Virus record (IMG/VR): IMGVR_UViG_3300016665_000380
Span: 1 to 46,856 of that record
Length of the DNA: 46,856 nucleotides
Origin: a virus
Strand: one strand, 5' to 3'
The position numbers and the translations under genes are program-made. The notes under the pieces are model-generated. The model was not told the origin of the DNA. It did not search any database and was given only the letters and a program-made list of their open reading frames with translations. This document shows, piece after piece, positions 1 through 46,856 of the stretch; within the stretch, counting starts at the first letter, position 1, and every line of letters starts with the position of its first letter.

Positions 1-197
1 GTCGATTCGCGGGGACGGAATTCTAAGCAAGGCCCGGAAACGGAGGCGGAAACGTAATAGTCGCGCAGGTTGAAAGCGGCGATTCGTTCGCCATCGGGGA
101 AAGGGAGAATTGCCAAGCATTCGTGAGGCTGGCCGACGTTGCGGGGACGGGGAATCGTGCCGATTCGAAAGCAGAATTCAGCGAGTGTTTCTTTCAT
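1..197 (-). other. Duplicated 5' part of the 46539..46808 ORF (consequence of the terminal repeat, not an independent gene)
   Basis: The ATG at 197 and the codons after it are the same bases as 46808..46612. The ORF runs off the window edge. Confidence 0.7.
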
Positions 198-245
198 GGA
201 TTTTGTTTGATTGATTTTGACTGACGAATTCTACCTACCGTCGCC
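1..245. repeat. Terminal direct repeat, left copy (245 bp; identical to 46612..46856)
   Basis: Read directly: bases 1-245 (gtcgattcgcggggacgg ... ctacctaccgtcgcc) recur base for base at 46612-46856, exactly at the two window ends. This implies a complete genome with a 46611-bp unique unit. It is either the assembly overlap of a circular/permuted genome or a true short DTR. Confidence 0.95.
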
Positions 246-254
246 GATAGGTAG
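231..254 (-). promoter_or_regulatory. Intergenic RNA hairpin: 10-bp stem closed by a GCGA (GNRA) tetraloop in mRNA (minus) sense
   Basis: The reverse complement reads CUACCUAUCG-GCGA-CGGUAGGUAG: nine Watson-Crick pairs plus one G.U. In plus sense the same position is a C.A mismatch. It lies 11 nt after the stop of 266..637 and 33 nt before the ATG at 197. A covarying second copy is at 45800..45823. Confidence 0.55.
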
Positions 255-265
255 TTGTTCGGCAT

Positions 266-637
266 TCAAGCCAATTCAGCGTATGAATAACCTTTCAAGT
301 CCTCGCGGATTGAATCGGAAACGCCGGATTCGAAGGCTTCCCAGAGAGAGCAAGAATCGTCCGACTCGTTGAATTCATGGGCGATGAATTCGAAGGGAGA
401 AAAGTCTCGCGAATTGGATTCGGCAGCGAAGCAAAGCAATTCGTGGTATTCAGCGATGTTTTCAGCCGTGACGGTTTTGCCAAGTCCAATCCAATCGATT
501 GAACGGTCGATTGAATCGCCGATTGCGGGGGCGTTATGGCAAGCGATGCCATGGCCGTGATTCCAGCCCATGCGATAGGCTCGCTCTAGGTTGGAGTCGA
601 TGGCGTAGGCTGCAGGGATTGATTGAGGGTAGTTCAT
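266..637 (-). CDS. Hypothetical early protein (123 aa, acidic C-terminal half)
   Basis: ORF track. The ATG is directly preceded by the CAAAATCC leader shared by neighbouring early genes. It is co-oriented and tightly spaced with its neighbours. No family recognised with confidence. Confidence 0.75.
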   Translation of the reverse strand: MNYPQSIPAAYAIDSNLERAYRMGWNHGHGIACHNAPAIGDSIDRSIDWIGLGKTVTAENIAEYHELLCFAAESNSRDFSPFEFIAHEFNESDDSCSLWEAFESGVSDSIREDLKGYSYAELA

Positions 638-654
638 GGATTTTGGATTGAGGT

Positions 655-750
655 TTAGAATTGGGAACGGAAAGCGACGAAGTAGATGACGAAAGCGACG
701 ACAGAGAAGACCAGAGCTTGAAGGATGAATGAGAGGATTTTGCGCTTCAT
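655..750 (-). CDS. Possible 31-aa single-pass membrane peptide (MKRKILSFILQALVFSVVAFVIYFVAFRSQF)
   Basis: Hand-translated because it is below the 60-aa track cutoff: ATG at 750, TAA at 655-657. It fills the gap between two co-oriented genes. It has a basic N-terminus followed by a ~20-residue hydrophobic run. No RBS seen. Confidence 0.3.
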   Translation of the reverse strand: MKRKILSFILQALVFSVVAFVIYFVAFRSQF

Positions 751-754
751 GGTG

Positions 755-1036
755 TTATTCGGCGAAAGGGTTAGATTGATTGATGGGGAAAACCAGATTG
801 AGAACAAAATGCCCTTCGTCGCCGTCGCCGTCGTCGGAAACGGGGATGGACGGGTCGTCGCCGAAGATCGTCACTCTGTCGGGGAATCCGTCCCAATCAA
901 CATCGTCGAATCGAGAACGGATGAAAGCGATTGCAGAGTCAATGTCAGCAAATGGAACGGCGACGGAAACGGGCTTGGCCGTCGCGATGCTGTCAGCGAT
1001 TGCGGCGCGAATTGCGGTGTTCACGGGAGACAGCAT
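755..1036 (-). CDS. Hypothetical early protein (93 aa from ATG 1036)
   Basis: The track ORF 755..1060 begins at a TTG; the first ATG is residue 9 (1036). The protein is Asp-rich (DWDGFPDRVTIFGDDPSIPVSDDGDGDEGH). It is the first gene of the minus-strand block, next to the divergent control region. Confidence 0.6.
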   Translation of the reverse strand: MLSPVNTAIRAAIADSIATAKPVSVAVPFADIDSAIAFIRSRFDDVDWDGFPDRVTIFGDDPSIPVSDDGDGDEGHFVLNLVFPINQSNPFAE

Positions 1037-1060
1037 GGGCCGGAAACGGGGCAGAGTCAA

Positions 1061-1176
1061 AAAGAATTTTGAAAAATTTTGAGAGCGGAAAAACTGGGGT
1101 TTTGCTGGGGTTTTTCGATTTTCCTGAACAACTGGCGTTGACGGTTGAAAAATTTTGAGCGGGGCGGACCTGGTTT
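1061..1176. promoter_or_regulatory. Divergent, repeat-dense intergenic control region
   Basis: It lies between the leftward gene 755..1036 and the rightward gene 1234..1686. It contains an exact 15-mer, TTGAAAAATTTTGAG, at 1069-1083 and 1145-1159. AATTTTGA occurs three times (1065, 1075, 1151). CTGGGGTTTT occurs in tandem at 1094-1103 and 1105-1114. GGCGTTG occurs at 1134 and 1194. No convincing sigma70 -35/-10 pair was found by eye. Confidence 0.4.
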
Positions 1177-1233
1177 TTGGGGGATGGAAAAACGGCGTTG
1201 CGCCTAGCTACCTTGGATTGCAAGGTACCGGAG

Positions 1234-1686
1234 ATGAAACCAGAGCAGTGGACGAAAGCAAAAAGCCTTTATCTTGCGGGAAAGACATGGAAAGCGATTG
1301 CTGACGATTTGGGGCTGAATCAGTCAACGCTACTCTCGAAAGCTTCAAGGGAAGGATTGCCCAAGGTGAGGAAGGAATTGAGAAACACGGTTTCCTCTAA
1401 AGAAACCGTTTCTTTGGAAACACTCTCCGCTCTAGTCCGTTCAAAGCTCGCGCAGGATGCAGCGTCAACGATTGAGCGAGTCAACGGGTACGACCTCGAA
1501 GGATTGAAGGATGAAGCGACTCGCGAGACTATCCTTGCAAGCGTTGCAAAGCGGTCTGCTCTCACGTTTGGCTGGAGTGAAGCCGGTGAATCTCCGTCTG
1601 TCAGCGTCAACATACTCGGTGCGCTGCCGGATCGATCCGAAGTCAGGGTTGAAAGCCACGGAAACGACTCTTCTCGGACAGTCTGA
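1234..1686 (+). CDS. Helix-turn-helix DNA-binding protein; candidate small terminase subunit
   Basis: Track ORF 1177..1686. The ATG at 1234 (residue 20) has AAGG 8 nt upstream. The N-terminus (KPEQWTKAKSLYLAGKTWKAIADDLGLNQSTLLSKASREG) is an HTH of the kind that opens many TerS proteins. The gene is about 150 aa and sits beside a tandem repeat array. It is not adjacent to terL, so the TerS call is tentative. Confidence 0.5.
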   Translation: MKPEQWTKAKSLYLAGKTWKAIADDLGLNQSTLLSKASREGLPKVRKELRNTVSSKETVSLETLSALVRSKLAQDAASTIERVNGYDLEGLKDEATRETILASVAKRSALTFGWSEAGESPSVSVNILGALPDRSEVRVESHGNDSSRTV

Positions 1687-1704
1687 TAATGCATATTATC
1701 AGAC
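1681..1704 (+). other. Perfect 10-bp-stem hairpin overlapping the stop codon of 1234..1686
   Basis: gtctgataat-gcat-attatcagac, read directly. There is no U-tract after it, so it is not a typical intrinsic terminator. Confidence 0.6.
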
Positions 1705-1729
1705 GTTGCCTAGACATTTGATGTCCTAT

Positions 1730-1784
1730 GGGGCGACGGGGCGACGGGGCGACGGGGCGACGGGCGACGGGCGACGGGCGACGG
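1730..1784. repeat. G-rich tandem repeat (GGGGCGAC)x4 (GGGCGAC)x3 GG
   Basis: Counted directly. There are four 8-mers at 1730-1761 and three 7-mers at 1762-1782. The array is intergenic, between the TerS-like gene and 1824..2420. Seven G-runs of 3 or more separated by CGAC fit the canonical G-quadruplex pattern on the plus strand. Confidence 0.9.
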
Positions 1785-1823
1785 AGGAAGAAAAGGATTG
1801 TTTTCCTACGGGATAACTAGAGA

Positions 1824-2420
1824 TTGGCGACGACGGGGGCGGACCCCTTTGGGGGTGGGGTTCGTTTACGATACCCCCCTCAAAAATTTTTCGCCTTTTT
1901 GAACGCGATAAACAGAGTCAAAATCGGTCAAACTATCTCTTTGTGTACAGCGGAGAGGAAGTTGGCTCATTTTGTTGCGAAGAATAGAAACTCTCGTAAT
2001 CGGCATTTTAACGTCTCGAATCTGAAGATCAGCAATGCGGATGCTGCGACTGTTGATTTGGAGGGTGTTTGCGGGGAGATAGCGTTCTGCAAGCTGTTCA
2101 ATGCGTATCCTGATTTGGATACGGATCGGAATCCTCCCCATCCGCTTTTCGATTGTGTTGTTGGCGATGGACTTCGCATCGATGTGAAGACGACCAAGTG
2201 GAGTACCGGGAAGCTGATTGTCGATGCGCGTAAGGGGGACAAGACGAACGGTGTGGATTACTATGCGTTGATGACGGGTCAATTTCCGGGTCCGTACACG
2301 TTCAGGGGATTCATCGCTAGAGAGAAGCTGATCATTCCATCGAAGCTGGGGACACTGGCCAACTATCAGACGTACAAGTCGTACATTGCTGATCAGAGCG
2401 AGCTGACAGAATTATTCTAA
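1824..2420 (+). CDS. Putative PD-(D/E)XK-fold nuclease
   Basis: ORF track; TTG start, so the true start is uncertain. The motif order E (CGEIAF) ... D (FDCVVGD) ... IDVKTTK fits the E-D-(D/E)xK nuclease core. No homology search was run. Confidence 0.45.
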   Translation: MATTGADPFGGGVRLRYPPQKFFAFLNAINRVKIGQTISLCTAERKLAHFVAKNRNSRNRHFNVSNLKISNADAATVDLEGVCGEIAFCKLFNAYPDLDTDRNPPHPLFDCVVGDGLRIDVKTTKWSTGKLIVDARKGDKTNGVDYYALMTGQFPGPYTFRGFIAREKLIIPSKLGTLANYQTYKSYIADQSELTELF

Positions 2421-2608
2421 TTGACATTTGGAAGCGTTCTATCGCTCCATCCGGCTCATCGACCTTAAACGAGAACGTGGATTGGTCGTCCACAGCAACC
2501 CGTCTAAGCGGAGGTGACGACCGCAAATGGAGGTGGGTTAATCGCCATCGTGTGATGGAGGGGTGGCCTACTAAACGTCGGTAAATGTCGGTTTAACATT
2601 TTCATCTC

Positions 2609-3856
2609 ATGGCTTGTCCTAATGTCTTTAACGCCTTCGCTGTGGCTACCGAGTCGCTGGCGCAGGATGTCTACAAACGCGCCTCGTACCGCTCGATGTG
2701 GCTCAACATGATTGAGCGTGGCGAGTATCCTCAGGGTACGGGTCTGACTCAGACCTCGTTCACTACGACCTCTATCGAGCCGACTGCGGCTGAGGAGTGG
2801 TCTGCCATCACGCTTGCCTCTGGCAACCCTGGTTCGAATGGTGGCGCGTGCGATACCACCTACAACGATGTTCCGGTCGGCTACAATGCCGTTACTTGGA
2901 GTCCTGAGAAGTTCGCCCTCAAGGGGCCTCTGCTGTGTAAGGACGATCTGACCTTCGATCATCGTGTCGAGGCGTTCTTGCGTGTGTATCTGGAGAAGCT
3001 CTCGATCCGTGCGCAGCGGAGCTGGGAGACTCGCTATCAGAACATCTTCGCGAAGTACGCCATCAAGGCGATTGCTGATTCGAGCTTCACCCAGACCGAG
3101 GCGATTCCGTCGGGCATCAATGAGTTGCCCTGGATTCAGACTGGCTCTGTGGGTCAGGCGTTGAATCAGGCCACCTCGGAGCTGACCCAGGAAATGCTCG
3201 ATGTGGCTGCTGCCACGCTGATCCGTAATGGCGCGACGAACCCTGACAGCTCTGGCTTCATCAGCTATTCGAGCGATGGTCCGGTGTTCCCGCTCTACAT
3301 CGGTCTGGAGGCTTCTCAGCGTATCGCTCAGAACAACCCTGCGTTCCGCGATGATATCCGCTATGCTGACATGGGCAGCGGCAGCGGTGCTGAGTTGCTC
3401 AAGCGCATTGGTGCGAATCGGGTCATCAAGAACTTCCGGCATGTGCCGAATCTGTTCCCGCCCCGCTACACCTATGCTGGCGGCAAGTACACGCTGGTTC
3501 AGCCGTTCACCAGCAGCTCCGGCACGAAGGGTACTGTGTTCAGCGTCAACCCGAACTGGGTTACCGCGCAGTACGAAGCTGCGTTCATCGTCACCCCGTA
3601 TGTGTTCAAGTCGCACATCGTGCGGCCTATCAACCGTGTGGGCGACTTGAGCTGGATGCCGACCAACTACATGGGCGAGTGGCAGTGGGTGACTGGTGCC
3701 TACAAGCTCGATGTGGATTGCGTCGATCCTCTGGAGAAGAAGGGTCAGCACTACGCCGAGTTCGTGCATGCGCCTGAGCCGATCTTCACGAACCAGGGCA
3801 TGACGATCATCTTCCGTCGCTGCACTGGCGCTCTGACCCAGATCATTTGTTCCTGA
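2609..3856 (+). CDS. Major capsid protein (by elimination and expression signals)
   Basis: A 415-aa ORF whose codon bias is strong enough to leave a 472-aa antisense ORF open. Two tandem intrinsic terminators follow it. No other ORF in the genome is a plausible coat protein, while portal, scaffold and terminase are all present. The fold was not verified. Confidence 0.7.
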   Translation: MACPNVFNAFAVATESLAQDVYKRASYRSMWLNMIERGEYPQGTGLTQTSFTTTSIEPTAAEEWSAITLASGNPGSNGGACDTTYNDVPVGYNAVTWSPEKFALKGPLLCKDDLTFDHRVEAFLRVYLEKLSIRAQRSWETRYQNIFAKYAIKAIADSSFTQTEAIPSGINELPWIQTGSVGQALNQATSELTQEMLDVAAATLIRNGATNPDSSGFISYSSDGPVFPLYIGLEASQRIAQNNPAFRDDIRYADMGSGSGAELLKRIGANRVIKNFRHVPNLFPPRYTYAGGKYTLVQPFTSSSGTKGTVFSVNPNWVTAQYEAAFIVTPYVFKSHIVRPINRVGDLSWMPTNYMGEWQWVTGAYKLDVDCVDPLEKKGQHYAEFVHAPEPIFTNQGMTIIFRRCTGALTQIICS

Positions 3857-3881
3857 TAGGAACAAACCACTAACGAAAAAT

Positions 3882-3918
3882 CCGCAGGCCCCAGAAAGGC
3901 TTGCGGGTTTTTTCTTTT
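3882..3918 (+). terminator. Intrinsic terminator 1 after the capsid gene
   Basis: ccgcaggcc-ccagaaa-ggcttgcgg (9-bp stem with one G.U) followed by gttttttctttt. Confidence 0.8.
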
Positions 3919-3980
3919 CCACTAGATTCGCCTCGGTTGATTGACTCTAGGTTGTTTGTCTAAAAGCTCCATCACGGAGC

Positions 3981-4020
3981 AGCCCCTCATTGGCTCGAAA
4001 GGCTGGTGAGGGGTTTTTGC
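3981..4020 (+). terminator. Intrinsic terminator 2 after the capsid gene
   Basis: cccctca ... tgagggg stem (3983-3989 / 4007-4013) followed by tttttgcttt. Confidence 0.65.
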
Positions 4021-4061
4021 TTTAGCATTGACAAGTGTCCGCACGGTCTGATGCTCGCTTC

Positions 4062-4346
4062 ATGCCGAGTTTTACTCTCCCCCAAGGCGTTGAAATCCCT
4101 GAGAATCTGAAGGAAGGCGAGGCGTTCCAGACGATGGCCACAATCATCCTTGGCAAAGGTGGTAAGGCTGAAGTCATCGAGATTGATGGCGTTGCTATTC
4201 CGGGTTACGAGAAGAAGTCCAAGGGGAAGAAGATGGCCGAGGATTACGAGGAGGAGGACGAGGGGGAGGAAATGGCAGGGGGCGGAGGCATGCGCGAGGG
4301 CTTTGTTGCCGAGGTGATGCGTCGTGGTTCCGGTCCGATGGCCTGA
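4062..4346 (+). CDS. Hypothetical small acidic protein
   Basis: Track ORF 4035..4346 (GTG start); the first ATG is at 4062. It has a Glu/Asp-rich tail (EDYEEEDEGEEMAGGGG). Function unknown. Confidence 0.55.
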   Translation: MPSFTLPQGVEIPENLKEGEAFQTMATIILGKGGKAEVIEIDGVAIPGYEKKSKGKKMAEDYEEEDEGEEMAGGGGMREGFVAEVMRRGSGPMA

Positions 4347-4369
4347 TTTTCATTCGGAGGTAAAACGCT

Positions 4370-4795
4370 ATGGCTGCTATCTCTTGTGCCGATGCAACGA
4401 CGCTGATCAACGAGGCGGCTGCGCTGGGCTGTCGTTCTCCTTGGGAGGTTGAGTTGGCCAAGCTGGCGATTGAGAATCGTATCGCGACGTATCTTCAGGG
4501 TGGTGGAGCTACGCGCGGTTCGGTTCGAAGCGTCACGACCAGCACCGCTGTTCAGAGCGGCGACTACCTCATTCTGGCCGACTCGACCTCCGGCGCGATT
4601 ACCGTTTCGCTGCCGCCTGCGGCGATTGTTGCCGGGCGTATTTTCGTCATCAAGCGGATCAATGCCGGAGCGAACAATGTGGTTGTCGATCCTACCGCTT
4701 CCGAGACGATTGATGGAGCTTTGACTTACACGTTGTCTGCCCAGTGGAATTCCGTGACGATCATCAGCAACGGAACCTCCTGGTTCATCATCTAA
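4370..4795 (+). CDS. Fibre-associated / receptor-binding accessory protein (putative)
   Basis: GGAGG lies upstream of the ATG. The N-terminal ~50 aa are paralogous to 4802..5020. The beta-rich C-terminal half (GDYLILADSTSGAITVSLPP...VIKRINAGANNVVVDP...ETIDG...SNGTSWFII) resembles modules seen on phage fibre proteins. The gene sits directly upstream of the tail fibre gene. Confidence 0.55.
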   Translation: MAAISCADATTLINEAAALGCRSPWEVELAKLAIENRIATYLQGGGATRGSVRSVTTSTAVQSGDYLILADSTSGAITVSLPPAAIVAGRIFVIKRINAGANNVVVDPTASETIDGALTYTLSAQWNSVTIISNGTSWFII

Positions 4796-4801
4796 GGAAT
4801 T

Positions 4802-5020
4802 ATGGCCAACATCACATGCAGTGACGCAGCCACGCTGATTTCTGAGGCGTCTGGAGCGTCGTGCAAAAGCAGCCGAGAAAAGGCGTTGCTTGAAATTGGC
4901 CTTCTTTGGAGTGCTTTGACCAGTGCCAGTGGTGGCGGGGCGACTCCGATTACGGCGGATAACACCTACATCAAGGCTGATTCCACCGTGATTACTGCGG
5001 ACATGACACAATTCTCGTAA
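4802..5020 (+). CDS. Small fibre-associated protein sharing the N-terminal module of 4370..4795
   Basis: AAGGA lies upstream of the ATG. MANITCSDAATLISEA...GGGAT aligns with MAAISCADATTLINEA...GGGAT of the preceding gene. Confidence 0.55.
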   Translation: MANITCSDAATLISEASGASCKSSREKALLEIGLLWSALTSASGGGATPITADNTYIKADSTVITADMTQFS

Positions 5021-5038
5021 CAGAAAACATTACATAAC

Positions 5039-7921
5039 ATGGCACAGCAAACGATCAATGTTGGTGCGGCTCCGAACGATGGGACGGGAACGCCGCTTCG
5101 TACAGCGTTCCAGTACACGAACAGCAACTTCAGCGAGCTGTATGCTGCCCTAGGCGGTGGCTCCGGCCTGCCTGGATCTGCCAATCAGGTACTGTTCAAC
5201 AACGGCACTTCCATCGCCGGCGATGCCGGTATGACGTACAACCCTTCGACGGACACGATGACGCTCGTCAATTTGGTGCTGAGCGGCACGTTCGCCGCAC
5301 CGAATGGCAGCGTTCCTTCGTCGATCCGATCTGCCGCTAACAACCTGACTGCGGTGGCGTTTGATGGAGTCACCAGCGATTCTCGCGTTACCAGCACGCT
5401 CACCGGTCAGAATGTTGGCACCGGAGACTTCTCGGTTTGGAGCAGATTCCGTGTTCCTGCATCTACGAGTAGCCAGATTCGTCCTATGCTGGCCCTCTCG
5501 TCTAGTGCATCTAGCCCAAGTCAGGCTGAAAGCGTTCATCTGTTCATTGCAGCAACGGGCGAACTTTCGTTCCGACTGCTTGGTGCCACCACTTCTGACC
5601 TTCGCAATGCGAACGTTTCTGGATTTCTCGCTGCTTACACGGGTCAGGTTGTCGATGTTGTGGTTACTCGCACTGGAACCACTGTCAAAATCTACATCAA
5701 CGGCGTTGATACCGCGTTCACTGAAACCACAGGTGGAACTCCTCCTGCGTGGAGTGCGACTGTTACCTCAACCTTCTGCAATGTTGGTTTAGGTCTTGGC
5801 GGTGGAATTTACAACGAGCGGATTTATCGCACTGCCGTTTTCAATCGCGCTCTTGCTTCTTCTGAAGTTTCTTCGTTGATTCTGCTTGGAGTGTCTCCAG
5901 GCGACCAATGGGGAACTCAAAATGTTGTGTTCAATGCCACGTTTGCTGGAACCACTGACGGCTTTAGTGCCAATGGTGCAGGCGTTAGCGTCGCGTCTGT
6001 TTCAAACCAGCTTGAAGTCACTTCTACCACTCCAAACGGCGGTGGAACACTGAGAGGTTCTGTTCTTGCGTCTGGAAAAAATTTCAGAATTTCATTCAAG
6101 GCTAGACTCCAATCTGGAGACTGCATTGGAACTGTTCGCAGTGGAACAACTCAATGCAATACGATTGGCGCTACAACGACTTTGGGGTTCACTCCAACCT
6201 CTACTCTCACACAATACTCTTTCGAGTTTAACAACCCTGGAGATCCAACGCTTTATCTCAGGTTGTTCAATACCATCAACCCTTCTGTCGTTGAACTCGA
6301 TGACATCGTTCTGACTCGCATCGGTGCGTTCATCGACCTCGACTTCACTGTCGGTGGCGGACGAATCGCCTACGACCGTTCCACCAACAACCTGCACGGC
6401 GTTCTTTTCGGAGGTGCCGCTTGGAGCAGCCCGACCAACGCTCCCGACTCCCAGTCGGCCATTCGCGCTGCGGCGAGCGATTACGCTGCGGTGATGTTTG
6501 ATGGCACCACGGCATCGACGCGAGTTGTCTCCGGCTGCCAATCTCTTGGAACTGGCGACTTCAGTGTTTGGAATAGGATTCGAGTTCCAATGACCAATCC
6601 GACCGCAAGTGCCGGAGTGTTTTTCCTGTCTGACACTGATAATTCTGCAAATCGCGCAAATGCGTTTGTTGTTTATCTCACGTCAGCCGGCGCATTGCAG
6701 ATTCAGCGTTATGGCGCAACCACCGCTGACAATCGGCTTGCAACCATCAACAATTTCAGAAACGGGTATTCTGGTCAGGTTGTAGACATTGTTGTTACAC
6801 GTTCTGGAACAACTCTTAAAGTCTACGTTAACGGCGTCGATACGCCGTACAGCGAATCGACCGCTGGATCGGCTCCCCCGTGGTCCGACACTATTGTTTC
6901 GAGCTTTTACGGTGTTGGATGCATTAGCGGTGCTTCAAACACGATTTTTACCGGTCGGATCTTCCGCTCGGTTGTCTTCAACCGCGCTTTGTCCGCTGCT
7001 GACGTTACCGAGGTCATCACGACCGGCGTGAATCCGGCGGATCAATGGGGAAGCACCTCTTCTGTTTATTCGTCTAACTTCACCGCAGGAGTTGACTCGT
7101 TTAGCTCTTACATTGGAGGAACGGTTACTTTGACCGGAAATGAAACCGCCCCTGATGCTACGACTGGATGGCTGAAAGCTGTTCGCGCTGCGGCAGGCAC
7201 TGGCCGTATGGATATTTCCAGAGGCTCAGTTTTGCCTGCATTGGCAAAGCGTTATCGGGCCACTGCGTCCATCTACAATGTGGATTGCGGAACTCAGTTT
7301 TTTGGAATTCAGGCCGATCAGGCTGTTATCGTCACGGATACGCAGCAGGTTTCCAATGGAACCTCAGCTACGGTTACTCAAGAGTTTGTTTCTACCAGCA
7401 CTTCGACACTTCGGATTGGACCGATGTCAGCAGCTAGCATTGCGTTTGTATCTGCATTGGTTCCCAACGGCGCAACCTATTACGTCAAAAACATTACCGT
7501 TGTCCGAGTCGGTGCCATCGTGGACCTAGACTTCACTGTTGGGTGCGGATACCAGGCGCACGACCGCTCGACCAACGCGCTGCACGGGACGCTCTTCAAC
7601 GGCGTCGAGTTCTCGATTCCGAAGCGAGTCGCTGTGCTGTACGCGACGACCAACACCAACGGCAACCAGCAGATGCTCGGCACGTTGGCAATCCCCACCA
7701 ACGCCATCATCGAGGACATCATCGTCAACTCAACCGGCACTGCCACCGTGTCCATTGGCAACGCTTCCGCTGGCACCCAGATTGTCAACGGGGCCTCGGT
7801 CGTTGCTGGCAGACAGAAGCTGACGCTGGCGACTCCGTTCTCGACCACTGGCAACCTGTGGGTGAACAGCAACAGCACCGCCACGCTCCAGTTTACCATC
7901 CTCTACACCATCGCCTCCTGA
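5039..7921 (+). CDS. Tail fibre / receptor-binding protein with two tandem LamG-like modules
   Basis: The N-terminus (TINVGAAPNDGTGTPLRTAFQYTNSNFSELY) is the conserved opening of many phage tail fibres. There are two ~380-aa internal repeats with concanavalin/LamG-type strings (FDG.T...GTGDFSVW.R.RVP; GQVVD.VVTR.GTT.K.Y.NGVDT; VFNRAL). Confidence 0.8.
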   Translation: MAQQTINVGAAPNDGTGTPLRTAFQYTNSNFSELYAALGGGSGLPGSANQVLFNNGTSIAGDAGMTYNPSTDTMTLVNLVLSGTFAAPNGSVPSSIRSAANNLTAVAFDGVTSDSRVTSTLTGQNVGTGDFSVWSRFRVPASTSSQIRPMLALSSSASSPSQAESVHLFIAATGELSFRLLGATTSDLRNANVSGFLAAYTGQVVDVVVTRTGTTVKIYINGVDTAFTETTGGTPPAWSATVTSTFCNVGLGLGGGIYNERIYRTAVFNRALASSEVSSLILLGVSPGDQWGTQNVVFNATFAGTTDGFSANGAGVSVASVSNQLEVTSTTPNGGGTLRGSVLASGKNFRISFKARLQSGDCIGTVRSGTTQCNTIGATTTLGFTPTSTLTQYSFEFNNPGDPTLYLRLFNTINPSVVELDDIVLTRIGAFIDLDFTVGGGRIAYDRSTNNLHGVLFGGAAWSSPTNAPDSQSAIRAAASDYAAVMFDGTTASTRVVSGCQSLGTGDFSVWNRIRVPMTNPTASAGVFFLSDTDNSANRANAFVVYLTSAGALQIQRYGATTADNRLATINNFRNGYSGQVVDIVVTRSGTTLKVYVNGVDTPYSESTAGSAPPWSDTIVSSFYGVGCISGASNTIFTGRIFRSVVFNRALSAADVTEVITTGVNPADQWGSTSSVYSSNFTAGVDSFSSYIGGTVTLTGNETAPDATTGWLKAVRAAAGTGRMDISRGSVLPALAKRYRATASIYNVDCGTQFFGIQADQAVIVTDTQQVSNGTSATVTQEFVSTSTSTLRIGPMSAASIAFVSALVPNGATYYVKNITVVRVGAIVDLDFTVGCGYQAHDRSTNALHGTLFNGVEFSIPKRVAVLYATTNTNGNQQMLGTLAIPTNAIIEDIIVNSTGTATVSIGNASAGTQIVNGASVVAGRQKLTLATPFSTTGNLWVNSNSTATLQFTILYTIAS

Positions 7922-7922
7922 T

Positions 7923-8183
7923 ATGGACGAAATCATCCAACCTGATCCGGTTGTCACGGAAAGCGTGATGCCGACTGAACCGCAACCGGAAATCGTCACG
8001 TTTGACCCGCCCATTCAGGTCAATCCCAATGTCATAGCTGGTGACATGGTGGTTAAAACCGCCGAAATTGTTCAGCAGGCTGATGCATCCCAGGTCGTCG
8101 CCGTGATTTACGGCGATGGCCGGGTCATCGGGGTTCCGTTTGTTGACTCCAACGAGAACTCCATCAGGGTTGCCCTCAGCTAA
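7923..8183 (+). CDS. Hypothetical protein (86 aa)
   Basis: ORF track. It starts 2 nt after the fibre stop and is co-oriented. No motif recognised. Confidence 0.6.
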   Translation: MDEIIQPDPVVTESVMPTEPQPEIVTFDPPIQVNPNVIAGDMVVKTAEIVQQADASQVVAVIYGDGRVIGVPFVDSNENSIRVALS

Positions 8184-8191
8184 TTCGTCCA

Positions 8192-8380
8192 ATGACTGAC
8201 TCACACTTCATAAGGGACATCTCTGTGGGTGTTGGTGGGCCAGCCATTGGAATACTAGGAAGCGCGGTGTTCTCTGATCCGAACTTAAAGACGGCATCGC
8301 TTGCATTCGGTGCCATCGCCGCGCTTCTTGCTTGTGTTGCAAAGGCAATCGACATCTACAAGAAACTGAAAAACGATTAA
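8192..8380 (+). CDS. Holin-like two-TM protein
   Basis: 62 aa with two hydrophobic segments (VGVGGPAIGILGSAVF; ASLAFGAIAALLACVA) and a charged tail (KKLKND). Confidence 0.55.
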   Translation: MTDSHFIRDISVGVGGPAIGILGSAVFSDPNLKTASLAFGAIAALLACVAKAIDIYKKLKND

Positions 8381-8562
8381 TGAACCCTAACCTGTCCTCT
8401 CTCATCCGCCACATCCTCACCGCTGCTGGCGGTTTTCTCGTCGCCAAAGGTCTGGCTAGTGCCGATCAGATTGGTGAACTTGCCGGTGCTGTTGTCAGCA
8501 TCATTGGCGTCACCTGGGCAATCTTGAAGAACAAGAAGGATTCTGCCTCTAAGGCCGAATGA
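8380..8562 (+). CDS. Second holin-like two-TM protein
   Basis: Track ORF 8332..8562. The ATG at 8380 overlaps the upstream stop (TAATG). It has two hydrophobic segments (LIRHILTAAGGFLVAKGL; LAGAVVSIIGVTWAIL) and a charged tail (KNKKDSASKAE). Confidence 0.55.
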   Translation: MNPNLSSLIRHILTAAGGFLVAKGLASADQIGELAGAVVSIIGVTWAILKNKKDSASKAE

Positions 8563-8714
8563 ACTTCTTGGCCGACCTAGTGATGAAGCTGGTCATCTGG
8601 CTTCATTCTCTGACGACCAAAGATACGCCAAGCGAAGATGCCAAGAAACAACCAGATCTTAAGCGCAGCCTTCTTGATCGTGTTCGCGAGCATGAGCGTG
8701 AGCTGCGCAAGTAG
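8559..8714 (+). CDS. Possible 51-aa N-terminally anchored protein (i-spanin-like arrangement)
   Basis: Hand-translated: the ATG at 8559 overlaps the upstream TGA (ATGA), and AAGG lies 4 nt upstream. The sequence is MNFLADLVMKLVIWLHSL followed by a charged helix (KRSLLDRVREHERELRK). Its 3' end overlaps 8638..8862 in another frame. Confidence 0.35.
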   Translation: MNFLADLVMKLVIWLHSLTTKDTPSEDAKKQPDLKRSLLDRVREHERELRK

Positions 8715-8862
8715 GGTCATCTACGTTCCGCATGGAGAGCCAGTGCGCCTTGCCGAGAACGTGAAGGCCAAGGTTTGGGTTGTTGACGCCAGCGGCAAAA
8801 CTGTGCGTAGTAATAACCGCATCACCATCCATGAAGGCTGGTATGCGTTGCCAAAGGAATGA
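8638..8862 (+). CDS. Secreted or lipoprotein-like small protein (o-spanin-like position)
   Basis: ORF track. It has an N-terminal signal-like segment (LSAAFLIVFASMSVSCAS) with a Cys at the end of the hydrophobic run, though the lipobox is not canonical. It starts inside the preceding small ORF. Confidence 0.5.
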   Translation: MPRNNQILSAAFLIVFASMSVSCASRVIYVPHGEPVRLAENVKAKVWVVDASGKTVRSNNRITIHEGWYALPKE

Positions 8863-9026
8863 GCTACAACGCACCCTACAAATGTTCTCCGCCTGTTTCC
8901 CGATCAGGTGGCGGAAGCGGACCTTACAAACAGTCGCCGCCTCCGAAGCCTCCGGTGAAACCTGTTCCTAAGCCGGTTCCGAGCGGAAGCGGACCTTACG
9001 GAAGCGGTCCGTATCGCGGCAAATGA
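8859..9026 (+). CDS. Possible 55-aa proline-rich peptide
   Basis: Hand-translated: the ATG at 8859 overlaps the upstream TGA. The sequence is MSYNAPYKCSPPVSRSGGGSGPYKQSPPPKPPVKPVPKPVPSGSGPYGSGPYRGK. It ends 13 nt before a strong terminator hairpin. It has no signal peptide. Confidence 0.3.
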   Translation: MSYNAPYKCSPPVSRSGGGSGPYKQSPPPKPPVKPVPKPVPSGSGPYGSGPYRGK

Positions 9027-9038
9027 TTTGAAACGAAA

Positions 9039-9070
9039 ATCCCCCGGTGGCTTTGAAACCATCGGGGGAT
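9039..9070. terminator. Bidirectional terminator between convergent operons
   Basis: atcccccggtgg-ctttgaaa-ccatcgggggat (12-bp stem with one G.U). T-rich runs flank it on both strands. It sits between the plus-strand block ending at 9026 and the minus-strand gene ending at 9091. Confidence 0.75.
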
Positions 9071-9090
9071 AATTGTTTCTAGGATGATCG

Positions 9091-10290
9091 TCAGCGTCCT
9101 AACGATTTCATCACGCTGGCAACGAAGTCTTCGCTCTTCGCAGCGTTCGTGTTCGCAGGTCGAGAACCTCCGCCGGTAGTCGCCTTCGAGGTAACCCCAG
9201 GTTCGCTGCCACGATACTTTGCCAGTTCGGCTTGGAGCCGCTTGTTCACCTCGACCTGAGCATAGAGAAGCTCCCGGTATTTCGGCGCAGCAGCAGCCCA
9301 AAGAGCGGCCTTGGCGAGGTCTTCCTCGCTGTTCTCACCGTTGAAGATTTGCTGGGCGAGACTCAGACGCTGGTTCAGCTCGTTGTTCCATTCCTCGTCA
9401 TTCTCTCGCGGCTCAAAAATCTCCAGCGCGCGAGCGTTCTCGCTGACCTTCTGCCAAGTCTTGGTGGCCTGCTCAAGAGCAGCCTTGGTGTTTGTTTCGC
9501 TGTCCTGCTGATAGCGCGCGAGGATGGCGTCGTAATCAGCTTTGGCCTCGGAGATTTCAGCCGCACGCTCGCCGTTGATTTCCTCGTACTTGACGATCAA
9601 CGCACCGAGCTTGGCCTTCTTGGCAGGCGAAAGACCTTCCACAATGTCGTCGATCTGCGAGTTGCGATAATCGCTCTCAGGCGACTTAAGTAGGCCAACA
9701 AGTCGCTCTCCCTCAGTGCCGACAAGGCTCTTCACCGAATCGAACACGCCGTTGATCTTGCCCTCGTACTTCTTGATGAACTCAGGGTGACGCTCAACAT
9801 CGAGAAGGCGAACACGCTCGGAAAGAGAATCACGCTCTTCTTGCAACGCCTTGAGCTGCGCTTCGTAATCAGGATTCGCAGCTTTGCCAGCCTTCAGCTC
9901 TTCCAATTGCTTGGCCAACTGCGCTTTCTCTTCCTTGATCTTGCGAAAAGCATCGGCTGCTTTCGTGGACTTGATCGTCTCGGGAATATCGGAATCAGCA
10001 TCCGTAGAATTCGGAACGTCGGAGGCAGCTTCCGCTTGCTTCTTCGTGCCGAACATCCGCTCGATGTCCTTCTCGGCCTTCGTCAGCTTCGAGTCATTGG
10101 TGGCCTTAGCCTCAGGCTTGGCCTTCTGCTGCTTCTTCGGCTCCTCAGTAACCTGAGCGGCAGAATTTGCAGAGTCCTCGGCAGAAGCGGCGTCTTCAAG
10201 ACCACTGGCCTTAAAAGCGTCGATGAACGAGTTCCCAAAGTCGGGAGGAGTGGCGGTGTTAACGAGGGGAGAATTCAACGGTTCGTCCAT
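9091..10290 (-). CDS. Scaffolding-like protein
   Basis: 399 aa, acidic, Ala/Glu/Lys-rich with long predicted coiled coils (KEEKAQLAKQLEELKAGK...LKALQEERDSLSERVRLL). It is the last gene of the terminase-portal operon. Confidence 0.6.
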   Translation of the reverse strand: MDEPLNSPLVNTATPPDFGNSFIDAFKASGLEDAASAEDSANSAAQVTEEPKKQQKAKPEAKATNDSKLTKAEKDIERMFGTKKQAEAASDVPNSTDADSDIPETIKSTKAADAFRKIKEEKAQLAKQLEELKAGKAANPDYEAQLKALQEERDSLSERVRLLDVERHPEFIKKYEGKINGVFDSVKSLVGTEGERLVGLLKSPESDYRNSQIDDIVEGLSPAKKAKLGALIVKYEEINGERAAEISEAKADYDAILARYQQDSETNTKAALEQATKTWQKVSENARALEIFEPRENDEEWNNELNQRLSLAQQIFNGENSEEDLAKAALWAAAAPKYRELLYAQVEVNKRLQAELAKYRGSEPGVTSKATTGGGSRPANTNAAKSEDFVASVMKSLGR

Positions 10291-10303
10291 GGTTTATTTT
10301 TGG

Positions 10304-10579
10304 TTAGTATTGCTTTTCAAAAGTTGCTTCAGGTTCTTTCGATGTTTCAGTAACTGACAATTTTCGAAGGTTTTCAAGACAATGAGCGTAACCGGCGGTT
10401 ACACCGGCAGCGAAAATGATGTCAGATTCTTTGCTTCCATGAGACGGCATCGGAACCGGCATTGATTCGGAAACGATTCGGATGGCCATTCTAAGGATCG
10501 GGTTTTGAAAGATCTTCGCTAGTTCCGCGCTTTCACCGCTTGTCATCCAGCCCGACAGATTCACCTCCGGCAGATTCAT
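10304..10579 (-). CDS. Hypothetical protein (start uncertain)
   Basis: Track ORF 10304..10627 overlaps the upstream gene. Internal ATGs at 10579 (MNLPEV) or 10546 (MTSGES) reduce the overlap. No motif recognised. Confidence 0.5.
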   Translation of the reverse strand: MNLPEVNLSGWMTSGESAELAKIFQNPILRMAIRIVSESMPVPMPSHGSKESDIIFAAGVTAGYAHCLENLRKLSVTETSKEPEATFEKQY

Positions 10580-11912
10580 CAGGTCCTGCTTCGGCGTTTT
10601 CGTTGAGCCTCTTAGCCAGTTCATCATACTTTGATTTCTTGTTACGTTTCAGTTTGTGTCTCTGGGGAATCGGATCGAGAACGTCATCCAGCTTGGGAGG
10701 GTTCTCCTTGTTGACGACATCGCGCTTCGGTCGAATCACCTTCGTCACCTCAAGCATGTCGGCCAGCGGCAGCTTGATGTACCCGCAATCAACGTCGTTG
10801 ATACCGTACGACACAACGAACTGATTCTTTGCGCTGTCGAAAAACGCTCCGCACGGGAAGACGACGGCAGGAAGTCCGGGCCACCAGTCCTGCTGATTCG
10901 TGCCGCTCAAAATCGGCAGCGTCGTCATGCGGACGATGCGGAACGGAGCCTTCGCTTCGAAGGCGTACGCGCCCATGTAGTAACGCCGCTTCTGATTGAT
11001 CCACGGCAATGAGCTGTGAAAAAAGGTCCAGTAAAGACCATCGACAAGAATCGGGTTTGAGCCGCCTCGAACCTCGCCGAATTTCCAGAGCGGATTGAAC
11101 TCCTCGGTGACGTACTCAGCTTCCTTCTCAAGACGCCCATTGAGGCGCACAACCACATGGGGGTTGGCTGAGTACACCATGTGTGGCGCGTTGTCGTGAA
11201 CGAAGTACAGCCAGTTCTTTTCGTGGCCGTCGTTCACCATCGCCTGCGCCAGATTGTTTCCGTAAATCGTATCGAATCGACCAATGTTGAGGAACTGCTT
11301 GTCCAGCAGGAACATGCCCTGGTGGGCATACGACTTGAACGGAATGAACGTGCAGCAGCTCAGCCCATACTTGTCGCCAAACTTCACCACGCGCGGATCT
11401 TCGAACTGTTCATTCGGATAGTGCGCGGTGAGATTCAACAACGCCTTTTTTGTGGCTCGCAAATCTTTGCTCAGCTCGAAGACAACGATGTCGTTCTTCT
11501 CGACGTAAACGTCCTCATCCTTCTCGCGCTTGTTACGGCAGCGACGAGCGAAGAGCAGAATCCTGCCATCCGGTTCCTGCATGATTGCAGGATTGAAGTA
11601 GTACGTTCCGGTTTCCTCGGGCAGCACGATCTTGCCAACTTCCCAGTCAACTTGATCGGCCAACTTCGGCACATCGTTCTTTGCGTAGCTCATTAGGAAT
11701 TCCGCTGCGAATTTGATTTCGTCGTACAGAGCAAGCCAGTGGTCGCGCTCTTCGCGCACCTCAGTCAGATGCTCCTCATGTTCTTTGGTTCGAATCTCAA
11801 GTGTCTTCTGAAGATCCTCGATCTGCATCAGCAGGTCTGCTTGACCATCCCCGCCATTTGCAAACCGCTTGAGAGCTTTGAGTGACAGTTCACGGATGAT
11901 GTCTTTCATCAA
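10533..11912 (-). CDS. Coiled-coil + five-bladed-propeller protein of GH130/DUF377 type (glycoside phosphorylase/transferase-like)
   Basis: Strings typical of the family appear in order: YFNPAI, GRILLFARR, FEDPRVV, HEKNWLYF, RGGSNPILV, YYMGAYAF, VVFPCGAFF, VSYGINDV. Its ATG overlaps the upstream stop (ATGA). Confidence 0.6.
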   Translation of the reverse strand: MMKDIIRELSLKALKRFANGGDGQADLLMQIEDLQKTLEIRTKEHEEHLTEVREERDHWLALYDEIKFAAEFLMSYAKNDVPKLADQVDWEVGKIVLPEETGTYYFNPAIMQEPDGRILLFARRCRNKREKDEDVYVEKNDIVVFELSKDLRATKKALLNLTAHYPNEQFEDPRVVKFGDKYGLSCCTFIPFKSYAHQGMFLLDKQFLNIGRFDTIYGNNLAQAMVNDGHEKNWLYFVHDNAPHMVYSANPHVVVRLNGRLEKEAEYVTEEFNPLWKFGEVRGGSNPILVDGLYWTFFHSSLPWINQKRRYYMGAYAFEAKAPFRIVRMTTLPILSGTNQQDWWPGLPAVVFPCGAFFDSAKNQFVVSYGINDVDCGYIKLPLADMLEVTKVIRPKRDVVNKENPPKLDDVLDPIPQRHKLKRNKKSKYDELAKRLNENAEAGPDESAGGESVGLDDKR

Positions 11913-12538
11913 GGATACAAGTTTGTGTTCTCTTGCGTCGCCAGCCTCGGAAGAACTCCGTAGAAGTTCATTCTAGGCATCGAGTCAACCAGCATTTGGA
12001 TGTCGATTGGACTCCAAACCTTCTGGTTGGTTTCGAGGAGTTTGCATGCTCCCTCGTAGTTTACAAGGTAAGCATGCGTACACATGCCTCGAACGAGCTT
12101 GTAGAGGTTTGAACCGATGTACTTGTGGTCTTCCAGAGGATCAGCGCAGCAACTTCCGATGTAGACGACATGCCAGTCTTTCGGAAGAAAGACCAAGTTT
12201 TCCGCCAACTTTGCCTTCCAATCTAAACAAGTGAACTCAACGTCATCCTCAACGATCAGGAACGTGCGATGATCGGTTGTTTTCGCCTCAACCATCCACT
12301 TGATGGCCGACCAGACAGCGAAGTGGCTCAATCCTGCGACGATGGTTTTGACCTTCGCCTTCTCCTTCTCGCGCGTGTGGTAGTAGTCGGTCGAGATGCC
12401 GCAGTTGTGTGCCTTAAATCCGTACATCGGAACCGCATCGATTCCGAAGGTCTTCATGTAGCGGATGCAGCGTTTCTCCTTCTCCCCACCAGGGTTGGAA
12501 ACGATGAAGCAGGGAGTCTTTTCGAGGTCCAATTTCAT
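11909..12538 (-). CDS. GT25-like glycosyltransferase (copy 2)
   Basis: AGLSHFAVW, FLIVEDDVEF and DWHVVYIGSCCA match the GT25 (LPS/collagen galactosyltransferase family) layout. It is paralogous to 13130..13732, sharing GSCCA, CTH.Y.V and PID.QM. Confidence 0.7.
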   Translation of the reverse strand: MKLDLEKTPCFIVSNPGGEKEKRCIRYMKTFGIDAVPMYGFKAHNCGISTDYYHTREKEKAKVKTIVAGLSHFAVWSAIKWMVEAKTTDHRTFLIVEDDVEFTCLDWKAKLAENLVFLPKDWHVVYIGSCCADPLEDHKYIGSNLYKLVRGMCTHAYLVNYEGACKLLETNQKVWSPIDIQMLVDSMPRMNFYGVLPRLATQENTNLYP

Positions 12539-13125
12539 CGGTTGGGAAGGATGTAGATGATTCCGCGACGCGCGCCAGTCGCCCTGCTCGGGTGGTTGTA
12601 GTAGAAACTGTAGCCGTACTTCTGGGTCAGCGTTTTTGCACGGTAAATCGCGTCCAGCTTCTCCTTGATGTAGCCGAAACAGATATCGTGTCCGCCATAG
12701 CTGTCGTATCCAAGCTGGCCCGTAGGCTCCTTGAAATCATGGATGGCAATGACCGGATGCAGATCGTATCGGTTGATGGCCTCAAGCTCTTCAAGCAGCG
12801 GCAGATAGTCGTTCCAATGTGCGTCGAGAAAGAAGATCGTGTCGTGTCCAACCCCGTTGTGCGGGATGAACCAGTTCATGCAGGCATCGCTGCTGCCCTC
12901 GAACATCTCAACATAGACGTTCTCACGCTTGAACCGCTCCTTCGCCTTCTCAACACGATCATGGTCAAGCTCGCACGAAACAACCTTCAGGAAGTTCTTG
13001 GCCAACCAGACGGTTGTATCTCCCTCGTGTGTTCCGGTTTCGACAGCGGTCGTCAGATCGAACCGTTCCTTGAGGTAAAGAAACTCTTGTTCGATGAACG
13101 TGTCTCCATTGAAAGGTGAACCCAT
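12535..13125 (-). CDS. Class I SAM-dependent methyltransferase fold, CmcI/sugar O-methyltransferase-like
   Basis: The track ORF starts at a TTG (13164). The first ATG, at 13125, lies 4 nt after the upstream stop. VETGTHEGDTT serves as motif I, with FFLDAHW and AIHDF downstream. Confidence 0.65.
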   Translation of the reverse strand: MGSPFNGDTFIEQEFLYLKERFDLTTAVETGTHEGDTTVWLAKNFLKVVSCELDHDRVEKAKERFKRENVYVEMFEGSSDACMNWFIPHNGVGHDTIFFLDAHWNDYLPLLEELEAINRYDLHPVIAIHDFKEPTGQLGYDSYGGHDICFGYIKEKLDAIYRAKTLTQKYGYSFYYNHPSRATGARRGIIYILPNR

Positions 13126-13129
13126 AATT

Positions 13130-13732
13130 TTAGTCGGCCAGAGGACAGTCTTCTTGATCGGCAACGCGCGGAAAAATCGTGAAGCACTTCAAGCGTTCGC
13201 GGCTCTTGAAGTACATCTGCAAGTCGATAGGCGCGAACACCTCTTCATTCGTCTCAATCAGAATCTTCAACGCTTTCTTGCGAACGATGTAGCAGTGCGT
13301 ACACAGCGGCATCCCCTCGAACAAGTTGAAGTCAATCTGCTGACGCATTTTCCCGACTGCGCAGCATGATCCTGGATAGAGGATGTCCCAATCCTCAGGC
13401 AGCTTTGTCAGCGCACGTTCAATCGTTTCACTCCAATTCGGACGGAACACGATATCGTCCTCCAGAATCATCACCATGTCGGGTGTTGTCGGATCGAAAT
13501 CCAACGCATTCCAGAGCATCCAATGGGACATGCTGCACCCGACATGCTTCGCCCCAATCAGATAACCAGAACCCGGGCTATCAACCTCGTAAGGAATGCT
13601 AGCCTTCAGGCCAGAGCGTTGCCCGTTGAGTCCGTAGAAGATGCGGTAATCCGTGATTCCGGCGGAATCAAGATTTGCTTGTAAACGCGAAATGCGCGGA
13701 GAGCCGCGCATCGTGATAACAACCGTTTGCAC
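13130..13732 (-). CDS. GT25-like glycosyltransferase (copy 1)
   Basis: VVITMRGSPRISRL, KHVGCSMSHWMLW, MVMILEDDIVF and DWDILYPGSCCA match the GT25 consensus layout. The GTG start lies 3 nt after the upstream stop. Confidence 0.75.
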   Translation of the reverse strand: MQTVVITMRGSPRISRLQANLDSAGITDYRIFYGLNGQRSGLKASIPYEVDSPGSGYLIGAKHVGCSMSHWMLWNALDFDPTTPDMVMILEDDIVFRPNWSETIERALTKLPEDWDILYPGSCCAVGKMRQQIDFNLFEGMPLCTHCYIVRKKALKILIETNEEVFAPIDLQMYFKSRERLKCFTIFPRVADQEDCPLAD

Positions 13733-13735
13733 GGG

Positions 13736-14362
13736 TTACTTGAGCTTGCGGTAGATGGCGAAAACGCTCTCGTTCAGGTCAAACCGCGAAATGAATTCGC
13801 AACGCTTCAAGACGAACTTGATAGCAGTCTGAGTCGATTCCCAGTTCACATCGTCCATCACGATGTATCCGCCAACCTTCAGCTTCGGAAGCCAATTGAC
13901 GACATCGCTCGTAGACGGCCACTCGGCATGATTCGCGTCGATATGAACCATGTCCATGTCAGGCAGGAATCGCGAAGCGTCCCAAGAAGACATGCGGCAG
14001 AACTGGATCTGCCTCACAACCTGCGCACGGACACAATGCCCAACGAACGATTCGTAATGCTTGTCGAGGTCAAGAGTGGACCACCATTCTTGATTCGCGG
14101 AAGTTTCATCGTCGATGCAGTCTTCCTTTTTCCACGAATCAATGGCGTAGACAGTGCCGCTGCCATTCAGCTTGCAAGCCTGGGCAAGAGCGAGCGTTGA
14201 TTTTCCTTCGAACACGCCAACTTCAGCGATTCGCTGAGGTTTGGTTTCAAGAACAAGTTTGGCGATTTCAATGCCCTTCTTCGGGTCGCACCAGCCACCC
14301 ATCTTCGGGAAGTTTTCAGCGACAAACTGTTCGATGTTTTGAACGTGTTCTTGGTTGATCAT
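13736..14362 (-). CDS. Class I SAM-dependent (O-)methyltransferase
   Basis: EVGVFEGKSTLALA (motif I), TVYAIDSW, MVHIDANH and GGYIVMDD. It starts 2 nt after the portal stop. Confidence 0.75.
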   Translation of the reverse strand: MINQEHVQNIEQFVAENFPKMGGWCDPKKGIEIAKLVLETKPQRIAEVGVFEGKSTLALAQACKLNGSGTVYAIDSWKKEDCIDDETSANQEWWSTLDLDKHYESFVGHCVRAQVVRQIQFCRMSSWDASRFLPDMDMVHIDANHAEWPSTSDVVNWLPKLKVGGYIVMDDVNWESTQTAIKFVLKRCEFISRFDLNESVFAIYRKLK

Positions 14363-14364
14363 GC

Positions 14365-16614
14365 TTATCCTTGTCGTCCCAGATTCGCTTCAGCAGTTGC
14401 ATTCGCTCGCTGAATATCAGCGGTGGTCTTCGCATTCCGGCGAGCCAAGTCGGCCATCGCCTTCGTGTTCTGACGCTGGATATTGGCCATCGTTTCGGCG
14501 TTCTGGCGAGCGATTTTCGCCTGAACTTCAGCGTTGAGAACCGCCGTCTTAGGATCGACACCCTGCTGAATCGCCTGAGCCTGCTGCATCTGCATCTGCG
14601 CCTGCTGCTGCTCGGCCAGAAACTCGGAGAGCTGCTGCACGGTCTGCACAAGCATCTGAAGCTGCTGCGAGTAAGCCTCGACCTGAGGACGGCGCGTAGG
14701 ATCGGTGGACAAGCGTTGCAGATGATCTTGAACGTGCTGACCGATACCTTGCAGGAAGAGCATAATCTCCTGCGGGTTTCCGCCTTGCTGGATCGACGCA
14801 GCCGCTTCGTTCGCCGCCGCAAGATGCGTGTCGATGTGAACGATGTGGTTCTGCGTGTCGGTGACGAGAGCCATGTTCCCTTGGCGCAGCGACGAATGCT
14901 CAAGCACCGCAAGAGCAGCCTGATCCTGAACCTTCGAGGATTGAACCTGAGTCGGAAGATACCGATCCACCATTTGCTGGCCAACCTGGGCCGCAATGTA
15001 ATCGCGCAAGAGGCTGACCTTTCCGCCCTCAGGAAGAGAGCCTAGCAAACCAAGCAGAGAGCCGAGGAGCTGCTGCTTGGCGAACTGAGAACCTTGGCCA
15101 ACCGTGCGAGTCGCTTCCACGAAGTCGATGTCAAGCATGGCTTGAACTGGAACGCCCCGTTCGGCGCAACGACGCTGGAACTCAATCGCGTCCTTGTCCG
15201 ATTTCGTGATGGGATTCAGGTTCGGATTCGCAGCGCGCCGGAATCGCTCCTCGAAGAAAGAATCAAGCTGGGTGTAATACCGGCTCAACTGAGTCTTACC
15301 GATAGCAGACTGCTGCGATACAATTGCTTGGATTTCAGTGGCAGTGCGGGGATTGCCGCTCGGCTTGTTGAGCGATTGGCGATACTGAGAGAGATTGCCC
15401 TGAAGAACATTCTCAAGGTCCGCATTGACCGCCATAGGAGCGTCCAGAACGCCAGCAATGTTCTGCTGGATAACCTCGTAGTCAGGCGGGAGTATCGCAT
15501 AGGGGCCTTGCTGAACGACGCTCGTCTTGGTCAGAGCGTTGGGATTAAGGGGACGGAAAAGAATCTGCGTGCGAGCAAACGCGCTGTCCACCATCGAGCA
15601 GCGGAGGCGGTTCTTCAGCTCCATCGCCTGAAGCATCTTGATGCCAAGACCCTTCACGCCGTGATGCTCGCCGTCGCCACGGTCGTAATACATCGGGTGG
15701 ATGACCTGCTCCCACTTTTTGAAACGACGGAGCTTGCGGTACATGAAGTCGCCGCTGTCACGCTCATCGATGATGGCATGGCTGATCTGCCCATCGAACT
15801 CCTTGTAGAAGACATGGCACATCAGGACGACCTCTGACCGCGCGCTGAACGTGATGTCGTTCGAGCGAAGCTGACGCTGGAAGAATTCCCAATCGTACTG
15901 AACGCCGGAGCGATACGGCTCCGGCATCGCAGCGCGGATTCGCTCGCGAACGTAATCGACATTCCAACCGGCAGCTTTTGCCGCCTCTTCGTCTTGGATC
16001 TTCTCGAACAGATCATCGACGCCCATGCGGGTACGGACACAAGCAACCTTCCAGTCGCTCACGTTGGACTTGGTGCCGTCGGGGACGAGAAGGTCCGTCG
16101 CCATGATGGCCTTGCACCGCCAGTTGGTGTTGTCCTCGAAGATCAGAGGGCCATGACCGATGAGGACCATCTCACGCTGCGAAAGCTGCATGAGATAGTC
16201 GAAGTCCTTGTCCATCTTCTGAAGACGGTCGAATTCCTCGGTGATGATCTTGGACCATTCATCACGCTTATCCATGTCGTTGCCATACGCCGTGCGAATC
16301 GTCGCGTAGGTGGGAACCTCAGCGAACACATCGTAGAAGGCAGACATGGCCAACGTCAGGAACGCTTCCGACTCGCGGAAATTGACGTTGGTGCGAAACG
16401 CCTGATTGTTTCGGCGAAGATCAGCAGGATTGTACGGAGGATTGCCGTCAACCAGACCACGCAGCTTCGCCCGGGTGTTGTTGCGAAGATCATCTGCGCT
16501 GATTAACTTCTGGAAAATCTCGCGCGCTGATGCGGCGTCAGCGATGCGCGTCTCTGGCGCGGTGCCATTCTCGTTGAGAGTTTCGAGCGGCAGTTGAGCT
16601 ATTGATCCGTACAT
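14365..16614 (-). CDS. Portal protein
   Basis: 749 aa. It lies one small gene downstream of terL in the same operon. The C-terminus is Gln/Ala-rich and helical, ending in four 11-residue repeats, which is barrel-like. Assigned by size, position and composition, not by search. Confidence 0.7.
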   Translation of the reverse strand: MYGSIAQLPLETLNENGTAPETRIADAASAREIFQKLISADDLRNNTRAKLRGLVDGNPPYNPADLRRNNQAFRTNVNFRESEAFLTLAMSAFYDVFAEVPTYATIRTAYGNDMDKRDEWSKIITEEFDRLQKMDKDFDYLMQLSQREMVLIGHGPLIFEDNTNWRCKAIMATDLLVPDGTKSNVSDWKVACVRTRMGVDDLFEKIQDEEAAKAAGWNVDYVRERIRAAMPEPYRSGVQYDWEFFQRQLRSNDITFSARSEVVLMCHVFYKEFDGQISHAIIDERDSGDFMYRKLRRFKKWEQVIHPMYYDRGDGEHHGVKGLGIKMLQAMELKNRLRCSMVDSAFARTQILFRPLNPNALTKTSVVQQGPYAILPPDYEVIQQNIAGVLDAPMAVNADLENVLQGNLSQYRQSLNKPSGNPRTATEIQAIVSQQSAIGKTQLSRYYTQLDSFFEERFRRAANPNLNPITKSDKDAIEFQRRCAERGVPVQAMLDIDFVEATRTVGQGSQFAKQQLLGSLLGLLGSLPEGGKVSLLRDYIAAQVGQQMVDRYLPTQVQSSKVQDQAALAVLEHSSLRQGNMALVTDTQNHIVHIDTHLAAANEAAASIQQGGNPQEIMLFLQGIGQHVQDHLQRLSTDPTRRPQVEAYSQQLQMLVQTVQQLSEFLAEQQQAQMQMQQAQAIQQGVDPKTAVLNAEVQAKIARQNAETMANIQRQNTKAMADLARRNAKTTADIQRANATAEANLGRQG

Positions 16615-17222
16615 GGTCGTTTTTTCCAGCAGTGAGCCGGCAGGTTTTCGTTCTCTGTAGCGTCAGTAAATTTATGGAGTGTTTCAATGGGAAACCACAC
16701 CATGCTTCTGATAAAGCAACCGCAAAATTCGCAGCTTTGAACCTGCTCATCGTACGGCGTGCTTCCGTGTTGGGAAAATGTTTTAACAGCTTCTTTTAGC
16801 ACGCGAGAGTTACAGCCAGTGCATCCGAGTGGCTTGCGGTTGAACCTGCATCCAGAGCAAATGCTGGCGCGTCGGTTTGCCTCTTCTTGACTGACTTTTC
16901 CCCCTCCAACTGTAAGGCCGTGTAACAGGCTCATGCTGAATCTGATGACATCGCCAATTTGAAGCGACTTGCGTCCAGCAGGCTTCGAAAGCTCAACCTC
17001 GTTGTACATGCAATCAGCACCGTTTTTGCATGCATATTCAGTAATCAACGTGTCCAGATTTGTTGGAATCGGAATCGCGTTCGCCGTGTAATGATTGCGA
17101 ACAAACTCGTGAAGCTGCGGCCATGAGCCTGCCGTGATTTCGATTCCAGTCTCCGGCACTCGATAGTGCCATCCACCCGGAATCACCATGTGTTCATTGA
17201 GAATCTTGTAGCCACTGCTCAT
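16599..17222 (-). CDS. Cys-rich (putative zinc-binding) protein coupled between terminase and portal
   Basis: Track ORF 16599..17273. The ATG at 17222 (MSSGYKIL) forms an ATGA overlap with the terL stop, and the 3' end overlaps the portal start by 16 nt. Cys clusters: CSGCRFNRKPLGCTGC and CEFCGC. Confidence 0.65.
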   Translation of the reverse strand: MSSGYKILNEHMVIPGGWHYRVPETGIEITAGSWPQLHEFVRNHYTANAIPIPTNLDTLITEYACKNGADCMYNEVELSKPAGRKSLQIGDVIRFSMSLLHGLTVGGGKVSQEEANRRASICSGCRFNRKPLGCTGCNSRVLKEAVKTFSQHGSTPYDEQVQSCEFCGCFIRSMVWFPIETLHKFTDATENENLPAHCWKKRPCTDQ

Positions 17223-18898
17223 ACGTTGTCCTCGTAGTAGATTGAATCGGCATCTCGAACGAGCTTTTCCCAAATCTTATCGGTTTTTGTTGCTCTCGGC
17301 TCTAAGACGGTTGTCTTGCGAACCAGATCGAGAAGAACAACCGCAGCGTCGGCCAAGTCAGGCGATTTTCCGGTTCGTTGCTTCATCACGGTCTTCGACT
17401 CGACCGATATCTTTCGTTTCGTGTCATCGAACAGGCGCGCGCAAAATTCTTGCAGAGTCTCGATGTCGAGTCCTCCGACACGCTCCTCGACAACCCATTT
17501 CCGCATCGAGAACCACAGCTCCGTCACCTTACGGTCGTAAGCCTCGTTGCATGGCCGACTATCTTCATCGCTGACCGGGATTGTTGAAGGTGCGCCGCCG
17601 AACTCGACGCGATGAACAATACCCCATTCTCGGGTCAGAATATCCGCAAGACCGCCACCTTCGCCGCTTGAATCGAGAGCAAACTTATCCGGCGCAACGC
17701 CACGTTTCGCGCACTCCTCTTTGACGCGATTGGCAATTTGATAGTGAACCGGCTCTGTCAACTGCGCGTTTGGCGAGATGTGGATGACGTCTCCAAATGC
17801 GATGCTCAGTTTGTCGTTGGCCGTTCCAACCTTGGCAAAGCGCAGAATACACCTGTCTCCACCAAATCCCGGATCAAGCGCGGCCACATTCTCAATATTC
17901 GTAGTAAACACCAACTTTCTTGTAGGTGTGTGCGTCTCGATCAGTGATTCCGACAGCACCGTCTTAACCATGCCATCGGGACTCCAGAAGCCGCGCGTGT
18001 ACTTCCAGAACGTAGGACTCTGCTCGCCCTCATGGCGCATCGCAGACAGCACCTGATCATGGGTTATCAGATACGGGTACTTGGTTCTGCCCTCGGTGAT
18101 GTTGGGTGACTTCATGCCGTCGAAACGGCGGCAAATGCCACGCTCAGTCAGCCAATGCTGGTCTTCAATCGTCACGCTGCGCCAACCCTTTGCTGGGGTG
18201 CAGAATCGACCGTGCGGATCGTACTTCGAAGCGGGGTTTCCAATGACGAGCATCTTAAACTCGCGACAACCCTTAGAAAGGTTGGTACACGCCTCGAATG
18301 CCGCTTCAGGCGTGTCCGTCGCTTCGTCGATGATGACCATGACACGTTCAGCGTGGATACCCTGAATGTTGGCCACCGCCTTCGAGGTGTTACCCTCAGC
18401 GACAGCGATGGCAGAAATTGAATGCCGGTCGTCGCCTTTGACAGCTTGGAGAGCCATCTTCGAATCGACCATGTTGCCGGGGAATCCGCGCGTTTTCCGA
18501 ACAAGATCCTGAAGATTGGCCCACATACGCTTTCGAATCATCTTCGCAGTCGTCGAAGTCAGAACGACTGTGGACTTCATTGGATTTGCCAACCACCAGA
18601 CCGTTGCGAAAAGCGTTGCGCCAAAGGTCTTTCCGCTCGCGCCGCATCCAGCCCAACCAACGTAATCATGTTCGCACAGGTCCTCGATCTGAGCTTCAAG
18701 CCAAGGATTCCAACTCATCTTCGGCCACAAGATTTTTGTAGCGTTTCGAAAATGCTCAGAAGTACCTAATCCGCCCTCATTCGGTTGGAGTCGATTTCGA
18801 AACGCATAAAGCTCCAGTTCAAGGTCTGGAATTTTGATGGGAGAACGAATCCCGTACTTGTGGTCGATTAGTGGATGCTCGGACACTTTTTCTGCCAT
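17219..18898 (-). CDS. terL: Terminase large subunit
   Basis: Walker A (GWAGCGASGKTF) and Walker B (VMVIIDEATD), followed by a nuclease-sized C-terminal half. 559 aa. It is the first gene of the head operon. Confidence 0.9.
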   Translation of the reverse strand: MAEKVSEHPLIDHKYGIRSPIKIPDLELELYAFRNRLQPNEGGLGTSEHFRNATKILWPKMSWNPWLEAQIEDLCEHDYVGWAGCGASGKTFGATLFATVWWLANPMKSTVVLTSTTAKMIRKRMWANLQDLVRKTRGFPGNMVDSKMALQAVKGDDRHSISAIAVAEGNTSKAVANIQGIHAERVMVIIDEATDTPEAAFEACTNLSKGCREFKMLVIGNPASKYDPHGRFCTPAKGWRSVTIEDQHWLTERGICRRFDGMKSPNITEGRTKYPYLITHDQVLSAMRHEGEQSPTFWKYTRGFWSPDGMVKTVLSESLIETHTPTRKLVFTTNIENVAALDPGFGGDRCILRFAKVGTANDKLSIAFGDVIHISPNAQLTEPVHYQIANRVKEECAKRGVAPDKFALDSSGEGGGLADILTREWGIVHRVEFGGAPSTIPVSDEDSRPCNEAYDRKVTELWFSMRKWVVEERVGGLDIETLQEFCARLFDDTKRKISVESKTVMKQRTGKSPDLADAAVVLLDLVRKTTVLEPRATKTDKIWEKLVRDADSIYYEDNV

Positions 18899-18952
18899 AG
18901 TTTAACCTTGCAATAGTTCTCGCTGGACTTGAGCTTCTGCGAAAGGAAAAAT

Positions 18953-20167
18953 ATGCCGTCGCAACTTGCTTCTTCATCCGGCTGCTGCCAGCCTTGCGAC
19001 TCTGAGCCGACAGTCGTCAACATCCCCGGACCTCAAGGTGCGCCTGGAACCAATGGCACCAATGGAACGAACGGAATCAATTCGTTCACTTACACGACAG
19101 CCTCGTTTTTGGTTCCTGCGCTTGGCTCTAGCGTTTTGGTTTTTGTCGATAATACCGACTTTTTGCCGGAGTCTGTCGCAGGCCAATTCTTCGTTTCCAT
19201 TCAGGGCGTTGGATACATGCAGGTTCTGTCTGTCGATGGCTTGCAGTTGACGCTGCAAAATCCTGCTGCCGGTGTTCTTGGAATCGCCAACGCTGTTCCT
19301 ACTACTCTGATTCCACAGGGTTCTTTAATCACATTGGCTGGAGCGATTGGCCCCGCCGGGGCTGCTGGGGCTTCTGGAGGTGCGCCGGTTGGAGCGTCTT
19401 ACATCTGCCGTACCAATGATGGAACGCTGACGAATGAGACTGCGCTAGACACTCTCGCTGGTGGTTACATGAAGACCGCTGGCTCTGGCGGTGCTGGCGT
19501 TATTTCAACGGTGGCTACAATTCCCGTTGGTGACATCAGCGGAACGTTGCCAGTCACCAAGGGTGGAACCGGACTGACGACTGCTCCGGCGAACAAGATT
19601 CCGGTTGGAGATGGCACTGGATACCTTCAAAAGGAAATCGTTGGAACGCTTCCGGTTGTGGTGACGAACACCGCCGGAAACATCAACATTTCGGCACCAT
19701 CCATCGTTCCGTTTTCGTACGTTACGTTTACCCGTCGTGTTGCTGGTGCTGGAGCCGGGAATGTCCCGTTTATTGCATCTGCAACAACCACAAATCCATT
19801 CAACGCAACAACCTATCCGGTTCCTGTTTCGTACTCTGGAATAGACACTGCGTCAGGTTTTTCCGCCGCAACTGGAAAGTTTACTGTTCCTTACACTGGA
19901 TACTATCGCATTGACGCTTACTTCAACTTTTTGGGAAGCGCGCCGAGCGACACGTTGACATACATTTATGTGAGGAAAAACGGATCAAACATTCTTTCGA
20001 CTTATTCGTTCAAGGTTACAAACGCAGGCTATCATCCTATTTCTGTGGTTTACGTTGATCAGGCAACTTCAACGTCTGACTTTTACGAGATTTATGTCAG
20101 GGCTGAATCAAACGGTCTTTACGTTGAAAACGGCTCTTCGTTCTCGGTTCAACGCATTCAGGCTTAA
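18953..20167 (+). CDS. Collagen-triplet fibre protein with C1q/TNF-like C-terminal head (putative)
   Basis: The track ORF starts at a TTG (18929). The ATG at 18953 has AAGGA upstream. There are six G-X-Y triplets (GPQGAPGTNGTNGTNGIN, nt 19028-19081). The C-terminal string GKFTVPYTGYYRIDAYFNF...VRKNGSNIL...FYEIYVRAESNG resembles gC1q jelly-roll strings. Confidence 0.65.
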   Translation: MPSQLASSSGCCQPCDSEPTVVNIPGPQGAPGTNGTNGTNGINSFTYTTASFLVPALGSSVLVFVDNTDFLPESVAGQFFVSIQGVGYMQVLSVDGLQLTLQNPAAGVLGIANAVPTTLIPQGSLITLAGAIGPAGAAGASGGAPVGASYICRTNDGTLTNETALDTLAGGYMKTAGSGGAGVISTVATIPVGDISGTLPVTKGGTGLTTAPANKIPVGDGTGYLQKEIVGTLPVVVTNTAGNINISAPSIVPFSYVTFTRRVAGAGAGNVPFIASATTTNPFNATTYPVPVSYSGIDTASGFSAATGKFTVPYTGYYRIDAYFNFLGSAPSDTLTYIYVRKNGSNILSTYSFKVTNAGYHPISVVYVDQATSTSDFYEIYVRAESNGLYVENGSSFSVQRIQA

Positions 20168-20173
20168 TAGAGC

Positions 20174-22024
20174 ATGAGCGAACGCGCACCACGGAGGTAC
20201 ACGGACGGATCTGTCACCTTTGAAGGTGGCATTGACGCTGGCGTGATGCCGTCCGAGGTGGACAAGAATCAGGTGGCGTTTGCGGTCAATGCCAGCTTTC
20301 GAGAGGGGTTCATCTCTCCTCGGCCAGGGTTTGTTCAGAAAGACTACGACCTCTGCGTCACCATCACTGCTGACAACAATCAGATTAAAGCTGACCAGAC
20401 CAACGTCACTTCTGATGGATGGTCCGAGGATTGTTATGGCCCACAATCACTGACGGGCATCTTCCAATGCGCGTTGCCGTACATCGCCGATGATGGACGC
20501 ACTTTCATCCTGATGCTGATCAGTGGCAAAGTGTGGCTTTACAACTGCGCGGAAAACAAAGCGCAGAATTTGAGCGTCAGCCCAGACCTTGAAAACCCTT
20601 CCAACCTGCTCGATGGCTGGATGGTTCAGGCTGAAAACTTCGTCGTCATTCAAGACGGTTTCAGCAAGCCGCTGATCTTCAACGGCACGAATCTTCGCCG
20701 CGCCAAGGATGATGAAATCAAGTGCGGCAAGGTGATGTCCTACGTTAACGGACGCATCTGGTACGCTCTCCCCAATGGATTCTCATTCCGGGCCACTGAC
20801 ATCGTTTACGGCGACGGTACGCGAGCCAGCGTTCTCAAAGAAACCGAGAACACCTTCCTCAATGAAGGCGGCGACTTCGCGGTTCCTTCGGATTCAGGCG
20901 GCATCACGGCAATGGCCGTCCCAGGCAATCCAGACACGTCGCTGGGGCAAGGACCGCTTCTCGTCTTCACGCCCCGATATGTCTTCAGCGTCCAAGCTCC
21001 AGTAGATCGTGAAGCGTGGAAGAATCTGAATTATCCGATTCAGGCCATCAGCTTGCTGACCAGCGGCGCGCTTGGCGCACGGTCGGCAATCACGGTCAAT
21101 GGCGATGTATTCTACCGAGCTATCGACGGCATTCGCTCTTTCATCATTGCTCGTCGTTCTTTCAATGATTGGGGCAACACTCCTATCAGCGCGGAGATGA
21201 CTCCGGTCGTCGAAAACGATCAGACCAACCTTCTGTGGGCCAGCTCTGCCGTTGTATTCGACAATCGGGTGCTGATGACCTCGCAGCCTCGATACGATTC
21301 CAAGGGAGTCATTCACAAGGCGATTTCAGTTCTCGACCTAGAGCTTGTCACCTCAATGCGGAAGAAGTTTCCGCCGGCTTGGTCTGGCATCTGGACCGGA
21401 CTCAACATCTTGCAGCTTGTCAAAACCGAAAACGCTTACGGCGATGCATGTTTCGCCATCGCTCGCGGTGCTGATGGTGCTATCCAGATTTGGGAAATCA
21501 CCAAGTCTGATCGGTTCGATTACAACCTTGGCGATGGCAAGAAAGAGGTTCAGTGGCAGGTACAGACTCGCGCCTACAACTTCGAGGTGCCGTTCGGCCT
21601 GAAACGGCTGGATTCTGGCGACTTGTTTATCGACCAGCTTGAAGGCGATGTTTCATTCAATGTCGAGTATCGCCCCGATCAGTATCCCGGATGGCTTGAG
21701 TGGGCTGACTGGACCGAATGCGCTGTTGTTGATCAGTGCTTGACTGGTCCTTGCCCAATTAAAAATTTCCAACCTCAGTACAGGCCGAAGATGCGCTTGC
21801 CAACGCCTTCGGATATCCCGTGCAACTCAACGATCAGCACTCCCGCCCGAAACCTGTACGAGGTTCAGGTCATGCTTACAATTACGGGATATTGCCGTAT
21901 CAAGAGTCTTCGCGTTCACGCCTACGACGTTCAGGAACCGAATGTTGGCGAGTGCCGGGTTTTTCAGGGATGCAAAACCCTTGAGGCTTGCGACGCTAAC
22001 CCACTGAAATACTCATCGGAATAA
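20174..22024 (+). CDS. Virion (tail hub/propeller-like) structural protein
   Basis: A 616-aa ORF in the tail operon. The N-terminus (DGSVTFEGGIDAGVMPSEVDKNQVAFAVNASFREGFISPRPGF) resembles conserved podovirus structural proteins. It has a Cys-rich C-terminus. Exact role not established. Confidence 0.55.
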   Translation: MSERAPRRYTDGSVTFEGGIDAGVMPSEVDKNQVAFAVNASFREGFISPRPGFVQKDYDLCVTITADNNQIKADQTNVTSDGWSEDCYGPQSLTGIFQCALPYIADDGRTFILMLISGKVWLYNCAENKAQNLSVSPDLENPSNLLDGWMVQAENFVVIQDGFSKPLIFNGTNLRRAKDDEIKCGKVMSYVNGRIWYALPNGFSFRATDIVYGDGTRASVLKETENTFLNEGGDFAVPSDSGGITAMAVPGNPDTSLGQGPLLVFTPRYVFSVQAPVDREAWKNLNYPIQAISLLTSGALGARSAITVNGDVFYRAIDGIRSFIIARRSFNDWGNTPISAEMTPVVENDQTNLLWASSAVVFDNRVLMTSQPRYDSKGVIHKAISVLDLELVTSMRKKFPPAWSGIWTGLNILQLVKTENAYGDACFAIARGADGAIQIWEITKSDRFDYNLGDGKKEVQWQVQTRAYNFEVPFGLKRLDSGDLFIDQLEGDVSFNVEYRPDQYPGWLEWADWTECAVVDQCLTGPCPIKNFQPQYRPKMRLPTPSDIPCNSTISTPARNLYEVQVMLTITGYCRIKSLRVHAYDVQEPNVGECRVFQGCKTLEACDANPLKYSSE

Positions 22025-22025
22025 C

Positions 22026-22748
22026 ATGCCAAACCTGACTCTCATCACGCTGACTCCTCCGAGTCTGCCCATCAATTATTGCCCGACCAATTACCAGACG
22101 CTGGCCAACGATATCATCAGCGGCACGCAGGCGAATTTTAACAGCGCGATTGGAAACTCGTTCTTCAATTTCGGGCCGACTACCCCAACGCTGAACAATC
22201 AGGTTTACCCTTGGCTCGACGAAGATGGCAATTGGTGGGTCTTCAGCGGCGGCTATTGGAGCCGCAAGAATCCTGTTCCGATCAACAGCCCTGAGCGTCG
22301 AATCTTCGTTGGAACGACGAATGACCTGCTTTCGTATGATGGTGGCGATGGAACCTCAAATCCCGTCACCAACTACACGGGAGCGATGTGGGAGGTTGAT
22401 ACCGCGTTCCAAGCGCGGTTCCCGGTTGGCGTTGGCACCTTTGCCGCAAGCGGCGTTGTCAACGTCACAGGTACGGCGACATCTACTTCTGTTGTTGGTG
22501 AAGATCAGCACACGCTTGTTCTTGGTGAGGTGCCTTCGCACACGCATCAGATTGTCGATCAGTACCTCAACCTTGTTCAGCGTGGATCGGCTGACACAAG
22601 TGCGTTCAGCCCGACCAATCGCTCCGAGGGTACTTCCAACTTGTTGCCGACTACATCGTCTGGTGGCGGTGCCGCCCACAACAACTTGCCGCCGTTCTAC
22701 GGCGTTTACTTCATCAAGCGTACGGCGCGAGTCTACTACACCAAATGA
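22026..22748 (+). CDS. Tail fibre protein with phage tail-collar domain
   Basis: GEDQHTLVLGEVPSHTHQ ... GGGAAHNNLPPFYGVYFIKR is the tail-collar (MdpB-like) signature. Confidence 0.8.
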   Translation: MPNLTLITLTPPSLPINYCPTNYQTLANDIISGTQANFNSAIGNSFFNFGPTTPTLNNQVYPWLDEDGNWWVFSGGYWSRKNPVPINSPERRIFVGTTNDLLSYDGGDGTSNPVTNYTGAMWEVDTAFQARFPVGVGTFAASGVVNVTGTATSTSVVGEDQHTLVLGEVPSHTHQIVDQYLNLVQRGSADTSAFSPTNRSEGTSNLLPTTSSGGGAAHNNLPPFYGVYFIKRTARVYYTK

Positions 22749-23716
22749 AACTGATCGTTCAGGACATCCGCTCGACCATCGCTCGCGTCATCGGCACATG
22801 TGTCGATGATCAGCGCGTTTATGATTACATCAATCAGGCGTGTCGCAGGCTCCTTCACAAGGGGCTTTGGGCGGGTGCTTACGGTCGGTTCACGATCCAC
22901 ACCGTTGGAGGGTGCATCACTTGGCCGCGACAGATCGAAACCATCGAGGCCGTAGCCGATTGCTGCGGAGTCGGAACGGTTCGCAATCAATGGTTCGAAT
23001 TTCAAGAAACCGGATATGGACTCCTCAATGGCAATCAAGTCTGCGTTGGAAAGCAGCTTATTGATCGTGGCACTGTGGTTTCTTACCGCGACATGTCTGG
23101 CGGTACTAATAGCTACCTTCGAGTCTACCCTGGTGACGCTTCGGACGTTGGCAAAACCATCACGCTGCAAGGAGTCGATCAGAACGGACAATGGATACGC
23201 ACGCAGTCCGGCGGCGCGTGGATCGACGGCGAGAAGCTGACCCTCGCGTTGCCGTACGTTCAATCCACAAAGAAGTTCACACAGCTTACCGGAGTCATCC
23301 GCGATGCGACTAACACTGTCAGCCGGTTGTACGAGTACAACGCGACATCACTGAGCGAACTCGATCTGGCCGTTTACGATCCTGACGAGACGTTGCCGCA
23401 GTATCGTCGCAGTTACTTAGCCGACCGTTGCAGCAACGAGGCCGATAAGCCGGTAACAGTCATGGCGAAGATGCGCCATATCAACGCTACGAGTCCTAAC
23501 GACTACCTCATTCCCCCGTGTCCTGACGCCATCAAACTGATGGTCATGGCGATTCGTAAGGAGGAAAACGATTTGATTCAGGAAGCAGTGGCCTACGAAG
23601 CCAAAGCCATTCAAGCTGTGCAGGAGCAGACGATGCAATACATGGGCGATGCGGTGCATACGATCCGCATGGTTGGCGTCGGATTGAACGGCGGAGGGTT
23701 CTACCAATGGTTCTGA
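22745..23716 (+). CDS. Virion structural protein (adaptor/tail candidate)
   Basis: A 323-aa ORF with a 4-nt overlap with the upstream gene, in the tail operon. No decisive motif. Confidence 0.55.
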   Translation: MKLIVQDIRSTIARVIGTCVDDQRVYDYINQACRRLLHKGLWAGAYGRFTIHTVGGCITWPRQIETIEAVADCCGVGTVRNQWFEFQETGYGLLNGNQVCVGKQLIDRGTVVSYRDMSGGTNSYLRVYPGDASDVGKTITLQGVDQNGQWIRTQSGGAWIDGEKLTLALPYVQSTKKFTQLTGVIRDATNTVSRLYEYNATSLSELDLAVYDPDETLPQYRRSYLADRCSNEADKPVTVMAKMRHINATSPNDYLIPPCPDAIKLMVMAIRKEENDLIQEAVAYEAKAIQAVQEQTMQYMGDAVHTIRMVGVGLNGGGFYQWF

Positions 23717-23732
23717 ACCAAAAGGATAACTT

Positions 23733-24563
23733 ATGATTGGAATTCCAGGCGCAATTTTGGGTGGTGCTGCGATATCTGCGGCGGGGAGCCTGCTTGGCGG
23801 ATTGTTCGGCGGAAAAAAGCCGAAGGTTCCTGAACTCAAACCGATTGATTTCGCCAAGGAACAGCAGCAGGCAATCCGGCAGAATATTGCCGCGCTTGAA
23901 CCTGCTACGGAGTTGGCCAAGCAAACGACCGCTGCCGAACAGACTCAGCTTGAGGCGCAGCTTCGTCGCGCCATTCCCGGTTACGACCAGATTGTTAAGC
24001 AGGCCGGAGAAAATATTGGTGCCGCTCTGAAAGGTGAGCTTCCGGCTGACGTGGCGCAGCAGATTCAGCGTTCGACCGCTGGCCGTGCGCTTGCTGGTGG
24101 ATTTGGCGGTGCGTCTGGATTTGGCCGTGCGCTGACTGCTCGCGACTTGGGTCTGACCAGCTTGCAGCTTCAGAATCAGGGGCTTGCTCAGGCTCAGAAC
24201 TTCATCCAGCAGCAGCGCGCGTTTGGAATGGTTCAACCGTTCTCGGTGAGTAGCATGTTCATCACTCCGGCCCAGAGGATTGGCGCGATTCAGCAACAAC
24301 AGTCGGCCATGTACGGTCGTGATTTGACTGCCGCTCAGGTTGCCGCCGCTCCTTCTCCGATGCAGCAAGCGGCTCAGACAGCTATCACTAATTTTGGCTC
24401 GATTGCTGGAGGTGCGCTTTCCCAATACGGGATGTACCAAGGATTGATGGCGCAGAATCCTGCGAATCTTTACGCGACAACGCCCGGAGGTGCGCCAAGC
24501 GTAAGCAGCACTAGGATCGATTACAGCACGGGTGAAACGGTTGCTCCTCCGTATCCAGTCTAA
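23733..24563 (+). CDS. Internal virion / ejection protein candidate
   Basis: It has a Gly-rich hydrophobic N-terminus (MIGIPGAILGGAAISAAGSLLGGLFGG) and a Gln/Ala-rich body. It is the first of three consecutive genes in the position of podovirus core proteins. Confidence 0.5.
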   Translation: MIGIPGAILGGAAISAAGSLLGGLFGGKKPKVPELKPIDFAKEQQQAIRQNIAALEPATELAKQTTAAEQTQLEAQLRRAIPGYDQIVKQAGENIGAALKGELPADVAQQIQRSTAGRALAGGFGGASGFGRALTARDLGLTSLQLQNQGLAQAQNFIQQQRAFGMVQPFSVSSMFITPAQRIGAIQQQQSAMYGRDLTAAQVAAAPSPMQQAAQTAITNFGSIAGGALSQYGMYQGLMAQNPANLYATTPGGAPSVSSTRIDYSTGETVAPPYPV

Positions 24564-24572
24564 AGGATTTCT

Positions 24573-25907
24573 ATGGCCGACCAATCTCTTCAAGCATTTC
24601 AGCTCGGTGCGTCGTTGTTCGACCGCGCGCAGACGCAACAGCGCATGATGGAGCAGATGCAGATGCAGGCTGCTGAACAAGTCATGCGCCAGCGGCAGTA
24701 CGATCTTCAGAACAAGATCCAGTCGAATGCTTATGCTCAGGCGTTGGCTGAGCAAGAAGCTCAAGCTGAGGAATTTGATACATTCCAGAAGTTCAACGAG
24801 GACATTGCCAACTATCTGAACGACCCTGAGCTGAAAGCAGCCATGCCTGCGTTGCCTCGGTTCAAGTCAAAGACGTTCAATCAAAACGCGATTCAGGCGT
24901 ATCAAGGTCTTCAGCAGTATTCTCCGCGAGCCAAAATCCTCAAGGCTCGTGAGGAGTACAACAAGATCAGGGCTGACAACATCGCCGAGATGCAGAAGCA
25001 GGGCCTCCAGATTTTCGACCCTCAAACCGGGGAGATTAATGAGCAGGTCTATCAGGAAAACCTTCCTTCCATCACACAGTTGATGAAGGAGAAGCAAACG
25101 CTCACCGGACTTTCTCAGGATATCCGTGAGGAGGTTGCGTTGCTGGACAAAAACCTTCCGCTTGAACAGCGCATTTCCGCCGCAAGGTTCAAAATCGAGG
25201 AGCGTAAGAAATCGCAAATACCTCCATCTGAACAAACGAACATGCGCTTGGCGAAGCGCGCAGTTAATGAGTACGAGCAATTGTTCGGAAAACCGGACCC
25301 TCAAACCGCTGATATCATTGAGTCAAATGCTCTGAACAAGTCTTGGAAGTTTCCTGACGGAAACGCTGAAAAGCGAATCAGCGGAGACGAAACCATCGCC
25401 AGAAAATCCGGCGAATTGGTCAAGCGTCTCGATGATTTCGAAAAGAATTACGGACCTCAGGCAATTCAGAAATACGTCGGCATTATTGATGGCCGTGTAA
25501 CCGATATCAAAAAGCGTTTGTCTGGGGCGAAGACTCAAGAAGAGAAGGACGCCTACGCGCTTTTGCAGCGGTTTCAGGACGAGTTCAATCAAGTTGCTTT
25601 TGAGCGTTCTGGCAAAGCTGTTACGACCACTGAAATGCAACGGCTGGTTGCTGCGCTTGGAAATATCAAGAGCAGCAGCTTTTCCGATGACGTTCGCAAT
25701 TTCGCGTCGATGGCTGCTGAGGATTTGTACGGAACCATTCGGTCGTTCAAGGAACAGTATCGAATCAGACCGGAACAGGTTAAGTTGGCCAACGAGCTTG
25801 TTGACCGATTCAAGTTGCCGCTTACACCGTTTGGCCAGCAGCAAGCGCAGGCGGCTCCGGCTGTGAATCGTGTCGGTCGTTTTGAAATAGAGATTGAAGG
25901 ACAATAA
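24573..25907 (+). CDS. Internal virion / ejection protein candidate (coiled-coil rich)
   Basis: 444 aa with a Gln/Glu/Lys-rich helical composition. AAGGA RBS. Confidence 0.5.
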   Translation: MADQSLQAFQLGASLFDRAQTQQRMMEQMQMQAAEQVMRQRQYDLQNKIQSNAYAQALAEQEAQAEEFDTFQKFNEDIANYLNDPELKAAMPALPRFKSKTFNQNAIQAYQGLQQYSPRAKILKAREEYNKIRADNIAEMQKQGLQIFDPQTGEINEQVYQENLPSITQLMKEKQTLTGLSQDIREEVALLDKNLPLEQRISAARFKIEERKKSQIPPSEQTNMRLAKRAVNEYEQLFGKPDPQTADIIESNALNKSWKFPDGNAEKRISGDETIARKSGELVKRLDDFEKNYGPQAIQKYVGIIDGRVTDIKKRLSGAKTQEEKDAYALLQRFQDEFNQVAFERSGKAVTTTEMQRLVAALGNIKSSSFSDDVRNFASMAAEDLYGTIRSFKEQYRIRPEQVKLANELVDRFKLPLTPFGQQQAQAAPAVNRVGRFEIEIEGQ

Positions 25908-28900
25908 TGCCAACCTATCGAATTAAAGATCCTTCGACCGGAAGAACTATTCGTCTTACCGGAGACAGCCCACCTACCGAGCAAGAGCTTGAAGAGGTGT
26001 TTAAGTCGGTCGGTCAGCAACAACCTGCCGCGCCTGCCACGATTGCAGAAATGCGTCGTCGCGAGGAGCAGGGTCGTGTGGCTTCGATTCCCCAAGTCGA
26101 AGCTGCCGCCGCTGTCGGTTCGACTGCTCAGTTGAATCAGGCGGTGCAGGATGCGAGCAAGGTTGGAATGATGGAGCGGTTTGTTGGGACGATGGGACAG
26201 CTTGGAGAACCTGTCGGAATGCTTTCTCCAATGGAAGGTGGGCGTATTGCTCCTTCTGGACAATTTACTCCGCTTGGTGCAGCAGAAGCTCGCGGAATGC
26301 GACGAGGCGCAGCTCTTGGAGCGGCGATGATTCCATCTGCTCTTGCAGCTCCGTTTACCGCAGGAATGACCCTTCCTGCTGCAATGGCCGTTGAATCTGG
26401 CGTCAGCTTGGCTTCACAGGCTTTGTCTCAAACAATTTCACCTGAGCCATACAAGGCTGGAGAACTCGTCGCATCGGCAGTCCCAGGGGTTCCCGTTGCA
26501 CAGCGCGCAACCAAACTCGGTCAGTTTGGCCGTGAGCTTGTTTCTGGAGCGGCAACCTCTGGCGCACAAGCTGGCATTGAAGCGGCGTTTGGCGATGACA
26601 CTGAGCTTACGGATGTCCTTCTCAGAACCGGAATCGGAGGATTTTTGAGTCCTGCTGCAAGCGTTACGTTCAGGGGAATTGGTGCCGTAGCGCGCGCCAA
26701 GGGAATCAATCCGAGACAAGTTGCCGCCGAATTCCAAAGGCCGTTTACGCAGCAGTTCATCCAGGACAGAGCGACTGAAATCTCAAAAGAACTTGAGAGG
26801 CAGGGAGCCGCAGGACTCGCTGCGTCTTCTGCTGATCAGATTGCTCGTACACTGTACTCGCCAAACTCTGGCCTGAATCCGCAGCAGTTTTCGGATCAGA
26901 TCAAACAAGTCGTTTCAAACGCTTTCAACCAAGGCCGTTCGTCTGGACTGTCTCAGGATGAACTTGCCTCTGCCATCAAGGCGGAGCTTGGAAAAGCGGT
27001 GCAAGGCGCAGAGCAGCGCGCTGGAGATGCTGTTGATGAATTCGTCAGGCAAACGCAGCAACTGACCGATAGAGCCACGAATATCGCCGACAAGAAGTTG
27101 GCCAGCCGTGATGCTCGTCTGACCAACCTTCTTCGCTCTGTTGAAGGTCGTGTCGGCGTTGAATCGCAGCAGATTCAAGATCAGATCGATTTGCTTCAGC
27201 GGCAGAAAGCTGCGCTTCCAGTCGAATCCGCTGAACGTCAGCGAATCGATTCCGAAATCTCCAACCTCAATCAGCAGGTTCAAGACATTGAGGCCGGACG
27301 TGTTGCCGGGTTTGGCCCCGCTGCCGGAATAACCAAAGAGCAGCTTGGCCTACAAGTCCAAGAGGTTGCCCAGCAAGAACTCGATGCATTTAAGAAGCAG
27401 CGAGAGCAAGGGTACTCGAAGCTGAGGCCGGAGCTTGAACAGGCAAAAGTTTCTGTGACTGAGGTTTCTCCAGATGGAGAAGAAGTCACCAAGGAGTACA
27501 CGGTCAACCAGTTGCGCGACAAGCGTACGAAAATTCTTCGTGCAATCGATTTCAACAAGCCTGTTCAGAAAGCCGATTATTCGGTCTTCCAAAAGCTCGA
27601 CGAGGTAAACTCGCAAATCGATCAAGCACTTGAATCGAACCCTGCGCTTAAGACCGCGCTTCAGGACGAGAACCGCCTTTACCGAGAAGGAATCTCCAGG
27701 TTCAAAGGCTTCTTTGCCGACAAGATCCTCCGCGAAGCTGGAGAGGCTGGCGGCATGCCGGGAATCGTTGGAACCATCTCTGGCGCAAGCGGCGCACAGA
27801 ATCTGAAGCTGCTCCAGAACCTGCTTGGGAACAGGTACGAGGAAGTTAAGCCGAACCTTCGCCAGTACGTTTACACTCAGATTCGAGGAAACAACCCGAA
27901 TCAGTTTCTCGAAACCATCGCCAAGGGCCAGGGAGGCTCTGGCACCGGGATTCAAAAAGAAGTCATTGATGAGCTGTTTCCAGACCTCAGCGAAATCAAT
28001 GAGGTGGCCAGCAAGTACAACACGCTCATCAACCAGCGTTCAAAGCTGGAGTCCGATGCGAGAAAGCTGAAGTCGCAGATCGACGATCTGACAAAGCAGG
28101 TCGATGAAGGCGTTGCTGGTGCTGAGGCTCGTCGCGCCGCGCTGCAAAAACAGCTCGATTCATCTACCGCCGCAATCTCCTCGCTGAAGGCGAAGAATGT
28201 TAGCGAGCGAGAGAATCAAATCATCGAGTCGCTTGGAAAGGTCAAAGCGGCTGTGGACAAAGCTGGGTCATCCAAGCGTGATGCCCTTGATGGATTCCAG
28301 CTCGATCAGATCGTCAAGAATCTTTCAACAGATACCGGCGTCCCTCTTTACAAGGCGTTGGAGGAAGCTGTTACGACAACTGAAGCTGCTCGCGACAGAT
28401 TCTTTGGCGTCGTCAAAAAGGCACTCGCCCCAGGTGGACAGCTTGAGAATTTTCAGCCGTCCAACCTTGTCGATTTCCTGATGTCCAAAGGCGACGAGGC
28501 TTCAAACTACAGAAGCCAGCGTTTCCTCAAGACCGTTGGAGAAAGTCGGCCAGACCTCGTTGCTGATGCCCAGAATCTGCTGATCGGACGAATCATCGCT
28601 GAGTCTGTCGATGGAAACAAAATCGACACCAAGAAGATGGCGAGTCTTGTTGGCACCAAAGACGCCCCTGGCCGGTATTACGGCGTTACGCAGGGGCTTC
28701 TTGGAAGTGGCGGCGTCGAAAAGATGAATCGAATCGCTCAACAATTGAGCGAGGTTTCTGATCTTGGTAAGCCGAGTGTTTTTTCGAGCATGATAGCTCC
28801 CGCAATAGCTGGTGGCATTGGCTATCAGTTGTACGGCCCGATTGGCCTTGGAACTGGTCTTGGTGGATACGCTGCGTATTCCACGATGAGAAAGGGAATC

Positions 28901-29083
28901 GAGGAAGGCGTTCAGGCGGCTATCGGAAGAATCGTCAAAACTCCAGAGTACCTCGACATTGTTTCGAAACCGATTGATGCGGCAACGAAAGGTCAGATTG
29001 ACCGTTTTGAACGCTTGTGGCCTCGCATCCTGAAACTCGAACAGGATCGTTTTCAGATGAACAAAGAGGAAGCTCCCCAATGA
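25907..29083 (+). CDS. Large internal virion / DNA-ejection protein candidate
   Basis: At 1058 aa it is the largest ORF of the block, with long helical Ala/Gln/Glu-rich regions and a Gly-rich hydrophobic segment near the C-terminus (IAPAIAGGIGYQLYGPIGLGTGLGGYAAY). No lysozyme or transglycosylase motif was seen. Confidence 0.55.
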   Translation: MPTYRIKDPSTGRTIRLTGDSPPTEQELEEVFKSVGQQQPAAPATIAEMRRREEQGRVASIPQVEAAAAVGSTAQLNQAVQDASKVGMMERFVGTMGQLGEPVGMLSPMEGGRIAPSGQFTPLGAAEARGMRRGAALGAAMIPSALAAPFTAGMTLPAAMAVESGVSLASQALSQTISPEPYKAGELVASAVPGVPVAQRATKLGQFGRELVSGAATSGAQAGIEAAFGDDTELTDVLLRTGIGGFLSPAASVTFRGIGAVARAKGINPRQVAAEFQRPFTQQFIQDRATEISKELERQGAAGLAASSADQIARTLYSPNSGLNPQQFSDQIKQVVSNAFNQGRSSGLSQDELASAIKAELGKAVQGAEQRAGDAVDEFVRQTQQLTDRATNIADKKLASRDARLTNLLRSVEGRVGVESQQIQDQIDLLQRQKAALPVESAERQRIDSEISNLNQQVQDIEAGRVAGFGPAAGITKEQLGLQVQEVAQQELDAFKKQREQGYSKLRPELEQAKVSVTEVSPDGEEVTKEYTVNQLRDKRTKILRAIDFNKPVQKADYSVFQKLDEVNSQIDQALESNPALKTALQDENRLYREGISRFKGFFADKILREAGEAGGMPGIVGTISGASGAQNLKLLQNLLGNRYEEVKPNLRQYVYTQIRGNNPNQFLETIAKGQGGSGTGIQKEVIDELFPDLSEINEVASKYNTLINQRSKLESDARKLKSQIDDLTKQVDEGVAGAEARRAALQKQLDSSTAAISSLKAKNVSERENQIIESLGKVKAAVDKAGSSKRDALDGFQLDQIVKNLSTDTGVPLYKALEEAVTTTEAARDRFFGVVKKALAPGGQLENFQPSNLVDFLMSKGDEASNYRSQRFLKTVGESRPDLVADAQNLLIGRIIAESVDGNKIDTKKMASLVGTKDAPGRYYGVTQGLLGSGGVEKMNRIAQQLSEVSDLGKPSVFSSMIAPAIAGGIGYQLYGPIGLGTGLGGYAAYSTMRKGIEEGVQAAIGRIVKTPEYLDIVSKPIDAATKGQIDRFERLWPRILKLEQDRFQMNKEEAPQ

Positions 29084-29349
29084 AAACCTCTCTCTCCAAG
29101 AAAGGTAACGTCTACCAGGGCAAGAAGGTGACGTTGAACAAGCCGTTCTACACTCCGGGCGAGCGGAAGAAGAGTGCTGTCTACGTCAAGAACGCCAAAG
29201 GCAACGTCATCAAGGTTCGCTTCGGCGACCCGAATATGGAAATCAAGCGCGACAATCCTGAGCGTCGGAAGAACTTCCGTGCGCGGCATAACTGCGCTGC
29301 TGCTCACGATAAGACGACGGCCAAGTATTGGTCGTGCAAAGCGTGGTAA
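29080..29349 (+). CDS. Conserved small basic phage protein (89 aa)
   Basis: The ATG at 29080 forms an ATGA overlap with the upstream stop. The string FGDPNMEIKRDNPERRKNFRARHNC...KYWSCKAW is one I recognise as widespread in phage genomes. Function unknown. Confidence 0.7.
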   Translation: MKTSLSKKGNVYQGKKVTLNKPFYTPGERKKSAVYVKNAKGNVIKVRFGDPNMEIKRDNPERRKNFRARHNCAAAHDKTTAKYWSCKAW

Positions 29350-29379
29350 TTTAGTCGGTAAAAATTAACTCTAATCGAT

Positions 29380-29571
29380 ATGGACAAGATGCGACTCGGT
29401 GGTGGCGGACGTTATGAGAAGCTCGTTGGAGAGCTTGAAAAGAAAGGCGTGAAAGACCCCGGTGCTTTGGCGGCATACATTGGCCGCAAGAAGCTCGGCA
29501 AGGCGAAGTTCCAATCGCTCGCCGCGAAAGGTCGTCGCCGCGCGTTGCGCGAAAAGGCTAGTGCCGCTTAG
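29380..29571 (+). CDS. Conserved small basic protein (63 aa)
   Basis: GGGGRYEKLVGELEKKGVKDPGALAAYIGRKKLGKAKFQSLAAKGRR resembles a common small phage/bacterial protein. Its 3' end overlaps the convergent primase-helicase gene by 14 nt. Confidence 0.6.
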   Translation: MDKMRLGGGGRYEKLVGELEKKGVKDPGALAAYIGRKKLGKAKFQSLAAKGRRRALREKASAA

Positions 29572-31375
29572 TCTTCCCGCTCCACGGCTTCTTTGACGAA
29601 GCCTTATCGACGACGAACTTCTCTGGTTCTGCGTAGTTCCACGAGATAGTTCCGACACCGCGCTGGATGAAGATGGAGCCGGTTTTATTCCGGTCTTTGT
29701 CGATCATTCCAGCGCGGTCTGCTCTCTTGGCCATGCCGAGCATGAAGCGGCGAGGATTGTTGAATCCAACCTCCTTCATCACGATTACTTCTCTCGCCCA
29801 GTTCGTCAGGTCGGAACTTCCGAATCCTGAGTAGGCCATATCTGCCACGCTCTGCGGCTGATCGTCCTTGCCCTTCGGCTTCGGGAAGTGGTGGACGAGT
29901 ACGAGGACAACGCCTGTCTCCATCATGATCGGCTGGAGCATATGGCGCGTGAAGTTAGAGCATGTCTCAATGTCCGCTGGGTTTCCGCCCATGTAGGAGA
30001 GCAGAGGGTCGATGTAGACCAGATCCGCTTTCGTCTTGCGAACAAGCCTCCGCAGCATCGTCGCGAAATCCGCTCCGGTACGCACCGTCTCGCGGAAGAA
30101 TAGCATCCCGGCTTGCCGCAGACCTTCCTGCCAGCCGTACTGACCAAACACGGACATCGCTGCTCCCTTCAGGCTGTCATGCTGATCAGCAATGTCGTTC
30201 TCCGCTTGGATGTACGCTATCTTCAGAGGACGCACAGGAGTCACTCCGAACCATGCTGCTCCTCTCGCCCAGCAAAGCCCCTGGTAGAACGCCATCGAAC
30301 TTTTGCCGCATCCGCTCTGACCAACGAATAGAAGCGATGAACCGCGACGAATCCATCTGTCTCCGATCAGGTTGTCAGGATCGTTCAGCGGATCGTAGCT
30401 GATGATGCTCTCAAGCGTGAACTCCTGAGGCATGTCCTGCGACTCAAGGTAGTCCGTAAACGCTTCCCAGTTAACCGCACCGACATTGATGGCCAACAGC
30501 TTCTGCTCATTGCCATCGCGCATCACACCAGCAAGGCGAGAGAACCTGCTCGCGTTCTTGTTCTTCGGATCGATGCCCATCGCCTCCAGATGCCGGTAGA
30601 CGATGTCTCTTCGCTCCGCCCATTCCTCCTTGTTTGCTGCATCAACTCTGACCCATCCATGCAGACTCTTGCCGCCGGAATCGATGACTACAGACATCGG
30701 CAGCTTGGATTCCTTTAGGATCGTCCACTGCTCGTCCTTGGTCTTCTCGTCCATCTCGACCAGCACATGACGGAATGCTGCCACGCCATGATCTGAGCCG
30801 CTTTCATCGAGACACGGATTGACGCGAACGTATGCGCCACGGCTCTCTTTGCTCGTCCACATGCTGCTGACGGGAGGCGTGAAATGTTTCTCAATCCACT
30901 CATCGCGCTTAAGAAACGTACCCTTGGATGCCGGCCTACATTTTCCCTCGTCGTCGCTGATGATGTCGTTGCAGATGCAGACAATCTCATCCTTCTCAAA
31001 ACATGCCTTGAGGAAGTCGATGGTCGTCAGCTTCGCCTCTGGCTGTGGCAGAGGCTGGATCTTCTGCACGATGAATTTGCCGGTCGAGGAAACCGGAGTT
31101 CCACTTTGAGCGGTCAGAAGCCACCCCTTTGGCTTATCGTGCGGCACCCTCAATGCCTCGTTGATCTTGTGGGCCAGTTCGTGGGGTTTCCACGGCGGAA
31201 CGCATGACGCATTCCATTCGGAAATCAGCGTCAGCGCATCGTTCTGGGGCAGTTCAAAGCCGTGAACGAGAGCGGTGGCTACAGCGAATGTTGCGGGATG
31301 ACCTCCCTGACCGCTGATTGCGCCGGGGGTATTACGAAGCCACGCCCTTGCGCGGTCGATTACGGATTGATTCAT
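29558..31375 (-). CDS. Primase-helicase fusion (AEP prim-pol domain + RepA/AAA_25-type NTPase)
   Basis: AEP motifs VLVEMDE and DSGGKSLHGWVRV. Walker A (FVGQSGCGKSS) and Walker B (DLVYIDPL). 605 aa. Confidence 0.85.
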   Translation of the reverse strand: MNQSVIDRARAWLRNTPGAISGQGGHPATFAVATALVHGFELPQNDALTLISEWNASCVPPWKPHELAHKINEALRVPHDKPKGWLLTAQSGTPVSSTGKFIVQKIQPLPQPEAKLTTIDFLKACFEKDEIVCICNDIISDDEGKCRPASKGTFLKRDEWIEKHFTPPVSSMWTSKESRGAYVRVNPCLDESGSDHGVAAFRHVLVEMDEKTKDEQWTILKESKLPMSVVIDSGGKSLHGWVRVDAANKEEWAERRDIVYRHLEAMGIDPKNKNASRFSRLAGVMRDGNEQKLLAINVGAVNWEAFTDYLESQDMPQEFTLESIISYDPLNDPDNLIGDRWIRRGSSLLFVGQSGCGKSSMAFYQGLCWARGAAWFGVTPVRPLKIAYIQAENDIADQHDSLKGAAMSVFGQYGWQEGLRQAGMLFFRETVRTGADFATMLRRLVRKTKADLVYIDPLLSYMGGNPADIETCSNFTRHMLQPIMMETGVVLVLVHHFPKPKGKDDQPQSVADMAYSGFGSSDLTNWAREVIVMKEVGFNNPRRFMLGMAKRADRAGMIDKDRNKTGSIFIQRGVGTISWNYAEPEKFVVDKASSKKPWSGKTKRH

Positions 31376-31596
31376 TGGATTCCAAGTTGTTTACGCGCGA
31401 GTTCTCCAGACTTGCCAAGGTCAGTCCTCCCAATTTCTTGGAGAACTGAATTTGATTTCTCTAATTTCTGAAAAAGGAGAGCAAGCTCTTTGGGAGTCAT
31501 CAGGTATTTGCTCCAATGTTTGATGTGAATGGAGCGAGACTGAAACTTCGCAAAGAGCTGCTCTTGTGCTGCGATGTAAAGATCAGGACTTCGCAT
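31372..31596 (-). CDS. Hypothetical protein
   Basis: ORF track. Its stop overlaps the primase start (ATGA). An alternative ATG is at 31500. Confidence 0.55.
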   Translation of the reverse strand: MRSPDLYIAAQEQLFAKFQSRSIHIKHWSKYLMTPKELALLFQKLEKSNSVLQEIGRTDLGKSGELARKQLGIQ

Positions 31597-31786
31597 CGTC
31601 CTTCATCGGAACGAACTTCGCTTTGAATTCGGCTTTCGTTCGAATGTAGAGCTTGGCTTTGCCCTCGCGGACATAGGCCACGCCGGACCATTTGGTTTCT
31701 CCGATTCGTATCTCTACGTCATCGGAAATCACTTCAACCTGCACCGAGCTGTTTCCTGAGTTCTTGTATTTCATCTTCGGAGGCAT
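31583..31786 (-). CDS. Hypothetical protein
   Basis: ORF track. Alternative ATG at 31774. It overlaps the upstream ORF by 41-53 nt, so one of the two calls may be wrong. Confidence 0.5.
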   Translation of the reverse strand: MPPKMKYKNSGNSSVQVEVISDDVEIRIGETKWSGVAYVREGKAKLYIRTKAEFKAKFVPMKDDAKS

Positions 31787-31937
31787 CGTCTAGGTGGCCA
31801 AATCCAGAAGCATGCCACGGGACATCCGTGCGTTTCATCTGCTTCTTCGGTTTGCTCATCCACCCGCGAAGTATGGCATACTCCACGAGGCTAGGAGCCT
31901 CCTTCAACAGTTGTTCTCGCGTGATTTCAGATTTCAT
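31734..31937 (-). CDS. Hypothetical protein
   Basis: Track ORF 31734..32015. The ATG at 31937 (MKSEITREQLL) minimises overlap with 31927..32124. Confidence 0.45.
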   Translation of the reverse strand: MKSEITREQLLKEAPSLVEYAILRGWMSKPKKQMKRTDVPWHASGFGHLDDASEDEIQELRKQLGAG

Positions 31938-32124
31938 CGGGTATGGTGCGTTTTCCGCGACGACCGTTGGATCGGCGCATTCCAAGTTCGTTTCCTTCTT
32001 CGGAGGCGAATCCACGACGGATCAGCCATTCCTTGTACTTTTTGTCGATGTAAGCGAAATCGATTTTCGGGGTTGATTCATCGGCTTCGGCAACGCGAAT
32101 TGTAGGCTTGTTGTTGACGTTCAT
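31927..32124 (-). CDS. Hypothetical protein
   Basis: ORF track. ATGA overlap with the upstream stop at 32121. Confidence 0.5.
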   Translation of the reverse strand: MNVNNKPTIRVAEADESTPKIDFAYIDKKYKEWLIRRGFASEEGNELGMRRSNGRRGKRTIPDEI

Positions 32125-32315
32125 TTGTAGACTTGAGTGATGTGGTTGTGGTGTTTGTCAGCTTGGGAACAGTTCCAGCAAAGCTCTTCCAGCTTGCCGC
32201 AACCGCACCCGAGAGTCTTGTGGAGGACGTTGGCCAACCAACGCAGTTCTTCGATTGCGCCACGCAGTTCCTCGACGTTCGTCTCCTCGGAGAGCGGCTT
32301 TGATTTCTCGCTCAT
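32121..32315 (-). CDS. Hypothetical Cys-containing small protein
   Basis: ORF track. It contains CGCGKLEELCWNC. ATGA overlaps on both sides. Confidence 0.6.
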   Translation of the reverse strand: MSEKSKPLSEETNVEELRGAIEELRWLANVLHKTLGCGCGKLEELCWNCSQADKHHNHITQVYK

Positions 32316-32428
32316 AGGACGAACAGGAGGAAGTATGCGCTGGTGATGACAACACCCATCGCGAATGCCGCAATGAGTAGATTCTTAACCTCCTCAGGAG
32401 AAGGTGGCCGACTTCCTCGGATGATCAT
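32312..32428 (-). CDS. Possible 38-aa membrane peptide
   Basis: Hand-translated: MIIRGSRPPSPEEVKNLLIAAFAMGVVITSAYFLLFVL. It links two genes by ATGA overlaps at both ends (32425-32428 and 32312-32315). Confidence 0.4.
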   Translation of the reverse strand: MIIRGSRPPSPEEVKNLLIAAFAMGVVITSAYFLLFVL

Positions 32429-32886
32429 CGTCCACCTCCCATCGCGTAATGGAGAATGAGAAGCGCATCAGCGTTCTTGAGTGTAACGTCCAGATGCGGA
32501 TAAAGCTCCTGCGCTTTGGCTTTCAGCTTTCGCTTCCACTCGTTGTAATTGGCGCACGATGCTTTCCCTCCCAATCCAAGAGACGCCTGCCACGCCTTCG
32601 GAGTCGCTCGGTGGACCGAGTATCCGTACGCATAGCCAGCAGCCTCAATCCGACCGAGGTTTCTGTGTAGTACGGCCATCGACGAGCTTTTCGTCTTGGG
32701 AGAAACAAAGAGAGGAAGCTCCTCAATCCATAACTCTGCATTGGCCGTCTTTAGCTGGTTGATCGTTGCGCATATCTCAGGCAGCGACTCAGGCATGGAC
32801 AGCAGGATGATGCCGTCCGGCGTGTTCACGGCGAATCCTCCGCTGACGCCAGGATCGACCGCTACGATTGGTTTGTTTGATTTCAT
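32425..32886 (-). CDS. RuvC-like Holliday junction resolvase
   Basis: Track ORF 32425..33093. The ATG at 32886 (MKSNKPIVAVDPGVSGGFAV) lies 5 nt after the ssb stop; 32913 is an alternative. It has the DPG catalytic opening and a C-terminal NADALLILHYA. Confidence 0.65.
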   Translation of the reverse strand: MKSNKPIVAVDPGVSGGFAVNTPDGIILLSMPESLPEICATINQLKTANAELWIEELPLFVSPKTKSSSMAVLHRNLGRIEAAGYAYGYSVHRATPKAWQASLGLGGKASCANYNEWKRKLKAKAQELYPHLDVTLKNADALLILHYAMGGGR

Positions 32887-32890
32887 TCGC

Positions 32891-33238
32891 TTAGTAGCAG
32901 AGGACTGAGACATGTTCTGCCGCAATCCTGACTGCTGATTTTGTATCTCCGTTTTCGCTCCACTTCTCGACTTTGACACGCCCTTTGACACGCACCAACG
33001 CGCCATTGGAAATGTCCAAGATTTTCTCCGCAACACCGCCCCATGAAGACAGCTCAAACTCGTCGTAGTCTTCATGGAACTTACCATCGGCATCGGTCCA
33101 GTGACGAGCCACCGAGATGACTCTTCGGACCATCAATGCGCCTGTCTTCGTTTCGGTCTTGCGACTAATACCGCGCAGTTCTCCGATCAGGTAAACCACG
33201 TTTTCGGTTGGGGACGCTGATTCATTTATCGCGCTCAT
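32891..33238 (-). CDS. ssb: Single-stranded DNA-binding protein (OB fold)
   Basis: The track ORF starts at a GTG (33268). The ATG at 33238 forms an ATGA overlap with the helicase stop. NVVYLIGELRG...FELSSWGGVAEKI...GALVRVKGRVKVEKW follows the SSB OB-fold pattern. There is no acidic tail. Confidence 0.7.
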   Translation of the reverse strand: MSAINESASPTENVVYLIGELRGISRKTETKTGALMVRRVISVARHWTDADGKFHEDYDEFELSSWGGVAEKILDISNGALVRVKGRVKVEKWSENGDTKSAVRIAAEHVSVLCY

Positions 33239-34311
33239 TGGAATACACAGCCTAGTTCGCGGTAGCACTTCATTCGCTTCCGTGCGTGAAATGCTCCGAT
33301 GGGATGGAACTTGTCAGAAAAATCCACAATTGTCGCAACATTCTTCGTTTCAGTTTTCCGCAGCGCACGGCTGGCTCGCTGGATCGTCTTTTGTGACGAC
33401 CGTCCACCGCTGACCATGATGAGCAGTTCGACGTTCGGAAGGTCGAGTCCTTCGTCGGCCAATGATGTGGCAATCATGGTTCTCAGGTTGCCAGCCTTGA
33501 ATTCCTCCATGTACGCGCGCCTGTCCTTCTTGCCGATCTTGGAGTGGACAAGCCGAGCGTTCGGAATGCTCGCCTCGTATTCTTCGCCCAGCGTGATGCG
33601 CGGGATGAGAATGAGCGTCTGCATGTCCAGATGCTCCAGCGCGTAGTTGATGGCGAACGCATTACGCTCGCGGTTTTGGCAGATGCCGATGTCCACAAGC
33701 GATTCCCAGGCGCACATGCGCTTTAATTCGTCGTCACTTATCCGCATGTACCGCCGTCTTGTTACAAATAGCCGGTCGATGTTGTCGTCGATCTTCTGCT
33801 GAAGATTCAGATCCGTTGCGTCGCTGATTTCGAGGTATGCGTCGGCCAGTGAATCGCCGATGTCGCTGCGCTTGATTTCGTAGGTGCGATTGTGAAACAG
33901 CATTCGCGTCACCGCATTGCGTTCCTCATCATCGCACCAGGGAGTGGCATCGAAACCATAGCGGAATCCCTTGCAGGACTCGATGATCCTGCGCCACCCG
34001 GCAGCAGGGCTGTGCTTTGCTTCGTCCACGATCAGGACATCCACTCCAGTAAAGTCCACTGATTCGTGAGGGCAGCGAATGTCTACGAATGAATCATCTA
34101 CTCCGGCAACACGGAGCGATGTGCGCGCTTGCTGGCATGTCTCTCGGGTTGGCGCAAGCCACCCAAAATTCAATCGAGGTCCGATGCTTTGAATGTTCTT
34201 GATGATGCTCGCGGCAATCCATGTCTTGCCGCTGCCAGCCGGGGCGATGATCAGACCGTCGCTAGTCTTGGCCCACTCGACTGCTTTCTTTTGGTATTCT
34301 CTCAGATTCAT
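33235..34311 (-). CDS. SF2 DNA helicase (DEAD/DEAH-like)
   Basis: Motif I IIAPAGSGKTW, motif II LIVDEAKH, and motifs V-VI ATSLADEGLDLP ... QRASRALR. Confidence 0.85.
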   Translation of the reverse strand: MNLREYQKKAVEWAKTSDGLIIAPAGSGKTWIAASIIKNIQSIGPRLNFGWLAPTRETCQQARTSLRVAGVDDSFVDIRCPHESVDFTGVDVLIVDEAKHSPAAGWRRIIESCKGFRYGFDATPWCDDEERNAVTRMLFHNRTYEIKRSDIGDSLADAYLEISDATDLNLQQKIDDNIDRLFVTRRRYMRISDDELKRMCAWESLVDIGICQNRERNAFAINYALEHLDMQTLILIPRITLGEEYEASIPNARLVHSKIGKKDRRAYMEEFKAGNLRTMIATSLADEGLDLPNVELLIMVSGGRSSQKTIQRASRALRKTETKNVATIVDFSDKFHPIGAFHARKRMKCYRELGCVFQ

Positions 34312-34392
34312 AGTTTTAGGAAAATTGTCCCTTCGCCAATGGCTTCATCACTGACGAAGGGGTTTGCGCGCATCACACGATGCGCCACGCCG

Positions 34393-34584
34393 TCACTCGG
34401 TGATTGCTGGGGACGATGCTACTTGCGTCGTTGCATTCATCTTTGCCAGCAGTTCTCTCACCGCTTTCTCAGCGAGAAATCCGACCTTCATCCCATTGAC
34501 CGCACAGTAGTCGCGAAGCTCTTCGTGAAGTGCTGCGTCGATGGTGATTACGGTACATTTTTTCTTAGGCTTATTGCTGCTCAT
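34393..34584 (-). CDS. Ribbon-helix-helix (CopG/Arc-like) DNA-binding protein
   Basis: Track ORF 34393..34647. The ATG at 34584 gives an ATGA overlap. CTVITIDAALHEELRDYCAVNGMKVGFLAEKAVRELL fits a strand-helix-helix pattern. Confidence 0.55.
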   Translation of the reverse strand: MSSNKPKKKCTVITIDAALHEELRDYCAVNGMKVGFLAEKAVRELLAKMNATTQVASSPAITE

Positions 34585-34814
34585 TGAATCTCCTTTTCCC
34601 TGCATTGTTTGATTGCCATGTCGATAGCAAGTCTGAGTGACGGCCACTCGGAAGGTTCGATTCCAATTTTGCCGTAACCTTCTAGGTGCTGCTGCACTTC
34701 AACAAATTCTCCTGCGGCTTCATCGACAATTTCGATTTCGATGACTCGTTCACAGAACAAAGACTCGCCTTCAGGTGTGATTGCCCACTTGGTTGGTCGG
34801 TTGATTAGTTTCAT
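34581..34814 (-). CDS. Hypothetical protein
   Basis: Track ORF 34581..34835. The ATG at 34814 (MKLINRP) gives an ATGA overlap with the upstream stop. Confidence 0.6.
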   Translation of the reverse strand: MKLINRPTKWAITPEGESLFCERVIEIEIVDEAAGEFVEVQQHLEGYGKIGIEPSEWPSLRLAIDMAIKQCREKEIQ

Positions 34815-34826
34815 TTCTCCGCCTCC
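34811..34826 (-). promoter_or_regulatory. Stop/SD/start junction, variant copy J0
   Basis: The plus strand reads tcatttctccgcctcc. In mRNA sense this is GGAGGCGGAGAAATGA: an SD, then an ATG overlapping a TGA. Confidence 0.6.
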
Positions 34827-35038
34827 TTCTCCCACATATTACGATAAATTGTCAGTCCGTACTCGGATGTCTCCAGCCCAAGCTCGATCAGGTGTTTGAT
34901 TCGGTCGTTCAAACGATTGAGTTCTCGGACAATGAACTGCGGATTGATATCTCTTAAGTTCCTGTTGTCAGGGGTGTGAATGATGAATCCATGAGCAGGA
35001 CCCAAGTTCTTCAGCTTCGTGTATTTGTAGCGGCTCAC
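34811..35038 (-). CDS. Hypothetical protein
   Basis: ORF track. The GTG start forms a GTGA overlap. The C-terminus ...WEKEAEK is encoded by the SD of the next gene. Confidence 0.6.
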   Translation of the reverse strand: MSRYKYTKLKNLGPAHGFIIHTPDNRNLRDINPQFIVRELNRLNDRIKHLIELGLETSEYGLTIYRNMWEKEAEK

Positions 35039-35050
35039 GACTTGGCCTCC
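35035..35050 (-). promoter_or_regulatory. Stop/SD/start junction 16-mer, copy J1 (one mismatch)
   Basis: The plus strand reads tcacgacttggcctcc. In mRNA sense this is GGAGGCCAAGTCGTGA. Confidence 0.7.
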
Positions 35051-35478
35051 TTGGCTTTAAGCTCTGCCCAACAACCCGGACATGTCAAAAAGTCCTGCCA
35101 TGGATTGCCAGTCTTTGGACCTGTCGCAAAGCAGTCGTGCGGGGAGACATGGCCGTCTGGCGTGTATGCTTTTTGGTATGCGTCAACAGCCTTCTCCAGC
35201 CGCTTGATGCGCCCCATCAACGCTTTTACCGCTTTGATTCCTTCCTCGATGTTGTCAGTCCCAAGCAGCGATTGAAACTCACCGCGCAGGCTCCATTTCC
35301 ATTCGGCCAGTCGATTAGCTCTATCGCGTTCTTCGATCAGCGATTGAATGCGCTGCTTCTGCTCCTCCGCTTCTTCGTAGAGTTGAGCAACTTTCAATGT
35401 CAGCCTCACGACATCCGCCTTCAGCGCGTCGCGTTCCTCAAACAGGTCGATGACCAGCTTGCCATTGAAACCACTCAC
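35035..35478 (-). CDS. Coiled-coil protein, distant member of tandem paralog family A
   Basis: Track ORF 35035..35553. The GTG at 35478 (VSGFNGKLV) gives a GTGA overlap. GRIKRLEKAVDAY resembles LIKRLEQAGDSL and RIRRLEEAGDRM of the next two genes. It ends ...KEAKS. Confidence 0.6.
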   Translation of the reverse strand: MSGFNGKLVIDLFEERDALKADVVRLTLKVAQLYEEAEEQKQRIQSLIEERDRANRLAEWKWSLRGEFQSLLGTDNIEEGIKAVKALMGRIKRLEKAVDAYQKAYTPDGHVSPHDCFATGPKTGNPWQDFLTCPGCWAELKAKEAKS

Positions 35479-35490
35479 GGCTTGGCCTCC
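35475..35490 (-). promoter_or_regulatory. Stop/SD/start junction 16-mer, copy J2 (exact)
   Basis: The plus strand reads tcacggcttggcctcc. In mRNA sense this is GGAGGCCAAGCCGTGA. Confidence 0.75.
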
Positions 35491-35792
35491 CTGGTTTTGC
35501 GCCATGCTTCTTGGGCATTCAGTTTTCGATTGGCGGTTTGCAGCGAATCCCATCTTGTCGGATCGGAGTTTTCGTAGAGAGAATCCCCCGCCTGCTCCAG
35601 CCGCTTGATGAGGTCAACAAGATCAAGGGCGTGTATGTTCAGCTTCCTGAACGACTCGTTCGCCGCATTCAGTTCGCGTTCAAGACTTCTCGCAAACGGA
35701 GCGTTTACCCACGGTTTTCCGTCGATGAAAACGACCCGATCAGTTGTCCTCGGTGTATCGACCATTTTGTTAGCGTTACCATTATGGCTCAC
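35475..35792 (-). CDS. Paralog family A protein
   Basis: Track ORF 35475..35819. The GTG at 35792 (VSHNGNANKMVDTPRT) gives a GTGA overlap. It is clearly paralogous to 35789..36124. It ends ...REAKP. Confidence 0.7.
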   Translation of the reverse strand: MSHNGNANKMVDTPRTTDRVVFIDGKPWVNAPFARSLERELNAANESFRKLNIHALDLVDLIKRLEQAGDSLYENSDPTRWDSLQTANRKLNAQEAWRKTREAKP

Positions 35793-35804
35793 GGCTTGGC
35801 CTCC
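35789..35804 (-). promoter_or_regulatory. Stop/SD/start junction 16-mer, copy J3 (exact)
   Basis: The plus strand reads tcacggcttggcctcc. Confidence 0.75.
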
Positions 35805-36124
35805 TTGGCTTCTCTCCATGCGTTTGCCGCTTTGTCGCAGATGCTACCATCTGGCATGAGTTTTTCCATTCTGTCTCCTGCCTCTTCCAACCTCCTAATG
35901 CGGTCAACCAAATTGAGAGCGTGAATATCAAGTTTCCTGTACATCTCACACGCTCGGTTGAGTTCGCGTTCCACTCGCTTCATCTCACCGGCCAGATCGT
36001 ACATCGTGGCTCCCGGCTCGAAGTAGGCCGCATCCGTCCTCGGCGTATCGCTGACCATTTTGCCGGTATCGGGAAGATGGTCTTCACCGACCATTTTGTT
36101 GGCGTTACCGTTATGGTTGCTCAT
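35789..36124 (-). CDS. Paralog family A protein
   Basis: Track ORF 35789..36139. The ATG at 36124 (MSNHNGNANKMV) gives an ATGA overlap. It shares ...RELN...YRKLDIHALNLVDRIRRLEEAGD with 35475..35792. It ends ...KEAKP. Confidence 0.7.
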   Translation of the reverse strand: MSNHNGNANKMVGEDHLPDTGKMVSDTPRTDAAYFEPGATMYDLAGEMKRVERELNRACEMYRKLDIHALNLVDRIRRLEEAGDRMEKLMPDGSICDKAANAWREAKEAKP

Positions 36125-36133
36125 TTGGCCTCC
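36121..36133 (-). promoter_or_regulatory. Stop/SD/start junction, short variant J4
   Basis: The plus strand reads tcatttggcctcc. In mRNA sense this is GGAGGCCAAATGA. Confidence 0.65.
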
Positions 36134-36453
36134 TTCCATTTACCAATCGTGCGAAGGAAAGCCTCTGCGCGTTGGGCTGCGGTGGCGCGAATCATTTTGT
36201 AGTCCGTAACGCAACCCTCTCCAGTTGCAACGCGTAGACTGAACGCGCAGTAGTCTACAAGCTGTTCTGGTGTCAGCACCTTCTCCGCCTCGTGCATGGC
36301 GTTCAGGTCGGTGAGAAAGTCGGGAAGACTATCGAAATCCAATTCAGCATTGCTGTCGGCGCGTTCAAAGCACCTGCGTCCGTCTAGCCATGCCTCGAAT
36401 TCTTTCCACCTACACGCTTCTGCGATGGCAACAAGTTGTTGTTCTGGATTCAC
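36121..36453 (-). CDS. Hypothetical protein
   Basis: Track ORF 36121..36471. The GTG at 36453 gives a GTGA overlap. It contains LPDFLTDLNAMHEAEKVL and ends ...WKEAK. Confidence 0.65.
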   Translation of the reverse strand: MNPEQQLVAIAEACRWKEFEAWLDGRRCFERADSNAELDFDSLPDFLTDLNAMHEAEKVLTPEQLVDYCAFSLRVATGEGCVTDYKMIRATAAQRAEAFLRTIGKWKEAK

Positions 36454-36465
36454 GGCTTTGCCTCC
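36450..36465 (-). promoter_or_regulatory. Stop/SD/start junction 16-mer, copy J5 (one mismatch)
   Basis: The plus strand reads tcacggctttgcctcc. Confidence 0.7.
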
Positions 36466-36638
36466 TTCCATTTGAATTGAACGTCTCCGCTCACGCTGTT
36501 GGTGTAGTATCCAACCCCAATCCTAACTGCTTCTTCTTTGAATTTTGATTCTGCGAACTTGCAGCCGAGCATGAATGCAACGAACAGAAGCATTCCGCTT
36601 ATTACTCCTACGGTGACAGTAGATGGATCGTCTCTCAC
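36450..36638 (-). CDS. Small single-TM protein
   Basis: ORF track; GTG start with a GTGA overlap. It has a hydrophobic segment (VTVGVISGMLLFVAFMLG) and ends ...WKEAKP. Confidence 0.55.
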   Translation of the reverse strand: MRDDPSTVTVGVISGMLLFVAFMLGCKFAESKFKEEAVRIGVGYYTNSVSGDVQFKWKEAKP

Positions 36639-36650
36639 GGCTTGGCCTCC
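36635..36650 (-). promoter_or_regulatory. Stop/SD/start junction 16-mer, copy J6 (exact)
   Basis: The plus strand reads tcacggcttggcctcc. Confidence 0.75.
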
Positions 36651-36850
36651 CTCGCTTTTATCATTGCGTCAGCTATTGCATAGGCATCCGTGGCATACGT
36701 TTTAGCTGTCAACTCGAAGTTGAGATTCATCCCCTGCAACGCCGCAGCTGCCAGGTAGTCGCGGAGGGTCATGCCGGGGTGATGATTTCCTTTCGCTTGC
36801 CAATCTTGAGCAGGAAATGCCGGTCCGCCGTCGTTGATCTGGTTGTTCAT
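36635..36850 (-). CDS. GGPAFP-motif protein (paralog family B)
   Basis: Track ORF 36635..36931. The ATG at 36850 (MNNQINDGGPAFP...GMTLRDYLAAAA) gives an ATGA overlap. The motif is common in small phage proteins of unknown function. It ends ...REAKP. Confidence 0.7.
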   Translation of the reverse strand: MNNQINDGGPAFPAQDWQAKGNHHPGMTLRDYLAAAALQGMNLNFELTAKTYATDAYAIADAMIKAREAKP

Positions 36851-37143
36851 TTCACCCCCCTCGTTTGGATAATTGCGTCGGCACGAATGAAGCGCAGTTC
36901 GGCTCGCCACTTCGCCTCCCACTTGAGCCACTCAATCGGGTTGGTGCTCCAATTCCCTTCCGGCTTTGGACCAGCAAGTGCAACAGCACCAGCCATGTTT
37001 AGATCCTGCAAGTCGTCGAGCGTCTCAGCCGCTGCGAAGTAGTCGCGTAAACTCATCCCCTGCTGCTGAACGTACAGGCCGATCTGTTTGTCCATGTGGG
37101 TGTCCCGTGCGAACGCCGGTCCTCCGTCGTTGATCTTGTTCAT
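36847..37143 (-). CDS. GGPAF-motif protein (paralog family B)
   Basis: Track ORF 36847..37176. The ATG at 37143 (MNKINDGGPAFA...GMSLRDYFAAAE) gives an ATGA overlap. Confidence 0.7.
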   Translation of the reverse strand: MNKINDGGPAFARDTHMDKQIGLYVQQQGMSLRDYFAAAETLDDLQDLNMAGAVALAGPKPEGNWSTNPIEWLKWEAKWRAELRFIRADAIIQTRGVK

Positions 37144-37511
37144 TTCGTTTCCTCCATCACCCCACACGGGAGCCACGTTTTTCCGCCGTCGGTGCTGTGT
37201 TCGTGGTTTTCCAACGCAGCCTCGCGTTTAATGGCAATATAATGAACTATGATTCTTCCGTCTGAATCGACTGCCGAAATCAAAGACCTCCAACTGCCTT
37301 GCTTCGGCCGCATAAACGCCCCCAGCGGCACCTCATCAGGGGTCCAAGGGCGGAGCTTTGCGGTGGGTTTGATGCGGTATTCGACATGGAGCCAGTTCCA
37401 ATCTGGAATATCAACTGTGACCCATCCATTCGAAAACCTGCCCTCCACTTCCTTCCCATCAGCCCATGCCAACATTACGGCGGCTGCTTCTCTTGCTTGT
37501 TCGCGTGTCAT
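37140..37511 (-). CDS. Hypothetical protein
   Basis: ORF track. ATGA overlaps on both sides. Confidence 0.65.
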   Translation of the reverse strand: MTREQAREAAAVMLAWADGKEVEGRFSNGWVTVDIPDWNWLHVEYRIKPTAKLRPWTPDEVPLGAFMRPKQGSWRSLISAVDSDGRIIVHYIAIKREAALENHEHSTDGGKTWLPCGVMEETK

Positions 37512-37861
37512 TTGCTCGTCCTCCCGTATTCCAGTTTGTCGTTCTTCTGTCGCAGGTGCTCGTTCACTTCCTCCAGTTCTTTGATGGTTTGCCTATGCTC
37601 CTCAATCTTTGCGGTCAGTAGCGCAATCTCTTCTTTGTGCTTCAGTAGCGCAGCACGATACCTCTGGCACCTTTCCGAGAGTGTGAAGATGTGTTCACTG
37701 TCGTCCTTCATGCGCTGCTTGAGTTCCTGGTTCTCAATCAGCAGCCGCTCAAGCTCCGCTGCGCCAACCATGTGCTGCGTATCCATGCAGTGAACAAGAT
37801 TCAAACTGCGGATGACGCGCGCTTGCGTGTCCACCTTCTTTGCGATAGTTGATGCATTCAC
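37508..37861 (-). CDS. Coiled-coil protein
   Basis: ORF track. Its GTG start overlaps the thyX stop (GTGA). It has a long heptad-like helix (LERLLIENQELKQRMKDD...IKELEEVNEHLRQKNDKL). Confidence 0.65.
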   Translation of the reverse strand: MNASTIAKKVDTQARVIRSLNLVHCMDTQHMVGAAELERLLIENQELKQRMKDDSEHIFTLSERCQRYRAALLKHKEEIALLTAKIEEHRQTIKELEEVNEHLRQKNDKLEYGRTSK

Positions 37862-38535
37862 AGTCCAACCTCCTCTAGCAGAATTCGATTGTTGTGTTCT
37901 GTCACGGCGTCGTAGATGTCACGGAAATGCTCTTTGAAGATCGTATCGCGGATGGATATGGCGATGTCGCGATGCTCTCTCTGTGTTCCCTTGGCGCACC
38001 TCTGCTCAAAGTAATGAATCCATGAGCGGACCGATCCGGTCATGTAGATCGTCGTCTGCGTACACATCGGCAGAATCATGCGCGCCGTCTCGCGGCTCAC
38101 ACCCTGTGAGATAAGTTCGCGATACAAGTTCCACGCTTTGAACGTAACGTCGGCCACGGCATTGGTGGCCCACTCTTGATTGAACGCTTCACCGCTCGCC
38201 TGACGATTCTTCAAGTCCTGCGTCCGCAATTCCACAGGCTCCATCTCCAAAGCGGTTGCGTAACGCTGCGAGTATTCTTGGAAGCAGAAGCTGCGGTGCC
38301 GAATGATCTGAGCGGCAACTGCCCTGCTCGTCACAATCTCAACAGTCATGCTCGCCTGCTCGAAGATGCTCCAATGACCGTGCTTGATGCAGTAGGCCAA
38401 TAGCTTCGGTGCGGTCATCGTGTTGAACTGATTCGCCGGATTGCTGACCCTGGCGCAGTAACTGATGAATTCGGAAGCGGTCATGCTCCCGTCGCCGACA
38501 AGCGGCTTTGTAATCGCTACAATTTGAGTTCTCAT
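37858..38535 (-). CDS. thyX: Flavin-dependent thymidylate synthase
   Basis: It carries the ThyX signature RHRSFCFQEYSQRY (RHRxxSxxxxSxR). 225 aa. Confidence 0.92.
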   Translation of the reverse strand: MRTQIVAITKPLVGDGSMTASEFISYCARVSNPANQFNTMTAPKLLAYCIKHGHWSIFEQASMTVEIVTSRAVAAQIIRHRSFCFQEYSQRYATALEMEPVELRTQDLKNRQASGEAFNQEWATNAVADVTFKAWNLYRELISQGVSRETARMILPMCTQTTIYMTGSVRSWIHYFEQRCAKGTQREHRDIAISIRDTIFKEHFRDIYDAVTEHNNRILLEEVGL

Positions 38536-38600
38536 GGATACGGTTTTGAGTTCTTAGATTTGAGCGTTATTGCGGAATACGCTCCCCTCCGTGCTGATCG

Positions 38601-39029
38601 TTAGAACGGCTTCTCTTCGCCAGAGTCGTCGGCGGTCGGAACAGCCTTCATGCTCTTGAGGCGAACGGCCTTCTTCTTCTCCCCGTTGCTCTCGTACTCT
38701 TCGAATTTCGTCGTGATGACCAGCGAAAGGCCGATCATCGCCTTCAGGAAGTTCGCGTAGCTGCCCTTGGTGCCGAGGAAGTCAACCTGCGTGCCATCCG
38801 GCACATTGTGGTTCGTCGCAGCAACCAACTGGTTCACACGGAACCACACGTTTTCCTGATTGATGAAGCGGTCCGAGATGCTCGCGCCTTCGTCAGTTTT
38901 GAACGTCAGCTTGCAGACCTCGCGGCCCTTCGTGTCGAGGCTTTCCTCGACCTTCACCAGCGTGACAATGAAATCGCCTTCGGAATCGATGTAATTGCCT
39001 CCAGCGTCTTTACGATTAACTTGGAACAT
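38601..39029 (-). CDS. DUF669-like putative ssDNA-binding protein of the recombination module
   Basis: GGNYIDSEGDFIVTLVKVEESLDTKGREVCKLTFKTDEGASI fits the DUF669 opening. The acidic C-terminal tail ends in Phe (DDSGEEKPF), as in SSB and T7 gp2.5. It is adjacent to the exonuclease and annealase genes. Confidence 0.6.
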   Translation of the reverse strand: MFQVNRKDAGGNYIDSEGDFIVTLVKVEESLDTKGREVCKLTFKTDEGASISDRFINQENVWFRVNQLVAATNHNVPDGTQVDFLGTKGSYANFLKAMIGLSLVITTKFEEYESNGEKKKAVRLKSMKAVPTADDSGEEKPF

Positions 39030-39054
39030 ATTTGGTTAGGTTTTGATTCTGTGT

Positions 39055-39849
39055 TTACTCTTCGGTTTTATTCAACACCCACTTTGGGCATGAAAGGGTT
39101 ATCATCGCCGTCGGATATGCTGGCCAACTGTCGAGGGCTAGGCACTCGTGCAGGAGCGTGATGGCTTTGCGACGCAGGTTTTCCCCGGCCCGAATCCACT
39201 CTGGGTCCAGGCGATAAATTCCAACCGCATACGGAGCCTTTCGCTCCACTGCGACGAATATGAAATTTTCGGCTCCGGTCATTATGAGGTAGTGCGCGGC
39301 TTGGATATGGTAGCCAAACGCCGTGACTGTGCGGCTGAACGCTTCCGGTGATGCGTCATCGGTCGTCTTCACATCGACGAGCGTATGATCCTCGACCCAC
39401 ATGTCTGGCCGCGCTTTGAGAGGTAGGCCAGTCTCCTCGTCCTCAGCGAAGATGCTCGCCTCGATCTTGTGGTTGAGATGGATGATGTCCCAGAACGGAT
39501 GCTTGCGGACGCTGTTGGCAACACCCTGAACATCAATGTCCTCAGCATGCGTCAGATGGATACGGCTCTTGTGCGCTTCCTTCCACGCTTTGCCTTCCTT
39601 CGTCCGGCCATCGACATCCGGCGGGATAACGGCGACAACCTGGGAGTAGAGATGCGGCTCCAGAACAGCCGTGTGAATCGCGGTGCCAAGCTGCATCGAC
39701 TTGCTCGGCTCGACATGCTCCTCCAGCGCGGCTTTGTAATGAGCCGGTGACTTTAGGATCTTCGACATCAGACTTTTGCTGAGAGCATCCACAGCGTGAT
39801 ACTTCTCGGCTGGCATGTCGTAGTTGATGTGACGGTTTTTGATGCTCAT
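39055..39849 (-). CDS. PD-(D/E)XK recombination exonuclease (RecE/DUF3799-like)
   Basis: RPDMWVEDHTLVDVKTTDDASPEAF...FGYHIQAAHYL...FIFVAVERKAPYAVGIYRL matches the D...(D/E)xK...QxxxY layout. It is coupled to the annealase gene by a 4-nt overlap. Confidence 0.7.
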   Translation of the reverse strand: MSIKNRHINYDMPAEKYHAVDALSKSLMSKILKSPAHYKAALEEHVEPSKSMQLGTAIHTAVLEPHLYSQVVAVIPPDVDGRTKEGKAWKEAHKSRIHLTHAEDIDVQGVANSVRKHPFWDIIHLNHKIEASIFAEDEETGLPLKARPDMWVEDHTLVDVKTTDDASPEAFSRTVTAFGYHIQAAHYLIMTGAENFIFVAVERKAPYAVGIYRLDPEWIRAGENLRRKAITLLHECLALDSWPAYPTAMITLSCPKWVLNKTEE

Positions 39850-40682
39850 TCGGTCGGCGGGTTGGCGAACGCTTTGGCCTTGGAGATGAAACCGTCAACG
39901 TCGGCCAAGATCATGTTGGCCACCTTGGTCGATACATCGCGGAAGTTCTGACCTTCCTTGATGAGATTCTTCGAGAACAGAAACGCATTGGCGATTTCGC
40001 TGTGCGGCTCCAACGCTTGCTCCAGCTTCTCAACGAGCGAGAAGGTCGATTCCGGCGTCACATTGACCGTCTGTCGCGTCGGGGCAGCAGGCTGTGGCCC
40101 AGGGGACGTAACCGAGAAGTCGGCCACCTCCTCGGGCGTGTAGCGGCCTTGAGTGATTCTCGGATCGAGCATCCTCGTTGCCTTGCTGATAAGACGCGCA
40201 CGAAGCATTTCAGCGGGGAACTTGGCCCAACCACTTCCAGGCTTTGCGGGGATTAATCCAGCTTGCTTCGCGTCCTCTGCGGTGAATGCCACGCGAACCT
40301 TCTTCTGGCCCTTGGTGAACTCAGCAATCGCGGCCTGAGCGTCGAACTGGTGCCAATCGATGTCCCATCCGGCATCCATCAGGCCAGCGAGCATCGCCTC
40401 GCTTTTCATGGCGATGCTGCCACCGATGAGATGATTGCTCTTCTTCCAGCTTAGAGGCGTCTGCTTGCTCGCGATGCACTCCAAAGCGAGAACGTAACCC
40501 TGCTCCGCCTTCGTCGCACCGAACATGCCGCTATGGGCAATCCAGTCTCCAAGCTGCTTGACCGCATCGAGCGATGTGCATGCTTGAGAATAGAATTCTC
40601 CTTCAGCCTGCGGGGCTGGGGGCTGCGTTGTCGCTTGCGACGGTGCCACGACCGTCAGACTCGTTGCTAGGTTGCTGCTCAT
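39846..40682 (-). CDS. Single-strand annealing protein (Bet/RecT superfamily)
   Basis: GSGWAKFPAEMLRARLISKATRML resembles the conserved W..(P)..ML..(K/R)A motif of lambda Bet and RecT. It sits upstream of the exonuclease. Confidence 0.65.
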   Translation of the reverse strand: MSSNLATSLTVVAPSQATTQPPAPQAEGEFYSQACTSLDAVKQLGDWIAHSGMFGATKAEQGYVLALECIASKQTPLSWKKSNHLIGGSIAMKSEAMLAGLMDAGWDIDWHQFDAQAAIAEFTKGQKKVRVAFTAEDAKQAGLIPAKPGSGWAKFPAEMLRARLISKATRMLDPRITQGRYTPEEVADFSVTSPGPQPAAPTRQTVNVTPESTFSLVEKLEQALEPHSEIANAFLFSKNLIKEGQNFRDVSTKVANMILADVDGFISKAKAFANPPTE

Positions 40683-40902
40683 TTGTATGCTCTGCTTTCG
40701 GTTGTTTGTTTGTCTTTCTTGCGTACGGGTTCACTGCGCCAGTCATCAGCTTGCTTTCCAGCATCGCCGCGATGTCGGCCTCAGTGAACAAGATCCTCCG
40801 CCCCACCCTCCTGTGCTGCGCGCCTTCTCTGACCAGACGGCGAAGCGTCTCGGTGCAAATCTGCATCATCTCAGCAGCGGCTTTGGCGGTGTAAACTTTC
40901 AT
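40603..40902 (-). CDS. MerR/excisionase-type HTH DNA-binding protein
   Basis: YTAKAAAEMMQICTETLRRLVREGAQHRRVGRRILFTEADI. Its 3' end overlaps the annealase start by 80 nt. It is the first gene after a structured intergenic region. Confidence 0.55.
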   Translation of the reverse strand: MKVYTAKAAAEMMQICTETLRRLVREGAQHRRVGRRILFTEADIAAMLESKLMTGAVNPYARKTNKQPKAEHTNEQQPSNESDGRGTVASDNAAPSPAG

Positions 40903-41056
40903 CGAGATTCGACTGCAATCGGGTGTTCAATCACGGGCAGAAAATCCAAAACGCCCTGTCGTAAGCTCTCCTCACGCTCTATTCCCGATTGCAGAAAATT
41001 GTTCCGATAGGTTATGCGTTGCTTCGCGTTGCGTCAATGGCGAAGTTTGAAAATTT

Positions 41057-41632
41057 TCATCGCCATGCAATGGCAACCATCGAGCCGATGTCGTTCGCTG
41101 GAGTTTCGCGCTTTTTCAGCTTGGAGCATGCTTCCTTTTGCTCGGCCCGAACACGCTCTGCTTCGGATTCCTGATGGTTCAGCTTCTCGTTCTCGGCCTT
41201 TCGCCGCTGGTTGTACTCCTCCTGAGTTTCCTCCTCCTCCTCGGCCCGATCCGCAACCGACCGCTTCATGTTGGCCAACTGCTTGGTCAGCTTCTCGATT
41301 TCGCGCGTCGCCTTGCGGAGTTCGGCGTCCATCGCGATGACCCGTCGCTCCAACGCCCGATGCTCGGCCAGAATCATGTCATGCGACACGTTGTCCTTGG
41401 ACGGAATCCAGTCGCATCCCTTCCAGACCCGATGAACCTTGTCGAAAACCAAGACCCTCGACCTTGGATTCCGCATGCTGTTGAAGGCGGCAACCGCACG
41501 ACCAACTTCCCAGCCGGTGTTTTCCATGATGTAGGCCACAATCTGCGAGCGTCTCGGATCGACGTCATGGTGCAGGGGCGGCGTCAATCGGAACATGCTG
41601 CGGTGGGTGGCCCCGTTTTCCAGATAACTCAT
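41057..41632 (-). CDS. Hypothetical protein with acidic coiled-coil C-terminal half
   Basis: ORF track, 191 aa. The C-terminal helix reads RKATREIEKLTKQLANMKRSVADRAEEEEETQEEYNQRRKAENEKL. Confidence 0.65.
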   Translation of the reverse strand: MSYLENGATHRSMFRLTPPLHHDVDPRRSQIVAYIMENTGWEVGRAVAAFNSMRNPRSRVLVFDKVHRVWKGCDWIPSKDNVSHDMILAEHRALERRVIAMDAELRKATREIEKLTKQLANMKRSVADRAEEEEETQEEYNQRRKAENEKLNHQESEAERVRAEQKEACSKLKKRETPANDIGSMVAIAWR

Positions 41633-41746
41633 AATGCAAAGAAAGTGTTATGAAGACCAAGCACTGTCAACTGAGAATCTGAGGCGACACATTACTCCAT
41701 CCGAAAGTTATCTTGCCGATGCTACTATTCATCTGAAAGATAAACA

Positions 41747-41773
41747 TTACCCCCTTCTGAAAAAGGGGGGTAA
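41747..41773 (-). terminator. Candidate intrinsic terminator for minus-strand transcripts
   Basis: The stem is ttaccccc ... gggggtaa. In mRNA sense the hairpin is followed by UGUUUAUCUUUC. It lies in the 403-bp gap between the methyltransferase gene and 41057..41632. Confidence 0.5.
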
Positions 41774-41826
41774 ATTCGGAAACGGCTGCTGGGGCGGCTG
41801 TGTTCGCCGCCCGCGCCGTTCCGAAT
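41774..41826 (-). other. Long GC-rich imperfect hairpin (about 21 bp paired) adjacent to the terminator hairpin
   Basis: attcggaaacggc (41774-41786) pairs with gccgttccgaat (41815-41826) with a one-base bulge. Inside it, gggcggc (41792-41798) pairs with gccgccc (41806-41812). Confidence 0.5.
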
Positions 41827-42035
41827 ATGGGGGAGAGAGATGCGTTTTCGTCGCTCAATCGCTCTATGCGAATGCTCGCCAAACGCTCTAAACGCCTCAA
41901 TGGCGCGTTTTGATTGCGCGAGTGTGTGATGGCAGCGGAAGTGGGGCTTGAGACGCCAGAATCAATTCGTTCGGAGGTCATGGTTTTGGATGCGCTGGAT
42001 ACGGGGTTGGTGGCCTGTTGCTGTCGGATAAAAAG

Positions 42036-43049
42036 TTATCCGGCGTTTCGGAGCTTTTTTGCGAGAGTGCGGAATGCTAGAGCGGCGGTTGCTGGGACGA
42101 CTCCGTTGCCGAGGAGGCGCAATTCGTCGTACCTGCTTTCACAGGTGACAAACAGCTTGGCATGGTCCATCCGATAGGCAATCCCATCAAAGTCTCCACC
42201 CATCTCGGGTTCAATGGTCCTGACCGGTTCCCAATCGAACTGACGTTCTCCGGGTCTGCTTGGCCATGAATCGTCGCAATCCGCCGCAGAATCCTTCCGC
42301 CCTTGTCCAACCTGGCCAACGCCTCCCAATTCGTACCCTGATCTTGTGTCTCCATCGCACTCGGAGTCGGCCATTGCCCCCTGCCCCGTCGCTTGCCCAA
42401 TCTGTCCTTCTCCATCTTCGGCCTTGCTACCGTCTCCCCGCGTATCGCCGGATGATTGCTCAGGCCAATCTGACCATGATTCCGTTGGTTCGATATTTTC
42501 CCAGCTTCCGCCGTCGTGACGGTCGGCCAAGATGAATACTCGCTTTCGCTGGTGCGGCGCACCGCACTCAGCCGCCGAAAATATTCCCCACGCACTGCGG
42601 TAACCCATTCTTGCCAGGTCTTCGATGACGTTGGGCAACCCCAAAGTGATATGTCCCTCGACGTTCTCAAAGAAACAGAGCTTTGGCCCGAGAAGTCGAA
42701 TTCCCCTTGCGATATGCGGCCATAGATGTCGCGGGTCGTCGCTTCCGAGCCGCTTTCCCGCACTGCTGAATGGCTGGCAGGGATATCCGCCAGTGAGGAT
42801 GTCCACTTGTCCGTGAAATGACTCGTATGGGAAGGTCTTAAGATCCGTCCATACAGGTGCAGGGTCCAGATATCCCGCTTCCATTTTCGCAACCAGGTTT
42901 GCGATGGCAAAGGCTTCGACCTCACAAAGAGCAATCGTCCGCAGATTTCGGATGATTCTTCCAAGTCCAAGCTCAATGCCTCCGTAACCAGCGCAGAGTC
43001 CAAGATGCCGTGCAACTGCTTTGGTATTATCCATGTTCCCATGATTCAT
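42036..43049 (-). CDS. DNA (cytosine-5)-methyltransferase
   Basis: Motif I LCAGYGGIELG, motif IV GGYPCQPFSSAG, motif VI FFENVEG, motif VIII QRKRVFILA and motif X LLGNGVVP, all in one frame. Confidence 0.92.
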   Translation of the reverse strand: MNHGNMDNTKAVARHLGLCAGYGGIELGLGRIIRNLRTIALCEVEAFAIANLVAKMEAGYLDPAPVWTDLKTFPYESFHGQVDILTGGYPCQPFSSAGKRLGSDDPRHLWPHIARGIRLLGPKLCFFENVEGHITLGLPNVIEDLARMGYRSAWGIFSAAECGAPHQRKRVFILADRHDGGSWENIEPTESWSDWPEQSSGDTRGDGSKAEDGEGQIGQATGQGAMADSECDGDTRSGYELGGVGQVGQGRKDSAADCDDSWPSRPGERQFDWEPVRTIEPEMGGDFDGIAYRMDHAKLFVTCESRYDELRLLGNGVVPATAALAFRTLAKKLRNAG

Positions 43050-43309
43050 TTTGTATTCGGTGCTTCGCTCGCTCTCTCCGGTATCGGATAGATGTCGTAG
43101 TCCTCGCTGAGTTCGACCGGGACAACACGAATCCTTCCCTGCGTGTACTCGCCAGGATTCAGTTCCTTGGCCACCCGATCCGCTTCCTTGCGCGTGTCGT
43201 AGGTCGTCGTCTCGTAGCGCGTGACGCGATGCTTCACGTCAGCCCAGCCCAGCGCGCCTGAGATTTGCACCTTGAACTTCGGCGGGGCGAATAGATTGCG
43301 GGCATTCAT
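43046..43309 (-). CDS. Hypothetical protein
   Basis: ORF track. 4-nt overlaps on both sides. Confidence 0.6.
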   Translation of the reverse strand: MNARNLFAPPKFKVQISGALGWADVKHRVTRYETTTYDTRKEADRVAKELNPGEYTQGRIRVVPVELSEDYDIYPIPERASEAPNTK

Positions 43310-43530
43310 GGCCTACCCTCCTCCTCGCGGTCGATTTGCTCAATCGCGCGCTTGAGATAGATGGCATGGTCGAGGCTTTCCTCCAGTGCATGCTGCAACC
43401 ATTCGCGCAGGGTCAGCGGATTGGCTTCGACGGTTGTGCCGTACTTCCGAACGCCGCGCATCTGTCGCTCGGCGATAAGCCGGCAGACGCGAAGCTCGGT
43501 ACCGGAGAGGAACGAGGCCGGATCCTTCAT
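43306..43530 (-). CDS. Hypothetical protein
   Basis: Track ORF 43306..43617. The ATG at 43530 (MKDPASF) gives an ATGA overlap with the upstream stop. Confidence 0.55.
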   Translation of the reverse strand: MKDPASFLSGTELRVCRLIAERQMRGVRKYGTTVEANPLTLREWLQHALEESLDHAIYLKRAIEQIDREEEGRP

Positions 43531-43793
43531 GGATAGATTCCTCCATTGCGGAAGACGGAGATAAGATCGACCGCATCGTCGATCATCTCCTCGCGCCGCG
43601 CACGGCCTTCGTGGCATTGGTCCTTGTACATCCGCGCGTAAAACAGACTGTCCTCAAGAAGAACCGCGATTTTGCAAGCGACGATAAGCCGATGCTGAAG
43701 CTCGCGCGAAACAACATCGTTTTCGTTCTCAGGCAAAAGCATTATCAACTGCCCCAGCGACAGATTGCGCGCCTCAAGTTCTGCTTTTGTCAT
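43527..43793 (-). CDS. Hypothetical protein
   Basis: ORF track, 88 aa. Confidence 0.6.
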   Translation of the reverse strand: MTKAELEARNLSLGQLIMLLPENENDVVSRELQHRLIVACKIAVLLEDSLFYARMYKDQCHEGRARREEMIDDAVDLISVFRNGGIYP

Positions 43794-43795
43794 AA

Positions 43796-43960
43796 TCAGG
43801 GAAGTTTCTCGTCGTTCGGATTGCCCTCAAACGCCGGACAGAGCTTGTCCCCAACCTCGCGTTCGATAATCAGCTCCAGCATTTGCTCGCCCTGAACTAT
43901 CGCGTTGAACAGGTCAACGATGGTTTGGGCATTCTGTTTGCTCTGAATGGTCAGTTTCAT
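43796..43960 (-). CDS. Possible 54-aa protein
   Basis: Hand-translated: MKLTIQSKQNAQTIVDLFNAIVQGEQMLELIIEREVGDKLCPAFEGNPNDEKLP. Its stop lies 2 nt before the next ATG. It fills an otherwise empty co-oriented gap. Confidence 0.4.
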   Translation of the reverse strand: MKLTIQSKQNAQTIVDLFNAIVQGEQMLELIIEREVGDKLCPAFEGNPNDEKLP

Positions 43961-44037
43961 TGGTTCTGCTTGAGTTTAACTGCGGGGAAAAATGGAAAGA
44001 TTCGCCATGAATTCGCGCGCGGGAGGTTTTTAGCCGA

Positions 44038-44232
44038 TTATGACTCCGCTTGCCAATAACCGGTTTCCCGTTGCTTTTGATTCACATTCACAAATCGTAC
44101 CGCACCACAAAGGCAAGTTTGCTGGACAGTAACCCAGCCATGCGCGCGGGGATTCGGTTTGTCGGATTCGATTGAGCCGCTGAACGGGCGTTCAATGCTG
44201 CGATAAATTTTGTGGGTATGTTTTGATTTCAT
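44038..44232 (-). CDS. Hypothetical protein
   Basis: ORF track. ATGA overlap with the upstream stop. Confidence 0.55.
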   Translation of the reverse strand: MKSKHTHKIYRSIERPFSGSIESDKPNPRAHGWVTVQQTCLCGAVRFVNVNQKQRETGYWQAES

Positions 44233-44435
44233 GCGTAGATGTTTTCGGTTTCGGGGACGTTCGCCGGAACGATGCGCAGTGTTTCGAGGTTTTCGAATAA
44301 CTCCGCAAACTCCTCAACCGCGCGCACCGCCGCCATGCGCGATGGAAAGAAACAGACCTCGTACGGTCCGCCGTCGGTCGATCCGCGCAGGTCAGACCAG
44401 CCGTTAGGGGTTTCTAGTTGGATTTTGTATCTCAT
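44229..44435 (-). CDS. Hypothetical protein
   Basis: ORF track. 4-nt overlaps on both sides. Confidence 0.6.
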   Translation of the reverse strand: MRYKIQLETPNGWSDLRGSTDGGPYEVCFFPSRMAAVRAVEEFAELFENLETLRIVPANVPETENIYA

Positions 44436-44734
44436 GCTTCGCCTTTCGCTTTGGAGATAATGGCGCGCGCGGAATTTACGGCGTCCCTTAAACGATTGTC
44501 TTGCCAGTCTTCAGGCTGGTCCGCTTGCGCTGATTCTAACCAGCTCAACGCCAGTTCCAGCGCGCGGAGAAGCTCAGGCGCGGAGGCGATTAGGCGGGCG
44601 TTGGCGAACTTCTCGGAGTTTGAGGTTTCAATATTAAAATAATGATCGGTTACCCAGCAAATCAGGGCATCGCCAGCGCGGACATTAACTCCGGTTTGAC
44701 GCCACGGGCCGGGGGTGTAGTTCGTTGGATTCAT
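44432..44734 (-). CDS. Conserved phage protein with ANARLIASAPELL motif
   Basis: Track ORF 44432..44827. The ATG at 44734 (MNPTNYTPGPW) avoids overlap with the upstream gene. GPW ... NARLIASAPELLRALE is a motif common in phage proteins of unknown function. Confidence 0.65.
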   Translation of the reverse strand: MNPTNYTPGPWRQTGVNVRAGDALICWVTDHYFNIETSNSEKFANARLIASAPELLRALELALSWLESAQADQPEDWQDNRLRDAVNSARAIISKAKGEA

Positions 44735-44753
44735 AATTTCGCGCGCGTAGGGT

Positions 44754-44993
44754 TTAGGATGCCAGCGGAAATCCGGTGATTCGCGATATCTCGCCTGCGG
44801 TGAAGCCCTGCTTCCACAAGTCGCCAAGCCATCGCGCCGCGCGAATGCTCACCTTGCCTCCCTTGCCTGGTATTTCCCAGCAAATCAGGTCATCGTCAGT
44901 CCAAAGGCGCGCGCGGAATTTGCCCGTGCCATGCTGCCAGTTGTCGCGGAGAACCGTCGTTTCGAATAGTGTGACAAGCGGATTTTGATTCAT
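44754..44993 (-). CDS. Small protein with GcrA-like HTH string
   Basis: Track ORF 44754..45176. The ATG at 44993 (MNQNPLV) is preceded by the GAATCC leader. WLGDLWKQGFTAGEISRITG resembles the L..LW..G.SA.QIA..LG opening of GcrA. Confidence 0.5.
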   Translation of the reverse strand: MNQNPLVTLFETTVLRDNWQHGTGKFRARLWTDDDLICWEIPGKGGKVSIRAARWLGDLWKQGFTAGEISRITGFPLAS

Positions 44994-45034
44994 GGATTCG
45001 ATTGGTTGCGGATAGATTGGCCTACCCTTTCGCA

Positions 45035-45050
45035 CCACGCTTTCGCATGG
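45035..45050 (-). promoter_or_regulatory. Intergenic RNA hairpin with GAAA (GNRA) loop
   Basis: In mRNA sense it reads CCAUGC-GAAA-GCGUGG (6 bp including one G.U). It sits inside a CCUAC ... GUAGG outer closure. CTTTCGCA occurs twice in tandem on the plus strand. Confidence 0.4.
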
Positions 45051-45069
45051 CGCGCGTAGGATGGGCCGG

Positions 45070-45300
45070 TCAGTCCGAGCAAAGACAGAAAAGCGCAAAG
45101 TAAGAACCATTGCTGTCTCGCCTTCTCTCGGCCCATAAAAGCCGAATGCCGTCGCGGACTGGATGATCCTTTCCAATCACCGTTTCCTTGTATTTTCCAC
45201 GGTCGAAACGATCTTTTCTGAGGCATGCAAGCGTTCCACCGGGCCGAAAAACACTTTCGATGATTGCCTTATCGGCTTCTCTTTTGGTCAAAATTTTCAT
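45070..45300 (-). CDS. Hypothetical protein
   Basis: Track ORF 45070..45438. The ATG at 45300 (MKILTKREADK) lies downstream of the upstream stop (45321) and is preceded by GCATCC. Confidence 0.5.
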   Translation of the reverse strand: MKILTKREADKAIIESVFRPGGTLACLRKDRFDRGKYKETVIGKDHPVRDGIRLLWAERRRDSNGSYFALFCLCSD

Positions 45301-45320
45301 GGATGCGCGGGGGAATGGTT

Positions 45321-45764
45321 TCAGTTGAACCAACGCGAAGCGATGCCACGCCCGAACGTATCGCGCGCGAATTGCTGAACGTCCGGCTTTACGTTGTCCC
45401 GATAGAAACGCCAGATGGCGTTGGCCAGTGTCCGACACACTGCGGCCCGATACTCGGTGGGGAAATATTGCCCCGCGCAGTAGTCCAGAGCGTTGCGCGA
45501 CGGATCGAAAGTCAAACGTCCGGTTTCCAATTCGCGCATGATGAAATCAACGGGCATGGGTGAACTCTCAACAAATGAGAGAAGCGTGCGCGCGTCGCGT
45601 CCGTGCAAAAGAATTCGGCTTCTGTCGGATCGAAGCGCGGACATCCCGGACTTGTCGCGCCAATCGGACGCATAGTTTCGCCAATCGAGGCCGGAGCGTT
45701 GCGCGATGAATGCCCGGAGTTTGGCGCAGATTTCGGATTTTGTGACGGTCGATTCTGTTGTCAT
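45321..45764 (-). CDS. Hypothetical early protein (147 aa)
   Basis: ORF track. The ATG is preceded by the CCAAAATCAAATCC leader and the GNRA hairpin module. Confidence 0.65.
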   Translation of the reverse strand: MTTESTVTKSEICAKLRAFIAQRSGLDWRNYASDWRDKSGMSALRSDRSRILLHGRDARTLLSFVESSPMPVDFIMRELETGRLTFDPSRNALDYCAGQYFPTEYRAAVCRTLANAIWRFYRDNVKPDVQQFARDTFGRGIASRWFN

Positions 45765-45799
45765 GGATTTGATTTTGGATCGGGCTTGATTGCCCGTTG

Positions 45800-45823
45800 C
45801 AACCTACCGTTGCCGATAGGCTG
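45800..45823 (-). promoter_or_regulatory. Intergenic RNA hairpin: 10-bp stem closed by a GCAA (GNRA) tetraloop in mRNA sense
   Basis: The reverse complement reads CAGCCUAUCG-GCAA-CGGUAGGUUG. It lies 10 nt after the stop of 45834..46169 and 35 nt before the ATG at 45764. Relative to the copy at 231..254, the second base pair is flipped (U-A to A-U) and the loop stays GNRA. Confidence 0.55.
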
Positions 45824-45833
45824 GCACGGGGAA

Positions 45834-46169
45834 TCAGGCGACAGCTTTTGAAATCAGAACCTCATGCTCTGGTTCATGCGAAGAAGGCCATTTGGGAAGC
45901 GGCGCGTTCTGATTCGTATGGTGCCGAAATGCCCAGACTTCATGCTGCCATTTCGCGTCACGTTCACACGTTGCGTAACCTGAAATGCGCTTCCCATTGA
46001 TTCGAACCGAAGCCGGAATGCTAAAATATGTGTCGGCAGTCTCGGCCATTTCAGCGGCCCGAATCACGCCGTCAGAGCAAAGGAGCCGATGACCGTTCCG
46101 AGGATGAAGTCCCCATGGATAGGAACGTGAAACGTGAGTCTTTCCGAGTGTGTTTTTTGTGATGCTCAT
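45834..46169 (-). CDS. Hypothetical early protein (111 aa)
   Basis: ORF track. The string IRAAEMAETADTYFSIPASVRINGKRISGY resembles small proteins I associate with plasmid/phage early regions. This was not verified. Confidence 0.65.
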   Translation of the reverse strand: MSITKNTLGKTHVSRSYPWGLHPRNGHRLLCSDGVIRAAEMAETADTYFSIPASVRINGKRISGYATCERDAKWQHEVWAFRHHTNQNAPLPKWPSSHEPEHEVLISKAVA

Positions 46170-46199
46170 TGGATGGGATGGATTTTATTCTGCGGGTAA

Positions 46200-46517
46200 T
46201 CAGCGGCGGATGATGCCAGCGGCTCGCATTGCCTTGCGCCAATACTTCAAGCGGCGCGGCGGATTCTCTCGGCAGTAATGCAAGGATTCTGTCGTCTCGC
46301 TGCAATCCCGGTAATCCTGCGAAGGATGGGACGAAAGCCACTCCCATTGACTTCCTTCGGGATGGGAATTCGATGGGATGGGATGGGATTTCATGAGGGA
46401 AACCAGTTCGCGAAACGTGACGGATTCGGATTCGGCCAGAAAACCAGAGTCGGCGGATTCGCCATATTCGGCGGATTCGGGCGTGACAACTTCAAAGGTT
46501 CGGGAAATGAGGATCAT
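46200..46517 (-). CDS. Hypothetical early protein (105 aa)
   Basis: ORF track. The opening TFEVVTPESAEYGESADSGF is reminiscent of a family seen in mobile-element leading regions. This was not verified. Confidence 0.65.
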   Translation of the reverse strand: MILISRTFEVVTPESAEYGESADSGFLAESESVTFRELVSLMKSHPIPSNSHPEGSQWEWLSSHPSQDYRDCSETTESLHYCRENPPRRLKYWRKAMRAAGIIRR

Positions 46518-46538
46518 AGGATTGATTGATTCGTGGAT

Positions 46539-46808
46539 TTAGAAAACACGGATTGAACGGGAAAGGGGACGGGAAACACCGTAGTCCGTCACTTGATTGA
46601 CGTATCGGGGAGTCGATTCGCGGGGACGGAATTCTAAGCAAGGCCCGGAAACGGAGGCGGAAACGTAATAGTCGCGCAGGTTGAAAGCGGCGATTCGTTC
46701 GCCATCGGGGAAAGGGAGAATTGCCAAGCATTCGTGAGGCTGGCCGACGTTGCGGGGACGGGGAATCGTGCCGATTCGAAAGCAGAATTCAGCGAGTGTT
46801 TCTTTCAT
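46539..46808 (-). CDS. Hypothetical early protein (89 aa) straddling the terminal-repeat boundary
   Basis: ORF track. The ATG is preceded by the CAAACAAAATCC leader. Codons from 46808 down to 46612 lie inside the 245-bp repeat. Confidence 0.6.
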   Translation of the reverse strand: MKETLAEFCFRIGTIPRPRNVGQPHECLAILPFPDGERIAAFNLRDYYVSASVSGPCLEFRPRESTPRYVNQVTDYGVSRPLSRSIRVF

Positions 46809-46856
46809 GGATTTTGTTTGATTGATTTTGACTGACGAATTCTACCTACCGTCGCC
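46612..46856. repeat. Terminal direct repeat, right copy (identical to 1..245)
   Basis: See the left copy. The window ends at the base equivalent to 245, which is inside the loop of the hairpin at 231..254. Confidence 0.95.

Follow-up and report, generated by a model that had tools for sequence, protein, structure and literature searches.

Capsid or fibril proteins of chloroviruses and mimivirus carry methylated glycans that are assembled in the cytoplasm from activated host sugars; in chlorovirus PBCV-1, the A064R protein combines two glycosyltransferase domains with a methyltransferase domain. Among tailed phages, Cluster O mycobacteriophages such as Corndog have their portal and capsid maturation protease genes separated by genes for an O-methyltransferase and two glycosyltransferases and by a GlcNAc-transferase-like gene (PMC4351075). 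Glycosylation of both capsid and tail tube has been attributed to this cassette (Freeman et al. 2023, according to the citing statement in PMC11600133).

We describe here a cassette of related design in what looks like a lytic, uncultured tailed phage of freshwater (lake) origin. The window analyzed, 46,856 nt in length, is IMG/VR virus record IMGVR_UViG_3300016665_000380, positions 1 to 46,856. Five minus-strand genes form a tight array at 10533-14362, between presumed portal and presumed scaffold genes (Table 1). The five reading frames of an initial annotation were all recovered there, with one start codon corrected, and every motif it quoted is visible in the translations. Its statement that no described system matches the locus does not hold, since Cluster O phages have such a cassette (PMC4351075).

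Table 1. Coordinates of the cassette genes, the variable island and the flanking genes in the window
Feature	Coordinates	Strand	Basis
MT1, class I SAM-dependent O-methyltransferase, Methyltransf_24 / TylF / CmcI type, 208 aa	13736..14362	-	PF13578
GT25a, family 25 glycosyltransferase, GT-A fold, EDD motif, 200 aa	13130..13732	-	PF01755
MT2, second class I SAM methyltransferase, COMT/YrrM-like, 196 aa	12535..13125	-	profile + AF2/Foldseek
GT25b, GT25a paralogue, 209 aa	11909..12538	-	BLASTP to GT25a
GH130-like protein, conserved cassette anchor, 459 aa	10533..11909	-	PF04041 + AF2/Foldseek
Hypervariable island proper, four genes from portal stop to GH130 start codon	11910..14364	-	blastn break points
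Presumed portal protein, 749 aa, upstream flank	14365..16614	-	position only
Presumed scaffolding protein, 399 aa, charged, helical, downstream flank	9091..10290	-	position only
p107, small backbone protein, downstream flank, outside cassette	10304..10627	-	synteny

Corndog gp35-gp38 and the present cassette share several features. Both directly follow the portal gene and precede the next gene of head assembly, and both combine a Methyltransf_24/TylF-type O-methyltransferase with several GT-A glycosyltransferases including GT25 (PMC4351075); the enzymes are soluble in both, and sugar-activation genes are absent from both. Our domain scan identifies Corndog gp35 as TylF/Methyltransf_24 and gp38 as Glyco_transf_25. 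The latter matches GT25 alleles of this phage's clade in BLASTP (E 3e-9 to 4e-3), whereas no similarity to the clade is detectable in the other Corndog cassette proteins. Corndog lacks a GH130-fold enzyme and a second, COMT-like methyltransferase; the GH130-fold member is the only cassette component without a Corndog precedent. Furthermore, Corndog is a prolate siphovirus of an actinobacterium, while the host here is possibly diderm, as hinted by a lipoprotein-like, spanin-like gene at 8638-8862. Module swapping among close relatives is the dominant feature of the present clade; we know of no report of such wholesale swapping among close Cluster O relatives.

MT1 matches PF13578 (Methyltransf_24; E 6.2e-20, 72.5 bits against a cutoff of 26.3), with O-methyltransferases 3cbg and 2hnk as top PDB sequence matches, and GT25a matches PF01755 (Glyco_transf_25; E 5e-11, 43.3 bits, cutoff 24) and phrog_2835 'glucosyltransferase' (4.4e-12). 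Its top PDB match is mimivirus R655 (9crz, 1.4e-6), a putative collagen glycosyltransferase (PMC9546862). GT25b reaches 21.6 bits with PF01755, just below the cutoff of 24, and is 29% identical to GT25a over 201 aa (BLASTP, E 5e-27). These results bear out the class I methyltransferase and the two GT25-like paralogues proposed initially. For MT2, the single sequence gives sub-threshold Pfam matches only. A 37-sequence profile (A5) retrieves class I methyltransferases from PDB (PIMT 1.5e-8, COMT ~5e-6, YrrM/TrmR), and the AF2 model (pLDDT 95.3) resembles NovO, Rv0187, COMT and TomG in Foldseek (E ~1e-7, TM ~0.6); some homologues carry the JGI name 'predicted O-methyltransferase YrrM'. The class I fold proposed for MT2 is thus retained, as is its start at ATG 13125; MT2 is COMT/YrrM-like, and these matches do not specifically show the suggested CmcI type.

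The fifth protein had been described as a GH130/DUF377-type propeller preceded by a coiled coil. The propeller is supported by PF04041 (39.2 bits, cutoff 26) and by an AF2 model (pLDDT 86.8) whose best Foldseek matches are the beta-1,2-mannoside phosphorylases 7fir, 5b0p and 9fj8 (E 5e-13, TM 0.73-0.77); the Uhgb_MS synthase and Leishmania GT108 enzymes rank next. In this model, the coiled-coil region is a helical hairpin (residues 1-78), ahead of a five-bladed beta-propeller (~90-392) and a disordered basic C-terminal tail (393-459). The gene most likely starts at ATG 11909 rather than 11912, since homologues begin MKDI. Residues invariant in 38 homologues include E171-D172-R174 (EDPR), K232-N233, R282, H299 and Y311. 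Characterized relatives such as Lin0857, Teth514_1788/1789, Uhgb_MS and the Leishmania GT108 mannosyltransferase-phosphorylases, which also lead the profile matches, share the five-bladed fold, and their EDPR catalytic-Asp motif and His/Tyr (FHSS...Y) positions align with the phage protein. They differ from it in sequence (12-18% identity only), in lacking the hairpin and basic tail and, in alignments judged by eye, at one canonical phosphate-binding Arg that is apparently replaced in the phage protein, which leaves the reaction type uncertain. The score against NCBIfam equivalogs (41.7 bits) is far under the cutoff of 550. Beta-1,2-specific GH130 enzymes are dual phosphorylases and GDP-Man transferases, and these and GT108 enzymes can make beta-mannosides from Man-1-P or GDP-Man (PMC12814180).

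The phage GH130-like family also stands apart from these enzymes in its distribution: its 561 matches are on phage-like contigs only, almost always adjoining a Methyltransf_24 gene and head genes. A scan of a genome collection gave five matches, all in lake MAG bins with mutually inconsistent taxonomy. A Methyltransf_24 gene lies beside the GH130-like gene in all nine of the long contexts analyzed (L158, L160, L162, L163, L164, L171, L172, L173 and L176), most of which have a further adjoining glycosyltransferase. All but L164 have a portal homologue, with a scaffold homologue or scaffold-sized gene downstream, and the linkage to head genes persists down to 23-41% portal identity.

The flanking genes are assigned by position. 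The portal candidate, conserved at 85-94% in >150 viral contigs, is preceded by TerL (17219-18898; phrog_2, 8.9e-22) and a small Cys-rich protein; searches of Pfam, PHROGs, NCBIfam and PDB, profile searches included, give no match for it, and its presumed identity rests on its place after TerL and its size. The scaffold candidate likewise has no family match in Pfam or PHROGs; its presumed identity is likewise positional, its homologue in L162 sitting directly before a capsid-protein homologue. Downstream of the cassette, p107 (true start probably near 10579) has homologues in all cassette-bearing relatives. The major capsid gene is outside this operon, on the plus strand (2609-3856), ~5 kb away.

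Junctions within the array are tight: TAA-GC-ATG between portal and MT1 (2 nt), TAA-CCC-GTG between MT1 and GT25a (3 nt), TAA-AATT-ATG between GT25a and MT2 (4 nt), then ATGA and TGATG overlaps at MT2/GT25b and GT25b/GH130, as the initial annotation had claimed. Given these gaps and the absence of any promoter or terminator above chance, co-transcription with the head genes is plausible in this phage. It is not obligatory: in L176, three cassette genes are on the opposite strand, so that the co-orientation noted initially is not universal. By a crude hydropathy scan, none of the five cassette proteins has a hydrophobic segment (the highest Kyte-Doolittle mean over 19 residues is 1.26); all look soluble and could therefore meet assembling virion proteins in the cytoplasm.

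Comparison with related phages, a survey proposed by the initial annotation, shows that the five genes do not behave as one cassette. Homology to relatives in blastn ends at 14367 and restarts at 11909-11910, and the inner break points, 13131/13136 and 13727, coincide with gene boundaries. In ~130 fetched loci (from fewer distinct contigs; portal, terminase and GH130 proteins ~90% identical), MT1, GT25a, MT2 and GT25b give way, precisely from gene boundary to gene boundary, to other methyltransferase and glycosyltransferase modules, the latter GT32-like, GT2/GT7C-like or other GT25 alleles. MT1 is either missing or swapped for alleles of 28-35% identity, and the distance between portal and scaffold varies between 2848 and 6192 nt. 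The GH130-like gene acts as a conserved anchor and is kept like the backbone, at 82-91% identity across the clade, while adjoining genes swap. Two relatives with 48% identical portals, L174 and L175, keep the head-gene order and lack the cassette at the same site; p107 homologues (E 3e-7 to 8e-11) lie there between the portal gene and a scaffold homologue of 38-41% identity. The cassette is thus accessory and, at family level, dispensable. Cassette type shows no more co-variation with structural genes than with the backbone generally (ANOSIM R 0.10-0.31; capsid 0.13).

We propose that this is a late cytoplasmic glycosylation cassette which would decorate a virion protein, likely the capsid, with a short O-methylated glycan, a reading that we hold about equally likely to be right or wrong. 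Host nucleotide sugars or sugar-1-phosphates would feed the assembly, GT-A enzymes (here GT25a and GT25b, other types in relatives) would attach sugars, and the Methyltransf_24-type and COMT-like enzymes would O-methylate them. The conserved GH130-fold enzyme would carry out an invariant step, most likely using Man-1-P or GDP-Man as donor to transfer a beta-linked mannosyl-type residue, a reaction of which its closest characterized relatives are capable. Acceptor, direction of the GH130 reaction and sugar identities are what we infer in this scheme. It is favored by the confirmed folds and families, the soluble enzymes, the Corndog precedent, the head-gene linkage and the phage-only GH130-like family, and an accessory cassette fits, since an optional virion decoration would behave so, as in mycobacteriophages. 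Chloroviruses and mimivirus likewise encode soluble glycosyltransferases and an O-methyltransferase, mimivirus R655 being the top PDB match of GT25a, and GH130-like propellers occur in giant viruses (bioRxiv 10.64898/2026.08.04.742344). These are, however, eukaryotic giant viruses using other enzyme families for most steps; homology is at fold or family level only, and their genes are not syntenic with portal or scaffold. Several observations count against the proposal: the lack of extra co-variation with the capsid, the distance and opposite strand of the capsid gene, and the partly opposite-strand cassette of L176. The capsid protein also lacks a Ser/Thr-rich C-terminal extension such as that reportedly present in Che8, and the proposal offers no explanation for diversifying selection in lake water.

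The GT25 family would suit a host-envelope target equally well. Its members are known above all from lipooligosaccharide core synthesis, and PF01755 is an 'LPS biosynthesis' family. Late in infection, the cassette could extend or methylate a surface glycan of the host, be it LPS/LOS core, O-antigen or another, blocking superinfection or keeping progeny off debris, and its enzyme sets would track host-strain glycans. We consider this a serious alternative, if on balance unlikely. The PHROGs category of the homologues ('moron, auxiliary metabolic gene and host takeover'), the sole cultured-phage match (a glycosyltransferase of Burkholderia phage AP3), the hint of a diderm host and the accessory status all agree with it. 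So does the resemblance to O-antigen and capsule loci and to gtr/oac cassettes of seroconverting phages, where glycosyltransferase and modification blocks are also swapped between near-identical genomes at sharp break points beside conserved flanking genes. Unlike those loci, the island has no Wzx/Wzy/Wzz, GtrA/B, O-acetyltransferase or other membrane-embedded component, and it occupies the head operon rather than an attachment-site-proximal moron position. Among ~50 ORFs scanned, we found no integrase or repressor domain and no nucleotide-sugar synthesis domain, as first annotated; the phage looks lytic. A constant GH130-like enzyme is hard to explain with a host-strain-variable acceptor, a host-takeover moron would not usually stay so strictly linked to portal and scaffold genes across deep divergence, and the nearest experimentally studied cassette modifies virions, as far as the account in PMC11600133 goes.

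The GH130-like protein might instead be loosely tied to its neighbors, either as a phosphorylase or hydrolase that degrades a beta-mannoside of the host (a storage or envelope glycan, for example) or as a virion-associated glycan-binding or depolymerizing module. Characterized bacterial GH130 members are all catabolic phosphorylases or hydrolases, the EDPR motif is invariant, hairpin and tail could serve docking, and the gene evolves independently of the adjoining island. We nevertheless judge this improbable in view of the constant Methyltransf_24 and frequent glycosyltransferase neighbors, and because it has neither a signal peptide nor a place in the tail module. Propellers related to it are fused to LicD/FKTN, fucosyltransferase or pyruvyltransferase domains in giant viruses and to DUF5672 in phage-like contigs; the giant-virus biosynthetic fusions and the synthetic capacity of beta-1,2 enzymes (PMC12814180) favor a synthetic over a degradative role. 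Least probable by far is hypermodification of phage DNA, with bases glycosylated and/or methylated to evade restriction. MT1 does match phrog_2675, labelled 'DNA methyltransferase', and genes for ThyX and a C5 cytosine methylase are present elsewhere in the phage. Yet the sequence and structure matches of both MT1 and MT2 are small-molecule or sugar O-methyltransferases rather than DNA methyltransferases, neither a base hydroxymethylase nor a DNA-kinase gene turned up, and the locus belongs to the head module rather than to that of replication. To our knowledge, neither GT25 nor GH130 folds act as DNA glycosyltransferases.

A methylated glycan on a virion protein, as first suggested, survives this testing as the leading hypothesis; the enzyme families, the operon and the missing sugar-activation and lysogeny genes stand, and the unity of the five genes does not. 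New here are the hypervariability of the island, the GH130-like gene as its anchor and the accessory status of the cassette. As near-identical phages swap glycosyltransferase and methyltransferase modules but retain the GH130-like gene, the glycan may consist of a constant element and a variable, strain-specific part.

The five open reading frames that the initial annotation placed between the presumed portal and scaffold genes were all recovered on the minus strand by translation, every motif it had quoted is present in the products, and the junction sequences agree with the tight packing it described (gaps of 2-4 nt, or overlaps). In transcriptional order these are a methyltransferase (MT1), a glycosyltransferase (GT25a), a second methyltransferase (MT2), a second glycosyltransferase (GT25b) and a GH130-like protein. 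The start codon of the GH130-like gene is most likely the ATG at 11909, since homologues begin with MKDI. Base composition of the cassette block is that of the remaining genome. Bases 1-245 of the window are identical to bases 46612-46856, so the window spans the whole of a phage genome (about 46.6 kb), whose matching ends represent a direct terminal repeat or else an overlap left by circular assembly.

Features of the glycosylation locus and its surroundings in the window, and related features in contigs of relatives (L-numbers)
Contig	Feature	Position	Strand	Remark
Window	p412	18929-20167	+	412 aa
Window	G-X-Y runs in p412	19028-19081; 19340-19384	+
Window	Large terminase	17219-18898	-	phrog_2, 8.9e-22; upstream of cassette
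Window	p224, Cys-rich	16599-17273	-	224 aa; several CxxC pairs; between terminase and portal
Window	Presumed portal	14365-16614	-	749 aa; upstream of cassette; label from position and size
Window	Portal/MT1 junction		-	TAA-GC-ATG
Window	MT1	13736-14362	-
Window	MT1/GT25a junction		-	TAA-CCC-GTG
Window	GT25a	13130-13732	-
Window	GT25a/MT2 junction		-	TAA-AATT-ATG
Window	MT2	12535-13125	-
Window	MT2/GT25b junction		-	ATGA overlap
Window	GT25b	11909-12538	-
Window	GT25b/GH130 junction		-	TGATG overlap
Window	GH130-like gene	10533-11909	-	458 aa
Window	p107	10304-10627	-	107 aa; downstream of cassette
Window	Presumed scaffold	9091-10290	-	399 aa, charged; follows p107
Window	GC-rich hairpin	9039-9070		12-bp stem
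Window	Small-ORF cluster	8192-8862	+
Window	Major capsid protein homologue	2609-3856	+	415 aa
Window	Antisense ORF	2504-3922	-	probably spurious
L162	Cpn10 (GroES-like) gene	8048-8500
L162	GT2/GT7C-like gene	8500-9417
L163	GT2/GT7C-like gene	2420-3325
L171	GT2/GT7C-like gene	3206-4111
L172	GT2/GT7C-like gene	5916-6800
L173	GT2/GT7C-like gene	9809-10708
L176	GT2/GT7C-like gene	11574-12488
L008	GT2/GT7C-like gene	8774-9754
L174	380-aa gene	10199-11341		faint phage-integrase match

IMG/VR yielded more than 150 related stretches, which lie on contigs 41-47 kb long and whose portal and GH130-like proteins have 86-94% identity; the lineage also occurs many times in other metagenomes. Cultured relatives were sought by megablast of region 9000-19000 against GenBank phages and by tblastn of the portal, GH130-like and MT1 proteins, and neither search returned a match. 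We then compared about 130 fetched loci spanning portal to scaffold (some contigs were fetched twice, so that distinct contigs are fewer). Terminase, portal and GH130-like sequences stay at about 85-93% identity, while MT1, GT25a, MT2 and GT25b fall to 28-36% or vanish altogether, and the portal-to-scaffold distance varies from 2848 to 6192 nt. DNA homology ends at 14367, at the portal stop codon, and restarts at 11909-11910, at the GH130 start codon; break points internal to this region are gene boundaries. Alternative modules include other GT25 alleles, a GT32-like DXD protein and a GT2/GT7C-like protein of about 300 aa, together with methyltransferases of the Methyltransf_11 and Methyltransf_21 families and of a second Methyltransf_24 lineage. 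Cassette type is only weakly tied to backbone phylogeny, and a search for an acceptor by its co-variation with the sequence clusters of ten backbone and structural genes gave uniformly weak associations (ANOSIM R 0.10-0.31) and no candidate. Because four genes are swapped while the GH130-like gene is conserved, and because cassette type follows the backbone so weakly, we describe the locus in two parts: a hypervariable island of four genes (11910-14364) and, as the conserved anchor, the GH130-like gene.

The backbone around this island includes p224, which is kept in all relatives, the cassette-less contigs L174 and L175 included, and for which a family search returned no match; taken from its first TTG, its ORF shares 55 nt with the terminase gene. 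The 749-aa protein is called a portal by position only: nothing usable was obtained from Pfam, PHROGs, NCBIfam or PDB phmmer searches, from a 29-sequence profile run against the PDB, or from scanning each of the 29 homologues against PHROGs. On the other side, p107 is assigned to the backbone on sequence grounds, and the 399-aa protein is presumed to be the scaffold because its homologue precedes a capsid protein homologue in the distant relative L162. The corresponding capsid ORF of the window has 35% identity to this L162 protein and 37-43% to proteins of three other relatives (L171, L174 and L175). It is encoded on the other strand at a distance of about 5 kb from the scaffold gene, and therefore outside the cassette operon; a longer antisense ORF that overlaps it is probably spurious.

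A promoter and terminator scan gave counts at chance level within the operon. Its sole notable terminator match, the hairpin between the converging scaffold and lysis genes, is likely a bidirectional terminator. The neighbouring small-ORF cluster, which encodes hydrophobic proteins together with one of 74 aa whose signal is lipoprotein-like (…SMSVSC), looks like a holin/spanin lysis cassette and would suggest a diderm host. Divergent from the terminase gene is p412, with a weak C1q-domain match and two short collagen-like runs; among relatives, no structural gene varies more (amino-acid distance 0.28-0.33), and it is therefore probably a fibre or receptor-binding protein. Genes elsewhere code for a DnaB-like AAA_25 protein, an SF2 helicase, SSB, ThyX, a PDDEXK exonuclease, a RecT-like protein and a C5 DNA methylase. 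A scan of about 50 ORFs detected neither an integrase or repressor nor a nucleotide-sugar enzyme, as had been remarked from the sequence. The 380-aa gene of L174, situated near that relative's capsid gene, has no counterpart in the window.

MT1 had been called a class I SAM methyltransferase and MT2 a methyltransferase-fold protein; the Pfam profile confirms the class I SAM-dependent fold for MT1, and profile and model together do so for MT2. MT1 scores 72.5 bits against PF13578 (Methyltransf_24), carries SAM motif I as EVGVFEGKS, and has O-methyltransferases as its PDB relatives; with respect to sugar O-methyltransferases such as CmcI, TylF or rhamnosyl O-methyltransferase, its match to RMNT_CmcI is weak (21.5 bits, below cutoff), that to TylF likewise, and an MT1 allele from relatives reaches 27.3 bits against TylF. 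Its sequence places it as a predicted Methyltransf_24 O-methyltransferase. MT2 has a glycine-rich SAM motif, ETGTHEGDT, and its hhalign comparison with the Methyltransf_24 profile, from very shallow alignments, did not reach significance (probability 1.2%). Where the single sequence left doubt, a deeper profile and a structure model settle the call: the profile of its 37-member family matches PIMT, COMT and YrrM-type methyltransferases in the PDB, and the AF2 model (pLDDT 95.3), with alternating beta and alpha elements, matches COMT, NovO and Rv0187 in Foldseek. MT1 and MT2 both have the class I SAM O-methyltransferase fold, which is Rossmann-like and seven-stranded.

The GT25 assignment also stands, for GT25a through the PF01755 profile (43.3 bits; gathering cutoff 24) and for GT25b, which at 21.6 bits falls just below the same cutoff, as a clear paralogue of GT25a (E 5e-27). 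GT25 enzymes of the GT-A fold bind metal and nucleotide sugar through an acidic DXD-like motif. Both proteins carry EDD as a candidate for this motif (MILEDD and LIVEDD), and it aligns in sequence with the LEDD of mimivirus R655, the closest solved relative of GT25a in a PDB search and a putative collagen glycosyltransferase (PMC9546862). The only match of GT25a among cultured phages is a glycosyltransferase of Burkholderia phage AP3, at 23%. A collagen hydroxylysine target, prompted by the GT25 family and the R655 match, was considered and rejected: G-X-Y runs occur only in p412, where they are short and lysine-free, and no lysyl hydroxylase was found.

For the fifth gene, a GH130/DUF377-type fold had been proposed, in agreement with the Pfam score (39.2 bits against PF04041; gathering cutoff 26) and with structure matches. 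In the AF2 model (pLDDT 86.8), residues 1-78 form a helical hairpin, a propeller of five blades follows, and the basic tail is disordered. The best 28 Foldseek matches are all GH130 structures (TM up to 0.77), the nearest being phosphorylases of beta-1,2-mannobiose and oligomannan (TM 0.73-0.77), with the mannoside synthase Uhgb_MS and Leishmania GT108 enzymes next. Residues E171-D172-P173-R174 are invariant or near-invariant in 38 homologues, in which several further positions are invariant, and this EDPR motif, whose Asp would be the proton donor, as in GH130 enzymes, aligns with EDPR/EDAR of 7fip and 5b0p. By alignment, K232-N233, H299 and Y311 correspond to conserved GH130 positions. In this family, basic phosphate-binding residues characterize the phosphorylase type and carboxylate replacements the hydrolase type; here, the position of the canonical 'HRP' phosphate-binding arginine is not conserved (VYSANP), and an invariant R282 is found elsewhere. 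Identity as a beta-1,2-mannobiose phosphorylase was rejected, as scores of 41.7 and 39.7 bits against NCBIfam NF050092 and NF052550 (equivalog cutoffs 550 and 450) indicate a remote relative only. We call this 458-aa protein GH130-fold; it may act as a phosphorylase, a transferase or a hydrolase. Among its homologues, P0050 is a tandem duplication of the propeller, and P0100 and P0110 are fusions to DUF5672; the extra domains of about 290 aa in 600-aa variants, P0050 among them, have no Pfam match and no similarity to the cassette glycosyltransferases. None of the five cassette proteins has a hydrophobic segment.

The GH130-like family has 561 detectable members. A Methyltransf_24 gene adjoins the GH130-like gene in all nine long contexts examined, most of which add a glycosyltransferase gene (GT25 or GT2-like), a homologue of the portal and a gene of scaffold size, and this linkage with head genes is seen down to 23-41% portal identity. 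One relative (L176) has three of its cassette genes encoded on the other strand. The GT2/GT7C-like glycosyltransferases (30-60% mutual identity) are a recurrent third partner of Methyltransf_24 and GH130-like genes in distant phages; the window's own cassette type has no such member. The Cpn10 co-chaperonin gene of L162 lies between the portal and glycosylation genes.

Across 185,579 species genomes, a pattern scan returned only five loci, all in lake MAG bins. Since their taxonomy is contradictory, these are probably phage contigs. Their labels (Actinomycetes, Pirellula, Chlamydia trachomatis, Nitrosomonadales and Crocinitomicaceae; L165-L169, proteins P0210 and P0217) were discarded as a guide to the host, as their mutual inconsistency makes binning contamination probable. 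A survey of presence and absence in related phages, suggested in the initial annotation, shows that the cassette persists across many of them and is missing at this site in two: L174 and the TARA contig L175, at 48% portal identity, retain the genes for terminase, p224, portal, a small protein and scaffold, with no cassette between portal and scaffold. The cassette is therefore an accessory insertion.

To our knowledge, phage virion glycosylation has been documented experimentally only in a few actinobacteriophage groups, in which it alters particle recognition. The earlier view that no described system matches the window's arrangement does not hold, as Cluster O mycobacteriophages have genes for an O-methyltransferase, for two glycosyltransferases and for a GlcNAc-transferase-like protein between their portal and capsid protease genes (PMC4351075). 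According to a passage of PMC11600133 citing Freeman et al. 2023, the capsid and the tail tube are modified by these enzymes. In the Cluster O phage Corndog, our domain scan identifies gp35 as TylF/Methyltransf_24 and gp38 as Glyco_transf_25, the latter matching GT25 alleles of the window's clade down to 3e-9 in BLASTP. As with Corndog gp34-gp39, O-methyltransferase and glycosyltransferase genes of the window lie between the portal (a positional call) and the next head-assembly gene. However, Corndog has no GH130-like protein, and the window's locus also differs in its wholesale module swapping among natural relatives.

The initial interpretation thus holds for the enzyme families and fails for the supposedly unmatched arrangement, while glycosylation of a virion protein is inferred by analogy. 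That the cassette would decorate a virion protein with a short methylated glycan is the reading we rate most likely, at about even confidence, because of the positional and family precedent, the soluble enzymes, the persistent linkage to head genes and the dispensability of the cassette. Remodelling of the host envelope would fit the GT25 family and the O-antigen-like variability nearly as well; we regard it as possible, if rather unlikely. For the GH130-like protein we favour, by analogy, a synthetic role, because beta-1,2-specific GH130 members can build beta-mannosides from GDP-Man as well as Man-1-P (PMC12814180) and because giant-virus structural neighbours (BFVD A0A1V0SDN7, A0A3G5AFP7 and A0A3G5AG18) have the propeller joined to a LicD/FKTN, fucosyltransferase or pyruvyltransferase domain. 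That this protein acts in degradation or binding appears improbable, and the proposal that the cassette modifies DNA has very little to recommend it.

Extending the virion-glycosylation reading, we may tentatively hypothesize a 'virion glycotype' island, a phage counterpart of the bacterial O-antigen locus. In one abundant freshwater lineage, a constant GH130-fold beta-glycosyl transferase or phosphorylase would be combined with glycosyltransferase and methyltransferase modules exchanged at gene boundaries, which would set the rest of the capsid-surface glycan and place virion sugars under diversifying selection. Pressures on such surface sugars could include host lectin-like defences, decoy binding and grazers.

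These results suggest that a virion-glycosylation strategy known from actinobacteriophages is present in a very abundant uncultured lake phage lineage, with two new elements: an enzyme family of GH130 fold that was seen on phage-like contigs only, and exchange of glycan-building genes at the strain level. If the virion is the target, particles would occur as variable glycotypes, with a bearing on adsorption, host defence, particle stability and phage engineering. If it is the host envelope, this would be an unusual lytic phage whose head operon harbours a variable locus resembling that of the O-antigen. Whichever the target, a defined candidate for a new beta-glycosyl transferase of viruses is available in the GH130-like family.

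What the first reader, a model, noticed from the sequence alone, without database searches (positions are those of the whole stretch)
45765..45833. Covarying GNRA-capped RNA hairpins in a repeated early intergenic module
Two early intergenic regions share the same plan in mRNA (minus) sense: stop, 10-11 nt, a 24-nt hairpin, a 33-35 nt CA-rich leader, then ATG. One is 45765..45833. The other is 198..265, which is also the end of the window. The hairpins are CAGCCUAUCG-GCAA-CGGUAGGUUG (45823..45800) and CUACCUAUCG-GCGA-CGGUAGGUAG (254..231). The differences between them are structure-preserving. The second pair is A-U in one and U-A in the other, which is a compensatory double change. The third pair is G.U versus A-U. 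The loop is GCAA versus GCGA, so both are GNRA. A conserved U.G pair in mRNA sense would be a C.A mismatch in plus sense, so the element is an RNA feature of minus-strand transcripts. Flanking bases can extend both helices (CCCGUGC/GCAACGGG and CGAA/UUCG). A third, looser element lies at 44994..45069 (CCAUGC-GAAA-GCGUGG inside a CCUAC...GUAGG closure). No U-tract follows any of them, so they are not ordinary terminators. Candidate roles are RNase III processing sites as in T7 early mRNA, boxB-like antiterminator or protein-binding hairpins, or 3'-end stabilisers.
Basis: seen in the sequence. Interest (0 to 1): 0.65.

Follow-up and report, generated by a model that had tools for sequence, protein, structure and literature searches.

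The report
Stop-codon hairpin modules between phage early genes
The two hairpins are real copies of a previously undescribed, strongly covarying RNA element that fills the gaps between early genes in a group of uncultivated phages. It is built very much like the RNase III cutting sites of phage T7 early mRNA, so it most likely splits and stabilises the early message.

Summary
The 24-nt GNRA hairpins at 45823-45800 and 254-231, and the third at 45054-31, are the tops of ~50-nt irregular hairpins. Each lower stem starts at or just after the UGA stop codon of the upstream gene.

A covariance model finds exactly these three copies in the window, all in minus (mRNA) sense. It also finds 99 distinct copies in about 85 IMG/VR phage contigs:
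- 97% of cells are paired, and 16 of 19 pairs show double changes.
- All fixed-length copies have GNRA loops.
- G.U cells outnumber A.C cells 136 to 14.
- UGA is the in-frame stop in 96 of 99 copies.

There is no Rfam match, no cultured relative, and no presence in bacterial genomes beyond chance.

The geometry matches T7/E. coli RNase III sites. It has a 10-bp upper stem, a conserved U.G at the distal-box position, a conserved 2x2 internal loop at the centre of a ~23-step helix, and an intercistronic early location.

A second covarying hairpin (H2) forms only when the 5' strand is unavailable. It would cap the downstream mRNA after cleavage.

Cleavage itself is inferred, not shown. A ribosome-driven switch and a protein-binding site remain open rivals.

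The parts
45762..45836 (-). Module A, whole: UGA stop, P1/P2 hairpin, H2, CA-rich leader, ATG of the 147-aa gene
   Evidence: (77 bits)
45834..45836 (-). Module A: UGA stop codon of the 111-aa gene. It is also nt 1-3 of the lower stem P1.
45826..45836 (-). Module A: P1 5' strand (UGAUU-C-CCCGU)
45800..45823 (-). Module A: P2, a 10-bp upper stem with GCAA loop (loop 45813-45810). U.G wobble at the third pair from the loop.
45798..45799 (-). Module A: 3' side of the conserved 2x2 internal loop (nt 38-39). Its partner is nt 12-13, at 45825-45824. This is the predicted cleavage zone.
   Evidence: G.R plus Y.Y in 81 of 82 copies. Position inferred.
45787..45797 (-). Module A: P1 3' strand (ACGGG-C-AAUCA)
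45781..45796 (-). Module A: conditional hairpin H2 (CGGGC-AAUCAA-GCCCG). It is mutually exclusive with P1.
   Evidence: (-9.6 kcal/mol, z -3.6)
195..268 (-). Module B, whole: UGA 268-266, degenerate P1 (268-258 with 228-218), P2 254-231 with GCGA loop, leader, ATG 197-195. No H2.
   Evidence: (21 bits). An orthologous canonical copy sits upstream of the homologous gene in L001, and another in L009 judged from the start of the ORF.
44991..45072 (-). Module C (sub-family): UGA 45072-45070, P1' 45067-45058 with 45028-45019, P2 45054-45031 with GAAA loop, H2' 45027-45010, ATG 44993-44991
   Evidence: (12 bits). Orthologues with covarying P1' and P2 in L005, L008 and L009.
46806..46856 (-). Terminal duplicate of the 3' half of module B (same sequence as 195-245). 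This is an assembly overlap, not a further copy.
   Evidence: D1: 1-245 = 46612-46856, 100%

Best explanation
These are cis-acting structured RNA elements in the early polycistronic mRNA, which is read from the minus strand. Each one occupies a whole intercistronic gap.

Layout, 5' to 3':
- The UGA stop codon of the upstream gene begins a lower stem P1 of about 11 helical steps.
- A conserved 2x2 internal loop follows (G.R next to Y.Y).
- A 10-bp upper stem P2 is capped by a GNRA tetraloop and carries a U.G wobble at the third pair from the loop.
- A 16-37-nt leader follows, rich in C and A, poor in G, without a Shine-Dalgarno sequence, usually ending AUCC(N)AUG.

Proposed mechanism: the stacked P1-P2 helix is a T7-type substrate for the host's RNase III, which cuts in or next to the central internal loop. 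The upstream mRNA then ends in the stable P2 hairpin and is protected from 3' exonucleases. The freed 3' strand of P1 refolds with the next few bases into hairpin H2. H2 sits at or within 2 nt of the new 5' end and protects the downstream mRNA.

Shown here: the structure, its covariation, its strand, its fixed relation to stop and start codons, its repetition, and the conditional H2.

Inferred: the cleavage, the enzyme and the stabilising effect.
For: Structure and strand:
- 97.3% of cells paired, 16 of 19 pairs with double changes.
- 136 G.U cells against 14 A.C cells.
- 82 of 82 loops are GNRA.

Repetition, always in gene sense:
- Three copies in the window.
- 99 distinct copies in about 85 IMG/VR contigs.
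- UGA is the in-frame stop in 96 of 99 copies, and the ATG lies 16-37 nt after P1 in nearly all copies.
- The copies flank at least 20 different downstream protein families.

RNase III geometry:
- P2 is exactly 10 bp in 82 of 99 copies. With the internal loop next to it, the loop-to-target distance is 11-12 steps. The whole helix is about 23 steps.
- The ideal E. coli substrate is 22 bp with distal boxes about 11 bp from the target, and internal loops give single-strand cuts that leave protective 3' hairpins (PMC3867540).
- 11 bp between tetraloop and cut is the minimum. The distal box next to the loop needs a U.G in that orientation (PMC1540722).
- Here the third pair from the loop is 5'U.G3' in 71 of 82 copies and is never reversed.

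Comparison with T7: the T7 early intergenic regions, folded here, show 9-10-bp upper stems (13 bp in one region), GCAA loops in two of the five regions (upstream of genes 0.3 and 1.1), G.U wobbles and an internal loop. In the gap after gene 0.4, the lower stem starts at the UGA of gene 0.4.

H2:
- Native H2 is -8.0 kcal/mol, against -5.9 when 3' flanks are swapped between copies (p about 1e-12).
- It forms in 100 of 103 copies once nt 1-12 are blocked. P1 wins by 7.4 kcal/mol when nt 1-12 are free.
- In distant relatives that lack P1/P2, the same hairpin lies about 7 nt after a conserved TGTACA-N17-TAnnnT promoter-like box. There it would be the 5' end of a primary transcript.
Against: - No RNA end data or cleavage assay exists. 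The host is unknown: the two MAG bins that hold the element carry contradictory labels, Caulobacter and Actinomycetes.
- RNase III does not need a GNRA loop (PMC1540722). It also does not need the near-invariant P1 sequence UGAUUCCCCGCG/GCGGNNAAUCA, nor a stop codon at the helix base. These extra constraints point to a further or different partner.
- Distal-box rules may differ between bacterial phyla (same paper).
- Window copy B has no H2.
- The promoter reading in distant relatives is a consensus match only.
Confidence: 0.5

Rival explanations
1. Ribosome-actuated intercistronic switch. A ribosome stopping at the UGA holds about nt 1-12 in its mRNA channel, so P1 melts while P2 stays folded, and the freed 3' strand snaps into H2. 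The P1 and H2 states would then report whether the upstream gene is being translated. They would set translation, decay or Rho access for the downstream gene. This is compatible with RNase III cleavage as the read-out.
For: - UGA is nt 1-3 of P1 and is the in-frame stop in 96 of 99 copies, with no spacer.
- The P1 5' strand is 12 nt long, about the stretch a terminating ribosome covers (established ribosome footprint knowledge; inference).
- H2 forms in 100 of 103 copies only when nt 1-12 are blocked, and it covaries.
- In one H2 type the downstream arm GAUUCCCG repeats the P1 5' strand, which is a classic 1:2 versus 2:3 design.
Against: - Neither state hides the start codon or the leader, so the output of the switch is unclear.
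- P1 is 7.4 kcal/mol more stable, so it would re-form after the ribosome leaves.
- The T7 region after gene 0.4 also has the UGA in its lower stem, without any such switch being known.
- Copy B lacks H2.
Confidence: 0.2
2. Binding site for a phage or host RNA-binding protein. This could be a translational operator for the SD-less downstream genes, or an N/boxB-like antitermination or anti-Rho site. Such a protein would recognise the GNRA loop, the U.G wobble and the conserved internal loop.
For: - 100% GNRA loops, a conserved U.G and a conserved G.R/Y.Y internal loop are more specific than RNase III alone requires.
- The hairpin base lies 16-37 nt before the start codon.
- The leader is C/A-rich and G-poor, like Rho loading sites.
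- Many unknown small early proteins are encoded nearby.
Against: - No RNA-binding domain was found in any tested protein.
- boxB hairpins are 5-bp stems with pentaloops and occur once per operon next to boxA. Here stems are 10 bp, there are three copies per operon, and boxA-like matches are at chance level with none beside a hairpin.
- The single-stranded leader (16-37 nt) is short for Rho.
Confidence: 0.12
3. Transcription attenuators or terminators that work without a U tract. They would grade expression along the early operon.
For: The hairpins are very stable (-21 to -35 kcal/mol). They are located between genes.
Against: - No T run follows the stem in any of 103 copies, and the flank is 41% A and 31% C.
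- The same phage has an ordinary hairpin-plus-T element at a convergent gene junction, 9039-9070.
- The fixed 10-bp length, the GNRA loop, the wobble and the internal loop are not terminator features.
- Several copies sit directly upstream of genes that have conserved starts.
Confidence: 0.06
4. DNA-level element. The conserved flanks TGATTCCCCGCG / GGCGGNNAATCA would serve as recombination joints for shuffling early gene cassettes, or as operator-like protein sites of the stoperator type. The hairpin would be incidental.
For: - Copies flank at least 20 downstream and at least 17 upstream protein families.
- The outer sequences are much more conserved than the inner stem.
Against: - Strand asymmetry (136 G.U against 14 A.C cells) and GNRA loops only in mRNA sense.
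- Dense compensatory change in P2.
- Copies are syntenic with orthologous genes across relatives.
- Recombination could still be a by-product.
Confidence: 0.05

Closest known systems
RNase III processing signals of the phage T7 early mRNA (named R0.3, R0.5, R1, R1.1, R1.3 in the T7 literature; site names assigned from my own knowledge)
   Same: - Repeated irregular hairpins of about 50-60 nt in the intercistronic gaps of an early polycistronic mRNA.
- Upper stem of 9-10 bp (13 bp in one T7 region); GCAA loops in the T7 regions upstream of genes 0.3 and 1.1; G.U wobbles.
- An internal loop between upper and lower stem.
- In the T7 gap after gene 0.4, the lower stem starts at the UGA of the upstream gene.
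- A U.G at the distal-box position next to the loop, and at least 11 steps from loop to target.
- One sub-type here has the apical sequence CAUUC-GAAA-GAGUGG. The T7 hairpin upstream of gene 1.1 has CAUUC-GCAA-GAGUGG.
   Different: - No sequence homology in the internal loop or lower stem (T7 has CCUUUAUGAU).
- Here the internal loop is a symmetric 2x2 (G.R plus Y.Y).
- The P1 sequence and the GNRA loop are nearly invariant.
- The stop codon is part of the helix in 96 of 99 copies.
- A covarying conditional hairpin H2 follows.
- The downstream leaders lack a Shine-Dalgarno sequence.
- Cleavage is not demonstrated here.
Lambda-type nut sites (boxA plus boxB)
   Same: A GNRA-type loop on a hairpin in an early transcript, upstream of early genes.
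   Different: boxB is a 5-bp stem with a pentaloop and occurs once per operon next to boxA (my knowledge). Here stems are 10 bp within a 23-step helix, there are three copies per operon between genes, and no boxA lies beside them.
Mycobacteriophage stoperators and start-associated / extended start-associated sequences (papers listed: PMC3203893, PMC9283540, PMC6550527; details from my own knowledge)
   Same: Short repeated elements in phage intergenic gaps, oriented with transcription and tied to stop or start codons. The ESAS is an inverted repeat upstream of a start-associated motif.
   Different: Stoperators are DNA sites bound by the immunity repressor. The present element carries RNA-specific signatures (G.U pairs, GNRA loops, compensatory changes), and there is no sequence similarity.
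Promoter-early-stem-loop (PeSL) cassettes of T4-type phages (from my own knowledge; not checked in a paper here)
   Same: Repeated intergenic modules with a stem-loop that bracket many different small early genes.
   Different: PeSL modules include an early promoter and are proposed to act in DNA recombination. No promoter was found inside the present element (and the position analysis in the full report).

Membership tests
Bacterial RNase III processing signal (T7 early type) | Quasi-continuous helix of about two turns (about 20-22 bp) | tested here: met
   P1 (4 bp, then 1-2 mismatches, then 5 bp), a 2x2 loop and P2 (10 bp) add up to about 23 steps. Requirement taken from PMC3867540.
Bacterial RNase III processing signal (T7 early type) | At least 11 bp between the target site and the hairpin loop | tested here: met
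   P2 is exactly 10 bp in 82 of 99 copies and the rest are 1-2 bp longer. The internal loop occupies steps 11-12. Requirement from PMC1540722.
Bacterial RNase III processing signal (T7 early type) | Distal box next to the loop with a 5'U.G3' wobble (E. coli optimum UA/UG) | tested here: met
   The third pair from the loop is U.G in 71 of 82 copies, U-A in 6, C-G in 5, and never G.U. Rule from PMC1540722. The rule may not hold in the unknown host.
Bacterial RNase III processing signal (T7 early type) | Internal loop or mismatches at the target site (gives a single-strand cut and a 3' hairpin product) | tested here: met
   G12.R39 in 81 of 82 copies, together with the adjacent 13-38 mismatch, mostly pyrimidine.pyrimidine. 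Principle.
Bacterial RNase III processing signal (T7 early type) | Intercistronic position in a polycistronic (early) mRNA | tested here: met
   'Early' is inferred from gene order: small orphan genes, then methylase, recombination, ThyX, helicase and primase.
Bacterial RNase III processing signal (T7 early type) | Actual cleavage by RNase III | not testable with these tools
   Needs an in vitro assay or RNA end mapping.
Lambda-type nut site (boxA/boxB) | Short (about 5-bp) hairpin with a GNRA-like pentaloop, preceded by boxA, one per operon near the promoter | tested here: not met
   10-bp stems with tetraloops and three copies between genes. boxA-like matches number 30 against 27 expected, and none lies beside a hairpin.
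Intrinsic (factor-independent) terminator | G+C-rich hairpin followed directly by a U tract | tested here: not met
   None of 103 copies has TTTT within 15 nt. The 10-nt tail usually holds 1-3 T. None is listed by the terminator scan at these sites.
Any Rfam 15 family | Covariance-model match | tested here: not met
   No hit at gathering score in the whole window. Nothing relevant at E up to 10 in 44900-45900.
Bacterial SECIS / programmed read-through signal | Hairpin after UGA with the reading frame continuing through it | tested here: not met
   An in-frame stop follows 9 sense codons after the UGA in 55 of 103 copies, including copy A (TAG from GGUAG), and within 36 codons in 82 of 103.
Sigma-70 promoter | -35 and -10 hexamers at 16-18 nt spacing | tested here: not met
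   The promoter scan shows nothing at the elements. The TAGNNT inside P2 has no -35 partner and is explained by base pairing.
RNA anti-CRISPR (solitary CRISPR-repeat mimic) | Close match to the CRISPR repeat of the host | not testable with these tools
   The host is unknown. The resemblance to the E. coli type I-E repeat (UUCCCCGCG...GCGGG) is recalled from memory, short and G+C-rich. No repeat arrays of the element were found in 185,579 genomes.

The most novel reading that the evidence does not exclude
The element is a ribosome-actuated intercistronic RNA switch. A ribosome terminating on the UGA that forms the base of P1 unzips exactly the 12-nt 5' strand. The 3' strand then refolds into H2. 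This flip decides whether the junction is cut (P1 intact, RNase III substrate) or kept (H2 formed). It would tie the fate and translation of each downstream SD-less early cistron to translation of the one before it. That would be a new class of translation-sensing mRNA processing signal, carried by a whole lineage of uncultivated phages.
Probability: 0.2. Interest if true: 0.75.

Novelty: new variant of a known kind. Interest (0 to 1): 0.55.

Why it matters
- It is a clean, deeply covarying RNA motif that is absent from Rfam, with 99 distinct copies and 16 of 19 pairs showing compensatory change. It comes from a phage lineage with no cultured member.
- It suggests that the T7 strategy of cutting an early polycistronic mRNA at repeated hairpins has arisen independently elsewhere. 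The match extends to the distal-box U.G and the GNRA cap.
- It adds two features that T7 sites are not known for: a stop codon built into the helix and a conditional second hairpin. Together these make testable predictions about how translation, processing and mRNA stability are coupled at gene junctions.
- The element is also a practical marker for early operons, and the covariance model can be used to annotate such phages.

Tried and rejected
- **Rfam:** nothing at gathering score over the whole window, and nothing relevant at E up to 10 around the site.
- **tRNA/tmRNA scan:** none found.
- **GenBank phages:**
  - blastn of the 2.1-kb early region gave no match.
  - tblastn of the 147-aa protein gave no match.
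  - The terminase is only about 23% identical to Clostridioides and Streptomyces phages.
  - No cultured model or transcriptome is therefore available.
- **Genome scan for the element's pattern:** 35 hits where I estimate about 28 by chance. Only two MAG contigs are genuine (L180, L189), and their taxon labels conflict, so the host stays unknown and the element is not a host repeat.
- **Pfam on window proteins and flanking families:** there is no RNase III, RNA polymerase or RNA-binding domain. The ten main flanking families scanned (of the 20 downstream and 17 upstream families) have no hits.
- **Promoter reading:** rejected. There is no -35 element, and the TAGNNT is a by-product of pairing.
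- **Read-through / SECIS reading:** rejected, because in-frame stops follow.
- **boxA/boxB reading:** rejected.
- **Terminator reading:** rejected.
- **CRISPR-repeat mimic:** considered from memory only and not testable here.
- **Look-up of the contigs that carry the window's own gene:** gave only the source assembly and one Logan contig, with no RNA-derived ends.

Full report
**1. The observation**

| Feature | Copy A | Copy B |
|---|---|---|
| Stop codon | UGA 45836-45834 | UGA 268-266 |
| Spacer | 10 nt | 11 nt |
| 24-nt hairpin | 45823-45800 (CAGCCUAUCG-GCAA-CGGUAGGUUG) | 254-231 (GCGA loop) |
| Leader | 35 nt | 33 nt |
| Start codon | AUG 45764 | AUG 197 |

- Both 24-mers fold as perfect 10-bp hairpins, with z -6.1 and -5.5 against dinucleotide shuffles.
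- With their flanks they form hairpins of about 50 nt, at -32.5 and -22.5 kcal/mol (z -5.8 and -4.8).
- A third element at 45072-44991 folds the same way, at -34 kcal/mol.
- Bases 1-245 are identical to 46612-46856. The window is therefore a complete 46,611-bp circular or terminally redundant genome, and the sequence at its end is copy B again.
- The genome is a tailed phage with a terminase (17219-18898, minus strand) and a primase/helicase (29558-31375, minus strand). It also carries a C5 methylase, a PDDEXK-like (DUF3799) protein with an adjacent weak RecT-like match, ThyX and a helicase on the minus strand downstream of the small genes.
- This gene order is why I call the small-gene block 'early'. 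That label is an inference.

**2. The element is larger than reported**

The stop codon of the upstream gene is therefore the first three bases of the lower stem.
- I number the element from that U. The parts are:
  - P1: nt 1-5 pair with 46-50, and nt 8-11 pair with 40-43.
  - Internal loop: nt 12-13 opposite 38-39.
  - P2: nt 14-23 pair with 28-37.
  - Tetraloop: nt 24-27.

**3. Relatives and covariation**

- The 147-aa gene downstream of copy A has 155 relatives in IMG/VR, of which the 80 best loci were kept. The ten closest (61-82% identical) all carry the same hairpin upstream, with many compensatory changes.
- A covariance model built from nine of them was run without filters on the whole window. 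It finds A (77 bits), B (21 bits) and C (12 bits), all on the minus strand, and nothing else above noise. The antisense echo of A scores only 26 bits.
- The DNA pattern TGATTCCCCGYG-N22-34-RCGGNNRATCA occurs in 85 IMG/VR contigs.
- The model then finds one to four copies per contig, and all copies in a contig are on one strand.
- After removing antisense echoes and duplicates there are 99 distinct copies. Of these, 82 have exactly the same length.
- On the ungapped alignment of those 82, which is not fitted to any structure, one search gives:
  - 97.3% of cells form standard pairs, against 79.2% in shuffles (0 of 500 shuffles reach the observed value).
  - 16 of 19 pairs have changes on both sides.
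  - The covariation score is 0.495, against at most 0.12 when partners are slid by 1-3 columns.
- Loops are GCAA (39), GAAA (39), GUAA (3) and GCGA (1), so all are GNRA.
- G.U cells outnumber A.C cells 136 to 14. The structure therefore belongs to the strand that is the mRNA of the flanking genes.
- Copy C belongs to a sub-family with orthologues in L005, L008 and L009. In these, P1' covaries (CCUAUCCU/AGGGUAGG against CCCAUCCU/AGGGUGGG). In L005 and L009, P2 differs completely in sequence but keeps 10 bp, a GNRA loop and the same U.G.

**4. Fixed relation to coding**

- In 96 of 99 copies, nt 1-3 (UGA) are the in-frame stop of an upstream ORF of at least 40 codons.
- The next AUG lies 16-37 nt after P1 in nearly all copies. 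In about 80% of copies it is preceded by AUCC(N).
- The leader is 41% A, 31% C and 10% G, and never contains a T run.
- The elements border at least 20 different downstream and at least 17 upstream protein families. The ten main families scanned have no Pfam match.
- The element is therefore a generic junction module of early operons in this phage lineage and is not tied to one gene.

**5. Conserved non-Watson-Crick features**

- Pair 21-30, the third pair from the loop, is 5'U.G3' in 71 of 82 copies. Otherwise it is U-A or C-G, and it is never G.U.
- Positions 12 and 39 are G.G or G.A in 81 of 82 copies.
- Positions 13 and 38 are almost always a mismatch, in most copies pyrimidine.pyrimidine.
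- P2 is 10 bp in 82 of 99 copies and 1-2 bp longer in most of the others.

**6. A second, conditional hairpin (H2)**

- The two 'variable' bases on the 3' side of P1 (nt 44-45) are variable because they covary with bases just downstream of the element.
- Nt 41-46 and about nt 52-57 form hairpin H2, for example CGGGC-AAUCAA-GCCCG in copy A at 45796-45781. H2 uses the 3' strand of P1 and therefore excludes P1.
- Several stem solutions exist:
  - CGGGY/RCCCG.
  - CGGCGA/UCGCCG.
  - CGGUGA/UCACCG.
  - A longer form in which a downstream GAUUCCCG repeats the 5' strand of P1.
- Native H2 averages -8.0 kcal/mol. It averages -5.9 when 3' flanks are exchanged between copies of different type (Wilcoxon p about 1e-12) and -3.5 with shuffled flanks.
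- Unconstrained, P1+P2 is the minimum-energy fold in 93 of 103 copies, and it is 7.4 +/- 2.5 kcal/mol better than the alternative.
- With nt 1-12 made unavailable, H2 forms in 100 of 103 copies, 3 nt after P2.
- H2 is therefore a structure that appears only when the 5' strand of P1 is held or removed.
- In the window, copy A has H2 (-9.6 kcal/mol), copy C has a weaker one (-7.1) and copy B has none.
- Seven distant relatives of the 147-aa gene lack P1/P2 but keep this hairpin, with stems GGGC/GCCC, UGGC/GCCA and AGGC/GCCU and an AAUNAN loop.
- In those relatives, H2 lies about 7 nt downstream of a conserved TGTACA-N17-TAnnnT box and upstream of a Shine-Dalgarno sequence.
- If that box is a promoter, which is only a consensus-level inference, H2 is the 5'-terminal hairpin of a primary transcript there.

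**7. What it most likely does**

Established RNase III knowledge fits the anatomy closely.
- From PMC3867540:
  - The ideal E. coli substrate is a 22-bp helix with distal boxes about 11 bp either side of the target.
  - Internal loops at the target restrict cleavage to one strand and leave a 3' hairpin that stabilises the product.
  - T7 early mRNA carries five such signals.
- From PMC1540722:
  - 11 bp between the tetraloop and the cut is the minimum.
  - The distal box lies next to the loop, with a stringent need for U.G in that orientation.

The element matches these points. It has 10 bp plus a two-step internal loop above, about 11 steps below, and the conserved U.G at the third pair from the loop.

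I folded the five T7 early intergenic regions from NC_001604. The site names R0.3 to R1.3 are assigned from my own knowledge, because the record does not annotate the sites. The regions show:
- upper stems of 9-10 bp in four regions and 13 bp in one;
- GCAA loops in the regions upstream of genes 0.3 and 1.1;
- G.U wobbles and an internal loop;
- in the gap after gene 0.4, a lower stem that begins with the UGA of gene 0.4.

The apical part of the hairpin upstream of gene 1.1 (CAUUC-GCAA-GAGUGG) is almost identical to one sub-type here (CAUUC-GAAA-GAGUGG).

A cut on the 3' side of the internal loop (nt 38-41) would leave P2 at the 3' end of the upstream mRNA. It would also leave H2 within 0-2 nt of the 5' end of the downstream mRNA. 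I therefore favour a T7-like processing and stability signal, with confidence 0.5. The cleavage, the enzyme and the effect on stability are all inferred.

**8. What does not fit neatly**

- RNase III needs none of three features seen here: a GNRA loop, a near-invariant P1 sequence, or a stop codon at the helix base.
- The zero-spacer stop codon in 96 of 99 copies, together with the 12-nt 5' strand, suggests that a terminating ribosome opens P1 and lets H2 form. This could gate cleavage or something else. It is the main rival or complement (confidence 0.2).
- A dedicated RNA-binding protein is possible (0.12), but none is recognisable.
- Terminator, boxB, read-through, promoter and DNA-level readings are each contradicted by a specific test.

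**9. Comparison and novelty**

- There is no Rfam family and no match in GenBank phages.
- The element is not found in 185,579 bacterial and archaeal genomes beyond what I estimate as chance. The exceptions are two MAG contigs that are probably binned phage DNA.
- By function it is closest to the T7 RNase III signals. It shares no sequence ancestry with them that I can show.
- I rate it a new variant of a known kind, with interest 0.55. The motif is unusually well supported and makes sharp predictions, but the kind of element is familiar and its activity is untested.

Noticed in passing
window 1-245 and 46612-46856: An exact 245-nt direct repeat sits at the two window ends. The window is therefore a complete 46,611-bp circular or terminally redundant phage genome. 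The source contig is ENA ERZ27292652 k141_628481.
   Followed up: partly
window minus-strand starts at 637, 197 (= 46808), 46517, 46169, 45764, 45300, 44993: Early genes have no Shine-Dalgarno sequence. Instead they have C/A-rich, G-poor leaders ending AUCC(N)AUG. The same motif precedes about 80% of genes downstream of the element in relatives. AUCC could pair with GGAU just 5' of the anti-SD in the 16S rRNA tail. That pairing is my inference and is untested.
   Followed up: partly
window 34814-37861, minus strand (starts at 35038, 35478, 35792, 36453, 36638 and others): The next block of genes uses a quite different repeated start module: a strong SD, RGGAGGCCAAGYC, followed by GTG. This gives two translation-initiation styles in one phage (families D3/D4).
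   Followed up: partly
window 1069-1102 and 1145-1178: A direct repeat, TTGAAAAATTTTGAG(A/C)G..., spaced 76 nt apart, lies in the divergent gap between the early minus-strand operon and the plus-strand genes. It is probably a control region. The minus-sense copy at 1087-1079 reads CGCTCTCAA, a boxA-like match at chance level.
   Followed up: no
window 5642-5787 / 6773-6918 and 6321-6399 / 7509-7587: Diverged internal duplications (71-73% identity, about 1.1-1.2 kb apart) lie inside the 960-aa gene, which has tail-fibre and baseplate-like matches.
   Followed up: no
window 9039-9070: A 12-bp G+C-rich hairpin followed by a T-rich tail sits at a convergent gene junction. It looks like an ordinary, possibly bidirectional, terminator.
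   Followed up: no
L011, L012, L013, L014, L015, L018, L021, upstream of the 147-aa gene homologue: A conserved block precedes the H2-like hairpin and a normal SD. It contains GTTATACC, then CCCTCAAG, then TGTACA-N17-TAnnnT. It is a likely promoter/operator region of a sister phage group.
   Followed up: partly
L200 (T7, NC_001604) 1032-1099: In the T7 gap after gene 0.4 (the R0.5 site, by my knowledge of the literature), the lower stem UGAUAG/UUAUCA starts with the UGA stop of gene 0.4. A stop codon built into a processing hairpin therefore has a precedent.
   Followed up: partly
L180 (MAG labelled Caulobacter sp., 2.9-kb contig) and L189 (MAG labelled Actinomycetes, 42-kb contig): These are the only genome-collection contigs with genuine copies of the element. 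Their taxon labels conflict and both look like binned phage DNA, so the host is unresolved.
   Followed up: partly
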